A stretch of DNA of 64,000 bases, taken from positions 96,001 through 160,000 of the forward strand of contig CAWJMT010000037.1 of assembly GCA_963844035.1 (NCBI GenBank), read 5' to 3'. Origin of the DNA: an uncultured Gemmatimonadales bacterium (lineage in GTDB: Bacteria > Gemmatimonadota > Gemmatimonadetes > Gemmatimonadales > GWC2-71-9). The notes under the pieces were generated by a model. It searched no databases, had not been told where the DNA came from, and was given only the letters and a program-made list of their open reading frames with translations. Within the stretch, counting starts at the first letter, position 1, and each line of letters opens with the position of its first letter. Position numbers and translations under genes: made by a program. Shown here piece after piece: positions 1 through 64,000 of this stretch.

Positions 1-1743
1 GGTCCCGCGGTGCTCCACGTGCGGGGCGGGGATGAGCCGTTCACCCAGATGATGTTCGACGGCGTGCCGGTAAACATCAGCGGCGGCTTCAACGACATCC
101 TGGGCCTGATGCTGACGAACGTCGAACGGGTGGAGATCGCGCGCGGTCCGCTGTCCGCGCGATGGGGATCGTCTGCCATGTCCGGCGCCGTGCAGTTTAT
201 TACCCGCGAGGGGCGGCCCGGCCCGGCCCACGTGGAGCTGCTTGCGGAAGGCGGCCGCGCGACGGAGGAGGGCCAGCAAGCGCATTCGGAGGTCAATGTT
301 TCGGGTGGGAGCCCGCAGCTGCGCTACTCGAGCGGCCTGGGCTACAGCTACGATCGCGGCATCTACGCGCTGCCGCACGATCTGAGCACCGGCGACGCGT
401 CGCTCCGTATCGACGCGAGTCCCTCGCAGCGTTTGACGTTCACGGGCACCGCACGCTATCTCGACGTGCAGACGAACCTGCCGGTCCGCGACAAAGGAGT
501 GACCCGAGTACCGCTCGATCCCAACCAGCGCGACAGCCGGCATCGCTGGCTAGGATCGGTCGAGGCCAATTGGGCAACGACCGCTACGTGGCACAATCGC
601 CTGAATGCCCACGTGTTGTGGGACGACTTCACCTACCGGGATGAGCGGGACGGCGTGGCAGACTCGACCGACTATCCGTTCATCGCCGGTGACTCGGGCT
701 TCGTGGCGGACTTCAACTTGACCTACCAGAGCAAGATCCTGCGGCCGGCCCTGGAGTATGTCGGGAGCAACGTCCTGCCCTTGGGCCAGTCGGGGTCCAA
801 GCTCAACCTGTCCTACGGCGGCTCGCTGCAGACCGAGTCGGAGGTCGACGTTCAGTCGGGGGACTTCGGCAATACGCGCAACGAGTATGACCGCAGCAGC
901 ACCGCGCTGTTCACCGAGCTACAGGGCGACGTCGGGAAACGCCTTTCGGTGCTCGGCGGCGCACGGTTAGAGCACTACGAAGGCCTGCCCACGCAGGCGC
1001 TGCCGCGCGGGAGCGTGGTGTTTGCGGTCGTGCCCGGCAGGCTCTCGTTGCGCGCCGCCGCCGGGCGGGCGTTCCTCGTCCCGAACCTGACCAACCAATT
1101 CCTCAGCAATCCGTCCTATCAGCCGAATCCCGACTTGAAGCCGATGACCAGCACGAGTTGGGAAGTGGGCGCGCGGGTCACCACCCCCGACCGGAAGCTG
1201 ACATTCAGCCTGGGCTACTTCCACCAGCAATTCAACGACTTGATCCGGACCGTCCCGGCCGACACCGGCACGAAGGTCACCAACAAGAATCTCGGCGCCG
1301 CGCAGTCGGTTGGCGTGGAGGGCGAAGTCGAGGGGCGATTGTCCGACCGGTGGCGCAGCGGGCTGAACCTCACCTGGGTGAAGACCGAGATTCTCGACAA
1401 CCGTGGCCTCGACCCAACCAACTACCCGGTCGGGGGCTCGCTCCCATACGTGCCGAATGTCACGGGCAGCGTGTTCGTCGCGGGCGATCTTATCCGCGGG
1501 CTCTCAGTGGTCGCGCGCGTCACGGTGGTGGGTGAGCAGACGGTTCTCACTGAGCGGTTTGGAGGTCATCGCACCACCCTCGACGCACATGCGCCGCTCG
1601 ACCTGGTGGTGCAGTGGCATGCTACCCGAGGTCTCGACATGTACACGCGGCTCAGCAATATCCTGAACACGAGCTATTACGCTGCATTCGACAAGCCGGG
1701 CAGTCCTTTCACGGCGGTGGTGGGTTTCCGGACCCGGACCTAA
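1..1743 (+). CDS. TonB-dependent receptor (5'-truncated by window edge)
   Basis: Plug motif 'NVERVEIARGPLSARWGSSAMSGAVQFITR', barrel motif 'NPDLKP', C-terminal 'NILNTSY...PGSPFTAVVGFR'. Confidence 0.92.
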   Translation, partial: GPAVLHVRGGDEPFTQMMFDGVPVNISGGFNDILGLMLTNVERVEIARGPLSARWGSSAMSGAVQFITREGRPGPAHVELLAEGGRATEEGQQAHSEVNVSGGSPQLRYSSGLGYSYDRGIYALPHDLSTGDASLRIDASPSQRLTFTGTARYLDVQTNLPVRDKGVTRVPLDPNQRDSRHRWLGSVEANWATTATWHNRLNAHVLWDDFTYRDERDGVADSTDYPFIAGDSGFVADFNLTYQSKILRPALEYVGSNVLPLGQSGSKLNLSYGGSLQTESEVDVQSGDFGNTRNEYDRSSTALFTELQGDVGKRLSVLGGARLEHYEGLPTQALPRGSVVFAVVPGRLSLRAAAGRAFLVPNLTNQFLSNPSYQPNPDLKPMTSTSWEVGARVTTPDRKLTFSLGYFHQQFNDLIRTVPADTGTKVTNKNLGAAQSVGVEGEVEGRLSDRWRSGLNLTWVKTEILDNRGLDPTNYPVGGSLPYVPNVTGSVFVAGDLIRGLSVVARVTVVGEQTVLTERFGGHRTTLDAHAPLDLVVQWHATRGLDMYTRLSNILNTSYYAAFDKPGSPFTAVVGFRTRT

Positions 1744-1859
1744 GGGGAAGTTGCCGGGCGTGGTTGAAAACCGCGCCCGGACTGATTACCATCACGTATC
1801 GCTAAATCAGCGAAGCGTTTAGGGTTGCAACGCGCCACACGTACGGTCTGGAGGTTGGG

Positions 1860-2066
1860 ATGTCTCGCTTACTCTCGTTGATCGGTTTGGTCGCCTTCGC
1901 AGGTCTGGGTATGGCAGGCTGCCACAGCAACGGCCCAGGCGGTGATCCTCAGGACCCGGGGATGATGGGCGGCGAGGGCCCGATGATGTACCAGGCGCCC
2001 ACCCCGGCGACTGGGTGCAGCTCACCCTCGTTGGCGGCCAAGTGCTCGCCGCTCCAGCGGCGCTAG
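1860..2066 (+). CDS. Small putative lipoprotein (68 aa) with Met-rich segment
   Basis: GGAGG RBS just upstream of ATG; hydrophobic signal ending in lipobox-like MAG-C; 'PGMMGGEGPMM'. Confidence 0.55.
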   Translation: MSRLLSLIGLVAFAGLGMAGCHSNGPGGDPQDPGMMGGEGPMMYQAPTPATGCSSPSLAAKCSPLQRR

Positions 2067-2091
2067 AGTAACCCACCTCCCGGGCGGCGGG

Positions 2092-3189
2092 TTATCCCGC
2101 GGCGCCGCCCGGAAACCGTTCCGCTACGAGCATCCGCAGGGCTTCCTCGACCGATTCCACCGGTATTTTGGGAACGCCCCCGACGTGCGAGGCCGCACGG
2201 TAGGGGGCGCGGTATGGGAACCACGGCATGACCTCCGCCGACCCTCGAAACAGCCCCACGAGTGGCGTCTTCCACGCCGCCGCGAGGTGTACGACCGACG
2301 TATCCGGCGTCAACAGCATGTCAAACTCCCGCAGCACCGCCGCGAACTCGTGAAACGAGGCTAGGGCAGGGAGCGATGCGGCGCCGGTCGCGCGTGCAAT
2401 AGCGTCGACATCTGCCTGGTAGTCCGGGGCGCCACCCACCCAAATCGCAAATCGCGGATCGAACTCCTGCATCCAGCGGATGCAGGCGATGAAGTTCTCG
2501 TTCCCCCAATACCGCAGCCGGCTCGATCCCGCAACGTTGACGCCCAGCCGTAGCGGCCGCTCGGTCGGCCCGAGCCGAGTGCGGGCGAGCGCGCGGTCCG
2601 CATCGCTCAGCCGGTACTCGAGGTCGAGCGGAACCTGGGAGGGGTCGATGCCAAACGGCAGCAGCAGCTGCGCCATCCGCTCGACGATGTGGACGCGGCT
2701 GCGGTCGAGCAGCGGGACGGCGTGGGTGTAGCGGCCGGCGCGCTCGTGGCGGATCCCCAAGCGGTACGGCGCCCCGCTCCATTGCGCGAGAAGTTGCGAG
2801 CTGACCGACGGGTTGTCCGTCAGGTTCACGACGATGTCGTAGCGCGCCGCGCGCACCGCGCGGATCACGCGCACCGCGCTGGCAACGGTCTTGTCGTAGC
2901 GCCAGGAGTGGTCGACGTACTGGGCGACCGCGTGGCGGACGCCGAAGTTCGCGCGGCTGAACAGCATGTGAATCCGGGCCCGCGGGTAGCGCTGGCGCAG
3001 CGCGCGAATCACGGGGATGGAAACGAGCACGTCGCCGATCCGGTCCTGGCGCAGCAGCAGGATCCGCGGGGCGTCCCCCAGGTGAAATGCATCGCGCGGC
3101 GCGGTCACGAAATCGCCCGTGAATGGCCGATCGGTGACGGCGAGGAACCGGCGGCGTAGGGTGCGCTCGAGCGATTTGAGCAGCGTCAT
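2092..3189 (-). CDS. Glycosyltransferase family 9 (ADP-heptose:LPS heptosyltransferase-like)
   Basis: 'ILLLRQDRIGDVLVSIPVIRALRQRYPRARI' and 'DTSVVHLAAAWKTPLVGLF' GT9 motifs. Confidence 0.9.
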   Translation of the reverse strand: MTLLKSLERTLRRRFLAVTDRPFTGDFVTAPRDAFHLGDAPRILLLRQDRIGDVLVSIPVIRALRQRYPRARIHMLFSRANFGVRHAVAQYVDHSWRYDKTVASAVRVIRAVRAARYDIVVNLTDNPSVSSQLLAQWSGAPYRLGIRHERAGRYTHAVPLLDRSRVHIVERMAQLLLPFGIDPSQVPLDLEYRLSDADRALARTRLGPTERPLRLGVNVAGSSRLRYWGNENFIACIRWMQEFDPRFAIWVGGAPDYQADVDAIARATGAASLPALASFHEFAAVLREFDMLLTPDTSVVHLAAAWKTPLVGLFRGSAEVMPWFPYRAPYRAASHVGGVPKIPVESVEEALRMLVAERFPGGAAG

Positions 3190-3259
3190 CGGTGCAGAAT
3201 CTTAACGCAAGTGCGCCTTCTTCAAGGACCTAGCCTCCGCCGCCTGCCGTTCGCGTTTC

Positions 3260-3276
3260 TTGACGCCATTTTGATG
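3260..3276 (+). promoter_or_regulatory. Putative KdpE (OmpR-family) direct-repeat binding site
   Basis: TTGACG-ccatt-TTGATG direct repeat, 11-bp period, about 55 nt upstream of the first kdp gene. Confidence 0.5.
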
Positions 3277-3330
3277 ACCATTCTCCTACCATTGGCCCCG
3301 TGGCGCATGACCTCCTGAACGGAGTGCACA

Positions 3331-3447
3331 ATGCTCGACATCGTCTATATCGCCGTGACGCTGGCCTTCTTCGGCTTGATGCTCGCCTACGTCCGCGGCT
3401 GTGAGCACCTGGGCCGCGAGAAGACGGGCGAGGAGGAGCGGTCGTGA
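3331..3447 (+). CDS. 38-aa membrane peptide at head of kdp operon
   Basis: GGAG RBS; MLDIVYIAVTLAFFGLMLAYVRGCEHLGREKTGEEERS; stop overlaps the kdpF GTG (GTGA). Confidence 0.75.
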   Translation: MLDIVYIAVTLAFFGLMLAYVRGCEHLGREKTGEEERS

Positions 3448-3530
3448 GCGAAACGATCTTCGGGGGACTCGTATCCCTCCTGCTCCTCGTGTACCTGGTG
3501 TACACGCTGCTCCGCCCCGAAAAGTTCTGA
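3444..3530 (+). CDS. kdpF: K+-transporting ATPase subunit F
   Basis: MSETIFGGLVSLLLLVYLVYTLLRPEKF; canonical 'YL.Y.LLRPEKF' directly before kdpA. Confidence 0.93.
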   Translation: MSETIFGGLVSLLLLVYLVYTLLRPEKF

Positions 3531-3540
3531 GGATCGAGAC

Positions 3541-5258
3541 ATGACTGCGAACGGCTGGCTGCAAATCCTGTTCTACAGCGCTGTCGTGCTTGCGATCACC
3601 AAGCCGGCGGGTGTGTACATCCTCCGCGTGTACGACGGCTCGCTCCGCTGGCTCGCTCCGCTCGAGCGGGCGATCTACCGGATCTCGGGGGTCGATCCCG
3701 ACGAGGATCAGCACTGGACCCGCTACGCGGCCGGGCTGCTGCTGTTCAGCGCGGTTTCCATGCTCGTGACCTACGTCGCGCTGCGCCTCCAGGACTCTCT
3801 GCCGCTCAATCCGTTCGCGCGCGCTGCGGTGCCCGACCGGCAGGCGTTCGAAACGGCGGCCTCGTTCACGACGAACACCAATTGGCAGTCGTACTCGGGC
3901 GAGACGATGATGTCGTACTTCTCGCAGATGACGCAGCTGGCGTTCCACAACTTCACGTCGGCCGCGTGCGGCGTAGCCGCCGCCGTGGCGCTGGCGCGCG
4001 GCATCGCCCGACGCTCGGCCGGCAAGATCGGCAACTTCTGGGTCGACCTCGTCCGCGGGACGCTGTACCTCTTCCTCCCGTTGTCGTTCCTGTTCGCCCT
4101 GTTGTTCGTGCAACAGGGGGCGATCCAGAATTTCGCCCACTACGTCACGGCGACCACCCTCGAGGGCGCGAAGCAGGTGCTCGCCATGGGACCGGTCGCG
4201 AGCCAGGTCGGCGATCAAGCAGCTGGGGACGAACGGCGGCGGCTTCTTCAACGCCAACGCCGCGCATCCGTTCGAGAGCCCGACGCCCTGGACGAACTTC
4301 CTGTCGATGTTCGCGATCTTCGTCATCCCCGCCGGGCTTACCTACACCTTCGGGCGCATGGTGAAGAACCAGCGCCACGGGTGGGCGCTGTGGGCGGCGA
4401 TGTTCGTGCTGTTCTTCGGCGGCGTGACGACGGCCTACTGGGCCGAGGCGCGCGGCAACCCGATCCACGCGGCGCGCGGCATCGACCTCGTCGCATCCGC
4501 CGGCAATCCCGGCGGCAACATGGAAGGGAAAGAGGTCCGTTTCGGGATCGCCAACTCGGCCCTGTACGCCACGGTGACCACCGACGCGTCCTGCGGCGCC
4601 GTCAACAGCATGCACGACTCGTTCACGCCCATCGGCGGGATGGTGCCGCTCGTCAACATCCAGCTCGGCGAGCTGATTTTCGGCGGGGTGGGGTCGGGCC
4701 TGTACGGGATGATCGTGATGGCCGTACTCACGGTGTTCATCGCCGGGCTCATGGTGGGCCGAACGCCCGAGTACCTCGGGAAGAAGATCCAGAGCCGCGA
4801 AGTGCGCATGGCGATGCTGTACGTGCTGATCTTCCCGGCGGTGATCCTGCTGTTCACCGCGGCGTCGTCGGTACTGCCGATGGGGCTCGCGGGGCGGAAC
4901 AACGCGGGGCCGCACGGCCTGTCGGAGATCCTGTACGCGTTCACGCTCGGTCACCGGCAACAACGGCAGCGCGTTCGCCGGGCTCACCGGCGGGACCTAC
5001 TACTACAACACGCTGCTCGGTCTCGGCACGCTGTTCGGGCGCTTCGCGATGATGGTGCCGATGCTCGCGCTCGGCGGATTCCTCGCCGAGCGGAAGATCG
5101 TCCCCGAATCAGCCGGGACGTTCCCGGTGACGACTCCGATCTTCGTGACCCTGCTCATTGGGGTCATCCTGATCGTCGGCGCCCTCACGTTCTTTCCGGC
5201 CCTGGCGCTCGGTCCGATCGTCGAGCACTTGCTGATGCACACAGGGAGGCTGTTCTAG
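3541..5258 (+). CDS. kdpA: K+-transporting ATPase subunit A (apparent frameshifts near 4210 and 4950)
   Basis: '[14 protein letters not shown]', '[10 protein letters not shown]', '[15 protein letters not shown]', '[17 protein letters not shown]' spread over three frames. Confidence 0.95.
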
Positions 5259-5259
5259 T

Positions 5260-7363
5260 ATGGCACTCACCAAGCGACCCTTGTTCGACCCGCCGATCGT
5301 CAAGCGGGCGATCCGCGACGCCTTCCTCAAGACGGTGAACCTGCGCCACATGGTGCGGAACCCCGTCATGTTCGTGGTGCTGGTCGGCAGCGCCCTGACC
5401 ACGCTCGTGCTGATCCGCGACGTGCTGGGTGGTGCGGGGGACACCGGCGTTCACGCTGCAGCTCGCGCTCTGGCTGTGGTTCACGGTGGTGTTCGCCAAT
5501 TTCGCCGAGGCGATGGCCGAGGGCCGCGGCAAGGCGCAGGCCGAGACGCTGCGGCGGTCGCGGACGGAGTCGACGGCGAAGCGCCTGCGGAACGCCAACG
5601 ATCGCACCAAGTTCGAGTCGGTGTCCGGCGGCGGGCTGCGCAAGGGCGACCTCGTGCTATGCACCCCCGGCGACATGATCCCCGGGGACGGCGAGGTGAT
5701 CGAAGGCGTGGCGTCGGTGGACGAATCGGCGATCACCGGCGAGTCGGCCCCGGTCATCCGCGAGTCGGGCGGCGACCGCTCCGCGGTCACCGGCGGCACG
5801 AGAGTGCTGTCGGACTTCCTGGTCATTCGTATCACGGCCAATCCCGGCGAGACGTTCCTCGATCGTATGATCGCGCTGGTGGAAGGCGCGTCGCGCCAGA
5901 AGACGCCGAACGAGATCGCCCTGATCATTCTGCTGTCCGGGCTGACCATCGTGTTCCTGTTCGCGGTAGTGACCCTGCAGCCGTTCGCGATCTACTCAGG
6001 CGGCGCGGTGTCGATCCCGATTCTCGTTTCGCTGCTGGTTTGCCTCATCCCCACCACGATCGGCGGCCTGTTGTCCGCGATCGGGATCGCGGGGATGGAC
6101 CGCATGATCCAGCACAACGTGATCGCGATGAGCGGCCGGGCCGTCGAGGCGGCGGGCGACGTCAACACGCTGCTGCTCGACAAGACCGGGACGATCACGC
6201 TCGGCAACCGGCAGGCGGTCGAGTTCGTGCCGATGGACGGTGTGACGCCTGAGTACCTGGCGGATCGCGCCCAGCTCGCCTCGCTCCCCGACGAGACGCC
6301 GGAGGGGCGCAGCATCGTCGTGTTCGCGAAGGAGAAGTTCAGCCTGCGCGGACGCACGCTGTCGGAAGGGAAGGGCGGAATCGCGGGCGCCGGAGCGGCT
6401 CCCACCAAGGATCAGATGGTGCTGGTGCCGTTCTCGGCGGCGACCCGGATGAGCGGCATCAACGCCGGTACGCTCGAGCTCCGCAAGGGCGCGAGCGAGG
6501 CGGTCGTGACCTGGGTGCGGACACACGGGGGCGATATCCCCGCGGGTCTCGCTCCGGTGGTGGAGCGGATCGCGCGCCAGGGCGGCACGCCGCTCGTCGT
6601 CGCCGAGCGCGGTAACGGGTCCGCTCGTGTGCTCGGCGTGATCTACCTGAAGGACGTGGTCAAGGGCGGCATGCGCGAGCGGTTCGGCCAGCTCCGCGCC
6701 ATGGGGATCCGCACGGTGATGATCACCGGTGACAATCAGCTCACCGCGGCGGCGATCGCGGCGGAGGCGGGCGTGGACGACTTCCTCGCCGAGGCGACGC
6801 CCGAAGACAAGATGGCGCTCATCAAGCGCGAGCAGGGCGGTGGCCGCCTGGTCGCGATGACCGGCGACGGCACGAACGACGCGCCGGCGCTCGCCCAGGC
6901 CGACGTCGCGGTCGCCATGAACACCGGCACCCAGGCGGCGAAGGAAGCGGGGAACCTGATCGACCTCGATTCCAACCCGACCAAGCTCATCGAGGTCGTG
7001 GAGATCGGGAAGCAGCTGCTCATCACGCGCGGCGCGCTCACCACGTTCTCGATCGCCAACGACGTCGCGAAGTACTTCGCCATCATCCCGGCGATGTTCG
7101 TCGCCACCTACCCTGCGTTGCAGGCGTTGAACGTCATGCGGCTGCACTCGGCGCAGTCGGCGATCCTGGCGAGCGTCGTGTTTAACGCCCTGATCATCAT
7201 CGCGCTCATTCCACTGGCCCTGCGCGGCGTGCAGTGGCGCCCCGCGGCCGCGGCGGCCATTCTGCGCCGCAACCTGTGGATCTACGGCGTCGGGGGCATC
7301 ATCATCCCGTTCATCGGCATCAAGGCCGTGGACGTGCTTCTCGTCGCCCTTCACCTGGTCTGA
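5260..7363 (+). CDS. kdpB: K+-transporting ATPase subunit B (apparent frameshift near 5430-5445)
   Basis: P-type ATPase motifs [22 protein letters not shown]; 'RNPVMFVV' N-terminus in another frame. Confidence 0.96.
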
Positions 7364-7365
7364 CC

Positions 7366-7950
7366 ATGCTCAAGAACCAACTCCGCCCCGCCATCGTCGT
7401 GACGATCGTCATCATGGTGATCACGGGGCTCGTGTATCCCGGGCTCGTAACCGGCGTGGCACAGCTGCTCTTCCCGCGCCAGGCGAACGGCTCCCTCGTG
7501 ACGGTGAACGGCCAGGTTATCGGCAGCGAGCTGATCGGGCAACCGTTCACGAGCCCTAAGTACTTCCATCCGCGCCCGTCGGCCGCCGGGGCGGGCTACG
7601 ACGACACGCTCTCGGCCGGGACGAACAAGGGTCCCACCGATCTCAAGCTGGCGGACACGCTGATCGCGCAAGCGGTGGACAACGCGGTGCAGCTCGACAG
7701 CGCGGTGAAGGGGCAGATCCCTTCCGATCTCGTCACCGCGTCGGGATCGGGTCTCGACCCGCACATCTCGCCGGCGAGCGCGTTCCTGCAGGTGCGCCGG
7801 GTGGCGCGGGCGCGCGGGCTCGATTCAGCCGTCGTGCGGGCACTGGTCGAGCGGCACGTCGAAGGGCGGCAGTTCGGGTTCTTCGGCGACCCGCGCGTGA
7901 ACGTGCTCCTGCTGAACCTTGCGCTGGATAGCCTCGCGGGCCGACGCTAG
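7366..7950 (+). CDS. kdpC: K+-transporting ATPase subunit C
   Basis: 'QANGSL', 'GSELIGQPF', 'YFHPRPSA', 'DLVTASGSGLDPHIS', 'RVNVLLLNLALD'. Confidence 0.96.
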   Translation: MLKNQLRPAIVVTIVIMVITGLVYPGLVTGVAQLLFPRQANGSLVTVNGQVIGSELIGQPFTSPKYFHPRPSAAGAGYDDTLSAGTNKGPTDLKLADTLIAQAVDNAVQLDSAVKGQIPSDLVTASGSGLDPHISPASAFLQVRRVARARGLDSAVVRALVERHVEGRQFGFFGDPRVNVLLLNLALDSLAGRR

Positions 7951-7967
7951 ACCACTAGGTTGGGAGA

Positions 7968-10661
7968 ATGAACGAGCGCCCCAGTCCCGAGGCCATGCTC
8001 AAGCGCGTGCGCGAAGAGGAAGCGCGCGCGAGCCGCGGGAAGCTGAAGATCTTCTTCGGCGCATCGCCCGGCGTCGGCAAGACCTACGCGATGCTGGAGG
8101 ACGCCCGGGCCAAGCGGCGCGCGGGCGTCGATGTCGTCGTCGGAGTCGTGGAGACGCACGGGCGCGCCGAGACGACGGCGCTCGTGGAGGGTCTCGAGGT
8201 CCTGCCCCGCCACTCGATCGAGTATCGCGGCATCACCCTGCAAGAGTTCGACCTCGACGCCGCGCTCGCCCGCCACCCGTCCCTCATCCTGGTGGACGAG
8301 CTGGCGCACACCAACGCCCCGGGCTCGCGCCACGCGCGCCGCTGGCAGGACGTCGAGGAGCTGCTCGCCGCCGGGATCAACGTCTCGACCACGCTGAACG
8401 TTCAGCACCTGGAGAGTCTCAACGACGTGGTCGCCCAGATCACCGGCGTCCAGGTGCGCGAGACGGTGCCCGATGCGCTGCTCGACGAGGCGGACGAGGT
8501 CGAGCTCGCCGATCTGTCGGCGGAAGATCTTCTGAAGCGCCTGCAGGAAGGCAAGGTCTACGTCCCCGACCAGGCCGCCCGCGCCATCCAGGAGTTCTTC
8601 CGCAAGGGCAACCTCATCGCCCTGCGCGAGCTCGCGTTGCGCCGCACTGCGCAACGGGTGGACGCGCAGATGCGCGGCTACATGCAGGAGCACGGGATCC
8701 GCGAGACCTGGCCCGCCGGGGAGCGGCTGCTCGTGTGTATCGGACCCAATCCCGCCGGCGCCCGCCTGGTGCGCGCGGGCAAGCGCATGGCGACGAGCCT
8801 CAAGTGCGATTGGGTCGTCCTCTACATCGAGGCCCCGGGCCAGCGGATCTCGGCGAGCGACCGCGACCATCTGGTGCAGAATCTGCAGCTCGCCCAGGAG
8901 CTCGGCGCGCAGACGGTCACGATCTCAGGGCTGAACGCCGCGGAGGAGGTGCTGGCGTATGCCCGCGCCCACAACGCCACGAAGATCGTGGTCGGGAAGC
9001 CGACCCATCCTCGCTGGCGCGACAAGGTGTTCGGGTCGATGCTCGACCAGCTCGTGCGGGGCTCGGGCGACGTGGACGTGTACGTCATCACCGGCGATGT
9101 GGAAGATGAGCGGGTGCGGCGGCTGCCACTCACGTTACGCCCAACGCCCGCCGCAGAGTACGTCCGGGCGGGGTTGGTCCCGGCGTTCTGCGCGCTCGTG
9201 GGCTTCGCGCTGTATCCGTACTTGTCCCTCACCGATGTCGCGATGGTGTTCCTGCTGGGCGTGGCGCTGGTGGCGTCCCGGTACGGACGCAGGCCCACGT
9301 TCTTCGCCTCGATTCTGTCCATCGCCCTGTTCGATTTCTGCTTCGTGCCGCCGCGCTTCACCTTTGCCGTCTCCGACGTCAACTACCTGCTCACCTTCCT
9401 GGTCATGCTCACGATCGCGATGATCATGAGCACCTTGACCCTGCGGATCCGGGCGCAGGCGGAGACGGCGCGGGAGCGGGAGCGGAGCACGGGCGCGTTG
9501 TACGGCATGAGCCGCGAGCTGGCGGCGATCCGCGATGAGCGGGACATCGTGGTCGCGGCCGTGCGGCACGTGCGAGACACGTTCGGTGCCCCGGCGCAGA
9601 TTCTCCTGCCCGATGAAGCACGGCGCCTGCAGGTCCCGATCGGCACGTCCGCAGCCTACCCGATCGACGAAAAGGAGCTCAGCGTCGCGATGTGGGTCCT
9701 CGTGCAGGGCCGCATCGCCGGCGCCGGCACGGACACCTTGCCGGCCGCTCAGGGCCTGTACGTGCCGCTCGTCGCATCAAGCGGAACGGTTGGAGTGCTC
9801 GGCGTGCGGCCGGACGATCCCAAACGGTTCCAGGACCCCGCGGTGCAGCAGCTGCTCGAGACCTTCGCCGCGCAGGCCGCGGTCGCGCTGGAGCGCGCGA
9901 TGCTGGCTGCGCGGACGCAACGGGAGCAAGTGGAAATCGAAGCCGAACGGCTGCGCACGTCGCTCCTCAGCTCGCTCTCGCACGACCTGCGCACTCCCCT
10001 CGGCGTCATCACCGGCGCGGCGAGCAGCCTGCTCGAAGATCGGGCAAACGTTCCCGAGGCGACCCGCCGCACGCTACTCGAGTCGATTCTAGGGGAGTCG
10101 CAACGCATGAACCGCCTGATCGGAAATCTGCTCGACATGATCCGGGTGGAGAGCGGCGCGCTCCAGGTGCAGAAGGAATGGCAGCCACTCGAGGAGCCGG
10201 TCGGGGTGGCGCTGATCCGCCTGGAAGATCGTCTGCGAGATCATCCCGTGACGGTGAACCTGCCTGCCGACCTCCCGCTCGTGCCGCTCGATGAGGTTCT
10301 GATCGAGCAGGTGCTGATCAACCTGCTCGAGAACGCGGCCAAGTACACGCCCGCCGGCACGCCGGTCGAGCTCTCGGCCGAAGCGCTCGACGGCCTCGTG
10401 CGGGTGGACATCGCCGACCGCGGACCCGGGCTCGAGCCGGGAGAGGAAGCCCGGATCTTCGAAAAGTTCTACCGGGCTCCAAGCGGCACGGCGACGAGTG
10501 GGGTCGGACTCGGGTTGACGATCTGTCGCGGGATCGTCACGGCGCATGGCGGGAAGATCTGGGCGGAGAACCGCCCCGGGGGCGGCGCGGTGTTCCGGTT
10601 CACGCTGCCCCTGTCCGGACCGCCGCGCTCGGCTGTCCCAACTGAAGTGGAGGGAGTATGA
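7968..10661 (+). CDS. kdpD: Sensor histidine kinase KdpD
   Basis: 'GKLKIFFGASPGVGKTYAML', Usp domain, 4-TM DUF4118, GAF, 'SHDLRTPL' H-box, HATPase. Confidence 0.97.
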   Translation: MNERPSPEAMLKRVREEEARASRGKLKIFFGASPGVGKTYAMLEDARAKRRAGVDVVVGVVETHGRAETTALVEGLEVLPRHSIEYRGITLQEFDLDAALARHPSLILVDELAHTNAPGSRHARRWQDVEELLAAGINVSTTLNVQHLESLNDVVAQITGVQVRETVPDALLDEADEVELADLSAEDLLKRLQEGKVYVPDQAARAIQEFFRKGNLIALRELALRRTAQRVDAQMRGYMQEHGIRETWPAGERLLVCIGPNPAGARLVRAGKRMATSLKCDWVVLYIEAPGQRISASDRDHLVQNLQLAQELGAQTVTISGLNAAEEVLAYARAHNATKIVVGKPTHPRWRDKVFGSMLDQLVRGSGDVDVYVITGDVEDERVRRLPLTLRPTPAAEYVRAGLVPAFCALVGFALYPYLSLTDVAMVFLLGVALVASRYGRRPTFFASILSIALFDFCFVPPRFTFAVSDVNYLLTFLVMLTIAMIMSTLTLRIRAQAETARERERSTGALYGMSRELAAIRDERDIVVAAVRHVRDTFGAPAQILLPDEARRLQVPIGTSAAYPIDEKELSVAMWVLVQGRIAGAGTDTLPAAQGLYVPLVASSGTVGVLGVRPDDPKRFQDPAVQQLLETFAAQAAVALERAMLAARTQREQVEIEAERLRTSLLSSLSHDLRTPLGVITGAASSLLEDRANVPEATRRTLLESILGESQRMNRLIGNLLDMIRVESGALQVQKEWQPLEEPVGVALIRLEDRLRDHPVTVNLPADLPLVPLDEVLIEQVLINLLENAAKYTPAGTPVELSAEALDGLVRVDIADRGPGLEPGEEARIFEKFYRAPSGTATSGVGLGLTICRGIVTAHGGKIWAENRPGGGAVFRFTLPLSGPPRSAVPTEVEGV

Positions 10662-11434
10662 AGAACTACGTTCTCGCAAGCGTAGTGATGGGGGCGTGCA
10701 CGGTCGTCGGCACCCTGCTCATGGACGTGCTCTCGCTCACCGACATCGCCATGCTGCATCTGATCGGCGTCGGTGTCGTCGCGGCGCGGGCGACCCGGCG
10801 GCAGGCGGCGTTCGCCGCCATCCTGTCGGTGGCACTGTTCGACTTCTTCTTCGTGCCCCCCAGGTTCACCTTTACGGTATCCGATCTCCACTACGTCGGG
10901 ACATTCGGGGTGATGCTCGTGACCGCACTGGTGATCAGCTGGCTCGCCGAGCGCGTCCGCACGGAAGCCGCCGCCTCGCGGGAGCGGGAGCGGGGGACGG
11001 CAGCGTTGTATCCCATGAGCGAAGACCTGCTGAGTGCTGAGACGCTGAGCGACGTGGTCGGGATCATCGCCCGCCACGTGCGCGGCGCCTTCGGGGCCGA
11101 TACGCGGGTGCTGTTGCGGGAGCCCGGCGGTCGCCTTGCGCCCGCCGGTGGCCCGCCCGAGGCCGAGCAGCCGGACGGCGACCTGGCCCAGCTGGCGTTC
11201 CAGACGTGGGAGGCGGTCGGCGTAGGAACCACGCAATTCCCCAAGGCCAAGAATCTCTATCTGCCGCTCGTTGGCTCACACGGACGGCTCGGCGTGCTCG
11301 AGCTGCATCCCGACGATCCCGAGCGCTTCGCCGAGCCGGCGGTGCGCTGGCTGTTGCAGACCTTCGCCGCTCGGGCGGGGCTGGCGCTCGAGCGAGTGCT
11401 GCCGGACGTATCCGCGGCGCCGCGCGAGGCGTAG
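10658..11434 (+). CDS. KdpD-like DUF4118 (4 TM) + GAF protein lacking kinase and N-terminal domains
   Basis: Aligns by eye with the KdpD TM/GAF region ('LSLTDIAM', 'ALFDFFFVPPRFTF', 'RERERGTAALY', 'LYLPL', 'PDDPERF'); ATGA overlap with kdpD. Confidence 0.85.
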   Translation: MKNYVLASVVMGACTVVGTLLMDVLSLTDIAMLHLIGVGVVAARATRRQAAFAAILSVALFDFFFVPPRFTFTVSDLHYVGTFGVMLVTALVISWLAERVRTEAAASRERERGTAALYPMSEDLLSAETLSDVVGIIARHVRGAFGADTRVLLREPGGRLAPAGGPPEAEQPDGDLAQLAFQTWEAVGVGTTQFPKAKNLYLPLVGSHGRLGVLELHPDDPERFAEPAVRWLLQTFAARAGLALERVLPDVSAAPREA

Positions 11435-11462
11435 GTTCTGTCCCTCCGAATCCTTGGAAGAC

Positions 11463-12161
11463 ATGGCCGAGCCGCTGCCGGTGGTGCTCGTCGTCGAGGA
11501 CGAACCCGAGATGCGTCGTTTTCTCACGACGGCGCTCGAGAGCCACGACTGCCGCCCGGTTGAGGCCGCCACCGCGCGCGAGGGGCTCGCGCAGGCGAGC
11601 GGCCGCAACCCCGACGTGATCCTCCTCGATCTTGGCCTCCCTGACGGCGACGGCATCGATGTGACCCGCACCATTCGGGGGTGGTCGCGCGTGCCCATCA
11701 TCGTCCTCTCGGCGCGAGGACGGGAGCAGGACAAGATCGCCGCGCTCGATGCCGGTGCCGACGACTATCTGACGAAGCCGTTCGGCGTGGGGGAGCTCAT
11801 GGCGCGCCTGCGGGTCGCCTTGCGACATGCCGCTCAGCCGGAGTCGGCGCAGGCCGCAGCCGTCTTCACCGCTGGCGACCTGCGCGTCGACCTCGGCCGG
11901 CGCCAGGTGTGGGTGCGAGACGCCGAGGTTCACCTGACACCGCTGCAGTACAAGCTGCTTGCCGCCCTGGTGCGCCACGCGGGACAGGTGCTTTCCCACC
12001 GGCGCTTGCTGAGCGAAGTGTGGGGCCCGAACGTCACCGAGCATACGCACTACCTCCGGGTCTACATGGCGCAGCTGCGACACAAGCTCGAGCGCGACCC
12101 CGCGCGGCCGCGGCTGCTGCTCACCGAGTCGGGGGTGGGGTATCGGCTCAAGGTCGACTGA
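11463..12161 (+). CDS. kdpE: Response regulator KdpE
   Basis: 'VLVVEDE', 'DLGLPDGDG', 'GADDYLTKPF', 'HYLRVYMAQLRHKLE', 'TESGVGYRL'. Confidence 0.96.
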   Translation: MAEPLPVVLVVEDEPEMRRFLTTALESHDCRPVEAATAREGLAQASGRNPDVILLDLGLPDGDGIDVTRTIRGWSRVPIIVLSARGREQDKIAALDAGADDYLTKPFGVGELMARLRVALRHAAQPESAQAAAVFTAGDLRVDLGRRQVWVRDAEVHLTPLQYKLLAALVRHAGQVLSHRRLLSEVWGPNVTEHTHYLRVYMAQLRHKLERDPARPRLLLTESGVGYRLKVD

Positions 12162-12211
12162 GCCGGCGGGCGGGACGTGGCGACCCCGGCCTGATGCCCG
12201 TAGGTTCGCGC

Positions 12212-13564
12212 ATGCCTAAACTGGCGTTCCCTCACCCCCTCACATTGCTCGTGGTCTGCACGGTGCTCGCCGCGGCGGCGAGCTACGTGGTGCCGGCCGG
12301 CGAATACGAGCGGCGCGAAGATCCCGCGACGGGACGGCAGGTGGCGGTCGCCGCGACCTACCATCGCGTACCCCAAACGCCCGTCGGACTGTTCGCAGCG
12401 GTGATCGCGATTCCGCGCGGGATGGCGGACGCCGCCGCGGTGATCTTCTTCGTCTTCCTGGTCGGCGGGGCCTTCGCCGTCGTGGACCGCACCGGCGCGT
12501 TGCGCTGGGGCGTGGACCGGCTGGCGCGCGCCCTCGCGCGCCGCGACACGCTGGTGATTCCCATCTCCTGCCTCGCATTTGCCACGGGCGGCGCGCTCGA
12601 GCACATGTCGGAGGAGCTCATCGCCTTGATCCCGGTGATCCTCGTCCTCACCCGCAGCCTCGGCATGGACGCGGTGACGGCGGTGGCGATGAGCCTCGGT
12701 GCGGCGTCGGTCGGCGCCGCCTTCAGTCCCATCGACCCCTTCCTGGTGGGCATCGCTCAGAAGGTGGCGGGTCTCCCGCTGCTCTCAGGCGGGCTGTTCC
12801 GCACCGCGTTCCTGGCGCTGGCGCTCGGCCTGTGGATCTGGGGAACGATGCGCCACGCGGCGCGCACCCGCACCGCGCCGCCGGCGGCGCGCGACACCAG
12901 CGTCGCGCCGTCGGCAGATCTCGGCTCCCGCCATGGGTTCGTGCTGCTGCTCGTCGTCGTCACGTTTGCTGGGTTCGTGTACGGCGTGTTGCGGCTCGGG
13001 TGGGACTTCGAGCATATGGCGGCGCTCTTTTTCGTCATGGGCGTCGTGGCGGGCTTGATCGGCGGGCTGCGCGTCACCGGCACCGCCGCGGCGTTCGCGG
13101 ATGGGTTCAGCTCGATGGCGTCCGCCGCGCTGCTGATCGGGTTTGCGCGCGCGATCTTCGTGGTCCTGAACGACGGGCACATCGTGGACACGATCGTGCA
13201 CGCGTTGTTCACGCCGCTCGGCGACCTGCCCGTCACACTCTCGGCGTTGGGCATGATGGTGGCGCAGACCGCCGTGCACGTTCCGGTGCCGAGCACCAGC
13301 GGGCAGGCGGTCTTGACGATGCCGGTGCTGATCCCGTTGTCTGATCTGTTGGGTCTGTCGCGCCAGGTGACCGTGCTTGCTTTCCACTACGGAGCCGGGT
13401 TGTGCGAGCTCCTGACCCCGACCAACGGCGCGCTGATGGCGGTGCTCGCGGTGGCGGGCGTGAAGTACGAGGACTGGTTTCGGTTCCTGATGCCGCTGTA
13501 CATGCTGCTGTTTGGCTTGGGTGCCGTGGCGGTTGCCGTGGGAATCGCGGTCGGGCTGTCGTAG
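12212..13564 (+). CDS. YfcC/DcuC-like (C4-dicarboxylate anaerobic carrier family) transporter
   Basis: 'PHPLTLL', 'VPAGEYER', 'GIAQKVAGLPLLSG', 'PSTSGQAVLTMP', 'PTNGALMAVL'; alternative start at 12194. Confidence 0.85.
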   Translation: MPKLAFPHPLTLLVVCTVLAAAASYVVPAGEYERREDPATGRQVAVAATYHRVPQTPVGLFAAVIAIPRGMADAAAVIFFVFLVGGAFAVVDRTGALRWGVDRLARALARRDTLVIPISCLAFATGGALEHMSEELIALIPVILVLTRSLGMDAVTAVAMSLGAASVGAAFSPIDPFLVGIAQKVAGLPLLSGGLFRTAFLALALGLWIWGTMRHAARTRTAPPAARDTSVAPSADLGSRHGFVLLLVVVTFAGFVYGVLRLGWDFEHMAALFFVMGVVAGLIGGLRVTGTAAAFADGFSSMASAALLIGFARAIFVVLNDGHIVDTIVHALFTPLGDLPVTLSALGMMVAQTAVHVPVPSTSGQAVLTMPVLIPLSDLLGLSRQVTVLAFHYGAGLCELLTPTNGALMAVLAVAGVKYEDWFRFLMPLYMLLFGLGAVAVAVGIAVGLS

Positions 13565-13591
13565 ACCGCAATCCTCGAACCGGGAGGACGA

Positions 13592-15174
13592 ATGAAACGC
13601 AGAGACTTCCTCACGACCGGTGCGATGGTGAGCGCTGCGCTCGCAGCGACCCCCTCGCGGCGGGGACGAGCGGCCCCGCGCCCCGCGTCGGCGCCTGCCG
13701 CCCGACTTCGAGCTCGACGAGCTGACGATCGCCGAGCTGCAACAGGGGATGCGGGCGGGGAAGTACACCTCCCGGAGCCTGTGTGAGCAGTATCTCGCGC
13801 GCATCGACGCGCTCGACGCCCGAGGTCCCGCGATTCGGGCCGTGCTGGAAACCAATCCCGACGCACTGAGTATCGCGGCCGCGCTCGATGCGGAGCGGCG
13901 GGCCAAGGGCCCGCGCGGACCGCTGCACGGCATTCCGGTGCTCATCAAGGACAACGTCGCCACCGCCGATCGCCTGGCGACCGCCGCCGGCTCGCTGGCG
14001 CTGCTCGGCGCCAAGGCGCCGCGCGACTCGTTCGTCGCCGAACGCCTGCGCGCTGCCGGCGCCGTCATCCTCGGCAAGACAAACATGAGCGAGTGGGCCA
14101 ACTTCCGCTCCACTCGCTCGTCGAGTGGCTGGAGCGGACGCGGCGGCCAGGGGCTCAACCCCTACGCCCTCGACCGGAGTCCCTGCGGATCGAGCTCAGG
14201 CTCTGGGTCGGCGGTGGCTGCGAGCTTTTGCGCAGTGGCGGTGGGCACTGAGACCGACGGTTCGATTGTGTGCCCCTCGGCCGCGCATTCCCTGGTGGGC
14301 ATCAAGCCGACGGTCGGCCTGGTGAGCGGCGCCGGCATCATTCCCATCGCCCACAGCCAGGACACCGCCGGGACCGATGGCGCGGACCGTCGCCGACGCG
14401 AGCGTCTTGCTCGGCGCGCTGGCCGGCGTGGACTACGCGCCCTCCCTCGATCCGCAGGGCCTGCGCGCGGCCCGCATCGGGGTCGCGCGGGCGAAGTTTT
14501 TCGGCTATCACCCGCCGACCGATCGCCTGGTCGAGGACGCGATCGATGCGATGCGTAAACTCGGCGCCGTCATCGTCGACCCGGCGGACATTCCCCACGC
14601 CGGTCGAATACGACGACACCGAGCTCGAAGTCCTGCTCTACGAGTTCAAGGCCGACGTGAACCGCTACCTCGCCGACCTGGGACCCGGACGCACCGGTGC
14701 GGTCCCTGCAGGACGTGATCGCCTTCAACGAGCGGGAGCCGCGCGAGGCGCTCCGGGTGTTCGACCAGGATCTCCTGCTCAAGGCGCAGGACAGGGGGCC
14801 GCTCACGGACGCCGCCTATCGCACGGCGCTGGCCACGGACCAACGCCTCTCCCGCGACGAGGGGCTCGACGTCGTGTTCGCGACGATGAACCTCGACGCG
14901 ATCGTGGCCCCCACGGGCAACCCCCCCTGCGCCATCGACGCCGTGAACGGGGATCATTTTCTCGGTTCGAGCTCGACGCCCGCGGCGGTGGCGGGCTACC
15001 CGAGCATCACGGTCCCGGTGGGCTTCGTGTTCGGACTTCCCGTCGGGCTGTCGTTCATCGGAAAACCGCGCAGCGAGCCCCTGCTTATCAAACTGGCGTT
15101 CGCGCTGGAGCAGGCGACCAAGGCCCGCCGGCCGCCCAGGTTTCTGCCGACGCGCCGATCTGGCGGGGGCGTGA
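13592..15174 (+). CDS. Tat-exported amidase (amidase signature family), several apparent frameshifts
   Basis: Twin-Arg 'MKRRDFL'; 'GPLHGIPVLIKDN', 'GSSSGS', 'GTETDGSIVCPS'; pieces in several frames; inferred true stop at 15172-15174 just before the hairpin. Confidence 0.88.
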
Positions 15175-15183
15175 CTCGAGACA

Positions 15184-15217
15184 CGAACGGCCGGGGCTAC
15201 CGCGCCCCGGCCGTTCG
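15184..15217. terminator. Perfect 14-bp hairpin between convergent genes (probable bidirectional terminator)
   Basis: CGAACGGCCGGGGC-taccgc-GCCCCGGCCGTTCG; no long U tract. Confidence 0.65.
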
Positions 15218-15242
15218 CCGCTCACAACGCTGCTGTGTTCGG

Positions 15243-16669
15243 CTAGAAGGTGAAGGTCTCCGCGCGCCGCGTTCCCGGGGCGTTCACGTCGTCCCCACCC
15301 GCCACCAGCACGTGGTAGGACCCGTTGCCGCGCCACATAGCCCGTGGTCGCCTGGTTGAAGAGGTTGCAGGAGCACAGCGCGTTGAGGGAGGTGGCGGGA
15401 GCGGCGGTCGTAAACGTGCCGGCGGTGCCGTCCTCGTTGATCGCGGCGTATTCCGACTCGCTCGTGTGGGTCGACGCGCCGGTGTACAGCCCACCGATGA
15501 CCAGCGCATTCCCCGCTGAAAACACGGCGGTGGTCGCCGCGCGGGCGTGCCCGAGCCCGGTCGTTGGCGACCAGGGGGTCGCGATGTCACGGGTGCTGGG
15601 GTTGAGCTTGGCGACGTACACCGTGCTCTGCGAGCTGCTGGGACCGGTGTCGTTGGGTGCGATCGCGCTGCCGTCACCGCCCACTACGTAGAGGTACAGT
15701 CCCAACACGTCGAATCCGAAGCGGGCCCGCCCGCCGGGGAGCGGCTCCCTGCACTTTCCAGGGCCCGTTCAGCGCGCCATCCACCTGAATCGGCAAGCGA
15801 TAGGTGGCCATGACAGGGTTGTTGCTGGCACCTGCCCCCCCAACCACATACATCGAGCCGTACTGAACGGCGGCGCCGAGGGAGCGCAGCGGTGCGGGCA
15901 GGGCAGTGATGGACGTCCAGTTGCCGAGGATCCCGGTATTGGCGATCGGCGCGCGATAGATCGTGGTGACAGGCGCGCCGCCGGCGCTGGTGGAGCCGCC
16001 CAGCACGTACAAGAACCCGAAGGTGAGGATTGCGGAATTCCACTGAGTGACGGCCACGACTGCGGGGAACGCGAGCGCAGTGGGGAGTGGCGTCGTCGCC
16101 GTCCACGCCCCGAGTGTGCCGGTGGTGCCCACTGGCGAGTAGTACACGGTGTTCACCGGCGCTCCGCCGGCCGCGCCGCCGCCCACGACATAGACGAAGC
16201 CGTTCGCACCGATTTTCGCGTACGCCGCCGCGGCTCCACTGATGCCCTCGGGAAGAGCGGGACCTGCCGTCCATGTGACCGCGGACGGAGTGAAGGGTTG
16301 GGCCGGTGTCAGGGTGAAGGTCCGCTGGCCGCTCGAGATGCTGCTATTTCCGTTAATCACGCTTATGAAGTAGTCACCGGGCGTCACCGTCGGCGCGACG
16401 ATCGTAATCGCAGCCGCAGTCCAGCTCAACACCGTCGGGTTGATGCCGACGCCGCCCGTTTGTGGGACGAAGTTTACCCGGCCGGCCCCCTGGGTTTCAC
16501 CGAATCCTGCGCCCGCGAGCACCACCACGCTTCCCACCGCGCCCATGGGCGTGGTCGCCCCATTCACGTTGGAAAGCACGGGCTGCGTCTGCGGCAAGAT
16601 GTTCCCGAAGCTGCAGGCGGTGAGCGCGATGCACAGCGCGAGCGACAGGGTCCGAATTGCAAGTCGCAT
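15243..16669 (-). CDS. Lipoprotein with IPT/TIG domain and Kelch-like beta-propeller (frameshifts near 15735 and 15335)
   Basis: Lipobox LTA-C; 'GSVVVLAGAGFG...SWTAAAI'; repeated 'YVVGG...W...LP' blades. Confidence 0.75.
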
Positions 16670-16891
16670 GACAGACTCCCAAAAAGGGTCGAAGATGCAC
16701 TTTAAGATAGCAGGGACAAATAGCGCCTCAGTACGTACACCACAGAGGTTCGGAGGTCACACCCCCCCCACCGCACTCGGGCCAGGGGCTACCAGTCCCG
16801 GGCACGGTCGCGCTATGCTTCGCGCGATTATCGTCCCCACGACGGGAGCAATGCGCTGATACGAACTTCGCTGCTCGGGCCCACCCGCCAC

Positions 16892-18412
16892 TTGCTGGTT
16901 CTCGGGGCGCTGGCCACGTCTGCCGGAGCGCAGGCCCGTGTCCCGCCGCGTTTCGACGCCGACGTCACCCGGGCGCTACGCGCGTTCCAGATTCCCGGTA
17001 CGGCGATCGTCGTCGTGAAGGACGGGAAGGTTGTCCTCGCCAAGGGCTACGGGGTGCAGCGGGTGGGCGATCGCACACCGAGCGATCCGCACACCCTCTT
17101 CCAGATCGCCTCCATGACCAAGGCCTTCACGGCGGCCTCCTTGGCGATGCTCGTGGACTCTGGGAAAATCGGGTGGGACGACCCGGTCATCCGCTATCTC
17201 CCCGACTTCCAGATGTTCGACCCCTGGGTGACGCGGGAGATCACCATTCGCGATCTCCTGACCCATCGCAGCGGGCTCGGGCTCGGCGCGGGCGACCTGC
17301 TCTGGCTGCACTCGGACTACAGCCGTAAAGAGATCATCTACCGCATGCGCGCGGCCCGGCCGGTGTCGAGTTTTCGGAGTCAGTACGCCTACGACAATGT
17401 GCTGTATGCCGTGGCTGGGGAGATCATCCCGGCCGTGACCGGGCTGAGCTGGGAAGAGTTCGTGCGCCAGCGGATTTTCGCGCCCTTAGGGATGACCCAG
17501 TCCAGAACCGGTGTGGCCGCCCTCGCGGCCGGCGACCGGCTCGCCGCGGCGCACGGCGTATCGGGCGGCGCGATCCGCGTCATCCCGATCGACACCGTCG
17601 ACAACATCGGTCCGGCCGCTTCGATCATCTCGAGCGCGTCCGATCTCGCCAAGTGGGTGATCGCCCAGCTCGATTCCGGGCGGATGGGGAGCACGCGCCT
17701 GTGGAGTGCCCGGCAGACGCGCGAGATGTGGTCTCCACAAACGATCATGCCCATTTCCGATCCGGGGTCTGCGCTCGCCGCCACGCGGCCCAACTTCGCG
17801 GCGTATGGGCTCGGGTGGCGGGTGCGCGACTACCGCGGCCGCAAGCTGGTGTGGCACACCGGTGGCCTGGCCGGCATGACGTCGAAGACGACCCTCGTTC
17901 CTGAGCTGCGGCTCGGCATCATCATGCTCACGAACGGCGAGAGCTCGATGTACGAGGCGCTCACCTACGGCTTGCTCGACCATTTCTTCGGCGCTCCCTC
18001 CAAGGACTGGATCGCGGCGTACCAGGCGGCGGCGCGGCAGGACCAGGCCAGCGCCGACTCCGAAATGGCGGCGCTGCGGCGCTCCCGCGATACCACGGCC
18101 CGTCCGTCGCTCCCGCTCGCGCGCTACGCGGGCCGCTACACCGACGCACTCTACGGCGACGCCACGATCACGCTGGAAAACAACGCCCTGGTGTTGCGGT
18201 TCACGCGCTCGCCCGCGTTCGTCGGGGATCTCGTCTATTGGGGCTACGAAACGTTTCGCACCAATTGGCGCACCCCCAACCTCGCCGACGCGTTCGTCAC
18301 CTTCACCCTCAAGCCGGGCGGGACGGTGGAGCAATTCACCATGGACGCCGTATCGCCGCAGGCGGACTTCAGCTACGACTATCAGGATCTGAGATTCGTC
18401 CCCACGCGATGA
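16892..18412 (+). CDS. Serine hydrolase, beta-lactamase class C-like, with C-terminal DUF3471-like domain
   Basis: SxxK 'IASMTK', 'DLLTHRSG', YxN 'YDN', 'WHTGG', C-terminal 'YAGRYTDALYGDATI'; start uncertain. Confidence 0.88.
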   Translation: MLVLGALATSAGAQARVPPRFDADVTRALRAFQIPGTAIVVVKDGKVVLAKGYGVQRVGDRTPSDPHTLFQIASMTKAFTAASLAMLVDSGKIGWDDPVIRYLPDFQMFDPWVTREITIRDLLTHRSGLGLGAGDLLWLHSDYSRKEIIYRMRAARPVSSFRSQYAYDNVLYAVAGEIIPAVTGLSWEEFVRQRIFAPLGMTQSRTGVAALAAGDRLAAAHGVSGGAIRVIPIDTVDNIGPAASIISSASDLAKWVIAQLDSGRMGSTRLWSARQTREMWSPQTIMPISDPGSALAATRPNFAAYGLGWRVRDYRGRKLVWHTGGLAGMTSKTTLVPELRLGIIMLTNGESSMYEALTYGLLDHFFGAPSKDWIAAYQAAARQDQASADSEMAALRRSRDTTARPSLPLARYAGRYTDALYGDATITLENNALVLRFTRSPAFVGDLVYWGYETFRTNWRTPNLADAFVTFTLKPGGTVEQFTMDAVSPQADFSYDYQDLRFVPTR

Positions 18413-19377
18413 AAGCGATCCGCGTTCACTCGCACGGTGCCCCCGAAGTCCTCACGTACGAAGATGTCCCACAGCCGGTGCCGGGTCCGCTCGAGGCCCT
18501 CGTGAAGCTCGAGGCGGCCGGCGTGAACTTCATCGACGTGTATCACCGCACCGGGCGCTATCCCACGTCGCTCCCGTACACGATCGGCCAGGAGGGTGCC
18601 GGGACGGTGGTCGCGGTGGGCGCCGAGGCGCGCGGCGTGCGCACCGGTGACCGGGTCGCCTATACGGGCGTGCAGGGCGCCTACGCAGAGTATGCGGCCG
18701 TTCCCGCCGAACGGCTGATCGCGATCCCCGACGGGGTGAGCACGCGGCAGGGAGCGGCCGCAATGCTGCAAGGGATGACCGCTCACTACCTCGCCTGCAC
18801 GACCTATCCCCTCAAAGCGGGCGACACCTGCCTGGTGCATGCCGCGGCGGGGGGCGTCGGCTTGTTGCTGTGCCAGGTTGCCAAGCTGCGGGGCGCGCGG
18901 GTGCTCGGTACGGTCTCGACCGAGGCCAAGGCGCGCCTCGCGCGTGAGGCCGGTGCCGACGAAGTGATTTTCTATACCACGAGCGACTTCGAGGAAGCCG
19001 TGAAACGCCTCACCGGAGGCGCGGGGGTTCAGGTGGTTTACGATGCGGTGGGGAAGACCACGTTCACGAAGGGACTGAACTGTCTGGCGCGCCGTGGCAT
19101 GATGGTGCTATACGGTCAGTCGAGCGGGGCCGTCGATCCGGTCGATCCTCAGGTGTTGAACCAGAAGGGTTCGCTCTTCCTCACGCGGCCCAACATCGCG
19201 CACTACGTGGCGACGCGCGAGGAGCTCGAGTTGCGGGCGGGCGAGGTGTTCGCCTGGATCCGCGGGGGGCGGCTCAGGGTGCGCATCGGCCGGGAGTTTC
19301 CCCTTGCCGACGCCGCCGAGGCGCACCGGGAGCTCGAAGGGCGACAGACGACGGGCAAAGTTCTGCTCATTCCGTAG
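18409..19377 (+). CDS. qor: NADPH:quinone oxidoreductase (zeta-crystallin family)
   Basis: 'GVNFIDVYHRTGRYP', 'HAAAGGVG', 'KGSLFLTRP', 'TTGKVLLIP'. Confidence 0.92.
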   Translation: MKAIRVHSHGAPEVLTYEDVPQPVPGPLEALVKLEAAGVNFIDVYHRTGRYPTSLPYTIGQEGAGTVVAVGAEARGVRTGDRVAYTGVQGAYAEYAAVPAERLIAIPDGVSTRQGAAAMLQGMTAHYLACTTYPLKAGDTCLVHAAAGGVGLLLCQVAKLRGARVLGTVSTEAKARLAREAGADEVIFYTTSDFEEAVKRLTGGAGVQVVYDAVGKTTFTKGLNCLARRGMMVLYGQSSGAVDPVDPQVLNQKGSLFLTRPNIAHYVATREELELRAGEVFAWIRGGRLRVRIGREFPLADAAEAHRELEGRQTTGKVLLIP

Positions 19378-20441
19378 CGGCCTCCCGCGCGAGCAGCGCC
19401 TGCTTGCGCTTCAACCCCCAACGGTACCCGCCCAGTCCTCCGTCCTCGCGCACCACGCGGTGACAGGGGACGACAATCGCGACGGGATTGGTCGCGCAGG
19501 CGCGGGCGACGGCACGCGCGGCCGTGGGCTTCCCGATGGCGCGCGCGATCGCGGAATACGAGCGCGTCGCTGCCGTACGGGATCCGCTGCAACGCCTCCC
19601 AGACGCGTCGCTGAAACGCGGTGGCGCGAACGTCGATGGGGAGATCGAGTGGCGCCGTGCCCCCATCCACGTGGGCCGTGAGGCTGGAGACCCAGGCCTT
19701 CAACCGCCCGTCGTCCCGCGCGACCGTCGCCGCGGGGAATTCCGACCGGAGCGCCCGCTCGAGCGGTGCGGCGCTGTCGCCGAGACTGATCCGGCAGAGG
19801 CCGCGCTCGGTGGCGGCGACCAACAGCCAACCGAGCGAGCAGGGCACGGTGGCGAAGCGAACCGCGACGCCCGGTCCGCCGCGGCTGTAGGTCGCGGGCG
19901 TCATACCGAGGTGGGCGTGCGTGCGCTCGTACACGCGGCTGGTCGAGCCGTATCCGGCCTCGTAGAGAGCTGGACTCACTTTTTTCCCTCCTTTCAGCTG
20001 GGTCTTGAACCGGGCGAGGCGTCGCTCGTCGGCGTATTGGCGCGGGCTGATGCCCAGCACGTGTTGAAATGCGCGCAGCAGCCGATGCGGCGTGGTGCCG
20101 CCACGCGCGGCCAGCGTCGCCAGGGGCGTGGGTGCATCGGGGTGTGCGTCGATGAGCCGGCACGTGTCCCGCACCAGGGCCACGCGCGGATCGGCGACGC
20201 TGGCTTGTCCCGGGCGGCAGCGCCGGCACGCGCGGAATCCGGCACGCTCGGCGGCGTCTGTCCGGGCGAAGAACTCGACTTGACCGCGGCGCGGTTTCCG
20301 GCTCGGGCAGGAGGGAAGGCAGTAGATCCCGGTCGAGCGCACGCCGTACACGAATGCGCTGTCGTAGCGGCGATCGCGCGCCAGCACGATCCGCCAGCGG
20401 CGTGCGGCACTCAGGGTCGAAACGGCAGCGGCACGGCTCAC
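19367..20441 (-). CDS. ada: Bifunctional Ada regulator / O6-methylguanine-DNA methyltransferase (frameshift near 19572)
   Basis: 'STGIYCLPSCPSR', 'GFRACRRC', AraC HTH, active site 'VPCHRV'. Confidence 0.93.
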
Positions 20442-20532
20442 GCAAGTAACGTAGCGCGCTGCCGTGCCGCTTTCTATCCGATTCTTGTGCTCGAAGTGCC
20501 TGCCTGCCCGTCTACGCGTCTATGCGCCTAGC

Positions 20533-21018
20533 CTAATTCCACGGCTCGTCCGCCGTTGGCCCGTAGATCGAGGGCACTTTTCCGTCCGTCATGCGAAGGT
20601 ATACGGAGAACTGACCGCGATGGTGCACGGCGTCCATCAGCATCATCCAGAGGATGTCCATCGTACGGAGATCCCCCACCTTCTTGGGGCCGGTGGCGAA
20701 CTTCACCGTCTTGTTCAGGTCGGCGTCGGGCGTACGCTTCACGCGCTCGACGAACGCCGCATGCGACTTTTCATAGCCCGAGATCACCTCCGGGAACGTC
20801 GCGGGCGAGGGTGGCAACTTTGCGAACTCGATCGCGCCGTCCAGCGCCATGTCGCAGGCCTTTTCCTCGAGCACAAAGTTCCAGGCGAGATCATGGGCGC
20901 TTCTCGACTTGGCGTGAGGCTTGAAACCGCCTTTCGCCGCAGGATAGGCCTTCAACACCTTGATCGTGGTCGGAAACTCCCGTGCCACTGCGGTCAGGTA
21001 CTGCTCCTTCTCCGTCAT
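20533..21018 (-). CDS. DinB family protein
   Basis: 'HHRGQFSVYLRMTDGKVPSIYGP'. Confidence 0.85.
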   Translation of the reverse strand: MTEKEQYLTAVAREFPTTIKVLKAYPAAKGGFKPHAKSRSAHDLAWNFVLEEKACDMALDGAIEFAKLPPSPATFPEVISGYEKSHAAFVERVKRTPDADLNKTVKFATGPKKVGDLRTMDILWMMLMDAVHHRGQFSVYLRMTDGKVPSIYGPTADEPWN

Positions 21019-21079
21019 GATGCCCGTCTCCTTAACTGGCGCCAACGCGCCTGCTTCGGGTTTGTGAACGAACCGGCTC

Positions 21080-21532
21080 TCAGACTACCGGCTGAAGGAT
21101 CGCGTCGAGCTTATCGAGGCTGCCGCGCCACCCATGCTCGTGCTTTTCCAGAGCCTCGGCGGCCAGGAACAGCTCGTGTTTGAGCACCACTTCGGTCGCG
21201 CGGCCGCGCTCGAAGAACTCGACCGTCACCAGCGTTTCGCCCATTTCGGGACTGGTCTCCCAGGTCCACGTATAGACGAGTTTCTTCGGGGGATCGACCT
21301 CACGGTACACACCCACGAGACGCGCTTCGCTGCCGTCGGGCGCCCGCATGTGTACCCGGTAGGCGCCGCCGACCCGCAGGTCCACTTCGACGAGGGGGGT
21401 CGAACGGTCGCCCGGGCCTTTCCACCGCTTCATTTCTTCCGGCGTCGTCCACGCCCGGAAGACGCGCTCCCGGGACGCTTGGAAGGTGCGTCGGAGCGTG
21501 AGGGCGGTGGTGCGCTGTTGCTGAGTGGCCAT
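21080..21532 (-). CDS. SRPBCC/AHSA1 domain protein
   Basis: '[12 protein letters not shown]', 'DLRVGGAYR', 'GVYREVDPPKKLVYTW', 'HEHGW'. Confidence 0.9.
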   Translation of the reverse strand: MATQQQRTTALTLRRTFQASRERVFRAWTTPEEMKRWKGPGDRSTPLVEVDLRVGGAYRVHMRAPDGSEARLVGVYREVDPPKKLVYTWTWETSPEMGETLVTVEFFERGRATEVVLKHELFLAAEALEKHEHGWRGSLDKLDAILQPVV

Positions 21533-21876
21533 GGGAAGGTCTCCTCCGGTTCCGTGGCGGCGAGGTAGGTAGCGAGCGCGTCGAACTGGTGCTCCCAGAA
21601 CCGCCGATAGTGTTCGATCCACCGGGCGGCGCCCTTCATCGGACGCGCCTGGAGCCGGCAACGTCGCACGCGTCCGTGCTTGGCGTGCACCAGCAGGCCG
21701 GCCCGTTCGAGCACCCGGAGGTGTTTGTGCACCCCGGGCAGCGAAATGCGAAACGGCTGCGCCAGTTCGGTGACCGACGCTTCCCGCGTAGCGAGATGCG
21801 CGAGGATCGCGCGCCTCGTTGGGTCCGCGAGAGCGGCGAACACCGCGTCCAGTTCGCCCGCCGAATGGTTAACCAT
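21430..21876 (-). CDS. ArsR/SmtB family transcriptional regulator
   Basis: '[17 protein letters not shown]', '[11 protein letters not shown]', 'FWEHQFDAL'. Confidence 0.9.
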
Positions 21877-21884
21877 ACGGTTAA
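21869..21884. promoter_or_regulatory. Palindromic operator overlapping the ArsR start codon
   Basis: TTAACC-atac-GGTTAA. Confidence 0.7.
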
Positions 21885-21943
21885 GTGTTGCCTGTCGGCC
21901 CGCGCCTGTCAAGCGGCGCGCGCGCGCCATTATCTTCCACACG

Positions 21944-22339
21944 ATGCCGAGCGACCGGCGGACCTATTCCAGCGGCACGACCTGGGAGCCCCTCGTGGGT
22001 TATTCCCGCGCGGTGCGGGTCGGCAACGCGATCTACGTCGCGGGGACGACGGCCACCGGGCAGGACGGGCGCATTGTGGGGCCGGATGACGCCTATGCGC
22101 AGACGGTGCAGACGATCCGCAACATCGAGCGCGCGCTGCGGGCGTTGGGCGGGGGCCTCGAGTCGGTCGTCCGCACGCGGCTGTTCGTGCGCGACATCGC
22201 GGACTGGGAGCTGGTCGGCCGCGCCCACGGCGAGTTCTTTCGCGACATTCGTCCCGCCTGCACGCTGGTCGAGGTCTCGGGTCTGGTCGACCCCGCCATG
22301 CTGGTCGAAATCGAAGCGGACGCGGTCGTCGCCGGGTGA
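21944..22339 (+). CDS. RidA/YjgF family protein
   Basis: '[14 protein letters not shown]', '[12 protein letters not shown]', 'LVEIEADA'. Confidence 0.9.
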
Positions 22340-24093
22340 CCCTCCCGGGTGACACTCTCGAGCCGCGCCCGCGGGGCGAGCAGCCGCCGCTCCCCGGGTG
22401 GGCCAAGACACTCCAGCGCCGCATCCGGCAGCGGGGGATCGACTTTTTCATCCTCCACGGACCCGGTGTGCGCGACCTCCACCCGCTCGGCGCGCGACGC
22501 TTCGGCGCCATGGGCGAATTTCTCACACAGGTACTGCTCAGCGACCGGTCGGCGATCATCAGCTACGATCGCGGTGCCGGGATCGGGTTCAGCGATCGCG
22601 ACGTCGAAAACGATTTCAAGACCGTCCTCAAAGCCTACGACAAGATCGGCGGGACGAACCTCGCGCAGCTGCAGCCGCGCGAGCCGGAGCGAGCGCTCCA
22701 GCTGATCGAAACGTATCTGCGCTACCAGCTCGCCGAGAACCGCCGTTTTTCGGCGGCGGTCGTCGTCGACTTCGGGGAGACGGTAGCACCCGCCGGCGAG
22801 CCCGGTCAGCTCCCGGCCGAAGATCGCAACGCGATCGTCACGCTGCGCCGTTGGGCCAGTGAACCGCTGTTTCTGCAGCGCTACGTGACCTTCTGCCTGC
22901 TCGCCGAGACGGCGGCGGCACTGTCTGCTGCCCTCGTGGGCGATGCCCGGACATTTGAGATCACCGTGCCGGTGCCCGACGAGCAGGAGCGCCACGCCTA
23001 CCTGGCGGGCCGCGGCAGCCGGCCCGAGACCTTCGCGAGCCTGGACTCGCGCCGCGCGGCGATCCTCACCGCGGGACTCACGCGGCTGCACCTCGAGAGC
23101 CTGCTCGCCGAGGCCGAAGCCAACGGCGCGGGGCTCGATCAAGACGCCCTCACGCGTGAGAAGAAACGGCTCATCGAAGAGGCCAGCGGTGGCCTCCTGA
23201 CGTTTATGACCAGCAGCCTCGGGTTGGACGCGGTCGCCGGCCACACGGGTGCCAAGGCACTGCTGCGGGAGACGGCGGGGGCACTGGCGCAGGGCCGCCT
23301 CGACGTGGTGCCGATGGGCTACCTGATCTGCGGTCCGGTCGGGACCGGCAAGAGCTTCATCGTGCGCTGCTTTGCGCGCGACATCGGGATCCCGGTCGTG
23401 GAGCTCCTCAACTTTCGCTCCAAGTGGCAGGGCCAGACCGAGGCCAATCTGGAGCGCGTCCTCGGGCTGCTCGATGCGATCGGTCCCGTCGCCGTGGTGG
23501 TGGACGAAGCTGACGCGGCCCTCGGCACGCGCGAGCGGGGGGGCGGGGACTCGGGCGTGTCCGAGCGAGTGTTCGCGTCGCTCGCGGCATTCATGGGCGA
23601 CACGAGGCGCCGGGGCAAGGTCGTCTGGTTCCTGATGACGAGTCGGCCCGACCTGGTTCCGGTGGACTTGAAGCGTCAGGGTCGCGCCGAGGAGCACATC
23701 GCGTTGTTTCCGCCCGCGACGATCGAGGAGCGCGCCCAGGTGTTCGAGAGTCTGCGCCGGCGGCTCGGCATCGCGCTCGAACCCGGGGTCGAGCCCGGCT
23801 CGCTCCTGGCGGAGAGTCCCGACGCGGTGTCAGCGGCGGACCTGGAGGCGATTCTGGTGCGGGCGGGGCGCCGGATGGCGGCGGGTGGCAGTACGGCGCT
23901 GAGCGCGTCTCTGCTGCGGGAGTTGATCCGCGATTTCCAGCCGCCGTCCTACCCGCTGGAGCTCGAGTATCAGCGCCTCATCGCCGCGTTCGAATGCACC
24001 AGCCGGCAGCTGCTCCCGCCCGATTTGGCGGCGCTTTCGCCGCAGGATATCGGCGCCCGGCTCGCCGAGCTGCGAACCGCGTTGGGTCGATGA
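22336..24093 (+). CDS. AAA+ ATPase
   Basis: Walker A 'GPVGTGKS', Walker B 'VVVDEAD', SRH-like '[16 protein letters not shown]'. Confidence 0.88.
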
Positions 24094-24196
24094 GCCGCGG
24101 GTCGCCCGGCCCGGAGTGCCTGTCCACCCGCGCCGGGGGTTGTTACGTTCTCGCACTCACCGACGCGGTACGTATCACCAGCCCTTGGGGGAGTCG

Positions 24197-25303
24197 ATGA
24201 AGATTGGGGTCCCGAAAGAGACCGCGGTCAACGAGCGCCGGGTGGCGGTGACCCCGGACGTGAGCCAGCGGCTCGTCAAAGCCGGTCTGACGGTGCTGGT
24301 CGAACGGGGCGCCGGCGAGGCGGCGTCGTTCACCGACGAGGCCTACCGCACAGCCGGCGCCGAGCTTGCCGGAACCGCGGCGGATATCGTCGGGCAGAGC
24401 GACGTCCTGCTCAAGGTGCAGCCCCCAACCACCGCGGAGGCAGGGCTGTGCCGCGAAGGGTCCGCGTTGGTGGCCCTGTTCCAACCCTCCGCCGCCCGGG
24501 AGGCCGTGGCGCGGCTCGCCAGCCGCAAAGTCACGGCCTTCAGCCTGGCGCTCCTCCCCCGGATCACGCGGGCGCAGCCGATGGACGTGCTGTCGTCCCA
24601 GGCCACCGTCGCGGGGTACCGGGCGGTGCTGATGGCCGCGATGCAGACCGGCCGGTTCTTCCCGATGCTGGTCACGGCCGCCGGCACGCTCACTCCGGCG
24701 CGCGTGCTGGTGTTGGGCGCCGGTGTTGCGGGCCTGCAGGCGATCGCCACGGCGCGGCGCCTCGGCGCCGTCGTGTCGGCGTTCGACGTGCGCCCCGCGG
24801 TCAAGGAGCAGGTCGAGAGTCTCGGGGCCAAGTTCGTCGCGATGGAGATCACCGAACAGGCGGAAACCGCCGGCGGGTACGCCACCCAGCTGTCCGACGA
24901 GACGCATCGGCGCGAGCTCGAGTTCATCGCGCAGCAAGTAAGAGACATCGACATCGTGATCACCACGGCGGCCATCCCCGGCAAGAAGGCGCCGACGCTG
25001 ATCAGCGCGGCGGCGGTCGAGGGGATGAAACCGGGCTCGGTGATCGTGGACCTGGCGGTCGAGACGGGCGGCAATTGCGAGCTGTCGCAGCCGGGGAAGG
25101 ACGTGGTGCGCAAGGGTGTCACGATCCTCGGGCCGCTGAACGTGGCGAGCACGTTGCCGTATCACGCCAGTCAGATGTACGCGCGCAACATCTCGAGCTT
25201 CCTGCTGCACCTGGTCAAGGACGGTGCGCTGGCCCTCGATTTCAATGACGAGATCATTCGCGACACGTGTGTGACTCACGCCGGGGAGGTACGGAAAACA
25301 TGA
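24197..25303 (+). CDS. pntA: NAD(P) transhydrogenase alpha subunit, domain I
   Basis: 'MKIGVPKE', 'PRITRAQPMDVLSSQ', 'GAGVAGLQAIATA', 'ASQMYARN'. Confidence 0.95.
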   Translation: MKIGVPKETAVNERRVAVTPDVSQRLVKAGLTVLVERGAGEAASFTDEAYRTAGAELAGTAADIVGQSDVLLKVQPPTTAEAGLCREGSALVALFQPSAAREAVARLASRKVTAFSLALLPRITRAQPMDVLSSQATVAGYRAVLMAAMQTGRFFPMLVTAAGTLTPARVLVLGAGVAGLQAIATARRLGAVVSAFDVRPAVKEQVESLGAKFVAMEITEQAETAGGYATQLSDETHRRELEFIAQQVRDIDIVITTAAIPGKKAPTLISAAAVEGMKPGSVIVDLAVETGGNCELSQPGKDVVRKGVTILGPLNVASTLPYHASQMYARNISSFLLHLVKDGALALDFNDEIIRDTCVTHAGEVRKT

Positions 25304-25626
25304 CCGAAGGATTGCTGGCGGCCCAGGCTGCCACGGGCGATCACGGGACGGTCGACTACTGGTCGATGCTGTTCGTGTTCGTGCTCTCGACCTTCATCGG
25401 GTTGGGCGTGATTCGGCGCGTGTCCCGGCTGCTGTACACGCCGCTCATGTCGCTCACCAACGCGATCTCGGCCATTGCGGTCGTCGGCTCGATCGTCGTC
25501 GCCGGGGCCGAGTACCCGGTCGTCATCCGAGTCATGGGAGCGGTCGCGTTGTTCGCGTCGATGACGAACATCGTGAGCGGGTTCATGATCACGGACCGCA
25601 TGCTGAAGATGTTCAAGAAGCAATGA
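25300..25626 (+). CDS. pntAB: NAD(P) transhydrogenase alpha subunit, membrane part
   Basis: 'LYTPLMSLTNAISAI', 'GFMITDRMLKMFKK'. Confidence 0.92.
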   Translation: MTEGLLAAQAATGDHGTVDYWSMLFVFVLSTFIGLGVIRRVSRLLYTPLMSLTNAISAIAVVGSIVVAGAEYPVVIRVMGAVALFASMTNIVSGFMITDRMLKMFKKQ

Positions 25627-27029
25627 CGCACGCCGTCGCCGAGTTCGCCGCCGTTCTTGCCACGGCGCTGTTCATTTTCGCGTTGTACTGGATGGGCGAC
25701 CCGAAGACCGCGCGCCGCGGTGTGATGGCGGGGATCGGGGGAATGGTCGTGGCCGTCCTGGCGACCTGGATCCAGCCGGAGATCGTGCACCACGCGTGGA
25801 TCGTCGTGGCGATTATCGCGGGCTTCGCCGTTGGCATTCCCCTGTCGCGCGTGCCGCTCACCGCCGTCCCGCAGCGGACCGCCCTCTCGCACGCGTTCGG
25901 CGGACTCGCGGCCGGCCTCGTGGGTACCGCAGAGTACTTCCTCGGCGCGGGGCACAACCCGGAGCAGCTCACGGCGTTCCGGATGAGTGCCATCGTCGTC
26001 GAGGTGATTCTGGGATTCCTCACGTTTACGGGGAGTCTCATGGCGGCCGGGAAGCTGCAGGAGGTGAAGTGGATCCCGCAGCGTCCGGTCACCTACCCGG
26101 GGCAAAACGTCGTGAACGTCGGCGTGCTGGTGCTCGCCGCGATCCTGGGTGTCCTCGTCGTGCTGCATCCGACGGCGGCCTGGTCGGGACAGGCATTCTA
26201 CGGCATCGTCGCTCTGGCGATCCTGTTCGGGGTGCTGCTTATCATCCCGATCGGGGGCGCGGACATGCCCACGGTCATCTCGATCCTGAACGCCTACGCC
26301 GGCCTCTCGGCGGTGGCGATGGGCTTCGTGCTCAACAACAAGCTGCTCGTCACGGCAGGCGCGCTGGACGGCTCGAGCGGCCTGATTCTGTCGATCATCA
26401 TGTGCCGCGCGATGAATCGCTCGTTCACGAACGTGCTGTTCGGGGCGTTCGGCACGGTGCAGAAGGCCGTGGCGGTCGGGGAGCAGAAGACCTGGAAGCA
26501 GGAGACCCCGGAGGGCGCCGCGCAGATGCTGGAGCAGGCCCGACTCGTGGTGATCGTCCCGGGATACGGGATGGCGGTGGCGCAGGCGCAGCACAAGGTG
26601 CGCGAGCTGTACGATCACCTCACCAAGCGGGGGATCACGGTCAAGTTCGCGATCCACCCGGTCGCAGGGCGAATGCCCGGCCACATGAACGTGCTGCTCG
26701 CCGAGGCCGACATTCCCTATACGGCGCTGGTCGAAATGGACGAGGTCAATCCGGAAATGCCGCAGTGCGACGTCGCACTCGTGATCGGTGCCAACGACGT
26801 TGTGAACCCGGCCGCCCGCTACGCCAAGGGGAGTCCCATCTACGGCATGCCGATCATTGCGGCGGACAAAGCCAAGACCGTCCTGGCTATCAAACGCAGC
26901 AAGAATCCCGGGTTCGCCGGGATCGACAACGAGCTGTACGTGCTCGACAATACCTGGATGTTGTTCGGCGACGCCAAGGCGGTGCTGGGCGACCTCGTGA
27001 AGCAGTTCAGCGGGGGCGGCTTACACTAG
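25623..27029 (+). CDS. pntB: NAD(P) transhydrogenase beta subunit
   Basis: 'IGGADMPTVISILN', 'HPVAGRMPGHMNVLLAEA', 'GANDVVNP'. Confidence 0.96.
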   Translation: MTHAVAEFAAVLATALFIFALYWMGDPKTARRGVMAGIGGMVVAVLATWIQPEIVHHAWIVVAIIAGFAVGIPLSRVPLTAVPQRTALSHAFGGLAAGLVGTAEYFLGAGHNPEQLTAFRMSAIVVEVILGFLTFTGSLMAAGKLQEVKWIPQRPVTYPGQNVVNVGVLVLAAILGVLVVLHPTAAWSGQAFYGIVALAILFGVLLIIPIGGADMPTVISILNAYAGLSAVAMGFVLNNKLLVTAGALDGSSGLILSIIMCRAMNRSFTNVLFGAFGTVQKAVAVGEQKTWKQETPEGAAQMLEQARLVVIVPGYGMAVAQAQHKVRELYDHLTKRGITVKFAIHPVAGRMPGHMNVLLAEADIPYTALVEMDEVNPEMPQCDVALVIGANDVVNPAARYAKGSPIYGMPIIAADKAKTVLAIKRSKNPGFAGIDNELYVLDNTWMLFGDAKAVLGDLVKQFSGGGLH

Positions 27030-27045
27030 CCGTCCTACCAGACCC

Positions 27046-28668
27046 GTGCCCCCGCTTTCCGCCACGACGTTCACGACCACCCTCGCCCTCGTGGGCGTGG
27101 TCGTGATGGTGGCGGCGCTGTTGTCGGGCGTAGTGGATCGGTGGCGCCTCCCGCAGGTCGCGGTCTTTCTGCTGCTCGGCCTCGTGCTCGGCTCGAACGG
27201 GCTCGGGCTCGTCGTCTTCGACCTCACCTCTCCCATCCTGCAGACGATCGCCACGATCGCACTCGTCCTGGTGCTGTTCACGGACGCCGTGTCGGTGGAC
27301 GTGGCCAAGGTCAGCCGGCACCGGCGCCTCGCATTCCTGGTGCTGGGCCCCGGCACGATGCTGACCGCGGGCCTCATCGCCCTCGCGGGGTGGGCGCTGC
27401 TGGGGCTGCGACCTGCGCCCGCCGTCATCCTCGGCGCGGCGCTCGCCTCCACCGACCCCGTGATGATGCGTGGCCTGCTGCGCGGGACCGACGTGCCGGG
27501 CGCCGCGCGACAGGCGCTGGGGCTCGAAAGCGGTCTCAACGACATCGTCTTGCTCCCGGTCGTGCTTGTCGCGATGGCGTTCCTCGGCGGGAGCGGCGGC
27601 GAGGCGCACTTCGGCCGCATGGCGCTGGATCTGTTCGTGCTGGGCCCAGGGGCGGGCGTCGTGCTCGGGTTCCTGGGCGTTGCCGCGCTCGACCAGGTGC
27701 GCCGCAAGCTCACCGTACGCCGCGACTACGAATCGCTGTACGCCCTCGGCGTCGCGTTCACGGCGTACGCGGCGGCGGAGGCCGTGCACGGCAGCGGGTT
27801 CCTGGCCGCGTTCACCGCCGGCCTGACGATTGCCGTGGTCGATGCCGAGCTGTGCGATTGCTTTCTCGATTTCGGCCAGGCGGCCGCCGAGATGTTTCTC
27901 TTGCTGACGTTTGTGGCGCTTGGCAGCTCGCTCATCTGGACCGGGCTCTCCGGCGTCACCTGGGCCGCGCTCGCGTTCGCAGGGATAGCCCTGTTTGCCC
28001 GCTCAGCGGTGCTGCTCGTGGCGCTGCGCGGCCAGCCGCTCGACCCCCGCAGTCGTCGCCTGATCGTCTGGTTCGGGCCGCGCGGCCTGAGCTCGCTGCT
28101 GCTGGTGCTGCTCCCGGTATTCGCGGGCCTCCCGGGCGCGGAGGGGTTGTTTGCCCCAGCCGCACTGGTCGTGCTGTTATCGGTCGTGATTCACGGCGGA
28201 GCGCAGATGATCCTGGGGAAGGGGGACGGGGGAAGAGGGAAGGGCGCTCCCTTGCCGATCGCCGACGCGGCTCCCGCTTCCGACCCGGTGCCCAGGAACG
28301 ATCTTGTTGCGAACACTGAGACGATCACGCTGGATGAGCTGCGACGGGTGCAGGCCGCCGGTGAACGCGTCTGGCTGCTCGACGTGCGGAAGGAGGGGGC
28401 CTACAGCGAGGCGGACACCCAGGCGCGCGGTGCACTTCGCGTGTCACCCGATGGCAACGTTGCGGTACGCGCCGCGGAGCTCGCGCTGCCGCGCCACGAC
28501 TGGCTCGTCGCATACTGCGCCTGACACAGCGAAGCCACAAGCGCCCGGGTGGCGCTAAGCTTGAGAAAAGCCGGCTGGTCCAGGGCGCGGGCCCTGGTGG
28601 GTGGGTGGACGGTGTGGCAGGCGGCGGAGATGCCGGTGGAGCCGAAGCCCGCTACTCCTCCTGGATGA
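27046..28668 (+). CDS. Cation:proton antiporter (CPA1/NhaP-like) fused to C-terminal rhodanese domain; in-frame TGA at 28522-28524 probably selenocysteine
   Basis: 'ASTDPV', 'ESGLND', 'WFGPRGLSS'; rhodanese 'LLDVRK...VAYCA[TGA]HSEATSARVALSLRKAGWSRARALVGGWTVWQAAEMPVEPK' continues in frame to TGA at 28668. Confidence 0.85.
28532..28562 (+). promoter_or_regulatory. Bacterial SECIS-like hairpin
   Basis: AAGC-caca-AGCGCC-cgggt-GGCGCT-aa-GCTT; apical loop begins 21 nt after the UGA. Confidence 0.7.
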
Positions 28669-29137
28669 CGGTGATCTTGTACCCGTCGGGGTCGGTGATC
28701 GCGAACGCGTAGTCGCCCCACGGGGTTTCCCGGGGCTCGTAGTCCAACCGGACGCCGCTCGCCTTGATGCGGGCGGCGATCGCCGCGATGTCCTGCGCCG
28801 TCGCGAGCCACAGCCGCACCCCGTCACCTTTCGCGCGATCGCGGCCCTTCGTGAAATCGTCCTGCGACAGCATCAGGTCGCACACGCCCGCTTTCATCTG
28901 TATGCCCAGCAGTTTCCCGTTGTCTTCCCATCGCTCCCCCGGCCAGAAGCGCAGCACATCGCGGTACCAGGCGATGCTGCGCGTCAGGTCGTTCACCGTG
29001 AGCGAGGCGGCCAGGGAACGCAGCCGCAGCGACTCGGGCTGCTGGCGTTGAGCGAGCGCGGGGGACTTCGGGGCACGCTTCGGGGTGGACTTCTTCGGTG
29101 CGGGTTTGCGGGCGGGCTTCTTTTTCTTGGGCGCCAT
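28652..29137 (-). CDS. VOC/glyoxalase family protein with Lys/Pro-rich N-terminal tail
   Basis: 'LTVNDLTRSIAWYRDVL', 'PWGDYAFAITDPDGYKI'. Confidence 0.88.
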   Translation of the reverse strand: MAPKKKKPARKPAPKKSTPKRAPKSPALAQRQQPESLRLRSLAASLTVNDLTRSIAWYRDVLRFWPGERWEDNGKLLGIQMKAGVCDLMLSQDDFTKGRDRAKGDGVRLWLATAQDIAAIAARIKASGVRLDYEPRETPWGDYAFAITDPDGYKITVIQEE

Positions 29138-29247
29138 CGGACGTCCCTCCCTGGTACGGTCCGGAATCGAGGCATGGACGGGAGCAAGCGTAGCGTCCGG
29201 TGCACCCTTGCGCCAGATTTCACGCCCCCACGCTCACGGAGCCTGTC

Positions 29248-29676
29248 ATGACCACCAGTCGCGCCAGCGCCGTATGGGAAGGCAAGCTTAAGGACGGGAA
29301 AGGCAGCTACAAGGCGGCGAGCGGGACCTTCAGCGGCGCCTATTCGTTTCGTACACGATTTGAGGGAGCCGCGGGCTCGACCCCCGAGGAGCTGCTCGCC
29401 GCCGCCCACGCGGCGTGCTACAGCATGGCGCTGTCCCATGACCTCGATGGGGCCGGCACCCCGGCGACTCGGGTGACCACGGAGGCCGCCTGCACCATCG
29501 ACAAGGTGGGTGACGGCTTCAAGATCACCACGATGGAGCTCAAGGTGCGCGGGAAGGTGCCGGGGATCGACCAGGCCAAGTTCCAGCGGGTGGCCGAAGC
29601 GGCAAAGAACGGCTGTCCGGTGTCTGGCGCGCTCAAGGGCAACGTGCAGATAAAGCTCGACGCGAAGCTCGAGTAA
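29248..29676 (+). CDS. osmC: OsmC family peroxiredoxin
   Basis: 'VWEGKLKDGKG', 'PEELLAAAHAACYSMAL', 'AKNGCPVS'. Confidence 0.93.
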   Translation: MTTSRASAVWEGKLKDGKGSYKAASGTFSGAYSFRTRFEGAAGSTPEELLAAAHAACYSMALSHDLDGAGTPATRVTTEAACTIDKVGDGFKITTMELKVRGKVPGIDQAKFQRVAEAAKNGCPVSGALKGNVQIKLDAKLE

Positions 29677-29689
29677 CCGAGGGGGAACG

Positions 29690-30397
29690 GTGCAGCGGCG
29701 TGGTCGCGACCTGTTGGGAGTGGGAATCGCGCTCGTCCTCGCGGCCACGTGTGTGCGGTTGGGGTTCTGGCAGCTCTCCCGCCTCCACCAGCGCCAGGCG
29801 CGGAACGCGAGCGCGCGGGCCGGGTGGGCGCTGCCGCCACTCGAGGTGACGGGGACCACCCCGCTGGACTCGGTCCACAACCGCCGCGTGCACGTACGGG
29901 GAGCGTATGACTTCGGCCACGAGCGTATGTGGCGGCCGCACATGCTGGACGAAGCACCGGGCGTGAATCTCGTCACGCCACTCAAGCTTGGCGACGGCGC
30001 TGCGGTGCTGGTGGATCGTGGCTGGGTGGCGTCGCCCGACGCCTATCACGTGGACGAGCGCGCGTTCCAGGAGCCTGAGTCGGCTGATGTCGCAGGACTC
30101 GCGTTCGCCGCACCGCGCGGTCACGGCGATGTGGATCCGGCGAAGTTGCAGGATTCTGTGCCGTACGCGTTGCTGCCGTTCGTCGTCCAGCAGCTCCCCG
30201 ACTGTCCGTCCGTTGTGCCTGGCAGTACCTGTGTGCCTCCTGCGTCTCCTGCGCCTGGTGGTCTCCCGCGCCGGTTGCCGCCGCCCGAGCTTACGAACGG
30301 CCCTCATCTTTCCTACGTGATTCAGTGGTTCAGTTTCGCCACGATCATCCTCGTTGGCTCCTTCGTGCTGTTCCGTAAGAAGCCGCAGACAGCGTAG
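29690..30397 (+). CDS. SURF1 family protein
   Basis: 'LGFWQLSR', 'VLVDRGWV', 'HLSYVIQWFSF'. Confidence 0.9.
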   Translation: MQRRGRDLLGVGIALVLAATCVRLGFWQLSRLHQRQARNASARAGWALPPLEVTGTTPLDSVHNRRVHVRGAYDFGHERMWRPHMLDEAPGVNLVTPLKLGDGAAVLVDRGWVASPDAYHVDERAFQEPESADVAGLAFAAPRGHGDVDPAKLQDSVPYALLPFVVQQLPDCPSVVPGSTCVPPASPAPGGLPRRLPPPELTNGPHLSYVIQWFSFATIILVGSFVLFRKKPQTA

Positions 30398-30634
30398 TTG
30401 CGAGCGCGGGGCTACCGCGAACCCGGCCGAATCGTTACCTTGTTTGCGCAAGGCAAGAACCGCGAGCTGGCATCCTTCCGAAGGACGGTCCCGCTCAGGA
30501 GCGGGCACCGGCGCTGTACACACGCTCGGTCTCATTCCCAGGGTTCAAAAAACAAAATTGTGACGCTGCAACGCAGTGGCCTGGCCACTGGCGGCGTGCG
30601 TGTGTGTGTATTTCAGAAAGGGAAGTGTTTCCTA
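30398..30634 (+). promoter_or_regulatory. Long structured leader of the DEAD-box helicase gene
   Basis: Hairpins TCCTT/AAGGA, CCCGCT/AGCGGG and CAGTGGC/GCCACTG plus long-range TACACACGC/GCGTGTGTG complementarity. Confidence 0.45.
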
Positions 30635-31849
30635 ATGCCATTTACATCCCTGGGGCTTGCCCCAGAGCTCGTCCGCGCCGTAGCCGACGAAGGCTACGAG
30701 CTCCCGACACCCATTCAGCGCGAGGCGATTCCGCTGGCGCTCGCGGGCCGCGACCTGATCGGCTCCGCGCAGACCGGCACCGGTAAGACCGCTGCCTTCC
30801 TGTTGCCGATCCTGCAGCGCCTGTCCACCGGCCCCCAGCATGTGCTGCGCGCCCTGATCCTCGTTCCCACCCGCGAGCTGGCCGAGCAGGTGGTCGAGAG
30901 CGCGCGAACCTATGGCCGGCATCTCCAGGTCACAGCGGCGGCGATCTATGGGGGAGTAGGCATGGAGCCGCAGACGCGGGCGTTAGCCCGGGGTGTGGAC
31001 ATTGTCGTCGCGACGCCCGGCCGGCTGCTCGATCACATCGGGCGGGGCCACCTCAACTTTTCACGCATCGAAGTGCTGGTGCTCGACGAAGCCGATCGCA
31101 TGCTCGATATGGGCTTCGCACCCGACGTGCGCCGCATCCTGGACGAGCTGCCCGCCGAGCGGCAAACGATGCTCTTCTCGGCAACGATTTCCGCGGATGT
31201 CGACCGGCTGGCGCAGCGCGCGATGCAGGGGCACGCGTCGGTCGAGATCGGCCGCCGGGCGGCGCCTGCCGAGGGCGTCGAGCACGTGCTGGTGGCGGTG
31301 GACAAGCTGCAGAAGCGGGGGGCGCTCGCCCGCGTGCTTCAGGCGAAGCCCGCCGGGCAGACCCTCGTATTCACCCGCACGAAGTACGGGGCCGACAAAC
31401 TGGTCACGTTCTTGCGGCGCGAGAACATCATGGCCCACGCAATCCACGGCGACAAAGCGCAGAGCCACCGCCAGCGCACGCTCGAGCTGTTCCGGAGCGG
31501 CGAGGCGGACATCCTGGTCGCGACCGACATCGCCGCCCGGGGGATCGACGTGGACGGCATCCGCATGGTCGTGAACTTCGACGTTCCCACCGATCCCGAG
31601 GTGTATGTGCACCGGGTCGGCCGGACGGCGCGGGCGGGCCACAGCGGAGTAGCGCTGACGCTGATGTCGCCGGACGAGTGGCTGCTCGTGGCGGACATCG
31701 AGAAGCTGATCGGGCAGTCATTCCCGCGGGAGGTGGTCCCGGGGTTCGAGCCCGTGGCCAAGCCGCCCGCATCCCGGGCGGCCATCGTGGCGACGCCCAG
31801 GCCGGCGCGGTCGATGGGGGTACGCGCGGGCGGGCGGCGCCGCCGCTAA
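30635..31849 (+). CDS. DEAD-box RNA helicase (RhlE-like)
   Basis: Q motif, 'AQTGTGKT', 'PTRELA', 'DEAD', 'SAT', 'ARGID', 'HRVGRTARAG'. Confidence 0.95.
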   Translation: MPFTSLGLAPELVRAVADEGYELPTPIQREAIPLALAGRDLIGSAQTGTGKTAAFLLPILQRLSTGPQHVLRALILVPTRELAEQVVESARTYGRHLQVTAAAIYGGVGMEPQTRALARGVDIVVATPGRLLDHIGRGHLNFSRIEVLVLDEADRMLDMGFAPDVRRILDELPAERQTMLFSATISADVDRLAQRAMQGHASVEIGRRAAPAEGVEHVLVAVDKLQKRGALARVLQAKPAGQTLVFTRTKYGADKLVTFLRRENIMAHAIHGDKAQSHRQRTLELFRSGEADILVATDIAARGIDVDGIRMVVNFDVPTDPEVYVHRVGRTARAGHSGVALTLMSPDEWLLVADIEKLIGQSFPREVVPGFEPVAKPPASRAAIVATPRPARSMGVRAGGRRRR

Positions 31850-31850
31850 G

Positions 31851-32135
31851 CTACTTCAGGCTCTTCAGGAACTCCGGGACCGGGATCGCCGGCAGCGTCA
31901 GCAGCCGCACGCTGCCGCGCGCTCCCAACGCCGCGGAGACGCGGGCGATGGTGGAGTTGTCCGGCGCTTCCACGATGTTGACGAAATCATAGGCGCCCAG
32001 GGTGGCATACTGAGCGATCACCTTGGCGCCGAGCTTTTCGATTTCCTTGTTCACTTCCTGAAGCCGGGCCGGGTTCTGCATGAGGGTCTTGGCGCCCTCG
32101 TCGGTCAGGTTCGACAGCATCACGTACGTGGCCAT
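31851..32135 (-). CDS. GYD domain protein
   Basis: 'MATYVMLSNLTDEG', 'YATLGAYDFVNIVEAPD'. Confidence 0.88.
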   Translation of the reverse strand: MATYVMLSNLTDEGAKTLMQNPARLQEVNKEIEKLGAKVIAQYATLGAYDFVNIVEAPDNSTIARVSAALGARGSVRLLTLPAIPVPEFLKSLK

Positions 32136-32164
32136 CGGTCTCTCCTTGTCAGACGGTATTCGCC

Positions 32165-33454
32165 TCACCCCCGCTGGGCCATCGGGACATAGTCCCGCGC
32201 GTCCTGGCCCGTGAAGACCTGCCGGGGCCGCGCGATGCGCTGCTCCTTGTCGAGCAGCATCTCCTGCCACTGCGCCAGCCATCCGGGCGTGCGTCCGATC
32301 GCGAACAGCACCGGAAACATGGCCACCGGAATGTGCATCGCCTCGTAGATGATCCCGGAATAGAAGTCGACGTTCGGGTACAGTTTCCGGGATACGAAGT
32401 AGTCGTCCTGGAGCGCGATCCGCTCCAGCTCGAGCGCGATATCCACGAGGGGATTCTTGCCCGTGAGGTCGAACACCTCGTCGGCGATCCGTTTGATGAT
32501 CCGGGCCCGTGGGTCGTAGCTCTTGTAGATGCGGTGCCCGAACCCCATCAGCCGCAGCTCGCCGCGCTTTACGCGCTCGATGTACGCGGGAATCTTGTCC
32601 TTCGATCCGATCGCGCGCAGCATCCGGAGCACTTCCTCGTTGGCGCCGCCGTGCAGCGGGCCGTACAGGGCGGCGGCCGCGGCCGCCGTGCAGGAGTACG
32701 GGTCGGCATGCGACGACCCGACGGTGCGCATCGCGCTCGTGGAGCAATTCTGCTCGTGGTCGGCGTGGAGCAGGAACAACACGTCCAGCGCCCGCTGCAG
32801 CGTCGGGTTGGGGACGTATTTTACCTCGGTCGTCAGGAACATCATGTTCAGAAAATTGCCGGAATAGCTCAGCTCGTTGTCGGGGTACGCGTACGGCATC
32901 CCGACCGAATGCCGGTGCGCGAACGCCGCGAGCGTGGGCGTTTTGGCGATCAGGCGGATGATCTGGATGCGGCGCGACTCTTCATCGTGAATGTTCTTCG
33001 CCTCGGGGTAGAACGTGGAGAGCGCCGCCACGGTGCTCACGAACACACCCATCGGGTGCGCGTCGTGATGAAAGCCGTCGATGAATTTCTTGATGTTCTC
33101 GTGAATGAACGTGTGGTGCGTGATTTCGCGCACCCACTGGTCGAGCTGCGCCGCCGTCGGCAGCTCTCCGTGCAGCACGAGGTAGGCAGTCTCGAGGTAG
33201 GTGCTCTTGTCCGCGAGCTGCTCGATGGGGTAGCCGCGGTAGCGGAGGATCCCCTTGTCGCCGTCGATGTAGCTGATGGCGCTGCGGCACGACGCGGTGT
33301 TGATGTACCCCGGGTCGTAGGACAGGAGGCCGGCATCGTCTTCCCGCGCCTTGAGTTGTCGCAGGTCCGCCGCGCGCACGGTGCCGTCCTGAATCGGGAT
33401 CTCGTACTGCTTGCCCGTGCGGTTGTCGGTGATGCTCAGGGTGTCCTTCGGCAC
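32165..33454 (-). CDS. gltA: Citrate synthase
   Basis: 'LHADHEQNCST', 'GPLHGGANE', 'LMGFGHRIYK', 'YPNVDFYSG'. Confidence 0.96.
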   Translation of the reverse strand: MPKDTLSITDNRTGKQYEIPIQDGTVRAADLRQLKAREDDAGLLSYDPGYINTASCRSAISYIDGDKGILRYRGYPIEQLADKSTYLETAYLVLHGELPTAAQLDQWVREITHHTFIHENIKKFIDGFHHDAHPMGVFVSTVAALSTFYPEAKNIHDEESRRIQIIRLIAKTPTLAAFAHRHSVGMPYAYPDNELSYSGNFLNMMFLTTEVKYVPNPTLQRALDVLFLLHADHEQNCSTSAMRTVGSSHADPYSCTAAAAAALYGPLHGGANEEVLRMLRAIGSKDKIPAYIERVKRGELRLMGFGHRIYKSYDPRARIIKRIADEVFDLTGKNPLVDIALELERIALQDDYFVSRKLYPNVDFYSGIIYEAMHIPVAMFPVLFAIGRTPGWLAQWQEMLLDKEQRIARPRQVFTGQDARDYVPMAQRG

Positions 33455-33553
33455 GCACAATTTCCTGGGAGGAGCGTCTGGAAACATAACCATCCCGGAC
33501 GGACCACGACGATCGGTGGCGGCGGGTCGGGGGACCGCAGTATGTTGGCTGGC

Positions 33554-34216
33554 ATGACGACACCCGCCCAACCCCGTCGCGAGAGTCTGTATCCCACGCG
33601 CTCGAGCGCGGGGGCGCTGCTCGGCCAGCAGCTCTCCGCCCGGGGCTATCTGGAGTGCGTGCTCCTCGGCATCACCCCGGAAGGCGTCGAAATCGCCGCG
33701 AACGCGGCCAAGGCGATGGGGGGGAAATTCGACGTCCTAGTGGCGTCGTTCATCCGGCTGGGCTCGAACCTCGCACCCGTAGGCGCGATCGCGGAGTCGG
33801 TCCCGTCGGAGATGGACCCCGACTTCATGCCGTCCGGCAGCCTCATGGACAAGCTGTCGGCCGCCATCGACGAGTCCCGCGCCCGGGTGAGCCAGGACAT
33901 CGTGTTGTACCGGACGCAGCGGCCCGTGCGAAAGCTCTCCGGCCGCGTTGCCGTGATCATCGACGGCCAGGTCATCTGGCCCTGGAAGGTGCTGGCGGCC
34001 GCGAAGGCCGCCACGCAGCTCGGCGCGAAGCAGGTGGTGATTGCCACGCCCGTGGCGACCCAGGAAGCCGCCGAGCGGATCTATGCCCGCCGGCTTGAGT
34101 TCGTCTGTCCCAGCATCGTGATGGACAAGGCCGGCCACCCGTCCCCGTACGGCGATATGGCCGGCGAGACGCCGGAGCGACTGCGGAGCATCATGATTGC
34201 GCATCAGGCAGCCTAA
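33554..34216 (+). CDS. Phosphoribosyltransferase-fold protein with degenerate PRPP loop
   Basis: 'RSSAGALLGQQL', 'VLLGITPEGVEIA', 'LSGRVAVIIDG', 'VVIATPVA' match the PRTase scaffold. Confidence 0.7.
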   Translation: MTTPAQPRRESLYPTRSSAGALLGQQLSARGYLECVLLGITPEGVEIAANAAKAMGGKFDVLVASFIRLGSNLAPVGAIAESVPSEMDPDFMPSGSLMDKLSAAIDESRARVSQDIVLYRTQRPVRKLSGRVAVIIDGQVIWPWKVLAAAKAATQLGAKQVVIATPVATQEAAERIYARRLEFVCPSIVMDKAGHPSPYGDMAGETPERLRSIMIAHQAA

Positions 34217-34223
34217 CTACGAC

Positions 34224-34250
34224 AGGCGGTTAGGCGGTTAGGCGGTTAGG
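34224..34250. repeat. 8-bp tandem array (AGGCGGTT)x3 plus partial unit
   Basis: aggcggtt aggcggtt aggcggtt agg. Confidence 0.9.
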
Positions 34251-34616
34251 TCATTCCGAGACCGGCGGGCGACCGTCTTGTAGAGACCCATCGTCGTCTT
34301 GCCCGCTTCTGCGTGGATCCGTTCGAACTCCTCCCAGGTCACTCGTCGTCATCGAGTCGAGATCGCGAGCCAGTCGCGCGAAATAGGACAGCTCTGAGAG
34401 CGATCCGAGAGCGATATCCAGGAAGCGTCTCAACTCCGCCGGACCACGCTTTGCGACCCCCTCAGCAATGTTCGCGGAAGCGGACGCCGCGGCACGACGC
34501 ATCTGGGAAGTGATCCCGTACAGTTCGGTGTTCGGGAAGGTGCGAGTGACGCGGTAGGTAAGAAGGGTCAAACGATGGCAATGCTGCCACGCGATAAGAC
34601 GCTCGTAGGGCTTCAT
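34238..34616 (-). CDS. Four-helix-bundle protein (23S rRNA IVS protein family), frameshift near 34338
   Basis: 'YERLIAWQ', 'FPNTELYGITSQMRRAAASASANIAEG', 'FLDIALGSLSE'; corrected C-terminus WEEFERIHAEAGKTTMGLYKTVARRSRNDLTA* ends inside the repeat array. Confidence 0.9.
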
Positions 34617-34695
34617 GCCCTGACGATAGCCCGACGACAGAGTCTGAGGCAGTGACCAGAATCACCGCTCGCCTTACCGGAATCATTGCCGTTCT

Positions 34696-34724
34696 CTAAC
34701 CGTCTAACCGCCTAACCGTCTAAC
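34696..34724. repeat. 8-bp tandem array (CTAACCGY)x3 plus partial unit, inverted relative to 34224-34250
   Basis: ctaaccgt ctaaccgc ctaaccgt ctaac. Confidence 0.9.
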
Positions 34725-36599
34725 TCACTCCTTCAGCTCTACTATCCCTTCTTCCAACCACCGATGCTCGCCCCGGAGCACTTCCTGCGCGACGCGGTAG
34801 GTGTGCTGATCTTCGTTGCGCCACAGGCCCTGGAACTTGGCCTTCACGCGTCCCCGTGCCTGCCAGCAGAACAAGTCCGCCAGCTCCACGGCGTGCGCGC
34901 CCTGTGCGGGGTTGCGACGCGCGTCGGCGTGCGCGCGCGCGCAGGTCGCGGCCATCGCGAACAGCTCCGCGCCCACGTCCACGAGACGAAACAGCACCGA
35001 CTGGCGGTACTCGAGTTTCGGGCCAAAGCGCATCATCGCGTGGAACACCCCGCGCGCCAGCCGGCGCGTGCTGCGTTCCACAAACCGCACGTGCCGCGCG
35101 AGCCGTCCGAACTCGTTGTACCTCGGCCAGACGCTCCAGCCGATCCAGCGTGACGGGTACCACCACCCGTAGAAGGCCAGGGCCCGCCCGAGTCCGGTGA
35201 TCCGCTCGCGCGACCGTCTTCCCCGGCATCACCACGTCGCCCGCGGTCGAGAGATGCTTGTCCACCGCCTCGCGGGCGATGAAGAGGTGCATGATCTCGC
35301 TCGAGCCCTCGAAGATCAGATTGATGCGAAAGTCACGCATGACCCGCTCGATCGGGAATCGCGCGCTCCCCGCGCGCGCGGAGCGAGTCCGCCGTCTCGT
35401 AGCCACGACCGCCGCGGATCTGCAGGGCGTCGTCGATGATCCGCCACCCCGCCTCCGAGTTGTATAGCTTCGCGATCGCCGCCTCGAGCCGGATGTCGTA
35501 CCCTCCCTGGTCGGCCTTCGCCCCGCACAGCTCCGCCACTGCTTCCATGGCGATCGTGTTGGCGGCCATCGAGCCGATCTTCTGGGCGATGGCGTCGTGC
35601 TTGCCGATCGGCTGGCCCCACTGCACGCGCTGGCCCGCCCAGGTGCGGCAGATCTCGAGACAGCGCTTACCGGCCGCCGACCGCCGTGATCGGCAGCGTG
35701 AGGCGCCCGGTGTTCAGCGTGATCAGGGCGAGCTTCAGTCCCTTGCCGACGTCCCACAGCACGTTCTCCTTGGGGACGCGGACATTGGTAAAGCGAATCA
35801 CACCGTTGTACAGCGCCTTGAGCCCCATGAAATGGCAGCGGTGCGTGACCTCGACGCCCGGCCAACTCGTCTCGACGATGAAGGCCGTGATCTGCCGCTT
35901 TTCCTTCCCCTTCACGAACGCCGACGGCGTGCGCGCCATGACCACCATCAGCTCGGCCTTGGTGCCGTTGGTGCACCACAGCTTCTCACCGTTCAGGATC
36001 CACGCCTGGCCGTCGTCGGACGGCACGGCGAGGGTTTCCATCGCCGCCGGGTCGGATCCCACGTTCATTTCCGTGAGTGCGAACGCAGAGATGGCTCCCT
36101 TAGCCAGGCGGGGCAGGTACTTCTTCTTTTGGGCATCGGAGCCGAACATTTTGAGCGGCTGCGGGACGCCGATCGACTGGTGTGCCGAGAGCAGGGCGGT
36201 GATGGAGCCATCGACGCTCGACACGAGCTCGATCGCCCGCATGTAGGAGAGCTGGGACAGGCCCAGACCGCCGTATTCGCGCGGGATCTTGATCCCGAAC
36301 GCCCCGAGCGCGCGCAGGCCGTCGATGACGGCGTCAGGAATCTCCCCGTCGCGGTCGATCTGGTCCGAGTCGACCTGTTCGCGCATGAACTTGTCCAGCG
36401 CCGTCAGAAACGGCCGGGCGCGCTGCTCGTCTTCGGGATCTTGTTCGGGATACGGATGGATGAGGTCGGTGCGGAGGTTCCCAAGAAACAGCTCGCGGAC
36501 AAAACTTGGCGCGACCCAATCCTTCTCGCGCGCGGCCTCGGCAACCTCGCGGGCCTGCTCGGCGGAAACCTTGTGCTCTGGTGCGGCAGTAGTAGCCAT
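34725..36599 (-). CDS. Acyl-CoA dehydrogenase (several apparent frameshifts)
   Basis: '[12 protein letters not shown]', '[11 protein letters not shown]', 'LNTGRL', '[10 protein letters not shown]', '[15 protein letters not shown]'. Confidence 0.92.
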
Positions 36600-36615
36600 G
36601 GGTCCCTCCGCCAAT

Positions 36616-37305
36616 CTAACTCGTGAGCGGTCCCCGGAGCACCCGCGGCGACAGGCGGAGCGACGCCGCCACGCCTCCCGCGAGCCCGCCCAGGTGTGCC
36701 CAGTTGTCAGTGTAGGGTGTCATGAATCCCATGAGTACCTGATACACCGCCCACGTTGCAAGGACGACGCCGATCCGCTTGTCGCGCACGAAGAAACGGT
36801 GCTCGTAGCGGTACAAGGTTACGATCACGGCCGCGAGGACACCAAAGATGGCCCCCGACGCTCCCACCGACGGGCCGGGGCTGAACAGAGTGCTCGCGAT
36901 TGAGCCCGACACCCCGCTCGCAAGGTAAATCATTGCCAGGCGGAGCGTTCCGAAAGCGTGCTCGCACGCCATCCCGACGACATAGAACACCAGACAATTG
37001 CCGAGCAGGTGCTCGAACCCACCATGAAGGAACGTGGCGCTGAGGAGCCGCCACCATTCCCCGGCGAACACCCTCGCCTGCACCAGGGCCCCCGCCTGAA
37101 TCAAGTGTTCCTTGCTCGTGAGGGCGTCAGTGGCGATCTCCCAGGCGAACACCGTCACGTTCGCGACGATGAGCAACAGCACCAGCGGCGGCGCGTGCCG
37201 CATGCCGCGTTCGAAGTCCACCCGCCCGTCGGGCCGAACGCTCTGCGCCGGCTTCGACGCGAGCATGTCGGGCGTGATGAGGATCGGCTCTTCTCGGTCG
37301 AGCAC
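36616..37305 (-). CDS. Rhomboid family intramembrane serine protease
   Basis: '[13 protein letters not shown]', 'HLLGN', 'GASG', 'AHLGG'. Confidence 0.93.
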
Positions 37306-38195
37306 TACCGGCGCTCACCCGTGTCGAGCATGACCCCCAACGCCAACGCGACACGCCGGTCGAGCGACTTGCCGGTATCGGCTCGCATATCGAGGACGTA
37401 GCGGTCGAGAATCGTGAGCTTGCGGTTGAACTCTCCCACCACGTCGTCCGACCCAGGCCGCACGATGATAAAGTTGGTCCGCAGCAGGCCGAAGAGGGGT
37501 CCCAGCAGGCGCCGGAGCAGCGACAGGATGACCGAGTCTTCCTTGGCCACGAACAGCGTCTGGCCGTTGGTCCCCTTCACGTACCACCGTTTCCGGAACA
37601 GGTTGTAGAGGTAGTTCTTCCACAAGAGCGCCAGCGTACGGCCCGACGCATCGCGAACAGTGTAGGTCGCCGTGATCGGTTGCCACTTCTTGTCCTGCAA
37701 GATTTGCAGCAGCCTTTGGCGCTTCGTCTGGTCGCGGTAGAATGTGACGTGCCGTTTGGCACCCAGGCCGACGCCGACGACGAGGAAGACGACCAGAAAG
37801 GCCACGAAGGCCAGAACGGCGAACAGGCCGGCGAGCGGATCCTCGCGGGGGAACGTGCCACTGATTCCGGCGACGACGACTCCCGCTATGGCCCCCGCCA
37901 CCAGCCCGGCGAGCAGCGCCCCCAGGTTGCGCAGCAGGTGCGCCGGGCGCTCAACGAATACGATCTTGTTGCCCTGCTCGTCGGCGACGTCGTACTTCTC
38001 GCTGATCCTGAGCAGTTGCTGGCGGAGCAGGAAGAGGTCGCGGTCGAACACGGCATCCGCCTGTGGTCGAGCGGCCGCGGCAACCCCCGGCACACGGTTC
38101 TCGGTGCCGCATTGGGGGCATTTGACGGTCCGGCCGGCGAACTCGTCCTTCAGCTCGTAGGAGGTTCCACATTGGCAAACCACGCGGATAGCCAC
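37305..38195 (-). CDS. Zn-ribbon + 2-TM + LURP-one/scramblase-like membrane protein
   Basis: 'VCQCG...VKCPQCG'; 'KYDVADEQG', 'KLTILDRYVLDM', 'DRRVALALGVMLD'. Confidence 0.6.
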   Translation of the reverse strand: MAIRVVCQCGTSYELKDEFAGRTVKCPQCGTENRVPGVAAAARPQADAVFDRDLFLLRQQLLRISEKYDVADEQGNKIVFVERPAHLLRNLGALLAGLVAGAIAGVVVAGISGTFPREDPLAGLFAVLAFVAFLVVFLVVGVGLGAKRHVTFYRDQTKRQRLLQILQDKKWQPITATYTVRDASGRTLALLWKNYLYNLFRKRWYVKGTNGQTLFVAKEDSVILSLLRRLLGPLFGLLRTNFIIVRPGSDDVVGEFNRKLTILDRYVLDMRADTGKSLDRRVALALGVMLDTGERR

Positions 38196-38297
38196 GTTGG
38201 GCCCCTGGGGACTAAGGTCGGCCCCAATATAGGGGTTGGCCACGGCGCCATAGAAAACGTCGCCATGAGCGGCAGGTCGTGTGTATGTTTGTCCCCA

Positions 38298-40802
38298 GTG
38301 CGGTGCACCCTCGGCTTCGTTCTCGCTTTGGTGATTGGCGCCGCCGGCCCTGGCGCGGGGCAACAACTTGCCCCGCCCGGCACCGGCGGCGTTGCGGCGT
38401 TGGTGAACAGCCTCAACGCCCTCGGCGCCGACAAGCGCGTCCTCGTCATCGGCGCCCACCCCGATGACGAGGACAATGCACTGCTCGCCGTCCTGGGGGC
38501 CGGGCTCGGGGCGCGAACCGCGTACCTCTCACTGAGCCGCGGTGAAGGCGGGCAGAATCTCATCGGACCGGAGCTCGGCGCCGATCTCGGCGTGATCCGC
38601 TCGGAAGAGCTGAACGCCGCCAGAAACCTTGACGGAGCCCGCCAGTACTTCACCCGCGCGTTCGACTTCGGCTATTCCAAGACCGCGGAGGAGACGCACC
38701 GGCTGTGGCCCCGCGACTCACTGCTCAAGGACGTCGTCGATGTGATCCGGCGGTTCCGGCCGCAGGTGATCGTCTCGATCTTCTCGGGGACTCCCCGGGA
38801 CGGGCACGGGCAACACCAGATGGCCGGTGAGTTGGCCCGCCAGGCGTTCGATCTGCTCAGGGATTCGAGTTGGGGTCCGACGAAGCTGTATCGCTCCGCG
38901 CGCTCCGACTCAGGCGGCCCGGGCGTCACCCTCCAGGCCGGCCAGCTCGACCCGCTCACCGGCCGGTCGTACTTCCAGCTTGCGGCGGCGAGCCGCAGCC
39001 GGCATCGCTCTCAGGGTGAGGGGCAGGTGGAGCGGACGGGCCCGGCTCCGGTGCGGCTGGCGCTGTTGAAACAGCGCGACACGAGCCGCGCGGCGCGAGA
39101 CGAAGAAGGCCTGTTCGCGGGAGTGGACACGGCGTTGCACGGCGCGGCGGCCTACGTCGCCCTTGTCGATTCAGCGCGCGCCGCCTTGAACCCGCTTCGC
39201 CCCGAAGCAATCCTCCCGCTGCTCGCGCGCGCCGCCGCCGCGCTCGGCAAGGGCACCGGACCGATAGAGACGGAGCAACGCGCGACGCTCGGACGCGCGC
39301 TGGCCGCCGCGGCCGGCGTCGAGGTCGATGGCGTGGCGGACGACTGGGTGGTCGTCGGGGGACAGCGCCTCGAGGTCGAAGCGACCATTTGGAATGCGGG
39401 AACAACCCGCGCCACCTTTGAAGGCGTGCAGCTCGCTGGTCCCGTTGGGTGGATGATCGAGCGGACCGGTGCGGCCGCCGGCCCGCTCGCCGCCGGCGCG
39501 ACGGCGACCAGCCACTTTTCCATGACAGTCCCCTCCGACGTCGAGCGCTCCCAGCCGTACTACCTGCGGCGCCCTCCCCTCTCGGTGGGCGCGTTGTACG
39601 ACTGGTCGGCTGTGCGTCCGGACCTGCGCGGCCTTCCCTTCGACCGCCCCCTGCTCTCGCTCGATTTCCGGATGACGATCGCCGGAGTGCCGGTCACGTT
39701 GACTCGCGAGGTTTCGAATCGCCTCAAGGATCCGGCCAACGGTGAAATCCGCCGCCCACTGCTGGCGGACTGCGCCTTCGACGTCGCCCTGAGCCCCAGC
39801 GTGATCGTCTGGCCAAGCGAAGGGCCGGCGGGCGGACCGCGGCAGATGACGGTGACGGTGACCAACCGGACCCGAGGCCCCGTGGTGGCCGAGGTGACCA
39901 TCACCGCGCCCGGCAGCTGGTCCGTCCCGCCGCCGCTGCGGTTCGCATTCACGCGCGAGGACGAATCGCAGAGCGGGATGGCCACGGTCGCGCCCCCCAC
40001 GCCCGTGGAGCCGGGGCTGGTCCAGGTGGGCGCCGTCGCGGCCGATCGCAGCGGCCGGCGCTGCGAGGGCGGGTCGGTGGTGATCGACTACCCGCACATT
40101 CGGCCGCGGCCGGTGGTGCATCCATCCACGGCCGAAATCCACGTCGCGCGGATCGCGCTGCCCGCGCTGAAGCGTGTGGGATATGTCCGCGGTGCGGCTG
40201 ACCGGGTGCCGGAGGCCTTGGCAGCCGTGGGAGTGCCGGTCGAGATCCTCGGTGGCGACTCGCTCGCGCGGGGAAAGCTGGCGGGCTACGACGCGATTGT
40301 GATCGGCACCCGCGCCTACGAAACGGATCCGGCGCTCGTCGCCAACAACGGCCGCATTCTCGAGTACGCCCGCGGGGGCGGGCTCGTGATCGTCGAGTAC
40401 CAGCAGTACGGTTTCACTCAAGGGGGGTTCGCTCCCTATCCCCTCACCATCGCACGGCCCCATGATCGCGTCACCGACGAGGCTGCGCCGGTCAAGGTGC
40501 TCGATGTGCGCGCGCCGCTGCTTCGCGTGCCGAATGAGATCGGCCCGGCGGACTGGGAAGGATGGGTCCAGGAACGTGGCCTGTACTTCGCGCGCGAGTG
40601 GGACTCCCGCTACACGCCGCTGCTCGAGATGCACGATCCCGGTGAGACGCCGCTCCGGGGCGGGTTGCTGGTGACCCAGGTGGGGGCGGGGACCTATGTC
40701 TACACCGGGCTCGCGTTCTTTCGTCAGCTACCGGCGGGTGTTCCTGGAGCGTATCGCCTGTTCGCGAACCTGCTGGCGCTCCGCCGGACGAATGGGCCGT
40801 AG
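38298..40802 (+). CDS. Secreted PIG-L family deacetylase with NEW3-like and GATase-like C-terminal domains
   Basis: 'AHPDDED', 'RGEGGQNLIG', 'TRAFDFG', 'GHGQHQ', 'WVQERGLYF', 'FFRQLPAGVPGAYRLFANL'; start could be 38265. Confidence 0.88.
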   Translation: MRCTLGFVLALVIGAAGPGAGQQLAPPGTGGVAALVNSLNALGADKRVLVIGAHPDDEDNALLAVLGAGLGARTAYLSLSRGEGGQNLIGPELGADLGVIRSEELNAARNLDGARQYFTRAFDFGYSKTAEETHRLWPRDSLLKDVVDVIRRFRPQVIVSIFSGTPRDGHGQHQMAGELARQAFDLLRDSSWGPTKLYRSARSDSGGPGVTLQAGQLDPLTGRSYFQLAAASRSRHRSQGEGQVERTGPAPVRLALLKQRDTSRAARDEEGLFAGVDTALHGAAAYVALVDSARAALNPLRPEAILPLLARAAAALGKGTGPIETEQRATLGRALAAAAGVEVDGVADDWVVVGGQRLEVEATIWNAGTTRATFEGVQLAGPVGWMIERTGAAAGPLAAGATATSHFSMTVPSDVERSQPYYLRRPPLSVGALYDWSAVRPDLRGLPFDRPLLSLDFRMTIAGVPVTLTREVSNRLKDPANGEIRRPLLADCAFDVALSPSVIVWPSEGPAGGPRQMTVTVTNRTRGPVVAEVTITAPGSWSVPPPLRFAFTREDESQSGMATVAPPTPVEPGLVQVGAVAADRSGRRCEGGSVVIDYPHIRPRPVVHPSTAEIHVARIALPALKRVGYVRGAADRVPEALAAVGVPVEILGGDSLARGKLAGYDAIVIGTRAYETDPALVANNGRILEYARGGGLVIVEYQQYGFTQGGFAPYPLTIARPHDRVTDEAAPVKVLDVRAPLLRVPNEIGPADWEGWVQERGLYFAREWDSRYTPLLEMHDPGETPLRGGLLVTQVGAGTYVYTGLAFFRQLPAGVPGAYRLFANLLALRRTNGP

Positions 40803-41838
40803 GGCTGGCGCACGCGCCTGGGCGGTCGCGCTGGCGCTTTGGGTAGTGGGATGCAGTCGCGATCATCGGACCCCGCTGGTCATCTATTCACCGCACGGCC
40901 GCGACCTCCTCACTCTCTTTCAGCAACGCTTCGAGCAGCTGCATCCCGATGTGGTCGTGCACTGGCTCGATATGGGATCGCAGGAGGTGTACGACCGGCT
41001 GCGGTCCGAGCGGCCCAATCCGCAGGCTGATGTCTGGTTCGGCGGGCCGGGGACGATTTTCGCGCGCGGCGCGCGCGATTCGCTGCTCGAACCGTTCCGT
41101 CCGGGGTGGGCGGAGGCGATCGCGCCGCACGGGCGCGGCCCCGGGGATCTCTACTTCGCCGCGTACCTCACTCCCGCAGTCATTCTCTACGCGACCGATG
41201 CCCTGACGCCCGATCAGGCGCCCCATGACTGGGATGACCTGCTCGATCCGCGATGGAAGGGGAAGGTTCTGATTCGCGATCCCCTCGCCAGCGGGACGAT
41301 GCGCGCGGTGTGGGGCATGATCATCGAACGGGGCCTGCGGATCAGGAACGATACGGCTGCCGGGTTCGGGTGGCTGCGGCGGCTCGACGGACAGACCAAG
41401 GAGTACGTGCTCAACGGCACCCTCCTCAATCAAAAGCTCGTGCGACAAGAGGGCCTCGTCACCATCTGGGATTTGCCGGACGTCCTGTTGAGCCGGCGCG
41501 ACGGCATGCCCATCGGCTACGTGTTCCCGGCGAGCGGGACGCCCGTGATCGAGGATGCCATCGGCGTGGTGCGGGCGGCGCCGCACGCCGCGATGGCGCG
41601 TGCATTCGTGGAATGGGTCGGCACGCCGGAGGCGCAGCTGTTGGCGGCGCGGGACGTGTTCCGGTTGCCCGCACGGCAGGATCTCCCCGAAGACTCGCTT
41701 CCCGAGTGGGCGCGCGGTGTGCGCCGGGAGATGCATGTGGCCGACGTGGATTGGGATGTGCTGGCGGCGCAGGGGGACGAGTGGATGCGGTGGTGGGACG
41801 AGCACGTCCGGGGGCAGGGGAGGGGGAAGGGGAAGTGA
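40792..41838 (+). CDS. ABC transporter substrate-binding lipoprotein (Fe3+/AfuA/thiamine-type family)
   Basis: Lipobox VVG-C; 'ERPNPQADVWFGG', 'PHDWDDLLDPRWKG', 'DPLASGT'. Confidence 0.85.
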   Translation: MGRRAGARAWAVALALWVVGCSRDHRTPLVIYSPHGRDLLTLFQQRFEQLHPDVVVHWLDMGSQEVYDRLRSERPNPQADVWFGGPGTIFARGARDSLLEPFRPGWAEAIAPHGRGPGDLYFAAYLTPAVILYATDALTPDQAPHDWDDLLDPRWKGKVLIRDPLASGTMRAVWGMIIERGLRIRNDTAAGFGWLRRLDGQTKEYVLNGTLLNQKLVRQEGLVTIWDLPDVLLSRRDGMPIGYVFPASGTPVIEDAIGVVRAAPHAAMARAFVEWVGTPEAQLLAARDVFRLPARQDLPEDSLPEWARGVRREMHVADVDWDVLAAQGDEWMRWWDEHVRGQGRGKGK

Positions 41839-42818
41839 CCGGCTTCGTGCAGGTTGAGGGCCTGACGAAGCGGTTTGAGGCAACGCCCGCGGTGGATGGT
41901 GTTTCGCTGAGTGTCGCCCGCGGCGAAACGGTGGCGCTCCTCGGGCCGAGCGGCAGCGGCAAGACGACGGTGCTGCGCCTGCTCGCCGGGTTCGAGACGC
42001 CCGACGCGGGACGCATCGCGGTCGAGGGTGAGGACGTCACGCGGATCGAGCCCGCGCGCCGGCGGTTCGGCATGGTGTTCCAGCACTACGCGTTGTTTCC
42101 GCACCTCGATGTGGGCGAAAATGTGGCGTTCGGACTCGGCGGCATCGCGCGCGGGAGCCGCGACAGCAAGGTCGCGGCCGCGCTGGAGCTCGTGGACCTC
42201 GCCGGCTTCGAGCGGCGCAAAGTGCAGGAGCTGTCCGGGGGGCAGCAGCAGCGGGTGGCGCTCGCGCGCGCGCTGGCGCCGGAGCCGCGGGTGCTGCTGC
42301 TCGACGAGCCGCTGTCGAACCTCGACCCCTCGCTGCGCGAGCGGACCCGCCGCGAGCTGCGCCAGCTCATCACGCGGCTTGGCATCACGACGTTGTTTGT
42401 CACGCACGAGCAGGAAGAAGCGTTTGAGCTGGGTGACCGGATCGCCGTGTTGCGGCGGGGCCGTCTCGAGCAGGTCGGCACCGCGGAGGAGCTGTACGAG
42501 CGTCCGGCGACACTGTTCGTCGCGGAGTTCGTGGGGCGGGCCAACGTGCTTCGGGACGCCGCCGCCCGCGCCTTCGGCGGGCGCGAGGGCGCGGTCACGG
42601 TGATTCGCCCGGAGCGGCTGCGGTTTGCGGGCGCCGGTGTCCCCGGTACCGTGCGCGAGCGCCGCTACACCGGCGCGGCCGCGTTCTTCCTCGTTGAGGG
42701 AGAGCACGGGGCGCGATTCGAGATCCTCGCCGCGCCCGACGCGGCGCAGGTCGGGGACCGGGTGTTTGTCGAGGCCACCCGGGTGCTGTCCTTTCCCGAC
42801 GCCGGAGCCGGCCGGTGA
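41835..42818 (+). CDS. ABC transporter ATP-binding protein (FbpC/PotA-like)
   Basis: 'GPSGSGKTT', 'VFQHYALFPHL', 'LSGGQQQRVALARAL', 'LLLDEPLSNLD'. Confidence 0.93.
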   Translation: MTGFVQVEGLTKRFEATPAVDGVSLSVARGETVALLGPSGSGKTTVLRLLAGFETPDAGRIAVEGEDVTRIEPARRRFGMVFQHYALFPHLDVGENVAFGLGGIARGSRDSKVAAALELVDLAGFERRKVQELSGGQQQRVALARALAPEPRVLLLDEPLSNLDPSLRERTRRELRQLITRLGITTLFVTHEQEEAFELGDRIAVLRRGRLEQVGTAEELYERPATLFVAEFVGRANVLRDAAARAFGGREGAVTVIRPERLRFAGAGVPGTVRERRYTGAAAFFLVEGEHGARFEILAAPDAAQVGDRVFVEATRVLSFPDAGAGR

Positions 42819-44441
42819 GGCGCCGTGGCTGGGATGCCGGCGGGGTAGCCCTCACCCTGCTGCTCGTGTGGCTGGTCGCATACCCGATCGCCATCGTCGC
42901 GGGAGAAGCCGCCAACGCCCCGGCGGTGCGCGACTTCGTCACCCGCCCCGGTGAATGGCGCGCGTTGTGGGCAAGTCTCTGGATCTCGGTGGCGAGTGTC
43001 GTCCTCGCCGCCGCGGCCGGGGTGCCGCTCGCGTTTCTGTTCGAAGGATTCGAGTTCCCGGGGCGGCGCGTGCTTGGCGCCCTGGTGGCGCTGCCGGCGG
43101 TCCTGCCGCCGCTGGTGGGTGTGATCGCGTTTCTGTTTCTCTACGGCGAGTCGGGGTTCGCGGCGCGGGCCGTACAGGGACTGCTGGGTCTCACCACGCG
43201 CTCCCTGGCACCTCGAGGGCGCCGGCGCGATCCTGCTCGTCCACGCGTACTCCATGTACGCCTACTTCTACCTGCTCACCCGGGCGGGTCTCGCCAAACT
43301 CGATGCGTCGATGCACGAAGCGGCTCAGGCGCTGGGCGCGGGTCGCTGGTCGATCTTGCGGCGCGTGACACTGCCCCTGCTCCGGCCCTCGCTGGCGGGA
43401 GCGGCGCTGCTCACGTTCATGACGGCGCTCGGCTCCTTCAGTGCGCCGTACGTGTTCGGGGGCGGGTTCCGCGTGATGCCCACGCAGATCGTCGCGTCGC
43501 GACTGAATGGAAACGGAGCGCTCGCGATGGTGGAGACCGTGGCGCTGGCGCTGGTGGCGCTCGCGGTGCTGTTGCTGCTCCGCCGGACCGAAGGGGACGA
43601 CGTGCTGGTCGCGCTGGGGAAGGGGACAGCACCCAGGCGGCGCCGGTTGCGCACCGCCGGCGCACGCGCGCTCGCGGCCGCCGCCGGATGGGCGCTGGCG
43701 CTGGTGCTGCTGCTTCCTCATCTGACGTTGCTGCTCGTCTCACTCGTTCCCTACGCCACCTGGACGACGCAGGCCCTGCCGCCGGTCTTGAGCCTCGTGA
43801 ACTACCAACGGCTCCTCGGGGAGTCCGAGCGGCTGCGGCCGCTCATCAACTCGTTGTGGATGGCGGGGGCAAGCACGGCGGGCGCGCTCGTGCTGGCGCT
43901 CGCGGCGGGGTGGCTCGTGGTCCGGCGGCGCGTCGCGCTGCGCCGCGTCATTGAAGGACTCCTCGCCCTGCCGTGGGCGCTCCCCGGCACCGTGTTCGCG
44001 ATCGCGCTCGCCACCACCTTCGGTGTTTCGCGGCCGCTGGCACTTCGCGGGGTGCTCGTGGGGACGGCCGTCATCCTGCCGCTGGCGTACCTGGTGCGCA
44101 ACCTCCCGATCGCCGGGCGGGCTATCCTCGCCGGGTACCGCCAACTCGATCCCGCGCTGGAAGAGGCGGCGGCGAGCCTCGGCGCGGGTGGCTGGGCCAC
44201 GCTGCGACGCGTGACCGTGCCGCTGCTCGGGCCGGCGCTCGCGGCCGGGGCGAGCCTCGCGTTCGTCACGGCGCTCGGTGACTTCGTCACGTCGATCGTG
44301 CTGTACACGTACGACACGCGCCCCATCGCGATGGAGATTCTCTCGAGCCTGCGCCAGAACGAGCTGGGGATCGCTGCCGCATTCGGTGTCGTGTTGATGG
44401 TTGCGAGCGCCGCGGTGCTCGGGATCGGAGCGCGCCGGTGA
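42815..44441 (+). CDS. ABC transporter permease, FbpB-type with two domains (frameshift near 43200)
   Basis: Two EAA loops: 'HEAAQALGAG' and 'EEAAASLGAG'. Confidence 0.9.
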
Positions 44442-45680
44442 AGGTCAATCCCGACCTGAAGCGCCTCGTGGTGCTGATCGCGGTCTGCTTTGTGGACATG
44501 ATCGGCCTGCTGATGATCGCGCCGCTGATCACCTTCTACGCGCTGCGGCTCGGGGGAACGCCCAGCTCCGTGGGTCCGTTGTTCAGCGCGTTCGCCGTGG
44601 CGCAGCTGCTCGCATCGCCCATTTGGGGGCGGGTGTCGGACCGATATGGGCGCCGTCCCGTGCTGCTCAGCGGGCTGTTCGCGTCGGCGATCGCCTATCT
44701 GATCTTCGGGTTCGCCGGCTCGCTCTGGCTGCTGTTCGTGTGCCGCTTTGTCCAGGGGTTCGGCGGCGGGACCACCGGCGTCGCCCAGGCATACGTCGCG
44801 GACACAATGGCGCCCGGCCAGCGGGCCAAGGCTCTCGGTTGGCTGTCCGCGGCCACCAGCCTGGGGGTCAGCATCGGGGCGGTGCTGGGATCGGTGACGC
44901 ACAAGGTGTGGGGACCGCACGGGCCGGGCCTCGCCGCCGCGGCGCTGGTGCTGGTGAACATGGCCATTCGCGTGGCGCTGGCTTCCGGAGTCGAGGGTCT
45001 ACACGCCATCAAAGCCGGCGGCCGGGGGCGCGGGCCAGCCCTCCGGCTCGTTCCAGGTCGTGGTGGGCAACGTGACCCGACCACTCTGGCAGGTGATCCG
45101 CCACCCCTTCAGCCCGGTTTCGGAGGTCATCTGGGTCTACGGGTTCGGGATGCTGGCGCTGAACGCGCTGATCGCCGTCATGTCACTGTACCTCATGCAG
45201 CGCTTCAATCTGAACGCCGACAACGTCGGCCCGGTTTACTTTGTGTTCAGCGCGGTGGGGGTTGCGATGCGGATTCACCCGGTCGGTTGGATCAACGAGC
45301 GTCTGGGCGAGGTCCGCACCATGCGCCTCGGGGCTGTGCTGCTCGGGATCGGGTTGCTGCTGATGCCGTTCCCCGCGACGCTGTGGGGATTCATGGCCTG
45401 CCTGGTCCTCGCGCCGATCGGCACGGCGCTGCTGTTCCCGGCGAGCACGGCGTTGGTCAGTCACCGGACGGATCCCAACCAGTACGGTGTGCAGATGGGG
45501 GCACAGCAGACGCTCCGCGGCCTGATGGCGATCGTGGGTCCGATCGGCGCGACGGTGGCGTTCCAGCACCTGGGGCCCGGCGCGCCGTTCTTCTTGTCCG
45601 CGGGGGTGGTTGCGCTTGCCGCCCTGGTCGCGTGGCAGGTGCGCGACGATCGGGCGGCGAAAACACCGGCGCTTCCCTGA
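44438..45680 (+). CDS. MFS transporter (TetA/DHA1-like; frameshifts near 44965-45060)
   Basis: Motif A 'GRVSDRYGRRPVLL', 'AQAYVAD'; C-terminal half in ORF 45060..45680. Confidence 0.88.
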
Positions 45681-45734
45681 CGCCGCGCCTGCGAGTGGGT
45701 ACACGTTCTCGTCACATCGGATTGCGAGGTCAGG

Positions 45735-46127
45735 ATGGTTGACAAGCTCACCGTCGAGCAGATGCAGAAGATCGAAAAGATCGAAGAGTTTCAGAAGATC
45801 ATGAACCACACGCACCACCTCGTGCAGGAGCTGGCGGCGAATCGCGCCGCTCCCGCGAAGATGCTTGCGGCGATCTGCGAGGGGATCGCGCGGGACATGA
45901 AGCAGATGCGGCAACGCGCCCTCACCGCCAACATTGGGACCATTGCCGACGTCGCGGGCGCGCTGGGCGTGATGGCGGCGCGTAGCGGGGGCCTGAGCCT
46001 GAAGATCCGCGGTCTCGAGGACGGCGTGAACAGCCTGCGGATACAGCTCGAGCATGCCCTCAAGATGGCCACCACCATCGAGAAGAAGCCTCCCGAAGCG
46101 AAAAAGCCTCCGTCACAACCGTCCTAG
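45735..46127 (+). CDS. Hypothetical alpha-helical protein
   Basis: GAGG RBS, typical codon usage, amphipathic helices; no family recognised. Confidence 0.7.
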   Translation: MVDKLTVEQMQKIEKIEEFQKIMNHTHHLVQELAANRAAPAKMLAAICEGIARDMKQMRQRALTANIGTIADVAGALGVMAARSGGLSLKIRGLEDGVNSLRIQLEHALKMATTIEKKPPEAKKPPSQPS

Positions 46128-46129
46128 CG

Positions 46130-47062
46130 GTGCCGGCGATTCACTGTCACGAGCTCATCAAGCGCTACGGCGACGTTGTCGCCGTGGCGGGGCTCGACCT
46201 CACGGTTGAAACGGGCGAGTGTTTTGGCCTGCTCGGACCGAACGGCGCCGGCAAGACAACCACGATCGAGATCCTGGAAGGCCTCACGGTGCCCGAAAGC
46301 GGCACGGTCGAGGTATTGGGCCGGTCCTGGGCCGACGGCGCCGGCGCACGCGCTCTGCGCGAGCGGCTGGGGATCCAGCTCCAGGAAACGCAGATGGCCG
46401 ACAAGCTGACGGTCGAGGAGACCATCCGGCTGTTCCGAAGCTTCTATCGCCGGTCGCACTCGGTGGACGAAGTGCTCGGCCTGGTGGAGCTCGAGGAGAA
46501 GCGCGGCTCCCGGGTGATGACGCTCTCGGGCGGGCAGAAGCAACGACTCTCGGTGGCGTGCGCCCTCGTGAGCCGGCCGGACCTCCTGTTTCTCGACGAG
46601 CCCACCACCGGCCTCGATCCCCAATCCCGGCGCCAGCTGTGGGACGTGGTCGGTCGATTTCGGGCAGCCGGGGGCACGGTGCTCCTGACGACGCATTACA
46701 TGGAAGAAGCGGAGCGGTTGTGCGATCGGGTGGCGATCATGGACCACGGACGGGTCATCGCGCAGGGAACGCCGTCCGCGCTGATTGCGTCGCTCGGTGC
46801 CGAGCACATCGTCGAGTTTGCAGTTGCGGAGGGGGCCGCGTCACCCGGGGTGGACGAGCTGGGAATGCTGCCCGGGGTGAAGGCGGTACGGCCCGGGCCC
46901 GACCGCACGGCGCTGACCGTGGGCGAGGTGCATCGAGCGGTGCCGGCGCTGCTCGCGCTGCTGGAGCACCACGGCGCCGAGCTGTCGATGCTCACGACCC
47001 ATCACGCGACGCTCGAGGACGTATTCATGTCGCTTACCGGACGGCAGCTACGGGATGCGTAA
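46130..47062 (+). CDS. ABC-2 exporter ATP-binding protein
   Basis: 'GPNGAGKTT', 'LSGGQKQR', 'FLDEPTTGLDP', 'TTHYMEEAERLCDRV'. Confidence 0.93.
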   Translation: MPAIHCHELIKRYGDVVAVAGLDLTVETGECFGLLGPNGAGKTTTIEILEGLTVPESGTVEVLGRSWADGAGARALRERLGIQLQETQMADKLTVEETIRLFRSFYRRSHSVDEVLGLVELEEKRGSRVMTLSGGQKQRLSVACALVSRPDLLFLDEPTTGLDPQSRRQLWDVVGRFRAAGGTVLLTTHYMEEAERLCDRVAIMDHGRVIAQGTPSALIASLGAEHIVEFAVAEGAASPGVDELGMLPGVKAVRPGPDRTALTVGEVHRAVPALLALLEHHGAELSMLTTHHATLEDVFMSLTGRQLRDA

Positions 47063-48086
47063 CCACCCCCTGGTGCAGCTCACGTTGGCGCGGGCGCGCG
47101 AGTTCTACCGCGAGCCGGAAGCGGTGTTCTGGGTATTCGGCTTCCCGGTCGTGCTGGCGTTCGCGCTGGGGATCGCGTTCCGGAACCACGGGCCCGACAC
47201 GCTGCAGATCGGCGTCGCCCGGGGTGAGGGCGATTCGAGCGTGGCGGCGGTGATCGACCGCTCTCCCAGCCTTGCGGCGCGGGTGCTCGATTCGAGCGAG
47301 GCGCAGGTGGCGCTGCGTGCCGGCCGCATTGCGCTGCTGGTGGTGCCGGGCGAGCCGCTGGCATACCGCTTCGACACGACCCGGGCCGAGAGCCGGCTCG
47401 CCCGGCTGCAAGTCAACGACCTCGTACAGGAGGGCCGCGGCCGGCGGGACCCCGCCGCGATCCGCGACGAGCCGGTGACAACGCCGGGGTCGCGCTACAT
47501 TGATTTTCTCATTCCCGGACTGCTCGGCATGAACCTGATGGGCAGCGGGCTGTGGGGTGTGGGATTCTCCGTGGTCACGGCGCGGTCGAAGAAGCTGCTC
47601 AAGCGGTTCATGGCCACGCCGATGCGCAAGAGCGACTACCTGCTCGCGTTCATTCTCTCGCGGCTCATGTTCCTGGTGCTCGAGATCGCGGCGCTGGTCG
47701 GGTTCGGATGGTTGATGTTCGGTGTGGGTGTGCGAGGCTCGATGATGACACTCGCAACCATCACGATACTCGGCGCGCTCTGCTTTGCCGGCCTGGGCCT
47801 CCTGGTCGCCAGCCGCGCCCGGACCGTGGAGGCGGTGTCGGGTCTCGCGAACATGGTGATGCTGCCGATGTGGATCCTGTCGGGCACGTTCTTTTCCTAT
47901 GCCCGCTTTCCGGAGGCGATGCTCCCGTGGGTGCGGGCGCTCCCGCTCACCGCCCTGAACGATGCGTTGCGTGGCGTGATGATCGAGGGGGCGTCTCTGG
48001 TCTCACTTTCGCAGCCGCTACTGGTCGTAACTATATGGGGCATAGCGAGTTTTGTCGTTGCGCTCCAAATCTTCCGCTGGCGTTAA
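47055..48086 (+). CDS. ABC-2 exporter permease
   Basis: 'REPEAVFWVFGFP', 'RYIDFLIPGLLGM', 'LKRFMATP', 'LPLTALNDALR'. Confidence 0.9.
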   Translation: MRNHPLVQLTLARAREFYREPEAVFWVFGFPVVLAFALGIAFRNHGPDTLQIGVARGEGDSSVAAVIDRSPSLAARVLDSSEAQVALRAGRIALLVVPGEPLAYRFDTTRAESRLARLQVNDLVQEGRGRRDPAAIRDEPVTTPGSRYIDFLIPGLLGMNLMGSGLWGVGFSVVTARSKKLLKRFMATPMRKSDYLLAFILSRLMFLVLEIAALVGFGWLMFGVGVRGSMMTLATITILGALCFAGLGLLVASRARTVEAVSGLANMVMLPMWILSGTFFSYARFPEAMLPWVRALPLTALNDALRGVMIEGASLVSLSQPLLVVTIWGIASFVVALQIFRWR

Positions 48087-48112
48087 CGGGGCGGGTTCAC
48101 CAAATTCGTCCC

Positions 48113-48352
48113 GTGACAGTACACGAATTGGACGGCCTTTTCCTCGTGGAGCGACGGCTGCGGACCGATCGCCGCATTGGACTGCAGCGCCGCATCGGCG
48201 ACCGCCGGCAGCAAACGGCGGAGGTCCCGGTGGAGCGCCGCGCGGTAGTGATGCGCCGTGGTGTCCGCGACCGGCGCAGCGACCAACCGCGCCGAGTCCA
48301 AATCGCGCGACTCAATTTCTTGCCGGCGATTTCTCCGGACTCAAGCGTCTAG
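48113..48352 (+). CDS. Small [DE]RR-repeat protein A
   Basis: MTVHELDGLFLVERRLRTDRRIGLQRRIGDRRQQTAEVPVERRAVVMRRGVRDRRSDQPRR...; start uncertain; paralogous to 48560..48790. Confidence 0.55.
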   Translation: MTVHELDGLFLVERRLRTDRRIGLQRRIGDRRQQTAEVPVERRAVVMRRGVRDRRSDQPRRVQIARLNFLPAISPDSSV

Positions 48353-48396
48353 CGTCGGGTTAGGCGCCGGGGGAAACCTGCGGCATTCTTGTTACA

Positions 48397-48412
48397 AGTG
48401 ACTTTCCTCACA
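48397..48412. promoter_or_regulatory. CRP/FNR-family-like binding site
   Basis: AGTGA-ctttcc-TCACA versus consensus TGTGA-N6-TCACA, in an AT-richer intergenic gap. Confidence 0.5.
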
Positions 48413-48559
48413 CGGTGCGACGCCCTCGTCCAATCGCGTCGGAGTTGAATCCGCACTAGCCAAGCGGACCAGACGCCCGTAATTTTTTCCGAACGATTCG
48501 CGACTCGGGTGACCGTCGGTCGTCCGTGGATCGTCGACAACCAACATGGGCAACCAACT

Positions 48560-48790
48560 GTGGCGTCTCGACGCAAGATCGCCGACCGCCGTACTCGTTC
48601 CGATCGCCGCTCGCAGGTGGACCGAAGGGCGGGGGCGGAGCGCCGTCAGCAGACGCTCACCCCACCCATTGAGCGCCGGGCCGGCTCGGACCGCCGCACT
48701 GGGGAACGACGCGCCGTCGAGCGCCGTGTGCTCGTTACCCGTCGTGTTCTTGGTGAGCGCCGCCGAATCTCCCCCGCTGTCCTCGCGTAG
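48560..48790 (+). CDS. Small [DE]RR-repeat protein B
   Basis: MASRRKIADRRTRSDRRSQVDRRAGAERRQQTLTPPIERRAGSDRRTGERRAVERRVLVTRRVLGERRRISPAVLA (nine [DE]RR); start could be 48509. Confidence 0.65.
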   Translation: MASRRKIADRRTRSDRRSQVDRRAGAERRQQTLTPPIERRAGSDRRTGERRAVERRVLVTRRVLGERRRISPAVLA

Positions 48791-48865
48791 GACCAGCACC
48801 CGTCGACCGGCTCGCGGCGGACTCCTCCTCTGGCCCGAGTGCCGTACCCTCGCTGAACAACGTTA

Positions 48866-51800
48866 CTAGAACCGGGCTCGCCAGAATGCTGCCGCCGTCG
48901 GGAACAACTTCTCGGTGAGTGTGGCCGAGAGGGTGACGAACACCCCGTGCCCGCCGCGCACCGAGAAATCGGGATCGGTCAGGTCGCCGAAACGATACCC
49001 GGTCGCGATCTCGAGGCCGGTGACAGGCCGCAGGGCAAGGGTGGGCGACGCATCCCACCGTGTGGCACCGCTCGATCGCTCGATCAGCAACCGGCCGTCA
49101 CCGCGTACGCTCATCCAGGGGCTCAGGGTGACGTTCAGGCGGCTGCCCACGTAGTCCGCCCAGGCGACGAGGGCCTGGGGTGCCCCGTCCGGGTACACGC
49201 CCTGGGTCTCGGTGCGGCGCATCGCGTAGCGGGTGCCGACCTCGAGCTGCGGAGCCGGCGTCCAAATCATCTCGGCCGCCGCGATCGCCCGTTGCTCGAC
49301 TCCCTGGGAAACGAGCACGCCGCCGCCGATCGGGTTGCGGGCATCGGTCCACTGGAACTTCGCGAGCATGTTGAGGCGATCGCTGTGCGCCGGCCGGAAC
49401 GCGAGGCCCCACAGGCTCGACAGCTGGCGGGACAGCGGCGCGCCGGGCAACGCGTTCTGGGAGAACTGTTGCCGGGTGAGCAGGGCAAGCGACGCATCGA
49501 ACGAGACGTCGCCGACCACGGTGGCGAGACGGCTCGACTGCAACAGGCCGTCCTTGTACTCGCCGCGGGCGCTCAGCCGGTACGGCGCGTGCGCGGGCAG
49601 TAACTCCATGCCGGCACCGAACGACCAGTAGTCGTCCTCGGGCTGGAGGAAGGGCAGGGCCCGGACGGGATCGGTGACGGACGCGCTGCCGACACCCATC
49701 CGGCGCTCGAACATCACGTTGACCGCCAGGTCGGACCCCAGCTGCAGCCGGTTGCGCAGACCCACCAGCGCGGCGTTGCCCGCGCCGTTGATGCCGCCGC
49801 TCAACTGGTAGCTGCCCCACGCCTCGGTCCCGTGTCCCACGCCCGCGCGCACGCCGACGCTCGAGATCGAATACCGAGTCTGGCTGTCGGGTCGCGACAC
49901 GAACCGCTGGCCGGCCTCGAGCGCCACGGCCGGAGAAAGGTGATAGGCCCCGCCGACCCCCCAGAAATCGGGCGCGAGCTCCTGGCCGTCGAGGCTCAGG
50001 TGGCGCCGCGCTTCCGTCCAGAGCTGCAGGTGCTGGTCCTTTACCCACTTCGCCTTGAGGTCGGCCGTAGTCGCCTCGCTCAACCCGAGCCCGGTTACCA
50101 AGGCACCCGCTACCTGTTCGTTCGTGACCCCCGCGTCCAGCTGCACGTCGCGCAACAGGGGTTGCACCAGGCTCACGCGGCTGCGCTCGCGCTCGATTCC
50201 CTGCAGCGTGAACTGCTGGCTCGAGTGCTCGGCACGCAGCTCCGTCGCGCCGAGCCTCAGGCCGCTCTTGAGGTTTACTTCGGTGAGCCCGGGCTGCAGC
50301 GCAACGTTGGCCGGGTTCGTGAATTCGCGGTCGATCCGCATGTAGCCCGCCCCGATCGTCCAGGCGCCGTTGAACAGGCGATAGCCTACTCGCGCCAGCG
50401 TTCCGAAGCCGGCGGAGTCGCCGCGCTCTGCGTACGCCACTTCGGCGGACGCGTCGAGTCCACCGAAGCGCACCGCGCGCAGGTCGCCGCCCACCAACCG
50501 GTAGCCGCCCCCCGCCTGGTCGGCGCTCACCGCGGTAAGCCCGATCCGCATCGAATCCAGCCGCACGCCGCCCGCGAGCCGCCGCACGTCCAGCGCCGCC
50601 CGGCCGCCGGCGACGAACCGCTGGTCCCCGCCCGACGCCGCCTCGAAGGTGGCGACGATGAACACCGGATTGCCGCCTCCGTCCGCCGCAGGAATCGGCT
50701 GCTTGAACAGCACCACGCCGCCGCTGTAGTTGATCTCGTAGTCCACGAAGCGGGTCAGCGCCTGCGTGGCCACGGCGCGCTCGGGATTCGCGACGTCGCG
50801 CGTCTCGATGCGCAGATGCTCGGTGCCCGGCAGGATATCGGGGGCAAGCGTGTAGGGACCGGAGACGCCCGCGCCCCGGATCTGCAGCTGCCGCAGCGCC
50901 TGCGCGGTCAGGCTCCCGAAGCCGCTCCACGTCACGGCGCCGGTGCTGACGCGCGCGGCCAGACCCGTCACGGCGCGCCCGTACTGCGCGAGGGTCAGGC
51001 CGCGCGCGAAATCCGCGGTGGCGAGATCGCCGAACGCCGCCCAATCGAAGCCCCGCTCGAGCCGGGCCGAGAGCCAGGTGCCCGACGCCGTGCGGGTCTC
51101 GAGTTGACTCGCGTCCCCGAGGATCGGGTACTCCGACTCCTTCAAGGGGTCCACGCTGCGGCCGAACGCATCCTGTCCGTCGCGCAGCCGTCGAGAGTCG
51201 AGGCCGAGCGTGAGCGACGTCCGCGCGTCGAGCTGCCCGCGCGCGGTGATCGCCCCGTAGGCGTCGGGGCTCGCGCCCACCCCCACGAGCCCCGAGCCGG
51301 TCAGCGTGAGGGGCCGCACGGCGGGGAGGATCTCGAGCGGCAGGGCGATCGTGGCGTCGCCCGACTTGAGTTCGAGCTCCCCGTGCCTGACTTCGCGGCC
51401 GGGCCGCAGGCTGACCATCAGCCAGCCGGAAGAGTCGGACAAGACTTGCGTCCCGACCGAGGACGGGTCCGCATCTCGCCCCATCGGCTCTGCGCCGCCG
51501 GCGCTCACCGTCACGTACGCCGGCTGCACCACCGGCACCCCCCAGGCGTCGAGCACACGCACCTTCGTGCTCGCGACCGTGCGCCCGTCCGCCTGCAGCG
51601 TGAGCGGACCCGCGCTCGCCGCGAATTGGACCGGGAGACCGGTCACGTGGACGGCCACGCTGTCCCAGCGCTCGCCGCCCCAGGAGTTCTTCGCGCGCAC
51701 GCGCAGCAGATGCGGGCCCCGCGCGAGCGGCACCGCGACGAAGTCGTACACGCCGTCGACGCGGACCTGAGCCGAATCGACCGCTGTGGCGCCGTCGTAC

Positions 51801-54800
51801 AGCACCACGGGCGTGCCGGGCTCGCCCTTCACCCCCACGTACACGCGGTCGCTCGCCAGCACCGTCCCGTCGTGCGGGGCGAAGATGTCGATACCCGCGC
51901 CCAGCACGATCCCCGCCTGCTGTCCGCCCTTGGTCGCGACCCGGGTGCGTGCCAGCGGTACCGTCACAGGTTCCCGCGCCGGGCCGTCGCCTGTGGACGC
52001 CGCTCCCGTGGCGCGCCCCGCGCTGTCCGCCGTCGACGCCACTACCCCCGGCCGTCCGGCGGGGAGCGGCTCGCGCGACACTTCCGCCATCTGGCCGGAC
52101 GGCGTGACAAAGTCCGGAGCGATCTGGCGAACCAGCGCAGTCATCCACGACGATGGCACATCGGGGTCCCGGGCTTCGGTCAGCGGGGACGCGCAGCGGC
52201 AAACGGCTCTTGCCGACGCGGAGCGTCGCGGTCGCGGAATCGCTGCCGATGGACGACCACGCGAATATCCGGATCTCACTCCGGGGCCGGCCCACGGGCA
52301 ATGGAATCGCCGTGTTGCCGAGCCACGCGTAGCTGGTGAACTGGGTGTCGCCCACGAACACCAACGCGGAGTCGGCGAGCGGAGAGAACTCCACCATCCC
52401 GTCGAGCGGCATGGGGGCATCTTTCCTCAGCATCACTTCGTAGCGCATCTGCGGCCAAGCCAGCCCACCAACGGACGAACGCGATCTGTGTATCCGGACC
52501 GCCGCGAACTTCATGCTCACCACTTTTGACAGATCCGCCACTGTCAGATCCGCCGCTGGCAGGTCCACCGCCGGCAGGTCCACCGCAGGCGCCGCGACGA
52601 TGGCCGGGGCCTGGCGCAGGCCGCCCACCACCGGCGCTCCGCTCGGGGGGATGCCGAGGTCCACCGGGGGCGTCGTCCCGAGGGTGGCCGGCGCCTGGCG
52701 CAGGCTCTCCGCCACCGGCGCTTCGTTCGGGGCGACGCGGAAATCCACCCGGGGCGTCGTCCATCCGCTGGCCTCGACCGCCTGAATGTCGTCGCTCAAC
52801 ACCCGATAGCCCGGGGGCAGCGTCCGGGGGTCGAGGCGGAGCGCATGGCGACCGGGCCGCAGGTTCGCGAACGAGAACTTGCCGGTCGAGTCGGTGGTGG
52901 CAACCTGGCCGTCCTCGGTCCAGATGTCGATGCCCGCGAGGCCGCTGTCGCCCGCCTGTTGAGTGCCGCGGCCGGCGCGGTCGATCCACACCTTCCCGAT
53001 CGCCGCCCGCGTCTCCATCGGCCAGGCGCGGCGCACCTGCACCCATGCGACCGCTTGGGGCGAGACGACCTGGGCCGCTGCGGCCTGTGCGCCCGCGATC
53101 GCGCGCATCTCGGCCACCAGCCCCGGGGCCGACGCCAGCGCGACGCCGACGTGGAAGCTGCGCGTGGCGCCGGGCGCGAGTGGCGCCACGCTCACGAGCA
53201 CCAGCTGGCTCCCCGCCACCAGGACGGAGTCCGCGCCGAGGGCGGTGCCCTTGGCATAGCTCCCGCCCGCGGGCAGCGTATTCGTTATGCGGATGTCGTC
53301 GATCGGAACGATTCCGGAATTCCGCACAACGAGCGTGTAGGGGATGACCTCGCCCACGCCGACCTCGAGGGCATCGGCGGTGAGATCGAGCGCGACGGCG
53401 GTGCTGGGGGGCCCGATCAGAGCCAACAGCGCCGCCCTGACGGACAGCGCCGAGGCGTTCGTCGCAGCGAGGGCCCCCACGTTGCGGGCCCACACCGTGT
53501 CGCGCACGGCGGCGTTCACCTGAAGCACGACGTCAACAACCCCGCTGTCGCCGGGTGCGAGCGTACCCAGCGCCCAGCTGAGCACCGACCCGGAGGCAGC
53601 CGCCGGGGGCACCGCACTCACGTAGTCGAGGCCGGCCGGCAGCGTGTCGGTCAGGACCGTGTTGGACACGGCCGCGCCGGTCGGCGCGTTGCCATAGTGC
53701 AGCACGTAGTGCACCTGCTGCCCCGCCAGGGCCTGGGTCGCACCGACGAGCTGTTTCGAAAGCGTCAGGAGCGGCACCAGGACGCTGGTCTGGACGGCGT
53801 TGGTGTACGTCGTGTCGGTTATGCCGCCCGACGCGTAGACCGTGTGACCGCGGTTCGTCACGGTGCGCGCGGGACCCGGGTCCACCGCCACCTGGAACGT
53901 CACCGCGCCCAGGGCCCCAGCGGCCACGCCGCCCAGGTCCACGACCACGACGCCCGAGCCCGCGGGAACGATCGCGCCGGCGTCGTCGCCCGTGGCGTCG
54001 GTGAGGGGGGCGCCGTTCCACCGGAGGGTGCCGGGCACGTAGGTCGTGCCTGCTGGGATCGTATCGGCGAGCTGGCCGCTCGTGGTCGTCCCGCTGCCCG
54101 ACGCGGCGTAGGCAATCGTGTAGCTCAGCACATCACCCGCCACCGCGGTGGCCCGGTCCACTTGCTTGGTGAGGGCCAGGGTGACCGGCGTGACGGGCAC
54201 GTCCAGCCGGTCCCGCACCGTGTCACTCACGGCGGGATTGAACCAGCTCATCGCGCTCACCGCAACGGTGTCGGTCGCGCCCAGCACCCCGGCGGCGCCG
54301 GGGATCGCGACCTGCGCCAGCAGATACGCGATGCCGGCATACCCCAGCGCGACCGGCCCGGCAAGCGCCGGGTCGGCGGGGTCGAGCAGGCCGTCGGCGT
54401 TCACGTCGCGATACAGCGTCACGGGCCATCCGTGACTCGACACGCCGGCGACGGTGAACGAATCCGGACCGTTCCCGACGTTCGTGAGAGTGTGCGCGAA
54501 CAGGACCGCGGTGCCGGCGGCCCCACTCGAGACTCGTGGCGGCTCGACGTCCGCCCCCGCGACTTGGCCGACGAGGACGTCGGCCGTGTCGGAATAGGAG
54601 ACGAACCCCGTCCCGCTCGGGGTATCGAACGTGGCGACCGCCCAGGCACGGATCTGCGTTCCCGCGGGGGTGCCCTGAGCGGCGACAGGCGATTACGACA
54701 AACAACCTGAAAGCACAGAGGAGGGCGGCCGTCCGGCCCGCGACCGCTAAGCCGCGCCGGGCGAACCGCCCCCTCTGCACTCCGCAGGTGCCGAACTGCA

Positions 54801-54801
54801 T
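48866..54801 (-). CDS. Very large (about 1975 aa) outer-membrane protein: N-terminal donor-like hairpin, Ig/DUF11 repeats, SdrD-B-like domain, C-terminal beta-barrel (frameshifts near 54695 and 52185)
   Basis: Mature start 'QGTPAGTQIRAWAVATF'; three DUF11 repeats; 'IGKVWIDR...GLAGIDIWTEDG...TDSTGKFSF'; 'YPILGDAS', 'DYEINY', amphipathic strands, terminal Phe 'FWRARF'. Confidence 0.8.
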
Positions 54802-54816
54802 CGAGACGCTCGGCCC

Positions 54817-56042
54817 CTAGTTGATGCTGACGCGGAGTTCGAACGTGGCGCTACCGGCCGCGGCCAGGACACCACCGGTGCCCGTGTAGTCCGCCGTCAC
54901 GTTCTGCCCGACCACCCCAACACTCCAGCCGGTGGACGAGCTGGTGGATACGTACGTCACCTGCGCCGGCAACGCATCGGTCACCTGCACGCTCGAAGCG
55001 GAGGTGGAGCCGCCGTTGGTCACTGTGATCCGGTACCGGATGACCTGCCCGGGGACCACCGTGCCCGAAACCGGCGTGACCCCGTCATCGAGGTACGCGG
55101 CCTTGGCGAGCGTGAGGTTCGGCTTGATGACCGTCAGGTCCATGAAGCCCTGATTGGTCGTCGCGGGCTGTCCGACCGACGCGGCCGAGCAGGTTCAACG
55201 TGTCCGTCGATCCGCCGGCCACGTTCGCCACGTTGTAGATGACCGCGACCGCCTGCGACGCGCCGGCTGCCAGCGTGAAGCGCGCACTGTCACCGGCAAC
55301 GCCGTTCACCGACACGATGGTGATCACCGCGGACCCCGGGCTCGACCCCAGCAGATCGAAGTCGTCGCTCCCGTTGCCGTTGTTCTGCGCGGTGAAGCGT
55401 GAACGAATAGTTGTTGCCCGGGAGCCTCTGGACGTTCTGGCCCCCGTCCGGCGTGACTGCGACTGCGTGCGTCTGCGACGGGGTGATACTGCTCGCGGCG
55501 TTGCCCGACGTGGCCGGCGTGCGCCGTGACGTGGCCGTCAGGGTGTAGACGGTGTTCACGCCGCCCTTATTGCTCGCCACGTCATAGACAACCTTGACCG
55601 TGATCGAGCCGCCTTGCGCGATTGACGCACCCGCGAGCGCCGCGTTCAGCGCCGCGAGGCTGGCGTACGTGGTGCCGCTGTAGCGGTACCCCGTCACCGA
55701 AATCACGCCGGCGACGGAGATGTTCTGGGAGATCGTGACGCTGTCGTTGCCGTTGCCCGCGTTTGCCACCGTGAAGTCCAGCGTGTCGGCGGTGCTCGGC
55801 GACGCGGGGGTCGGGCTGGGTGTGTTAGCGGTCACCGCGACGCCGGCCGTGAAGCCGACCGTCACCGAAACCGATCCCGTGACCGGGGTGTAGGCGTTGT
55901 TGTTGGCGTCGGTATAGGTCGCGGTCGCCGTGTTCGTGATGACCGTGCCCTCCGGCGTCTGCGCCACGACTCGCGCGGTGACGGCGATGAGTGCCACCAC
56001 AGCGACGGCGAGGCTTTGGGTCCAGCGCAAGTACTTGAACAT
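54817..56042 (-). CDS. Secreted DUF11 protein, putative major fimbrial subunit (frameshifts near 55400 and 55180)
   Basis: Sec signal, then 'QTPEGTVITNTATATY', two Ig-like domains ('NAGNGND', 'NNGNGSD'), C-terminal DUF11 'LTLAK...PGQVIRYRITVTN...VTDALP...FELRVSIN*'; AAGGAG RBS. Confidence 0.8.
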
Positions 56043-56083
56043 CTGTCATCTCTCCTTGAGGTTGATTTCCGTTACCCGGACGC

Positions 56084-56590
56084 CTACTTCGCCTCGCCGG
56101 GTCCTGCATTCAGTTGCGCGCGAAACTCCGCGGTCACCTGTGCTCCCGGCGCCACGGACTCGAGTACCGTCCAGCGCACGTGCGTGTACAGCTCGCGCGG
56201 CGCCGGCTTCGTCACCTTGTGACCCTTCTCTTCCGCTTCGATGGTCGGCTCCGCGCTGTACGTCTTGCCGCCGTCGATCGAGAACGCGATGCGGGTCGGC
56301 TGGCGCGCGGCTGCCGAGCCAAGCACGTAGACCAGGCCCTGCGGGATCGGATCTTCGAACTGCACGTTCTTGACGGGCCCCTGCGTGAGGTTCGTGAAGA
56401 CGAGGGTGTAGCGGATCTCGTCTCCGGGGCGGGCGAGCGTCGAGTTTTTCCGCCCGCTCGCGGCTGCAGCAGTCACGTTGTGCGCCGTGATCACCAGCGC
56501 CTTGGGGCTCTGCGCCTGCGCGACAGCGACAACGGGCCAGGCCAGCACGGCGGCCAGGGTCGCAACGATCAGCATTCGCATCGTTCTCAT
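56084..56590 (-). CDS. Small secreted single-DUF11 protein (putative chaperone or minor subunit)
   Basis: Signal peptide ending AQA; 'ARPGDEIRYTLVFTN', 'EDPIPQGLVYVLGSA', 'FSIDGGKTY', 'YTHVRW'; AAGGAG RBS. Confidence 0.8.
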   Translation of the reverse strand: MRTMRMLIVATLAAVLAWPVVAVAQAQSPKALVITAHNVTAAAASGRKNSTLARPGDEIRYTLVFTNLTQGPVKNVQFEDPIPQGLVYVLGSAAARQPTRIAFSIDGGKTYSAEPTIEAEEKGHKVTKPAPRELYTHVRWTVLESVAPGAQVTAEFRAQLNAGPGEAK

Positions 56591-56671
56591 GTTCGGGCTC
56601 TCCTTTACCTGCGTGTGTATCGAGCGTGTTAGGGTCATCAGTCCTCTGTTGTGCCAGGCGTGCCGCGCCGC

Positions 56672-56812
56672 TCATCCCCTTCGGGTTGGGCGGCGGCTCC
56701 CTCGCCACAGCGGAACACCGCACTCGCATCGAGGGCAAACGACCAACTCACCCAGGACCTGCGGGCGACCGAAGAACGTCAGTTCTGAGCAACTGGGGCA
56801 GCGTCGAACCAT
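56672..56812 (-). CDS. 46-aa zinc-ribbon microprotein
   Basis: GAGGAG RBS; MVRRCPSCSELTFFGRPQVLGELVVCPRCECGVPLWRGSRRPTRRG (two CxxC). Confidence 0.5.
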   Translation of the reverse strand: MVRRCPSCSELTFFGRPQVLGELVVCPRCECGVPLWRGSRRPTRRG

Positions 56813-56844
56813 GTGTCGCAGCACTCCTCTCGAGCACGCGGAAA

Positions 56845-56860
56845 AGCAGGTCCTGTGCCC
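56845..56860 (-). promoter_or_regulatory. Putative sigma54 (-24/-12) promoter for the DUF11 operon
   Basis: Minus strand GGGCACAGGACCTGCT = GG-N10-GC; AT-rich IHF-like tract at 56876-56903 upstream. Confidence 0.6.
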
Positions 56861-56947
56861 CACGTGCCAAACTGCATAAACTAGTTATGTGACAATGAGT
56901 TACGTTACTTCTTGCTGGCGGGGTGGTGCTGCGGAACTGCTGGCGAT

Positions 56948-56975
56948 GTTACCCTGCGGTAACGCGGTTGGTAAC
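56948..56975. promoter_or_regulatory. Putative enhancer (UAS) copy 1
   Basis: GTTACC-ctgc-GGTAAC-gcggtt-GGTAAC. Confidence 0.65.
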
Positions 56976-56996
56976 GCCTGGTCTGTGGTTCTGGGC

Positions 56997-59900
56997 TTAC
57001 CTGATTCGCGCGGTGAAGCCGATGGAGCCGGTGTTGTTGGGCGCGGTTTGGCTCAAGCTGCCGGTGAATGTCCAACGGATATTGGTGACCTGTCGATCAT
57101 AGCCCGCTGGCGCACCCCCGGCACCGCTGGTGGGGATGTACGTCCACGTGGTCCCTCCGTTACTCGAGTACGCCACGACCACCGTGAGACCGGTCGAGCC
57201 GAGATTGCTCGTGACAGACCCCACCTTGAAGTCGGAGTTGGTCGATACGGAATCGATGAGGACCAGCGCCTCCGCGGCGCTGCCGCCCGAGTTGGTGAAC
57301 GTCAGCGTGTAGGTGAGATCGGTGCCTGCCGGCACGGTGCCCGATGGGACGACGCTGTGTGCCAGCCCCATGGTCGGTGCCGTGCGGGTCAAGACCACGT
57401 CGTTGCCGGTGCCACCGACGTAGCTGATCTTGAAGGTCAGGTTGCTCAGTGTGACGGTGGATCCTTCCGGCAGTCCGGCGAAAGTCCCCGTTATCGCATC
57501 GCCCCCGTCGTTGGTGATGACGGTGAAGGTCATGCCATCGGTGGTCGCAAAGCCCACCGTGCCGCTCAAGGCGGCGCCACTCACGTTCACGGTCCCCGTC
57601 ACGTTGAGTCGATCGTAGCCGCTGCCCACGGTGGTGCCGTTGAGCTCGACCACGAAACCGGGTGCGCCGCTGCTCCAATTCACGTTACCGCTGTTGAGAA
57701 TGCCCGGGCCCGATCCGGGCGAAACTGTTCCGCCCAGGGCGGTGGAGGTGATCGCCCCTACCGTGCCCGTACCACCCAGCGTGCCCCCGTTCAGGCTCAC
57801 GGCGCTCGAGCCTTGGGAGCCGTTTACGAGCAGCGTCCCCGCACTGACGGTCGTCGTCCCGGTGTAGGTGTTGGCGGCGCTCAGCGTGAGCGTGCCCGCC
57901 CCATCCTTGGTCAGGGTCCCGGTGGTGGTGCCGATCACGCCGCTCACCGTGGTGTTGCCAGCGCCCCCAACCGTCAGGCCGACGCCCGCGCCGCTGATCG
58001 TGTTGGAGACGGTGAGTGTGCCCGCGTCGGAGTTGATGCGCGCCGCGCTCCCCAACGTGATCGCGCCGGACCAGGTGTTGTTGTTGGCCAGGTTGCGCAG
58101 GGCGCCGCCGCCGGCAATCCCGGTCCCGTTCAGGGTGATCGGCTCCGCGATCAGCAGCCCGCTGCCATCCACCTGGAGCGCCGCCCCGGCGGTTACGGTC
58201 GTCGCTCCGGCGGTCGTCCCCAGGGCCGTGTTGTTCTGAGCGTCGAGCACGCCCGCACTCACCGTCGTCACACCGGTGTAGGTGTTGGCGCCGGAGAGCG
58301 TCAAAGTGCCGGTCCCCGCTTTGGTCAGCGTCACGGTCCCGCTGCCGTTCTGGAGGATCCCGGAGAACAACGTGCTCGTGTTGTTGCCCCCCGCCGTGAG
58401 CGTTACCGCGCCCGCCACACCGCTCGTCACCGTGCCGGCGCCGGCGAGTGAGCCGATCGCGTCGCTGAACCCGTTGAGATCGAACGTGGCTGCTCCGGCC
58501 ACGGTCACGGCGCTGCTCGCGCCCACCGCGTTGGCGATGCCCAGCCTCAGGGCGCCCGCACTGATGGTGGTCGCCCCCGTGTAGGTGTTGGCGGCGCTCA
58601 ACGTGAGCGTGCCTGTCCCATCCTTGGTCAGAGTCCCGGTGGTGGTGCCGATCACGCCGCTCACCGTGGTGTTGCCTGCCCCCCCTACGGTTAACCCCAT
58701 CGTGGCGCCGCCGATGGTGTTGGACAGCGTGAGCGTGCCCGCATCGGAGTTGATGCGCGCCGCACTCCCCAACGTGATCGCGCCCGACCAGGTGTTGTTA
58801 TTGGCCAGGTTGCGCAGGGCACCGCCGCTCGCAATCCCGGTCCCATTGAGGGTGACCGGCTCCGCGATCAACAGCCCGGTGCCATCCACTTGCAGCGCCG
58901 CCCCGCTCGCCACCGTCGTGGCTCCCGCAACTGTTCCCAGGGCCGTGTTGGTCCGGGCGTCGAGCACCCCCGCGCTTACCGTCGTCACCCCGGTGTAGGT
59001 ATTGGCGGCGCTCAGCGTGAGCGTGCCTGCGCCCGCTTTGGTGAGGCCGCCCGCTCCGCTCGTGACACCGCTGAGGGTGAGCGTGCTTGCGGCATCAGTG
59101 ACCGTGATGGTGCGGGTTGCGGCGAAGGCCATCGCCAGGCTGATCGTATTGGATCCAGCGACACTGCCGTCCGTCAGGTTGCCCGCACCAAGCACGATGG
59201 AATTGCCGGCCAGCGTATAGCCCGTGCCGGTGATGGTGATCGAATTGAAGGTCGTCGCGGCCGCCAGACCGTTTGAATTGGAAAGATTCGCCGCGCCGCC
59301 CGGGAAGATGAGATCCTCTCCTCCCACGAGTGGCGTGCCACCCAGGCCCGACCAGTTGCCCCCGTTGACCCAGAGATTGCTCACCGCGCCGGTCCAGGTG
59401 GCGGTCGTGGCTCGAGCGAGAGCCAGGGTCTGCCCGACTCCCACATCGGCGTCGTTCGAGGCGGTCGCCGTCTTCACTCCGGTCGCTCCAGCAACCGGTT
59501 GCACGACGTAGTTCATTTCGAGCGTGATCCCGACGGCATTCGGTACGGCATCCGAAGAGACATCGACCGCCTCCGTCATCCCGCCGGGCGGGGTCCAGGT
59601 TGCAGCCGAGGTGAAACTGTGGGTGGTGACGATCATGTCATAGCTCTTCGTGGTCGTCACACTGGGGGCGGCGTGGGTCAGCGCGCTGGCCGTCACCTGT
59701 CCGTTTTCGATATCGACGGGAGCAGCGGTGTTGACCCCGAAGAAGGTCACGATGCCGCCCGCCGAGCCGGTGGACGTGTTGAAAGTCCAGGTGTAGCTCG
59801 CGGGCTCGCCCGCGGCGGCGACCTTCCGATAGGTCGCCTGCGAGCTGGCGTTGGTCGCCGCCTGGTTCGTGCGGCGAATCAGGGTCCAGCCCGCGGGCGC

Positions 59901-60104
59901 GGTGATCGTCGCCGTATTGGGCCGAACGGCGATGGCGGCGATCATCACGTCGCCGGTCACGGTCCCGGCCGGCTTGTTGACGGTGAGCGAAAGCACCCCG
60001 GTCGTCGCACCCGCCTGGGCGGACGCACGAACGGCCTGAGCAAACACCGGCGCAGGCAGCAGCCAGGCGATCGCGATCACCGCGACCAGAAGCCAGTACC
60101 TCAT
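56997..60104 (-). CDS. Secreted adhesin with autotransporter-associated beta-strand repeats and C-terminal DUF11 (no autotransporter barrel)
   Basis: Signal 'MRYWLLVAVIAIAWLLPAPVFA'; repeated 'LTKxGxGTLTLSxANTYTG'; C-terminal 'PAGTDLTYTLTFTN...YSSNGGTTW...NIRWTF...IGFTARIR*'. Confidence 0.85.
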   Translation of the reverse strand: MRYWLLVAVIAIAWLLPAPVFAQAVRASAQAGATTGVLSLTVNKPAGTVTGDVMIAAIAVRPNTATITAPAGWTLIRRTNQAATNASSQATYRKVAAAGEPASYTWTFNTSTGSAGGIVTFFGVNTAAPVDIENGQVTASALTHAAPSVTTTKSYDMIVTTHSFTSAATWTPPGGMTEAVDVSSDAVPNAVGITLEMNYVVQPVAGATGVKTATASNDADVGVGQTLALARATTATWTGAVSNLWVNGGNWSGLGGTPLVGGEDLIFPGGAANLSNSNGLAAATTFNSITITGTGYTLAGNSIVLGAGNLTDGSVAGSNTISLAMAFAATRTITVTDAASTLTLSGVTSGAGGLTKAGAGTLTLSAANTYTGVTTVSAGVLDARTNTALGTVAGATTVASGAALQVDGTGLLIAEPVTLNGTGIASGGALRNLANNNTWSGAITLGSAARINSDAGTLTLSNTIGGATMGLTVGGAGNTTVSGVIGTTTGTLTKDGTGTLTLSAANTYTGATTISAGALRLGIANAVGASSAVTVAGAATFDLNGFSDAIGSLAGAGTVTSGVAGAVTLTAGGNNTSTLFSGILQNGSGTVTLTKAGTGTLTLSGANTYTGVTTVSAGVLDAQNNTALGTTAGATTVTAGAALQVDGSGLLIAEPITLNGTGIAGGGALRNLANNNTWSGAITLGSAARINSDAGTLTVSNTISGAGVGLTVGGAGNTTVSGVIGTTTGTLTKDGAGTLTLSAANTYTGTTTVSAGTLLVNGSQGSSAVSLNGGTLGGTGTVGAITSTALGGTVSPGSGPGILNSGNVNWSSGAPGFVVELNGTTVGSGYDRLNVTGTVNVSGAALSGTVGFATTDGMTFTVITNDGGDAITGTFAGLPEGSTVTLSNLTFKISYVGGTGNDVVLTRTAPTMGLAHSVVPSGTVPAGTDLTYTLTFTNSGGSAAEALVLIDSVSTNSDFKVGSVTSNLGSTGLTVVVAYSSNGGTTWTYIPTSGAGGAPAGYDRQVTNIRWTFTGSLSQTAPNNTGSIGFTARIR
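57850..59045 (-). repeat. Intragenic direct duplication (about 470-nt unit, 717-nt period) in the adhesin
   Basis: 'GGALRNLANNNTWSGAITLGSAARINSDAGTLT' occurs twice; tccttggtca at 57904 and 58621. Confidence 0.85.
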
Positions 60105-60213
60105 GGACGAGCGCTTGTGCTTCGGCAATTCACCCTCGGAGGTTCGTCGTGCGATTGCGTCAGGCCCCTCGCCCGCGCTGTGGACGTTGGGGCAGGGTGC
60201 CGACGCTGGCTGG

Positions 60214-60229
60214 CGCAAGGGACGTGCCT
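60214..60229 (-). promoter_or_regulatory. Putative sigma54 (-24/-12) promoter for the adhesin
   Basis: Minus strand AGGCACGTCCCTTGCG versus consensus TGGCACG-N4-TTGCW. Confidence 0.7.
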
Positions 60230-60302
60230 CTCGGGCAAGTCGCCAATATGTTGTGTCGTAATACCTTAGCGGAATGAACAGAGTGAGGAGATGATGTGCG
60301 GT

Positions 60303-60330
60303 ATTACCTCCCGGTAACCAGAACGGTATC
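60303..60330. promoter_or_regulatory. Putative enhancer (UAS) copy 2
   Basis: ATTACC-tccc-GGTAAC-cagaac-GGTATC, same spacing as copy 1. Confidence 0.65.
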
Positions 60331-61732
60331 ACCCTCCCCCGCCGGCGCTGGGCGTCTCGGCGAGCAGCCCGTGCTTCTTCCGCTTCTCCCACAGGTTCTT
60401 ACGGCTGATACCCAATATCTCAGCCGCCCGCTGGATGTCGCCGCTCGTTTCTTCCAGCGTGTGGCGAATGTATTCCCGTTCCGCTTCGGCCAGGGTGAGT
60501 CCCTTGGGGAGTTGGAAAGTCGTGGCGCGTGGCGGGCCGGCCCCGCCTCCGCCCGCGCGCTGGCCGAGCGGCGGGAGGTCCGAGCGATTCAGGACCGGCC
60601 CTTTACTGAAGATCATCGCACGCTCGATCACGTTGCGCAGCTCGCGGACGTTGCCGGGCCAGCTCCAGGTCTGCAAGGCCGTGAGCGCGGCCGGATCGAT
60701 CGATTCCACCCGCTTCTTGAACTCCAGGCTGAACGTTTCGCGGAAGTGATTCGCCAGGAGGGGGATGTCGGTCTTGATGTCGCGTAAGGGCGGCAGGGTC
60801 ACGCTCGCGACGCCGACCCGGTAGTAAAGGTCGGAGCGAAACGCACCCGTCGCCACAAGCTGCTCCAGGTCCCCGTTCGTGGCCGTTACGAGCCGGAGCG
60901 CCACCTCCAGCTCCTCCGTGCCCCCGAGGCGGCGAACCCGGCGGCTTTCGAGCACGTTCAAGAGCTTGGCCTGAAGCTCGGGGCCGAGCTCCGCGATCTC
61001 GTCCAGGAACAGCGTCCCGCCGTCGGCCACCTCGATGAGTCCGCGCTTCGCCTCACGGGCGTCGGTGAACGCGCCCTTCTGGTAGCCGAACAGCTCCGCC
61101 TCGAGCAGGTTCGCGGGCAAGGCCGAGCAGTTGATCTCGACGAACCGGCCCGCCGAGTGCGGGCTGGAGTAATGAATGGCGCGCGCGACCAGGTTCTTGC
61201 CGGTGCCGCTTTCCCCGAGCAGCAGGACGGTGGGACGCGGGATGGCCGCCATCTGGCGGACGAATTCGCGGACCTGTTCGACCTTGGGATGCAGGCCGAG
61301 GATCGCGCCAACCGAGAACTGCTGCCCGCGGGCCTGTTCAAGCGAGGCCCCCGCCTCGAGGAGCGGTCGTTCCTTGAGCGCCCGCACGAGGAATGTGGTC
61401 AGCTCGTCCACGTTGACGGGCTTTGTGAGGTACTCGGTGGCGCCCGCTTTCAGCGCCTCGACAGCGGTGGCGATGTCGGCGTGCCCCGTGAGGATGAAGA
61501 TGGGGAGATGGGGGTCGACAACGCGCAGGCGGCGGGTCACTTCGACGCCGTCCAAATCCGGCATGACGAGATCGGTGATGACGGCGTCCGCCGGCTGCTC
61601 CGCATGGCGCGCCAGCAGGGCATCGGGCCGCTCGAAGACCGTGCTGCGGAACCGGCCCCCCGGCCCGAGGTTCGCGGCCACGAGCTTGGCGTGCACCACG
61701 TCGTCGTCGAGGATGTAGATTTTGTAGCTCAT
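60329..61732 (-). CDS. NtrC/AtoC-family sigma54-dependent response regulator
   Basis: Receiver domain, 'GESGTGK', 'ELFGYQKGAFTDA', 'GGTLFLDEI', 'WPGNVRELRN', Fis-type HTH. Confidence 0.95.
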   Translation of the reverse strand: MSYKIYILDDDVVHAKLVAANLGPGGRFRSTVFERPDALLARHAEQPADAVITDLVMPDLDGVEVTRRLRVVDPHLPIFILTGHADIATAVEALKAGATEYLTKPVNVDELTTFLVRALKERPLLEAGASLEQARGQQFSVGAILGLHPKVEQVREFVRQMAAIPRPTVLLLGESGTGKNLVARAIHYSSPHSAGRFVEINCSALPANLLEAELFGYQKGAFTDAREAKRGLIEVADGGTLFLDEIAELGPELQAKLLNVLESRRVRRLGGTEELEVALRLVTATNGDLEQLVATGAFRSDLYYRVGVASVTLPPLRDIKTDIPLLANHFRETFSLEFKKRVESIDPAALTALQTWSWPGNVRELRNVIERAMIFSKGPVLNRSDLPPLGQRAGGGGAGPPRATTFQLPKGLTLAEAEREYIRHTLEETSGDIQRAAEILGISRKNLWEKRKKHGLLAETPSAGGGG

Positions 61733-61741
61733 TGGCCGCAC

Positions 61742-61766
61742 CTGTCCCCGCTAATATTGGGGACAG
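61742..61766. promoter_or_regulatory. Inverted repeat in the short divergent intergenic region
   Basis: CTGTCCCC-gctaatatt-GGGGACAG. Confidence 0.5.
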
Positions 61767-61788
61767 CCCCCCCGCACAGCCAGGACCT

Positions 61789-62160
61789 ATGGCCGCTTCG
61801 TTCCGGGCGTTGATCATCGACGACGACCCCGACCTCTTGAGCTTGATCCGGCGTACGCTCGAGTTCACGGCCGGATGGGACGTGCAGACGGCGCTCTCGG
61901 GCGCCGCCGGGATCGCGCTGGCCCGCGCCGCGCCGCCCGACGTGATCCTGGTGGACGTGATGATGCCCGAGATGGACGGCTACGAGGTGTGCCGCCGGCT
62001 CAAGGCCGACTCCGCGACGGCAGCGGTGCCGGTTGTGTTGCTGACGGCTCGCCGGGAACTGGACGACCGGCTGCTCGCGGGGACGGGCTCGGCGGGTGTC
62101 CTGCTCAAGCCGTTTCAGCCCCAGGACCTCGCGCGCCAGGTCCGCGAGCTGTGCCCATGA
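61789..62160 (+). CDS. Single-domain response regulator
   Basis: 'LIIDDD', 'DVMMPEMDGYEVC', 'LLTA', 'KPF'. Confidence 0.92.
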   Translation: MAASFRALIIDDDPDLLSLIRRTLEFTAGWDVQTALSGAAGIALARAAPPDVILVDVMMPEMDGYEVCRRLKADSATAAVPVVLLTARRELDDRLLAGTGSAGVLLKPFQPQDLARQVRELCP

Positions 62161-64000
62161 GCACGCCGGATCCCCTCGCCGAAGTCAGGGCGGAGTTCGC
62201 CGCCGGCCTGAACACGCGGATCGACGCGATGCGCGGGGCTCTCGAGCGGCTGCGCACCGATTTTTCCACCCAGGATGCGGAGCGGCTGTACCGGGCGGCG
62301 CACTCACTCACCGGCACAGCTGGGAGTTTCGGGGCCGAGGCGCTCGGGCACGTCGCGGGGGATCTCGAGTCGCTGGCGCGCGGGTGGCTCGCGCGCGGCC
62401 GCTCCCTCCCGGAGGAATGGCGCGTCGCCGCTGCCGCCATCAGGGAGCTCGACGCGGCCGCGCGCGAATACCGGACCACCGCGGCCCCCGGGGTGCTCCG
62501 CTCGCCGGCCGCCCGCCTGGCCGTCGTGGGCGAGCTCACATCGCTCATCAACGCCGCCGTCGACATGCGCGAGATCTTCCGGGGTGCGATCCTCAAGGTG
62601 CAGCGCGTCCTGGACTTTCGCCGGGCGAGCGTGGTGCTGATCGACGACACCGCCACGCACTATTACGTCCACACTCTGTACGACCGGGACCGCGGCGGGT
62701 TCGTGACCCGTGAAGCGGTGTTTCCCATCGAGCAGGGAATCACCGGGCAGGCGATCCGCTCCGGGCACCCGATCCGCGTGGACGCCCTGCCGGGAACCGA
62801 AGGCATTCTGTTGCAGGAGGGCAAGCACGTCTCGGCGATGATCGTGCCGCTGCACGTCGGCGACCGGGTGATCGGCGCGCTCAATTTCGGGCACGAAGAT
62901 CCGGGGCGCTATTCGGAGGACGATCTCGACTGGGCGGTCGTGCTCGGCCGCCAGATCGAAACCTCGCTCTACTACTCCAAGCTCCTGAGCACCATCGCCG
63001 AGCAGCGCGAGGCCCTGGCGCGGGAGCACGAGGCGGTGCAAAGCCAGCGCAACCGGCTCGAGGCGCTGATCGACGCCAGCGACGCCGCCATCATGCTGGT
63101 CGGGCCCGACCGCCGCATCGCGCACGCCAACGCCGAGATGGCGCAGCTCGTGGGGATTCCCCGGGAAGCGATGCGGGGCGCGAGCGTGGACAGCATCCAC
63201 CGGTTTCTCGCGGGATCCTTCGTCGAGCCGAAGGCGCTGGCCGCTCAGGAGGAGGCTCTGTCGGTCGACGTTTCGCTGCGCGACCGGGTCGAGCTCAAGT
63301 TCCCGCAGCGCGCCGTGTACCAGCGGGTGGTGGCGCCGGTGCGCGAGAGCCTGGGAGCGCTGCTCGGCCACATCGTGCTGTACCGCAACGTCACCCACGA
63401 GGTGGAGGTCGAGCGGGCGAAATCCGAATTCGTGTCGGTGGTGAGCCACGAGCTGCGCACGCCGATGACGTCCGTGAAGACTTCCCTCTCGCTGCTGCTG
63501 GACGGCGCCGGGGGACCGCTGGGAGCCACCGCCAGGGAGCTGCTCGAGATCGCCCACCGCAACGCGGAGCGGCTGATCCGCCTCGTGAACGACCTGCTCG
63601 ACCTGTCGCGCCTCGAGGCGGGGCGGATGGAGTTGCACATCGAGCGAGTCGCGCTGGGCGAGGCGATCAAATCGAGCGTCGACGCCGTCCGCGGGTTCGC
63701 AGACGAGCGGGAGGTTGCGATTGCGCTCGTGCCGCCTCCAGAGCCGATCGCGGTCCAGGGGATGCGCGACCGGGTGGAACAGGTCGTGGTGAACCTGCTC
63801 GCCAACGCCATCAAATTCTCCCGCTCGGGCGGCCAGGTGCGGGTGCGGTGGTGGCGGGACGAGGCGGCGCCGTGGTCGAGGTGGCCGACCAGGGGCCCGG
63901 TATTCCGGCCGACAAGCTGGGCGTGATCTTCGAGCCGTTCCGCCAGCTGGACAGCTCGACCACGCGTGAGCACGGCGGCGCGGGACTGGGACTGGCAATC
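62157..64000 (+). CDS. Hpt-GAF-PAS sensor histidine kinase (runs off window; frameshift near 63870)
   Basis: Hpt '[12 protein letters not shown]', GAF, PAS, 'SHELRTPM', 'NLLANAIKF', then 'VADQGPGIP...IFEPFRQ...[10 protein letters not shown]' in a shifted frame. Confidence 0.92.

Follow-up and report, generated by a model that had tools for sequence, protein, structure and literature searches.

A predicted selenoprotein of soil bacteria in which a cation/proton antiporter is fused to a CxU rhodanese domain

The window, the whole stretch of 64,000 nucleotides analysed here, contains a gene at 27046..28668 on the forward strand (+), as are all features described below unless stated otherwise. 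Under translation table 11 its frame holds a single internal stop, the TGA at 28522-28524 (codon 493), which comes directly behind ...VAYCA; a further 47 sense codons lead up to the TGA at 28666-28668. An earlier note on this DNA, made from the letters alone, had observed that the ORF track halts at ...VAYCA while the frame continues for 47 codons of rhodanese sequence, and this was borne out. With codon 493 read as selenocysteine (Sec), the gene would encode 540 residues comprising a CPA1 antiporter, a flexible linker and a CxU rhodanese domain; Pfam assigned Na_H_Exchanger to residues 22-385 of the read-through product and a complete Rhodanese domain to residues 429-527 (profile positions 2-102 of 102), and no other Pfam family, KTN/RCK included, scored above cut-off. 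The only Cys or Sec residues of the protein are C270, C272, C491 and U493.

The transhydrogenase genes pntA-pntA2-pntB (24197..27029) end 16 bases upstream of the antiporter gene, an arrangement that is conserved among close kin and is taken as context only. At the other end, a convergent glyoxalase-family gene on the opposite strand (28652-29137) overlaps the antiporter 3' end by 17 bases. An ORF at 29200-29676 was considered as OsmC and rejected, as it gave no Pfam match at E 1e-5. Across 44 loci, pntB was found upstream in 14, no other family exceeded 16, and other lineages had unrelated neighbours. Among 14 recurring neighbour proteins scanned, none belonged to metal-resistance or sulfur-metabolism families. 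As the 44 loci revealed no conserved functional partner, the gene neighbourhood was dismissed as a pointer to function.

To determine how codon 493 behaves across the family, 82 loci were examined, of which five end short of this column. The loci came from 61 related genomes (seven with a match), from GTDB species genomes (46 loci) and from 401 genomes of the phylum (30 loci). TGA occupied the column in 77/77 loci reaching it, corresponding to 68 distinct loci after removal of duplicates, and TAA or TAG occurred in none of the 68. Within the 401 phylum genomes, 57 matched at E 1e-25, and the 29 of these that were full-length with at least 52% identity all contained the internal TGA. Two loci (L013 and L067, from genomes G020 and G098, which are marked unpublished) are included in the counts for codon, hairpin, synonymous sites and CxC, and no claim depends on them. 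The earlier note would have given way had relatives lacked coding conservation after the TGA; instead, the frame beyond it is open for 41-68 codons in the 77 loci, and in the aligned loci the downstream residues are conserved while synonymous change runs free. In L026 the tail is frameshifted.

Pairing of the TGA with Cys, for which the earlier note had suggested aligning homologues, was evident at the protein level. Among the best 120 protein matches, 108 end at [YF]Cx, the protein of the window among them, another 11 continue through the site as CxCP, and one diverges before this point; the 108 shortened entries are known as proteins only. All 11 full-length homologues carry Cys at the U493 column. 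Overall, 30 Cys-form proteins were recovered, and the distant protein P0174, with Thr at this position, was the sole exception to Cys among the read-through proteins inspected. The recovered Cys forms read CxCP, a pattern in which the search itself demanded Pro, while the position following Sec varies widely in the Sec forms. The earlier note had placed the TGA at the Cys position of the rhodanese; a Cys in homologues is indeed found there, but the catalytic-Cys column is that of C491, and the TGA follows two residues later within the C491-A-U493 motif (28516..28524).

Alternatively, the TGA might terminate translation or result from a sequencing mistake, the downstream frame being a relic. 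The assembly does contain frame breaks, even in selA and selB. However, 41 contigs from four independent runs covering 28490-28570 contained no letter other than TGA at 28522-28524, so that an assembly error can be dismissed, in line with the earlier reading of an in-frame codon rather than an indel. Together with the exclusive use of TGA in 68 distinct loci, the conserved residues downstream and the Cys in all inspected read-through homologues but one, the agreement of independent contigs computationally refutes a stop or an error, which we regard as exceedingly improbable.

Bacterial SECIS elements are hairpins with a G in the loop, located at a set spacing 3' of the UGA. A predicted SECIS lies at 28532..28562, with a conserved stem (28541-28545 / 28551-28555), the loop CGGGT (28546-28550) and a variable lower stem; in letters, AGCGCC (28540-28545) and GGCGCT (28551-28556) flank the loop, and AAGC (28532-28535) faces GCTT (28559-28562). 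This is the structure, AGCGCC-cgggt-GGCGCT with AAGC/GCTT directly after the TGA, that the earlier note had described. Its position and upper stem hold: the 5-bp upper stem is paired in 65/65 distinct rows, stem pairs 22-32 and 23-31 each display seven double-sided changes in these rows, and control stems slid along the alignment were paired in 15-42%. Because the rows share ancestry and the substitutions also affect the encoded protein, the stem cells do not represent independent events. RNAalifold returned the same five pairs without the lower stem; as a conserved part of the element the latter is weak, being preserved in part (82.6% of cells). The synonymous sites give the stronger indication of selection on the RNA: across the gene, 284 columns are four-fold degenerate (62 rows), and third-base entropy was zero at codons 500, 502 and 503 only, all within the hairpin; codons 498, 501 and 504 were also among the nine lowest-entropy columns, and codons 498 and 504 were the only four-fold columns with an A/T majority.

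In itself the hairpin is unremarkable and as such leaves room for a true stop. Its folding stability did not exceed chance (z -0.58 to -0.98), and of the 79,088 TGA triplets in this GC-rich genome, 23,955 (30%) are followed by a hairpin of the generic G-loop kind; stability was thus rejected as stand-alone evidence. The weight of the hairpin comes from its conservation, that is, complete pairing in 65/65 rows and double-sided changes, which indicates that the hairpin is under selection as RNA.

Further observations were made at this element. The third bases of codons +5 and +11 (28539 and 28557; alignment columns 18 and 36) covary, being mostly A/A, G/C in eight rows and C/G in one, a pattern that carries the stem on past an A-G mismatch. 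In many soil contigs the match is limited to the CxU codons and the hairpin (28505-28556), and both flanks differ from the window. One SECIS sequence thus appears to be common to other genes, which are probably other CxU rhodaneses. The single RNA run with matches (X20) yielded two short contigs that cover only the 40-base CxU/hairpin stretch and stem from other genes.

The earlier note had also proposed to look for the Sec machinery, and the genome contains all of it: selA (C35:264033-265353) and selB (C3:152940-154801; winged-helix and SelB barrel domains), each split over two frames, probably by assembly indels, as well as selD, with Cys rather than Sec at the GCACK motif, and a tRNA-Sec with anticodon TCA. 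Among 80 selected genomes, selA was detected in 36/38 carriers of the gene and 37/42 non-carriers (73/80 in total). Both carriers without a selA match have selB, the Actinomycetes carrier has selA, and of the five non-carriers without selA, the three tested also lack selB. Since selA is near-universal in the phylum, co-occurrence of the Sec trait hardly discriminates and was set aside as a test. The proposal of a probable selenoprotein is nevertheless consistent with Cys/TGA pairing, a covarying hairpin, the Sec machinery and coding conservation past the TGA, all of which agree; none of the refuting outcomes named in the earlier note was observed, and TGA 493 is almost certainly read as Sec by way of a SelB-bound hairpin.

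The consequences for annotation were as the earlier note had expected. Shortening of the gene is apparent in the 108/120 best protein matches that end at [YF]Cx, and in a second protein search 97 of 107 rhodanese-bearing matches were cut at the predicted Sec codon. Gene callers thus very likely lose 47 C-terminal residues of a widespread soil-bacterial protein. Because public protein sets end the family at the Sec codon, the label 'cation:proton antiporter' conceals what is predicted to be a common membrane selenoprotein of soil bacteria. The matches include a cultured carrier, Ktedonospora formicarum (P0313, ending at YCA), and natural Cys forms such as P0003 could be expressed without recoding.

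The transmembrane domain (residues 6-392, 27061..28221) is of the 13-helix NhaP/CPA1 type (Pfam PF00999, E 7.8e-36), with PaNhaP and MjNhaP1 as the best matches both by profile and by Foldseek, PaNhaP being the best PDB match. AlphaFold2 modelling of the full-length protein predicted 13 membrane helices (mean pLDDT 90.7, pTM 0.85), followed by a long, variable and disordered linker of low pLDDT (residues 396-422). All elements of the CPA motif (xTDx, Glu5, Asn6-Asp7, Arg8) are present: the ion-binding motif STDP (135-138, 27448..27459; positions 1-4 according to PMC6181914) in 62/62 rows, E161, N165 and D166 (27526..27543), likewise in 62/62, and their partner R319 (28000-28002) in 61/62. G344 is invariant in the 62 rows, and P345 and R346 are each found in 60/62. 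The near-invariant DYESLY (227-232, 27724..27741) at the start of helix 8 aligns with the Glu233 region of PaNhaP. According to the same source, STDP together with E/ND/R marks an electroneutral CPA1 exchanger, in which Ser at position 1 leans towards K+ and Pro at position 4 towards Na+ (PMC6181914); the choice between K+ and Na+ is therefore ambiguous here. In NCBIfam the membrane domain scored best with PRK05326 models, reaching 87.5-139.7 bits, far short of their cut-offs of 309-471. The tail is predicted to be cytoplasmic because helix 1 begins outside, as in PaNhaP, and the helices number 13. In all likelihood, judging by analogy with PaNhaP, K+ or Na+ is exchanged for H+ electroneutrally by a dimer whose C-termini face the cytoplasm.

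The C-terminal tail (429-527, 28330..28626) is a rhodanese-like domain (Pfam Rhodanese) and a relative of NF041203 (rhodanese_LYCAU). Folded alone, it adopted a single-domain rhodanese structure (pLDDT 95.7) with a TM of about 0.7 to solved rhodaneses. In the full-length model, the pTM of 0.85 exceeds the approximately 0.73 that, by our own arithmetic, would be attainable from the 392-residue membrane domain alone; the tail therefore appears to be placed with some confidence in the prediction. The best NCBIfam match of the tail was NF041203, 'rhodanese-related (seleno)protein' (E 1.7e-24), and the CxU loop in a rhodanese fold that this family describes is present, although the scores of tail (85.9 bits) and whole protein (81.6) remain below the cut-off of 115. 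P0086, whose rhodanese part consists of two CxC domains in tandem, is the only family member to pass this cut-off, by summing both domains. A weak similarity to the chromate-resistance rhodanese ChrE was also found.

The position of C491, invariant and in the rhodanese catalytic column, raises the possibility that the tail is a sulfur or selenium transferase or a persulfide sensor, in which C491 would carry a persulfide that U493 resolves, and sulfane sulfur or selenite would be the signal, or a substrate passed to a second CxC in the transporter. The fold, matching single-domain rhodaneses, is in accordance with such a role. Canonical thiosulfate sulfurtransferases, however, have a six-residue active loop in which a basic residue follows the catalytic Cys, whereas the loop of the tail is two residues longer than that of 6mxv, has no Arg and instead carries the invariant Glu E496 (62/62). 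Classical thiosulfate sulfur transfer by the tail is disfavoured on account of this longer loop without Arg. As sulfur-metabolism families were also absent from the scanned neighbours, we consider the transferase or sensor function rather improbable.

The second CxC, C270-D-C272 (27853..27861), is situated at the start of helix 10 and is the predicted switch of the transporter. It is present in 62/62 rows, five and three residues before the position of PaNhaP His292. The motif LCxCF was found in 243/247 collected rhodanese-bearing proteins of at least 400 residues; of the four exceptions two look frameshifted, one reads LCDYF and one is without the motif. In one search the CxC occurred in 107/107 rhodanese-bearing proteins, compared to 0/80 plain NhaP loci. 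Cys at both helix-10 columns was also observed in seven distant tail-less CPA1 proteins (P0197, P0204, P0219, P0249, P0252, P0253 and P0260), whose redox partner, if any, may be a separate protein.

In a profile alignment (about 21% identity, with a 14-residue insertion adjacent), D275 fell on PaNhaP His292, C272 on Lys289 and C270 on Ile287 (counted along the alignment); this count is consistent with T129/D130 and E290 as given in PMC4381880. As described there, at the two-fold axis helix 10 of PaNhaP extends 11 Å into the cytoplasm, coupling of the protomers runs through His292, and a disulfide in the H292C mutant sets activity to 35% when oxidised and 150% when reduced (PMC4381880). The other side of the His292 network, near Glu233, aligns with the near-invariant DYESLY of the window family. 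A search for inter-domain coevolution by mean-field DCA (316 rows, Neff about 124) gave noise and no usable contacts, the invariant Cys columns being without signal.

A membrane-domain tree was calculated from 83 of 112 rows (quick IQ-TREE, SH-aLRT only), with which a FastTree of all 112 rows agreed. The named locus records comprise Gemmatimonadota, one 'bacterium HR33' and one Actinomycetes; source names in the protein match lists add Chloroflexota, Acidobacteriota, Ca. Manganitrophus and Gammaproteobacteria. The Cys forms require 10 changes on the tree, at least six of them forced by well-supported branches, and the Cys forms P0003 and P0004 group with the window's gene, surrounded by Sec forms. 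As Cys replaces Sec repeatedly, selenium is not essential. In P0142 and P0143, two proteins that diverge before the rhodanese clade on two branches, the CxC is retained, yet the sequence stops at ...RGHW within an AhpC/TSA domain, suggesting that the transporter gained a thiol-redox partner of a second fold. This end point matches the U site of Sec-containing peroxiredoxin-like proteins (RGxWU, in the deep-Sep supplement), and P0142/P0143 represent a probable second, independent Sec fusion, a candidate known from the protein alone. In a metagenome scan the peroxiredoxin-type fusion was not found; 80 of 95 confirmed loci were returned, all plain NhaP.

These data bear on two further explanations. 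The four Cys/Sec residues could be ligands of soft metals or metalloids (Cu, Ag, Hg, Zn or As(III)), with the tail sensing or delivering the ion and the CxC forming an inter-subunit site that gates exchange or exports the metal. Both the CxC and the CxU with its invariant Glu E496 (62/62) would suit metal binding, most predicted Sec-bearing transporters are tied to metal resistance according to PMC13188914, and the similarity to ChrE points in the same direction. The alkali-cation motif, however, is intact, the alternative tail is a peroxiredoxin-type domain and no metal chaperone, and none of the 14 recurring neighbour proteins scanned is a metal-resistance family, so that metal ligation appears unlikely, if less so than sulfur transfer. 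The tail could also be a membrane-anchored redox enzyme independent of transport, the transporter CxC being structural. Such an arrangement would fit the existence of stand-alone CxU rhodaneses, the long and variable linker of low pLDDT, and DedA-rhodanese fusions that are in print with no known functional link (PMC10127716). It is at odds with the tight co-conservation of CxC and tail (243/247), with the occurrence of another redox fold in this transporter clade (P0142, P0143) and with the high pTM of the whole chain (0.85), and we regard it as highly unlikely.

The earlier note had suggested a transporter gated by, or coupled to, redox or sulfur/selenium transfer. In the reading that we prefer, the tethered domain would control the transporter. 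SelB would bind the hairpin and Sec be inserted at position 493; the protein would carry out electroneutral K+ or Na+/H+ exchange as a dimer with cytoplasmic C-termini; oxidation of, or an adduct at, C270/C272 would lock or loosen the protomer interface and so shift turnover; and the CxU loop would set or reset the state of C270/C272 by thiol/selenol exchange, so that redox or electrophile stress would be tied to cation balance and cytoplasmic pH. A redox or metal gate would now have a concrete target in the co-conserved CxC on helix 10. The whole chain, from Sec insertion to a thiol/selenol-gated cation/H+ antiporter, has in our estimate a little less than an even chance of being correct. Still more tentatively, we propose a widespread and so far unannotated family of selenium-dependent, redox-gated antiporters in soil Gemmatimonadota, Chloroflexota, Acidobacteriota and Actinomycetota, in which a tethered Sec domain, a rhodanese in most members and peroxiredoxin-like in two basal ones, reversibly switches disulfides at the allosteric dimer interface. 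If so, it would be a natural counterpart of the engineered H292C switch of PaNhaP, through which redox stress would act on pH and K+/Na+ balance.

The CxU rhodanese itself is known as a predicted selenoprotein type (NF041203) and is listed as such in PMC13188914 and PMC9312934; its function is given as predicted only in the former. The antiporter-CxU rhodanese fusion is what was not found in print, in full-text searches of the openly accessible literature. The string 'antiport' occurs zero times in the main texts of PMC13188914, PMC9312934, deep-Sep and BSepDB, and 'antiporter' zero times in the deep-Sep supplements and the examined part of the BSepDB supplement; the word antiporter is also absent from the 2026 review of prokaryotic selenoproteins (PMC13188914). 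The fusion may provide a first concrete lead on the role of CxU rhodaneses, as its partner CxC lies at a site controlling NhaP turnover.

With rhodanese-like 'form 3' / 'COG0607 form 2' (NF041203) the tail shares the fold, the CxU at the loop and the E..TSA and GGW motifs, while positions 1-17 of the 126-position model are unmatched by the tail. The NF041203-type example in the deep-Sep supplement is small, stands alone and begins with a hydrophobic stretch resembling a signal sequence, whereas the domain studied here forms the predicted cytoplasmic end of an antiporter with 13 helices. NhaP2/CvrA/YcgO (PRK05326, best NCBIfam score 139.7 bits) are likewise CPA1 proteins with a regulatory C-terminal region, but the match ends at residue 385 and the tail of the window protein is a rhodanese. 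In NhaP2/CvrA/YcgO the tail is RCK_C/CorC. The relation to KefB/KefC is one of shared logic only, in that a cytosolic domain reads thiol or electrophile status and gates K+/H+ exchange (PMC10224563); Kef proteins are CPA2 with a KTN/RCK domain, a non-covalent glutathione ligand and no selenium, and the window protein is no member. PaNhaP and MjNhaP1 (PDB 4cz8, 4cza, 4czb) are alike in TDP, ND, the Glu-Arg pair, the GPR motif and 13 helices. However, they have no soluble tail and read ATDP where the window protein, at about 21% identity, reads STDP, and at the position of PaNhaP His292 the window family has Asp or Glu, preceded by the CxC.

Follow-up and report, generated by a model that had tools for sequence, protein, structure and literature searches.

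A Gemmatimonadota operon that shares out DUF11/CLIPPER domains between proteins: a candidate system for self-locking adhesive fibres

The stretch of DNA analysed here (the window: 64,000 nucleotides from an uncultured Gemmatimonadales bacterium) carries on its minus strand an operon encoding, in reading order, an adhesin, a small protein, a subunit and a stalk-and-barrel protein (Table 1). The sequence motifs on which the initial annotation had built its account all lie where it placed them on that strand, and its gene limits needed only small corrections, the barrel gene starting at 54801. Two frameshifts break the subunit gene (~55397 and ~55180) and two the barrel gene (~54693 and within 52155–52215). 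Each of those at ~55397, ~55180 and ~54693 is one extra base that near-identical contigs (runs X1, X2 and X19) lack, so three of the four are likely to be read errors; the subunit frame is unbroken in 9/9 relatives (411–472 aa). Short near-identical contigs from the subunit and small genes also turn up in RNA runs X17 and X19, but contigs say nothing on transcription. PF01345/TIGR01451 score over cut-off in the small protein, the subunit C-domain and the barrel protein, while the DUF11 domain of the adhesin is recognized by TIGR01451 (25.7 bits against a cut-off of 24).

Table 1. Features of the operon and its upstream neighbour, in window coordinates.
Feature	Position	Strand	Remarks
NtrC-type response regulator, probable operon regulator	60332..61741	-	directly upstream ORF; receiver, AAA+ and HTH by eye
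Acceptor-only adhesin, likely tip, 1035 aa	56997..60104	-	signal peptide, beta-rich head, PATR passenger repeats, C-terminal truncated DUF11
Adhesin acceptor, residues 910-1035	57000..57377	-	coordinates derived by hand from residue numbers
Sigma-54-like -24/-12 site, internal promoter candidate	56846..56860	-	270 nt ahead of small gene
Small acceptor-only protein, 168 aa, cap/chaperone candidate	56084..56590	-	
Donor-plus-acceptor subunit, likely shaft, 407 aa intact	54817..56042	-	donor hairpin, two Ig domains, truncated DUF11
Subunit donor hairpin, mature residues 1-35	55857..55961	-	carries Asn10, codon 55932-55934
Subunit acceptor	54820..55122	-	Lys286 (55102-55104) and Asp328 (54976-54978) of isopeptide triad
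Donor-only stalk-and-barrel protein, ~1900-1950 aa	48866..54801	-	order: donor, Ig domain, three DUF11 repeats, SdrD-B domain, variable region, probable Ig domains, barrel
Barrel-protein donor hairpin	54570..54677	-	Ala (54645-54647) in place of isopeptide Asn
Three complete DUF11/CLIPPER repeats of barrel protein	53034..54191	-	repeats 1-2 keep Lys, Asp and Asn; third does not
Predicted outer-membrane beta-barrel, ~38 strands (36-40)	48869..51322	-	plug-like inserted domain ~50669-50875; C-terminal Phe

A profile HMM of 122 columns, drawn from 41 complete anchor repeats of relatives with the window left out, reaches columns 121, 121 and 118 on the three anchor repeats of the window's barrel protein. 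In the subunit and the adhesin it ends at column 87, one residue ahead of the stop codon, and in the small protein at column 91. Three secreted neighbours thus finish before the DUF11 hairpin, as the initial annotation had noticed, each leaving a socket (acceptor) in want of a plug (donor). The subunit C-terminus falls no more than two residues from the last socket strand in 115/118 homologues. Some cyanobacterial acceptors were missed by the repeat HMM and identified by eye. Among solved structures the subunit acceptor matches the CLIPPER chain 9IFR by sequence (E 1.5e-4), the only match of the subunit; the small protein has no PDB match.

The missing hairpin begins the subunit. The repeat HMM, run locally, placed neither N-terminal donor peptide on its hairpin columns, and a strand-specific profile was needed: 13 columns covering the Asn-bearing strand, taken from 400 complete repeats in unrelated long proteins. 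By this donor profile the mature N-terminus of the subunit scores 21.0 bits – rank 1 of 3470 operon windows, a score reached by 0/2000 shuffles – and the donor is the best match at the same register in 115/118 homologues. The N-terminal donor that had also been claimed for the barrel protein is a weaker call: it ranks 4 of 3470 (9.4 bits) and leans on homologues because two adhesin repeat windows score higher (11.2). Donors were found in 65/84 barrel homologues by pattern and in 17 more by eye from their N-termini, with 2/84 lacking a readable donor; in a cyanobacterial stalk protein (L054) no plug scored within the first 90 residues. The model of a homologue 79–87% identical to the subunit (pLDDT 95.6) has donor strands at residues 7–14 and 27–34 and domains at 37–162, 163–279 and 280–380; comparison of the whole subunit fold gave no low-rmsd match. 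Mean-field covariation, noisy at 190 rows and Neff 74, gave no enrichment of contacts between plug and socket: five pairs between donor and third domain fell in the top 200, against five and six for the other domains.

The CLIPPER bond joins Lys715 to Asn806 with Asp748, and within the domain the Asn is near the C-terminus (PMC12617251). DUF11 is this isopeptide domain. In the subunit the triad is divided, Lys and Asp being in the socket and Asn in the plug at the far N-terminus, and covalent shaft joints are therefore predicted. All three residues are kept in 113/118 subunits, as compared with 346/400 complete repeats. Only anchor repeats 1 and 2 hold the triad within one domain; the subunit C-domain lacks the Asn strand. 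The small protein has Ala36 at the Lys position, and Lys is absent from that strand in the window and in 27/27 homologues (28/28). The adhesin acceptor has His916 for the isopeptide Lys and keeps Asp951; of its 22 readable homologues, 17 have the Lys. The base donor keeps Asn in 53 of 82 readable barrel homologues, that of the window being Ala. In this genome, then, the full triad would come together only at shaft–shaft joints; those at the tip and the base would have no covalent bond. The Lys pattern fits a shaft that is covalently locked and a small protein that would serve as a reversible cap. Both the division of the triad and the OmpA-like domain described below go beyond the initial annotation.

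A survey of the four-gene neighbourhood, such as had been proposed alongside the original reading, finds the gene set recurring across Gemmatimonadota loci and in other phyla. The small gene lies directly ahead of the subunit gene in 23/23 Gemmatimonadota loci, and the barrel gene comes next in all 19 that are long enough. Subunit profile and barrel match the same 23 of 301 genomes of the phylum, 22 of which have the small gene; in one complete genome (G250) the small gene occurs by itself, neither subunit nor barrel giving a match. The operon is also present in Thermus, Deinococcus, cyanobacteria, Alpha- and Zetaproteobacteria and Acidobacteria. The same polarity is seen at seven loci outside Gemmatimonadota (four other phyla), where Asn, Lys and Asp occur in 8/8 complete shaft-type genes and Lys is missing from 7/7 small genes (by eye). 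Sequence, conservation and co-occurrence together strongly back the donor/acceptor polarity first read from the window.

The model of the barrel (pLDDT 79.7, pTM 0.71) is without a close solved relative: structure comparison returned barrel-level matches only (TM ≤0.27), none of low rmsd, and searches by sequence and profile gave no match to the SprA family. The C-terminal Phe is found in 66/84 barrel homologues. Seven barrel regions searched for the usher gave no hit at E up to 5, and Atlas usher clusters reached only 0.84–0.85. The barrel protein had been proposed as the donor-bearing base of a pilus. Its donor-only character stands; its place in assembly needs revision. In 22/120 homologues an OmpA-like, peptidoglycan-binding domain separates the stalk from the barrel, and Thermus, Deinococcus and cyanobacteria encode stalk and barrel as two distinct genes. 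It is therefore likelier that the donor starts on the periplasmic side and brings assembly to a close, in the manner of a terminator, than that it stands ready on the surface.

A match to the NtrC-type regulator (54–82% identity) sits beside the operon in 19/29 loci, several of the others ending at contig edges. The -24/-12 pattern, which we take to be that of sigma-54 and which was fitted post hoc to the site in the window, recurs in 7/23 upstream regions, always at -237 to -283, against a mean of 0.17 and a maximum of 2 in shuffles. Neither a sigma-70 promoter nor an enriched terminator was found at the operon.

On balance we think it likely that the operon builds an adhesive surface fibre, in which the plug of one protein fills the C-terminal socket of the previous one and a self-forming Lys-Asn bond locks the joint. 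We infer polymerization, the chaperone role of the small protein and the surface location. Signal peptides would take all four proteins to the periplasm, where the small Lys-less socket protein would reversibly cap free plugs – the mirror image of the PapD chaperone. The adhesin would enter the barrel first and subunits would join beneath it, so that the chain threads tip first through the ~38-strand pore; finally the last socket would be filled by the plug of the barrel protein, leaving the fibre ended and tethered. More tentatively, and with rather less assurance than for the fibre itself, we suggest that the operon may represent a new class of Gram-negative pilus, found in five phyla or more and equipped with a dedicated export pathway. 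Its marks would be split-CLIPPER subunits that lock themselves covalently, a chaperone inverted so as to cap donors rather than grooves, and a ~38-strand translocon with an N-terminal terminating donor.

Other readings must be weighed. The same fibre could be built with the small protein acting not as a recycled chaperone but as a bodiless adhesin that serves as a minimal tip or nucleates the fibre, and with growth perhaps outward from the base. Its likeness to the adhesin socket (25% identity over 114 aa, E 7e-7), including an inserted segment common to both, speaks for such a role, as does the tip of the Pam pilus, which has been modelled as a lone truncated Ig protein (PMC13278184). This is possible but doubtful: the Lys missing from every small protein is present in most adhesin sockets, as would suit a reversible partner, and the position of the small gene immediately before the subunit is invariant across the Gemmatimonadota loci.

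Secretion and display without a long pilus is an unlikely alternative that nonetheless accounts for several features. Here the socket would be a sorting tag on cargo adhesins, the barrel the translocon, and a few subunits the spacers of a short stalk. Indeed, the window adhesin resembles an autotransporter passenger (PATR repeats) with a socket replacing the barrel; adhesin bodies are freely exchanged among relatives (~430 to 2780 codons) while the last ~125 aa, the socket, are kept; shaft genes elsewhere are long (480–910 aa); and the SprA translocon is among the barrel-level matches. That match, however, is generic (Z 9.9, rmsd 12.6), a genome search found only one socket-bearing cargo in the source genome, and a subunit with complementary plug and socket in one gene, its triad near-invariant, allows unlimited self-polymerization.

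We consider it improbable that the chain is a periplasmic scaffold, formed without export and bracing the outer membrane to the wall. The OmpA-like domain, by which the N-terminal stalk would start in the periplasm, speaks for such a scaffold, but the tip protein has variable adhesin-like bodies, a scaffold would not need so wide a barrel with its plug-like insert, and the patchy distribution of the operon is unlike that of a core envelope tether. Least probable are circularly permuted monomers, each plug filling the socket of its own chain or the truncated domain being complete in itself: the monomer model is confident across plug (pLDDT 94) and socket and compatible with such fold-back, and the small protein is evidently a socket-only chain, but this leaves donor-only and acceptor-only partners in one operon across five phyla unexplained, and with near-direct strand runs between domains, closing a ring over three Ig domains looks strained.

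If the fibre reading is correct, then a widespread and unrecognized route to adhesive fibres exists in two-membrane bacteria, one that makes covalent joints without sortase; its barrel would rank among the largest single-chain barrels predicted. No description of this pilus design was found in the literature searched. The operon lies on plasmid pTT27 of the cultured Thermus thermophilus HB8 (TTH_RS10905-10925) and also in Deinococcus aetherius and cyanobacteria, which provide directly testable models. The subunit of cyanobacterial thin pili has been stated to be unknown (PMC4390875). The product of the operon may account for some thin surface filaments that have not been assigned, and a natural covalent plug-and-socket pair might find use in protein engineering.

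How does the proposed fibre compare with known systems? PapC/PapD-like genes had not been recognized at the locus, and profile searches of the source genome (84% complete) agree: there were no matches to usher (PF00577) or PapD-like (PF00345) profiles, the latter being absent also from the operon proteins. Sortase (PF04203) likewise had no match in that 84% complete genome, and the subunits finish on a beta-strand with no wall-sorting signal. The proposed fibre differs from chaperone–usher pili in its plug, a hairpin of two strands from a CnaA-type CLIPPER fold, in its multi-domain subunits, in an isopeptide triad that would span the joint, and in a helper that would offer a socket instead of donating a strand. 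The usher barrel has 24 strands against ~38 predicted here, and here the barrel protein itself bears what would be the terminating donor. SprA, the 36-strand single-chain barrel of type IX secretion, exports proteins with a C-terminal tag; it and the predicted barrel are both very large single-chain barrels, their folds matching only generically. Type V pili of Bacteroidia achieve strand complementation in a diderm with tip, stalk and anchor pilins. Their pilins are lipoprotein precursors, activated by a protease, with a C-terminal donor, whereas the donor here is N-terminal and the N-terminal piece of the subunit has no Cys.

TLP-1, CT pili, Pam pili, tafi, F-ENA and GhlA hooks were compared with the operon and are other systems. 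Pam (CPR), tafi (haloarchaea) and TLP-1 resemble it as recently found donor-strand fibres with a logic of tip and terminator, but Pam relies on membrane chaperones of the PapD type and lacks a barrel, tafi are archaeal and Tat-exported, and TLP-1 is a single-domain n+4 tube. Closer in sequence are the CLIPPER/DUF11 adhesin stalks (PF01345, 9IFR, Litorilinea GhlA), which share the family, the Lys/Asp/Asn triad and the OmpA-like and SdrD-B companions. Those stalks are intramolecular repeats of one long chain, whereas here the domain is shared out between chains; the main text of PMC12617251 contains neither the word 'split' nor 'operon'. BsaA/TasA (Clostridium perfringens, Bacillus) differ in their monoderm hosts, single TasA-type domain, SipW peptidase, lack of a barrel and Glu catalyst (Asn-Glu-Lys, against the CLIPPER Asn-Asp-Lys here), and domain searches found no TasA-like hit among the operon proteins. 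They nonetheless offer a precedent for exchange-and-lock: PMC11580942 describes donor-strand exchange by BsaA, after which an Asn-Lys lock forms autocatalytically between molecules.

A critical issue is whether the DUF11 fold is divided between chains. Evidence came firstly from a repeat HMM (122 columns, trained on the anchors of relatives, 41 complete repeats in all): alignments reach columns 118-121 in the three repeats of the window's stalk-and-barrel protein (the anchor), whereas those of the subunit and adhesin break off at column 87 and that of the small protein at 91, which bears out the initial annotation's proposal that the latter three are truncated. This HMM misplaced the two donor peptides. 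A 13-column profile for the strand that bears the Asn was then made from 400 complete repeats, out of 1524 present in 74 long proteins; across 3470 windows its top score went to the subunit's mature N-terminus (21.0 bits, a value reached by 0 of 2000 shuffles) and its fourth-best to the anchor's N-terminus (9.4 bits, below two adhesin windows at 11.2). The missing hairpin had been proposed for precisely these two N-termini, and both placements stand, that in the anchor less securely and with help from its homologues. Among 118 aligned subunits, the best donor match falls at the same N-terminal register in 115, and in 115 no more than two residues separate the chain end from the final acceptor strand; adhesin homologues (24 of 24, from 28 loci) share one end column. 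The operon thus has a donor/acceptor polarity: the subunit carries both elements, the anchor a donor only, and the adhesin and small protein an acceptor only.

The same division splits an isopeptide triad. DUF11 is the CnaA-like CLIPPER domain, for which the accessible text of PMC12617251 gives residues 708-828 and a Lys715-Asn806 bond with Asp748; on that numbering the Asn belongs to the part absent from acceptors. In the subunit, the acceptor holds Lys286 and Asp328 and the donor Asn10. All three residues are kept in 113/118 subunits versus 346/400 complete repeats, and CLIPPER chain 9IFR is the only PDB match of the subunit profile (E 1.5e-4). Of the 24 adhesin homologues, 22 could be read at the acceptor site (the other two are cut or frameshifted) and 17 of these keep the Lys, which is His in the window. 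For the anchor donor, 120 homologues are listed, 84 of them full-length and 82 readable; 53 retain the Asn, replaced by Ala in the window. In the small protein an Ala takes the place of the Lys, both in the window and in 27/27 homologues, in a register set by strand pattern, with no Lys elsewhere in the strand. By this role-dependent retention, selection for a lock is strongest between shaft subunits, varies at the tip and the base, and is missing from the small protein.

The adhesin frame varies from about 430 to 2780 codons across relatives, the C-terminal socket being common to all. The window's form contains PATR passenger repeats; its body resembles an autotransporter passenger, with the DUF11 socket standing where the translocator barrel would be. 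Most sockets in operon loci L027-L046 bear a Cys pair in an inserted segment; no such pair occurs in the window's adhesin or its nearest relatives.

Features of the window and of related loci
Feature	Position	Strand	Remark
NtrC-type regulator gene	60332-61741	minus	followed by the operon's four genes
Adhesin gene	56997-60104	minus	
Adhesin body	57377-59400	minus	
Sigma-54-like site	56846-56860	minus	
Small protein gene	56084-56590	minus	
Subunit gene	54817-56042	minus	two frameshifts
Stalk-and-barrel protein gene	48866-54801	minus	two frameshifts
MFS-like gene	44438-45742	plus	
ABC permease-like gene	42815-44441	plus	
Iron-type ABC transporter cluster	40696-44441	plus	
Iron-type ABC transporter cluster, Thermus plasmid	L050:6483-10388		
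Tandem subunit genes, Deinococcus aetherius	L052:12605-15621		
Second donor-bearing gene, zetaproteobacterium	L048:5288-7734		cut by contig end
Orphan small acceptor gene, G250:C1	L055:11943-12626		

The window covers positions 96001-160000 of contig C37 in genome G000, a 3.47-Mb assembly of 39 contigs, 84% complete. Its relatives bear the labels Gemmatimonadales or Gemmatimonadota. A read-contig comparison covering three of the four frameshifts identified these as single extra bases, missing from contigs otherwise 1-7 letters different. The MFS-like and ABC permease-like genes, unrelated to the operon, also appear frameshifted, which fits an indel-prone assembly, and the subunit frame is intact in 9/9 relatives; we therefore read the breaks as assembly errors. 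At 19 of 29 loci an NtrC-type regulator adjoins the operon, and the sigma-54-like site lies at a conserved distance 5′ of the small gene in 7 of 23 (0.17 in shuffles). Together these suggest a switch for cap, shaft and barrel genes that can act separately from that of the adhesin. The iron-type transporter cluster close to the operon, here and in Thermus, is probably coincidental.

Subunit profile and barrel match the same 23 of 301 phylum genomes (in two, the subunit-profile match is the adhesin only, close to contig ends). The small gene matches in 22 of these plus G250, leaving 277 genomes without any match. G250, a one-contig genome, has an orphan small gene and no match to subunit or barrel, and so counts against strict coupling. 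Small gene and subunit are in this order in 23/23 loci, followed by the barrel gene in all 19 long enough. Seven loci outside the phylum share the layout: T. thermophilus HB8 pTT27, Synechococcus NIES-970, Kovacikia, Deinococcus aetherius, Pacificitalea, a zetaproteobacterium and a Pyrinomonadaceae bacterium. The barrel HMM finds five of their six barrel genes, missing that of Deinococcus (the zetaproteobacterial contig stops before the gene). An N-terminal Asn-bearing donor occurs in 8/8 complete shaft-type genes, three judged by eye given weak scores or HMM-missed acceptors; no donor scored in the Kovacikia stalk. D. aetherius has two tandem donor-plus-acceptor subunit genes and the zetaproteobacterium a second donor-bearing gene. 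Atlas look-alikes in Pseudomonadota, Verrucomicrobiota, Acidobacteriota and Deinococcota serve as leads only.

An intact subunit homologue (79-87% identical) is modelled with pLDDT 95.6 and pTM 0.76 as an N-terminal two-strand hairpin and three Ig-like domains; over its full length the chain has no match among solved structures. In the model of the anchor's last 818 residues (pLDDT 79.7), a domain of ~70-90 residues is inserted between seven long strands and 31 further ones, ~38 in total. Its structural neighbours, outer-membrane barrels, agree with it in overall fold only (TM <=0.27; best Z 13.9 at rmsd 7.4; PapC Z 10.6; SprA Z 9.9), and no Pfam or NCBIfam family was found for the window's barrel. 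BAM substrates are expected to end in Phe, as do 66 of 84 homologues. Of the 120 homologues listed, 22 carry an annotated OmpA-like domain, directly after the SdrD-B domain in all three of these that were scanned. Thermus, Deinococcus and two cyanobacteria encode the stalk in one gene and the barrel in another. We infer a periplasmic start for the donor. At five loci (L037, L040, L044, L047, L019) the barrel gene is broken after the first DUF11 repeat: a frame of ~290-350 codons stops at that repeat's last pre-hairpin strand and an overlapping frame follows. This may be a real split yielding an extra donor-plus-acceptor adaptor.

We consider it fairly likely that the operon builds a fibre that grows out of the periplasm with its tip leading. 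The first subunit's plug would enter the adhesin socket; every subunit socket would receive the next plug, then lock through Lys and Asn; the small protein would keep plugs reversibly capped until exchange at the barrel; and the anchor's own plug would terminate and tether the chain. The sequences themselves show the polarity and the divided triad; to these we add, by inference, the binding, the length of the polymer, the chaperone role, passage through the pore and the direction of growth. Covariation analysis was of no help. If a fibre is made, the small protein, given its likeness to the adhesin socket, might instead be a minimal tip, although we think this rather unlikely. Among the main alternatives to the fibre model, display on a short stalk, with the socket serving as a sorting tag, is unlikely, a periplasmic scaffold improbable and self-completed monomers marginally more so.

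No description of the operon was found in the full-text collection searched, which mostly leaves out subscription papers and excludes supplements (that of PMC12617251 could list such proteins). As far as their accessible text goes, PMC11821415, 10.1101/2025.08.19.671072, PMC11844507, PMC4390875, PMC12397347, PMC13278184 and PMC11494351 concern other systems. By their membership criteria the operon falls outside chaperone-usher, sortase, type V and TasA systems; that it represents a new class of pilus, exported by a dedicated route, is conceivable, if somewhat doubtful. The proposed fibre would share its working principle with the chaperone-usher pilus, and its lock would resemble that of BsaA, as portrayed in the accessible portions of PMC13721041 and PMC11580942 respectively. 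We rate the product as a variant among donor-strand fibres.

Follow-up and report, generated by a model that had tools for sequence, protein, structure and literature searches.

A split CLIPPER (DUF11) domain in a diderm bacterium, with a predicted sortase-free isopeptide lock between putative pilus subunits

The window, by which we mean the whole 64,000-nucleotide stretch of uncultured Gemmatimonadales DNA analyzed here, carries on its minus strand four genes that we read as encoding a candidate tip adhesin, a small acceptor-only protein, a major (shaft) subunit, and an anchor (Table 1). Gene order (adhesin - small protein - major - (minor) - anchor) is preserved as far as each contig extends, and in nearly all of the 54 loci that we collected the named relatives are Gemmatimonadota, a diderm phylum. 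The original prediction quoted reactive-residue motifs in the major subunit, anchor, small protein, and adhesin, and all of them are present on the minus strand as quoted. Residues are numbered here from P0001, an intact homologue of 407 aa that is 88% identical over its first 214 residues, in which the triad is N37, K313, and D355. The C-terminal 844 aa of the anchor are similar, with a score of 0.97, to clusters that carry the automatic name of outer membrane proteins. The gap between the adhesin and small-protein genes (56640-56990, ~400 bases) looks non-coding, and an AT-richer patch in it near 56880-56910 could be an internal promoter. Just upstream of the cluster, at 60329-63926, ORFs on the same or the opposite strand resemble, by eye, a sigma-54-type response regulator, a small receiver protein, and an Hpt/GAF histidine kinase, and these may regulate the cluster.

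Table 1. Features of the gene cluster, in window coordinates
Feature	Coordinates	Strand	Remarks
Anchor gene	48866..54801	minus	Leader, donor hairpin, Ig domain, three DUF11 repeats, SdrD_B-like domain, C-terminal outer-membrane-like region
Anchor repeat 3	53030..53400 (ends approximate)	minus	Ala/Asn/Arg at K/D/N sites; natural negative control
Anchor repeat 2	53421..53786	minus	Complete CLIPPER domain: K 53756-53754, D 53648-53646, N 53483-53481
Anchor repeat 1	53787..54185	minus	Complete CLIPPER domain: K 54167-54165, D 54065-54063, N 53855-53853
Anchor donor hairpin	54570..54677	minus	Ala (54647-54645) at Asn site
Major (shaft) subunit gene	54817..56042	minus	~407 aa in intact homologues
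C-terminal DUF11/CLIPPER acceptor of major	54820..55128	minus	Without the last two strands
Asp355 (VTDALP), predicted catalytic acid	54976..54978	minus	
Lys313 (LTLAK), predicted isopeptide lysine	55102..55104	minus	
Ig-like domain D2 of major	55129..55475	minus	Contains both assembly frameshifts
Ig-like domain D1 of major	55476..55853	minus	Complete beta-sandwich in model
Donor beta-hairpin of major	55854..55961	minus	Strands at residues 34-41 and 54-61; corresponds to the last two CLIPPER/DUF11 strands
Asn37 (VITNTA), predicted isopeptide acyl donor	55932..55934	minus	
Signal-peptide-like leader of major, residues 1-27	55962..56042	minus	By-eye reading; conserved A27-Q28
Small DUF11 protein, 168 aa, acceptor only	56084..56590	minus	Ala (56485-56483) at Lys site; no donor hairpin
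Tip adhesin candidate, 1035 aa	56997..60104	minus	PF12951 passenger-associated repeats; C-terminal acceptor from ~57377; His (57359-57357) at Lys site

As assembled, the major gene runs through three frames, with single extra bases near 55397-55399 and near 55180, and because of these two bases the Asn and the Lys/Asp pair fall in different ORFs. The extra base near 55397-55399 is absent from public-run contigs X1, X2, and X5, and the one near 55180 from contigs X1, X4, and X5; one X5 contig (~95% identity) covers 54832-56131 without either. In a survey of the phylum, 20 of 201 genomes matched the major subunit, the window's own genome included, and the other full-length matches had open frames in 18/18 cases, one of them from the same genus. 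Since near-identical contigs lack the breaks and all of the other matches are open, we read the breaks in the major gene as likely assembly errors. A frame change in the anchor gene near 54693 is likewise absent from the X1 and X4 contigs. A decayed gene from which this organism makes no protein would fit the assembly at face value, which holds two frameshifts in the major gene and at least two in the anchor gene, but that reading is very improbable given that three of these indels are missing from near-identical contigs and that the homologues, including the congeneric one, are open. A frame change near 52200 also splits the anchor gene, and no contig was seen to bridge that site.

The C-terminal acceptor of the major subunit matches PF01345 (DUF11) with 47.8 bits against a cut-off of 24.6, over model positions 10-84 of 114. 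DUF11 has been renamed CLIPPER, a CnaA-like domain with a crystallographic Lys715-Asn806 bond beside Asp748 (PMC12617251; PDB 9IFR). When a profile of 20 complete anchor repeats was searched against the PDB, the best match was 9IFR (E 9.7e-8), and the anchor K and D were placed on the first-strand Lys and the 'NDTL' Asp of that structure (chain positions 10 and 44); the alignment ends short of the 9IFR Asn. The Lys-Asp spacing is 34 in the 9IFR chain versus 33 in the paper's numbering, K715/D748 (PMC12617251). K313 and D355 of the major subunit sit at the same motif positions as the K and D of the anchor repeats, and anchor repeat 1 of locus L002 scores above the threshold of TIGR04226, a model for domains that form isopeptides. 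Neither the major profile nor anchor repeat 2 gave a significant match in PDB sequence searches, and the acceptor alone found 9IFR at E 0.12, ranked under antibody noise.

We then aligned the major subunits to a control HMM made from complete tandem repeats, 254 in all and drawn from 71 unrelated giant proteins, that were chosen by N-x-G and D-x-[LIVMF]-P motifs. The Asp in this HMM is fixed by selection because the repeats were chosen by the second of these motifs; Lys is found in 243/254 of the repeats and Asn in 252/254. On this HMM the acceptor halts at column 94-95, at most one residue from the protein end, in 46/49 majors. A penultimate-strand Asn inside the same contiguous domain is thus absent from the major subunit, which ends before that strand in those 46/49, and N37 of the N-terminal hairpin falls on the conserved Asn column 105 in 48/49. 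Taken singly, the matches at the N terminus are weak, at about -1.5 to 15 bits. A search for shorter relatives made of donor and acceptor only returned short partial matches that look like fragments.

In the AlphaFold2 full-length model (mean pLDDT 91.7), the two-strand hairpin is followed by three Ig domains. Two Ig domains had been predicted to lie between the Asn and the Lys/Asp pair, and the model agrees, with domains at residues ~64-189 and 190-305 of P0001. The hairpin and D1 folded alone form a rigid unit (pTM 0.84). The full-length model gives the hairpin high confidence, which we considered as a sign that it folds back onto its own acceptor; we rejected this, as the confidence is equally high without the acceptor. 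The matches from fold searches were generic Ig domains, the best at Z 11.0 and 10.9, with 9IFR at Z 9.0-9.4 to D2 and D1; no solved filament of this family is among the fold matches listed, an absence that proves nothing.

The proposal had been staked in advance on conservation of K, D, and N in homologues, and the three residues are conserved far from the window. Among 48 distant full-length representatives (33-61% identity), taken from 150 listed after exclusion of tandem-repeat giants and partial proteins, K and D are found in 48/48 each and N in 46/48, with Ser in the other two. In 95 close homologues, picked from the best 120 of 567 matches with odd lengths excluded, the counts for K, D, and N are 95, 95, and 93. 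K313 is the sole Lys among the 6 of P0001 to be retained in more than 14 of the 48 distant homologues; of its 14 Asp, D355 and one other are retained in 48/48. N37 is one of 8 among 28 Asn retained in at least 45 of the 48, so its conservation by itself is not distinctive; what is distinctive is its placement on the isopeptide-type Asn column. Across the 54 loci, the major triad reads N-K-D in 47, D-K-D in 2, S-K-D in 1, and N-Q-D in 1, and the remaining majors are either truncated (2) or frameshifted (1). The two majors with Asp in place of the donor-strand Asn (L047:2714-3979 and L048:3127-4392) could form a Lys-Asp bond (-18 Da) instead. In the adhesins, the Asp is retained in 38/38, even where the Lys is gone, so conservation of the Asp can be structural.

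The anchor repeats allow the triad to be viewed in intact domains. The original prediction held that the complete anchor repeats keep K, D, and N in one domain, and this is seen for repeats 1 and 2; in 36 unsplit anchors, the counts for repeats 1 and 2 are K 33 and 34, D 35 and 36, and N 36 and 36. Repeat 3 of the same anchors has K in 0/36, N in 0/36, and D in 11/36. Because repeat 3 has lost K, D, and N together, the triad is dispensable for the fold, and its retention in the major subunit therefore points to chemistry. Separately, the anchors of L027, L029, L036, L039, L043, and L044 have no Ig domain after the donor hairpin, which (Asn 6/6) runs straight into repeat 1.

The junctions that flank the shaft were predicted to be non-covalent. 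For this genome that part stands, as the residues needed at the Lys or Asn sites are absent from the small protein, the adhesin, and the anchor donor; as a statement about the family it holds for the small protein only. The small protein has Lys in 0/49 loci (Ala in 47, Val in 2). The adhesin has it in 22/39 loci (one frameshifted locus dropped, two read by eye), with Asn at the Lys site in 14/39, and a hand-read table of basal donors gives Asn in 31/47. The X1 contig over the anchor donor of the window differs by one letter in 311, which is too few to make an Asn codon. A Fisher test of Asn in majors versus basal donors gives P 0.0006, a value that ignores kinship and that we do not rely on. 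The adhesin acceptor (57000-57377) and the small protein (56084-56590) share an insertion, YS-x-x-GG-x-T, and a later H/N-x-R-W-T, which the major acceptor does not have, and this shared sequence suggests a common origin for the two. Adhesin genes vary greatly in length between loci, and many are cut by locus edges; the C-terminal acceptor is constant, and in several loci the adhesin body resembles the D2 domain of the major subunit.

Several observations bear on whether the hairpin acts on another chain. A donor-hairpin HMM scored at least 10 bits in 50/52 majors and 38/47 next genes, and in 0/38 adhesin ORFs (some 5'-truncated), 0/49 small proteins, and 0/1873 opposite-strand ORFs. The major gene is the only core-locus gene to carry both the donor and the acceptor halves. 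In 7/54 loci (L033, L034, L037, L042, L047, L048, and L051), two genes share anchor repeat 1, always divided at the same point, such that an upstream product of ~310 aa ends in an acceptor with K and D (7/7) and the downstream anchor starts with a leader and a hairpin with N (6/7). Because repeat 1 is divided between two genes in these loci, the hairpin can come from another chain; the seven cuts may reflect a single ancestral event, and the loci are kin. In 4/35 fully readable loci, and in the window, neither flanking junction has both reactive residues, and the major triad is kept, with Asp for Asn in one of the four. As the triad is kept where neither flanking junction could react, we infer that the partner of a major must be another major.

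Unguided coevolution analysis of 216 sequences (effective number 73) recovered within-domain pairs, and its top 100 held 4 hairpin-acceptor pairs versus 8 D1-acceptor noise pairs. Guided analysis of hairpin-acceptor pairs in the mapped register gave a mean z of 0.06 (P ~0.35, 33 pairs) versus 1.0 for the within-acceptor control (61 pairs); a register shifted by one residue gave 0.74, picked post hoc among 49 shifts. In another locus, a single ORF (L024:1193-3268) fuses the major acceptor to the donor hairpin of the next gene. Gln takes the place of the Lys there and Ser that of the Asn, which looks as though a peptide bond substitutes for the isopeptide; this is one metagenome assembly, and the fusion could be an error.

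From these sequences we consider it probable that the major subunit forms a head-to-tail donor-hairpin polymer with an autocatalytic Lys-Asn lock between subunits, where both the Lys313-Asn37 bond and its inter-subunit nature are predictions. The subunits would be exported by Sec, and the N-terminal two-strand hairpin of each would complete the C-terminal acceptor of the neighboring, more distal subunit. Asp355 would then catalyze a spontaneous bond that links the acceptor's Lys313 to Asn37 on the entering hairpin, with loss of ammonia (-17 Da) at each junction as in intact CLIPPER domains. Assembly would take place at the putative outer-membrane barrel of the anchor. In the polarity that we favor, donors point toward the tip: the donor of a major would fill the acceptor of the adhesin, which caps the tip, each new major donor would fill the previous acceptor, and the anchor donor would terminate the chain. 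The Lys-less small protein is a candidate reversible cap or chaperone, which might, more speculatively, sheathe the donor hairpin in the periplasm against premature locking. In this genome, covalent junctions would be limited to those between shaft subunits.

The same conservation of K, D, and N would be explained equally well if the hairpin filled the acceptor of its own chain, giving a circularly permuted, closed three-domain monomer with an intramolecular bond. The CLIPPER bonds described to date are all intramolecular, and Cna folds tolerate domain insertions between the bonding residues (PMC12617251); closed monomers have also been modeled for other donor-strand pilins (PMC11821415). However, a closed subunit could pair with neither the adhesin, which has only an acceptor, nor the anchor donor, which is why we infer that a chain is the simpler reading, and the same split operates between separate genes in the seven loci described above. 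The inter-domain linkers are just a few residues long, and the hairpin and D1 are modeled as a rigid unit without the acceptor. An indirect point against closure is that residues 1-163 of the model aligned to a tandem integrin leg at 4.1 angstrom. We therefore hold the closed monomer to be unlikely. A polymer in which hairpin complementation occurs and the junction is unbonded or only partly reacted, with the triad kept for packing or as a relic, is about as unlikely. Because the flanking junctions often miss a reactive residue, complementation must be able to work without the bond; the bond is absent from some DUF11 domains (PMC12617251), and oligomers of the BsaA N35A mutant are stable until heated (bioRxiv 10.1101/2024.11.04.621531). 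Against this, the major triad is near-invariant down to 33% identity, whereas in anchor repeat 3 it is lost jointly and the Lys is missing from 49/49 small proteins.

The inter-subunit bond might also form in something much shorter than a fiber, such as a stalk in which one major or a few connect the adhesin with the anchor, or cyclic dimers or trimers, which would make a modular adhesin and not a long pilus. On the side of a short structure, five RNA runs match just 5-10% of the sampled words, which is no sign of expression, and the scan of the locus proteins turned up no usher or chaperone family. Yet no sequence feature limits the length of the chain, and in the core locus only the major has both halves, and we rate a short stalk or closed oligomer as decidedly unlikely. 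We thus retain the locked head-to-tail polymer as the preferred reading.

Tag/Catcher pairs, which are artificial splits mostly of CnaB domains, resemble the split proposed here in that a divided isopeptide domain reconstitutes. CLIPPER/DUF11 is of the same family, has the CnaA-like fold, first-strand Lys, catalytic Asp, and penultimate-strand Asn, and likewise occurs in Gram-negative surface proteins; its bond is intramolecular, in tandem stalk repeats, whereas here the Asn hairpin is at the N terminus or on another gene product (PMC12617251). For the chemistry, a close precedent is the biofilm fiber BsaA of C. perfringens, where the donor-strand Asn35 meets Lys74 and Glu56 of the next monomer in a sortase-free 'exchange and lock' that rests on models and on Ala mutants that lose oligomers (bioRxiv 10.1101/2024.11.04.621531). 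As in BsaA, the major subunit has its Asn on an N-terminal donor and its Lys and acid in the acceptor. BsaA is described there as a TasA-like single domain with one donor strand, a Glu catalyst, and a SipW peptidase, from a monoderm (bioRxiv 10.1101/2024.11.04.621531), unlike the CLIPPER domain, two-strand hairpin, Asp, two extra Ig domains, barrel-like anchor, and diderm hosts found here. The TasA family is not among the Pfam/NCBIfam matches or the fold matches listed, the acceptor belongs to another named family, and no SipW-type peptidase was matched by the four locus genes scanned (Pfam/NCBIfam).

The archaeal thread Saci_0406 also combines donor-strand complementation with a proposed sortase-free inter-subunit isopeptide bond, but there the link runs from Asn57 to the N-terminal amine of subunit n+2 and uses no Lys (PMC9715654). 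Chaperone-usher pili share a tip adhesin with an incomplete C-terminal Ig domain, N-terminal donors, an outer-membrane barrel, and a small periplasmic partner, but those of type 1 and P are non-covalent and use a single donor strand and the PapD/PapC families (set out in part in PMC11821415). In those pili a strand is supplied by the chaperone; the small protein of this cluster offers an acceptor groove only, and neither a PapC-family usher nor a PapD-family chaperone was found by Pfam/NCBIfam in the window's anchor pieces, its small protein, or the intact homologues of L002. A-ENA sporesilk of Bacillus thuringiensis forms a continuous covalent fiber through autocatalytic intermolecular isopeptide bonds, as proposed here, from alpha-helical hairpins of unrelated fold on spores (PMC13111695). 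Sortase pili also have covalent inter-subunit isopeptide links, but they need an enzyme and a sorting signal (PMC13721041); the C terminus of the major subunit is a beta-strand without a membrane tail or sorting signal, and sortase PF04203 was not found in the window's genome, which is 84% complete, in a search where controls were detected in 3/14. By these family tests, applied to sequence, the system is neither a sortase pilus nor a chaperone-usher pilus, and TasA membership is unsupported.

TLP-1 fibrils, CPR Pam pili, tafi, F-ENA, and a Litorilinea DUF11 hook were considered as prior descriptions and set aside as different systems with no mention of 'isopeptide'. Among the papers listed in searches of open-licence PubMed Central and bioRxiv, none described a split CLIPPER domain, reported a bond between subunits for this family, or dealt with this operon, and five guessed Thermus locus tags were not mentioned in the open-licence literature. 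The chemistry would be a variant of known isopeptide locking, and the assembly system as a whole could be a new pilus class.

The cluster extends beyond the phylum. The small protein matches 12 plasmid records; of the 3 examined, on Thermus thermophilus HB8 pTT27, Synechococcus NIES-970, and Deinococcus aetherius, all have the cluster. Read by eye, these plasmid clusters have an N-terminal Asn and a C-terminal Lys and Asp in 4/4 major-type genes, an Asn-bearing hairpin at the start of 3/3 adaptors, a Lys and Asp acceptor at the end of 3/3 tips, and no Lys in 3/3 small proteins. The HB8 cluster, which is complete, is TTH_RS10905-10925 (L055:13872-28228; NC_006462.1), where the barrel-like gene is separate from the adaptor, in a tractable test strain. 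Feature-based look-alikes include a 4792-member cluster that is commonest in Pseudomonadota, which we take as a lead only. That these loci represent a distinct and widespread diderm pilus class, with split-CLIPPER hairpin exchange, a giant barrel, a sortase-free autocatalytic lock, and an 'inverse' chaperone in the form of a Lys-less acceptor that covers the donor and does not fill the groove, is a broader proposal that we put at somewhat below an even chance.

Covalently linked pili are a textbook trait of sortase-bearing monoderms. If the proposal is true, a self-locking fiber in diderms would be a new route to covalent pili and would assign a role to a DUF11 gene cluster that is common but unannotated. 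Under the broader proposal, a single residue gained or lost would decide whether a tip or base junction is permanent or releasable, and every type of junction would amount to a CnaA-type Tag/Catcher pair made by nature. Such natural split-isopeptide pairs, one of them thermophilic, would be of use for protein ligation and materials.
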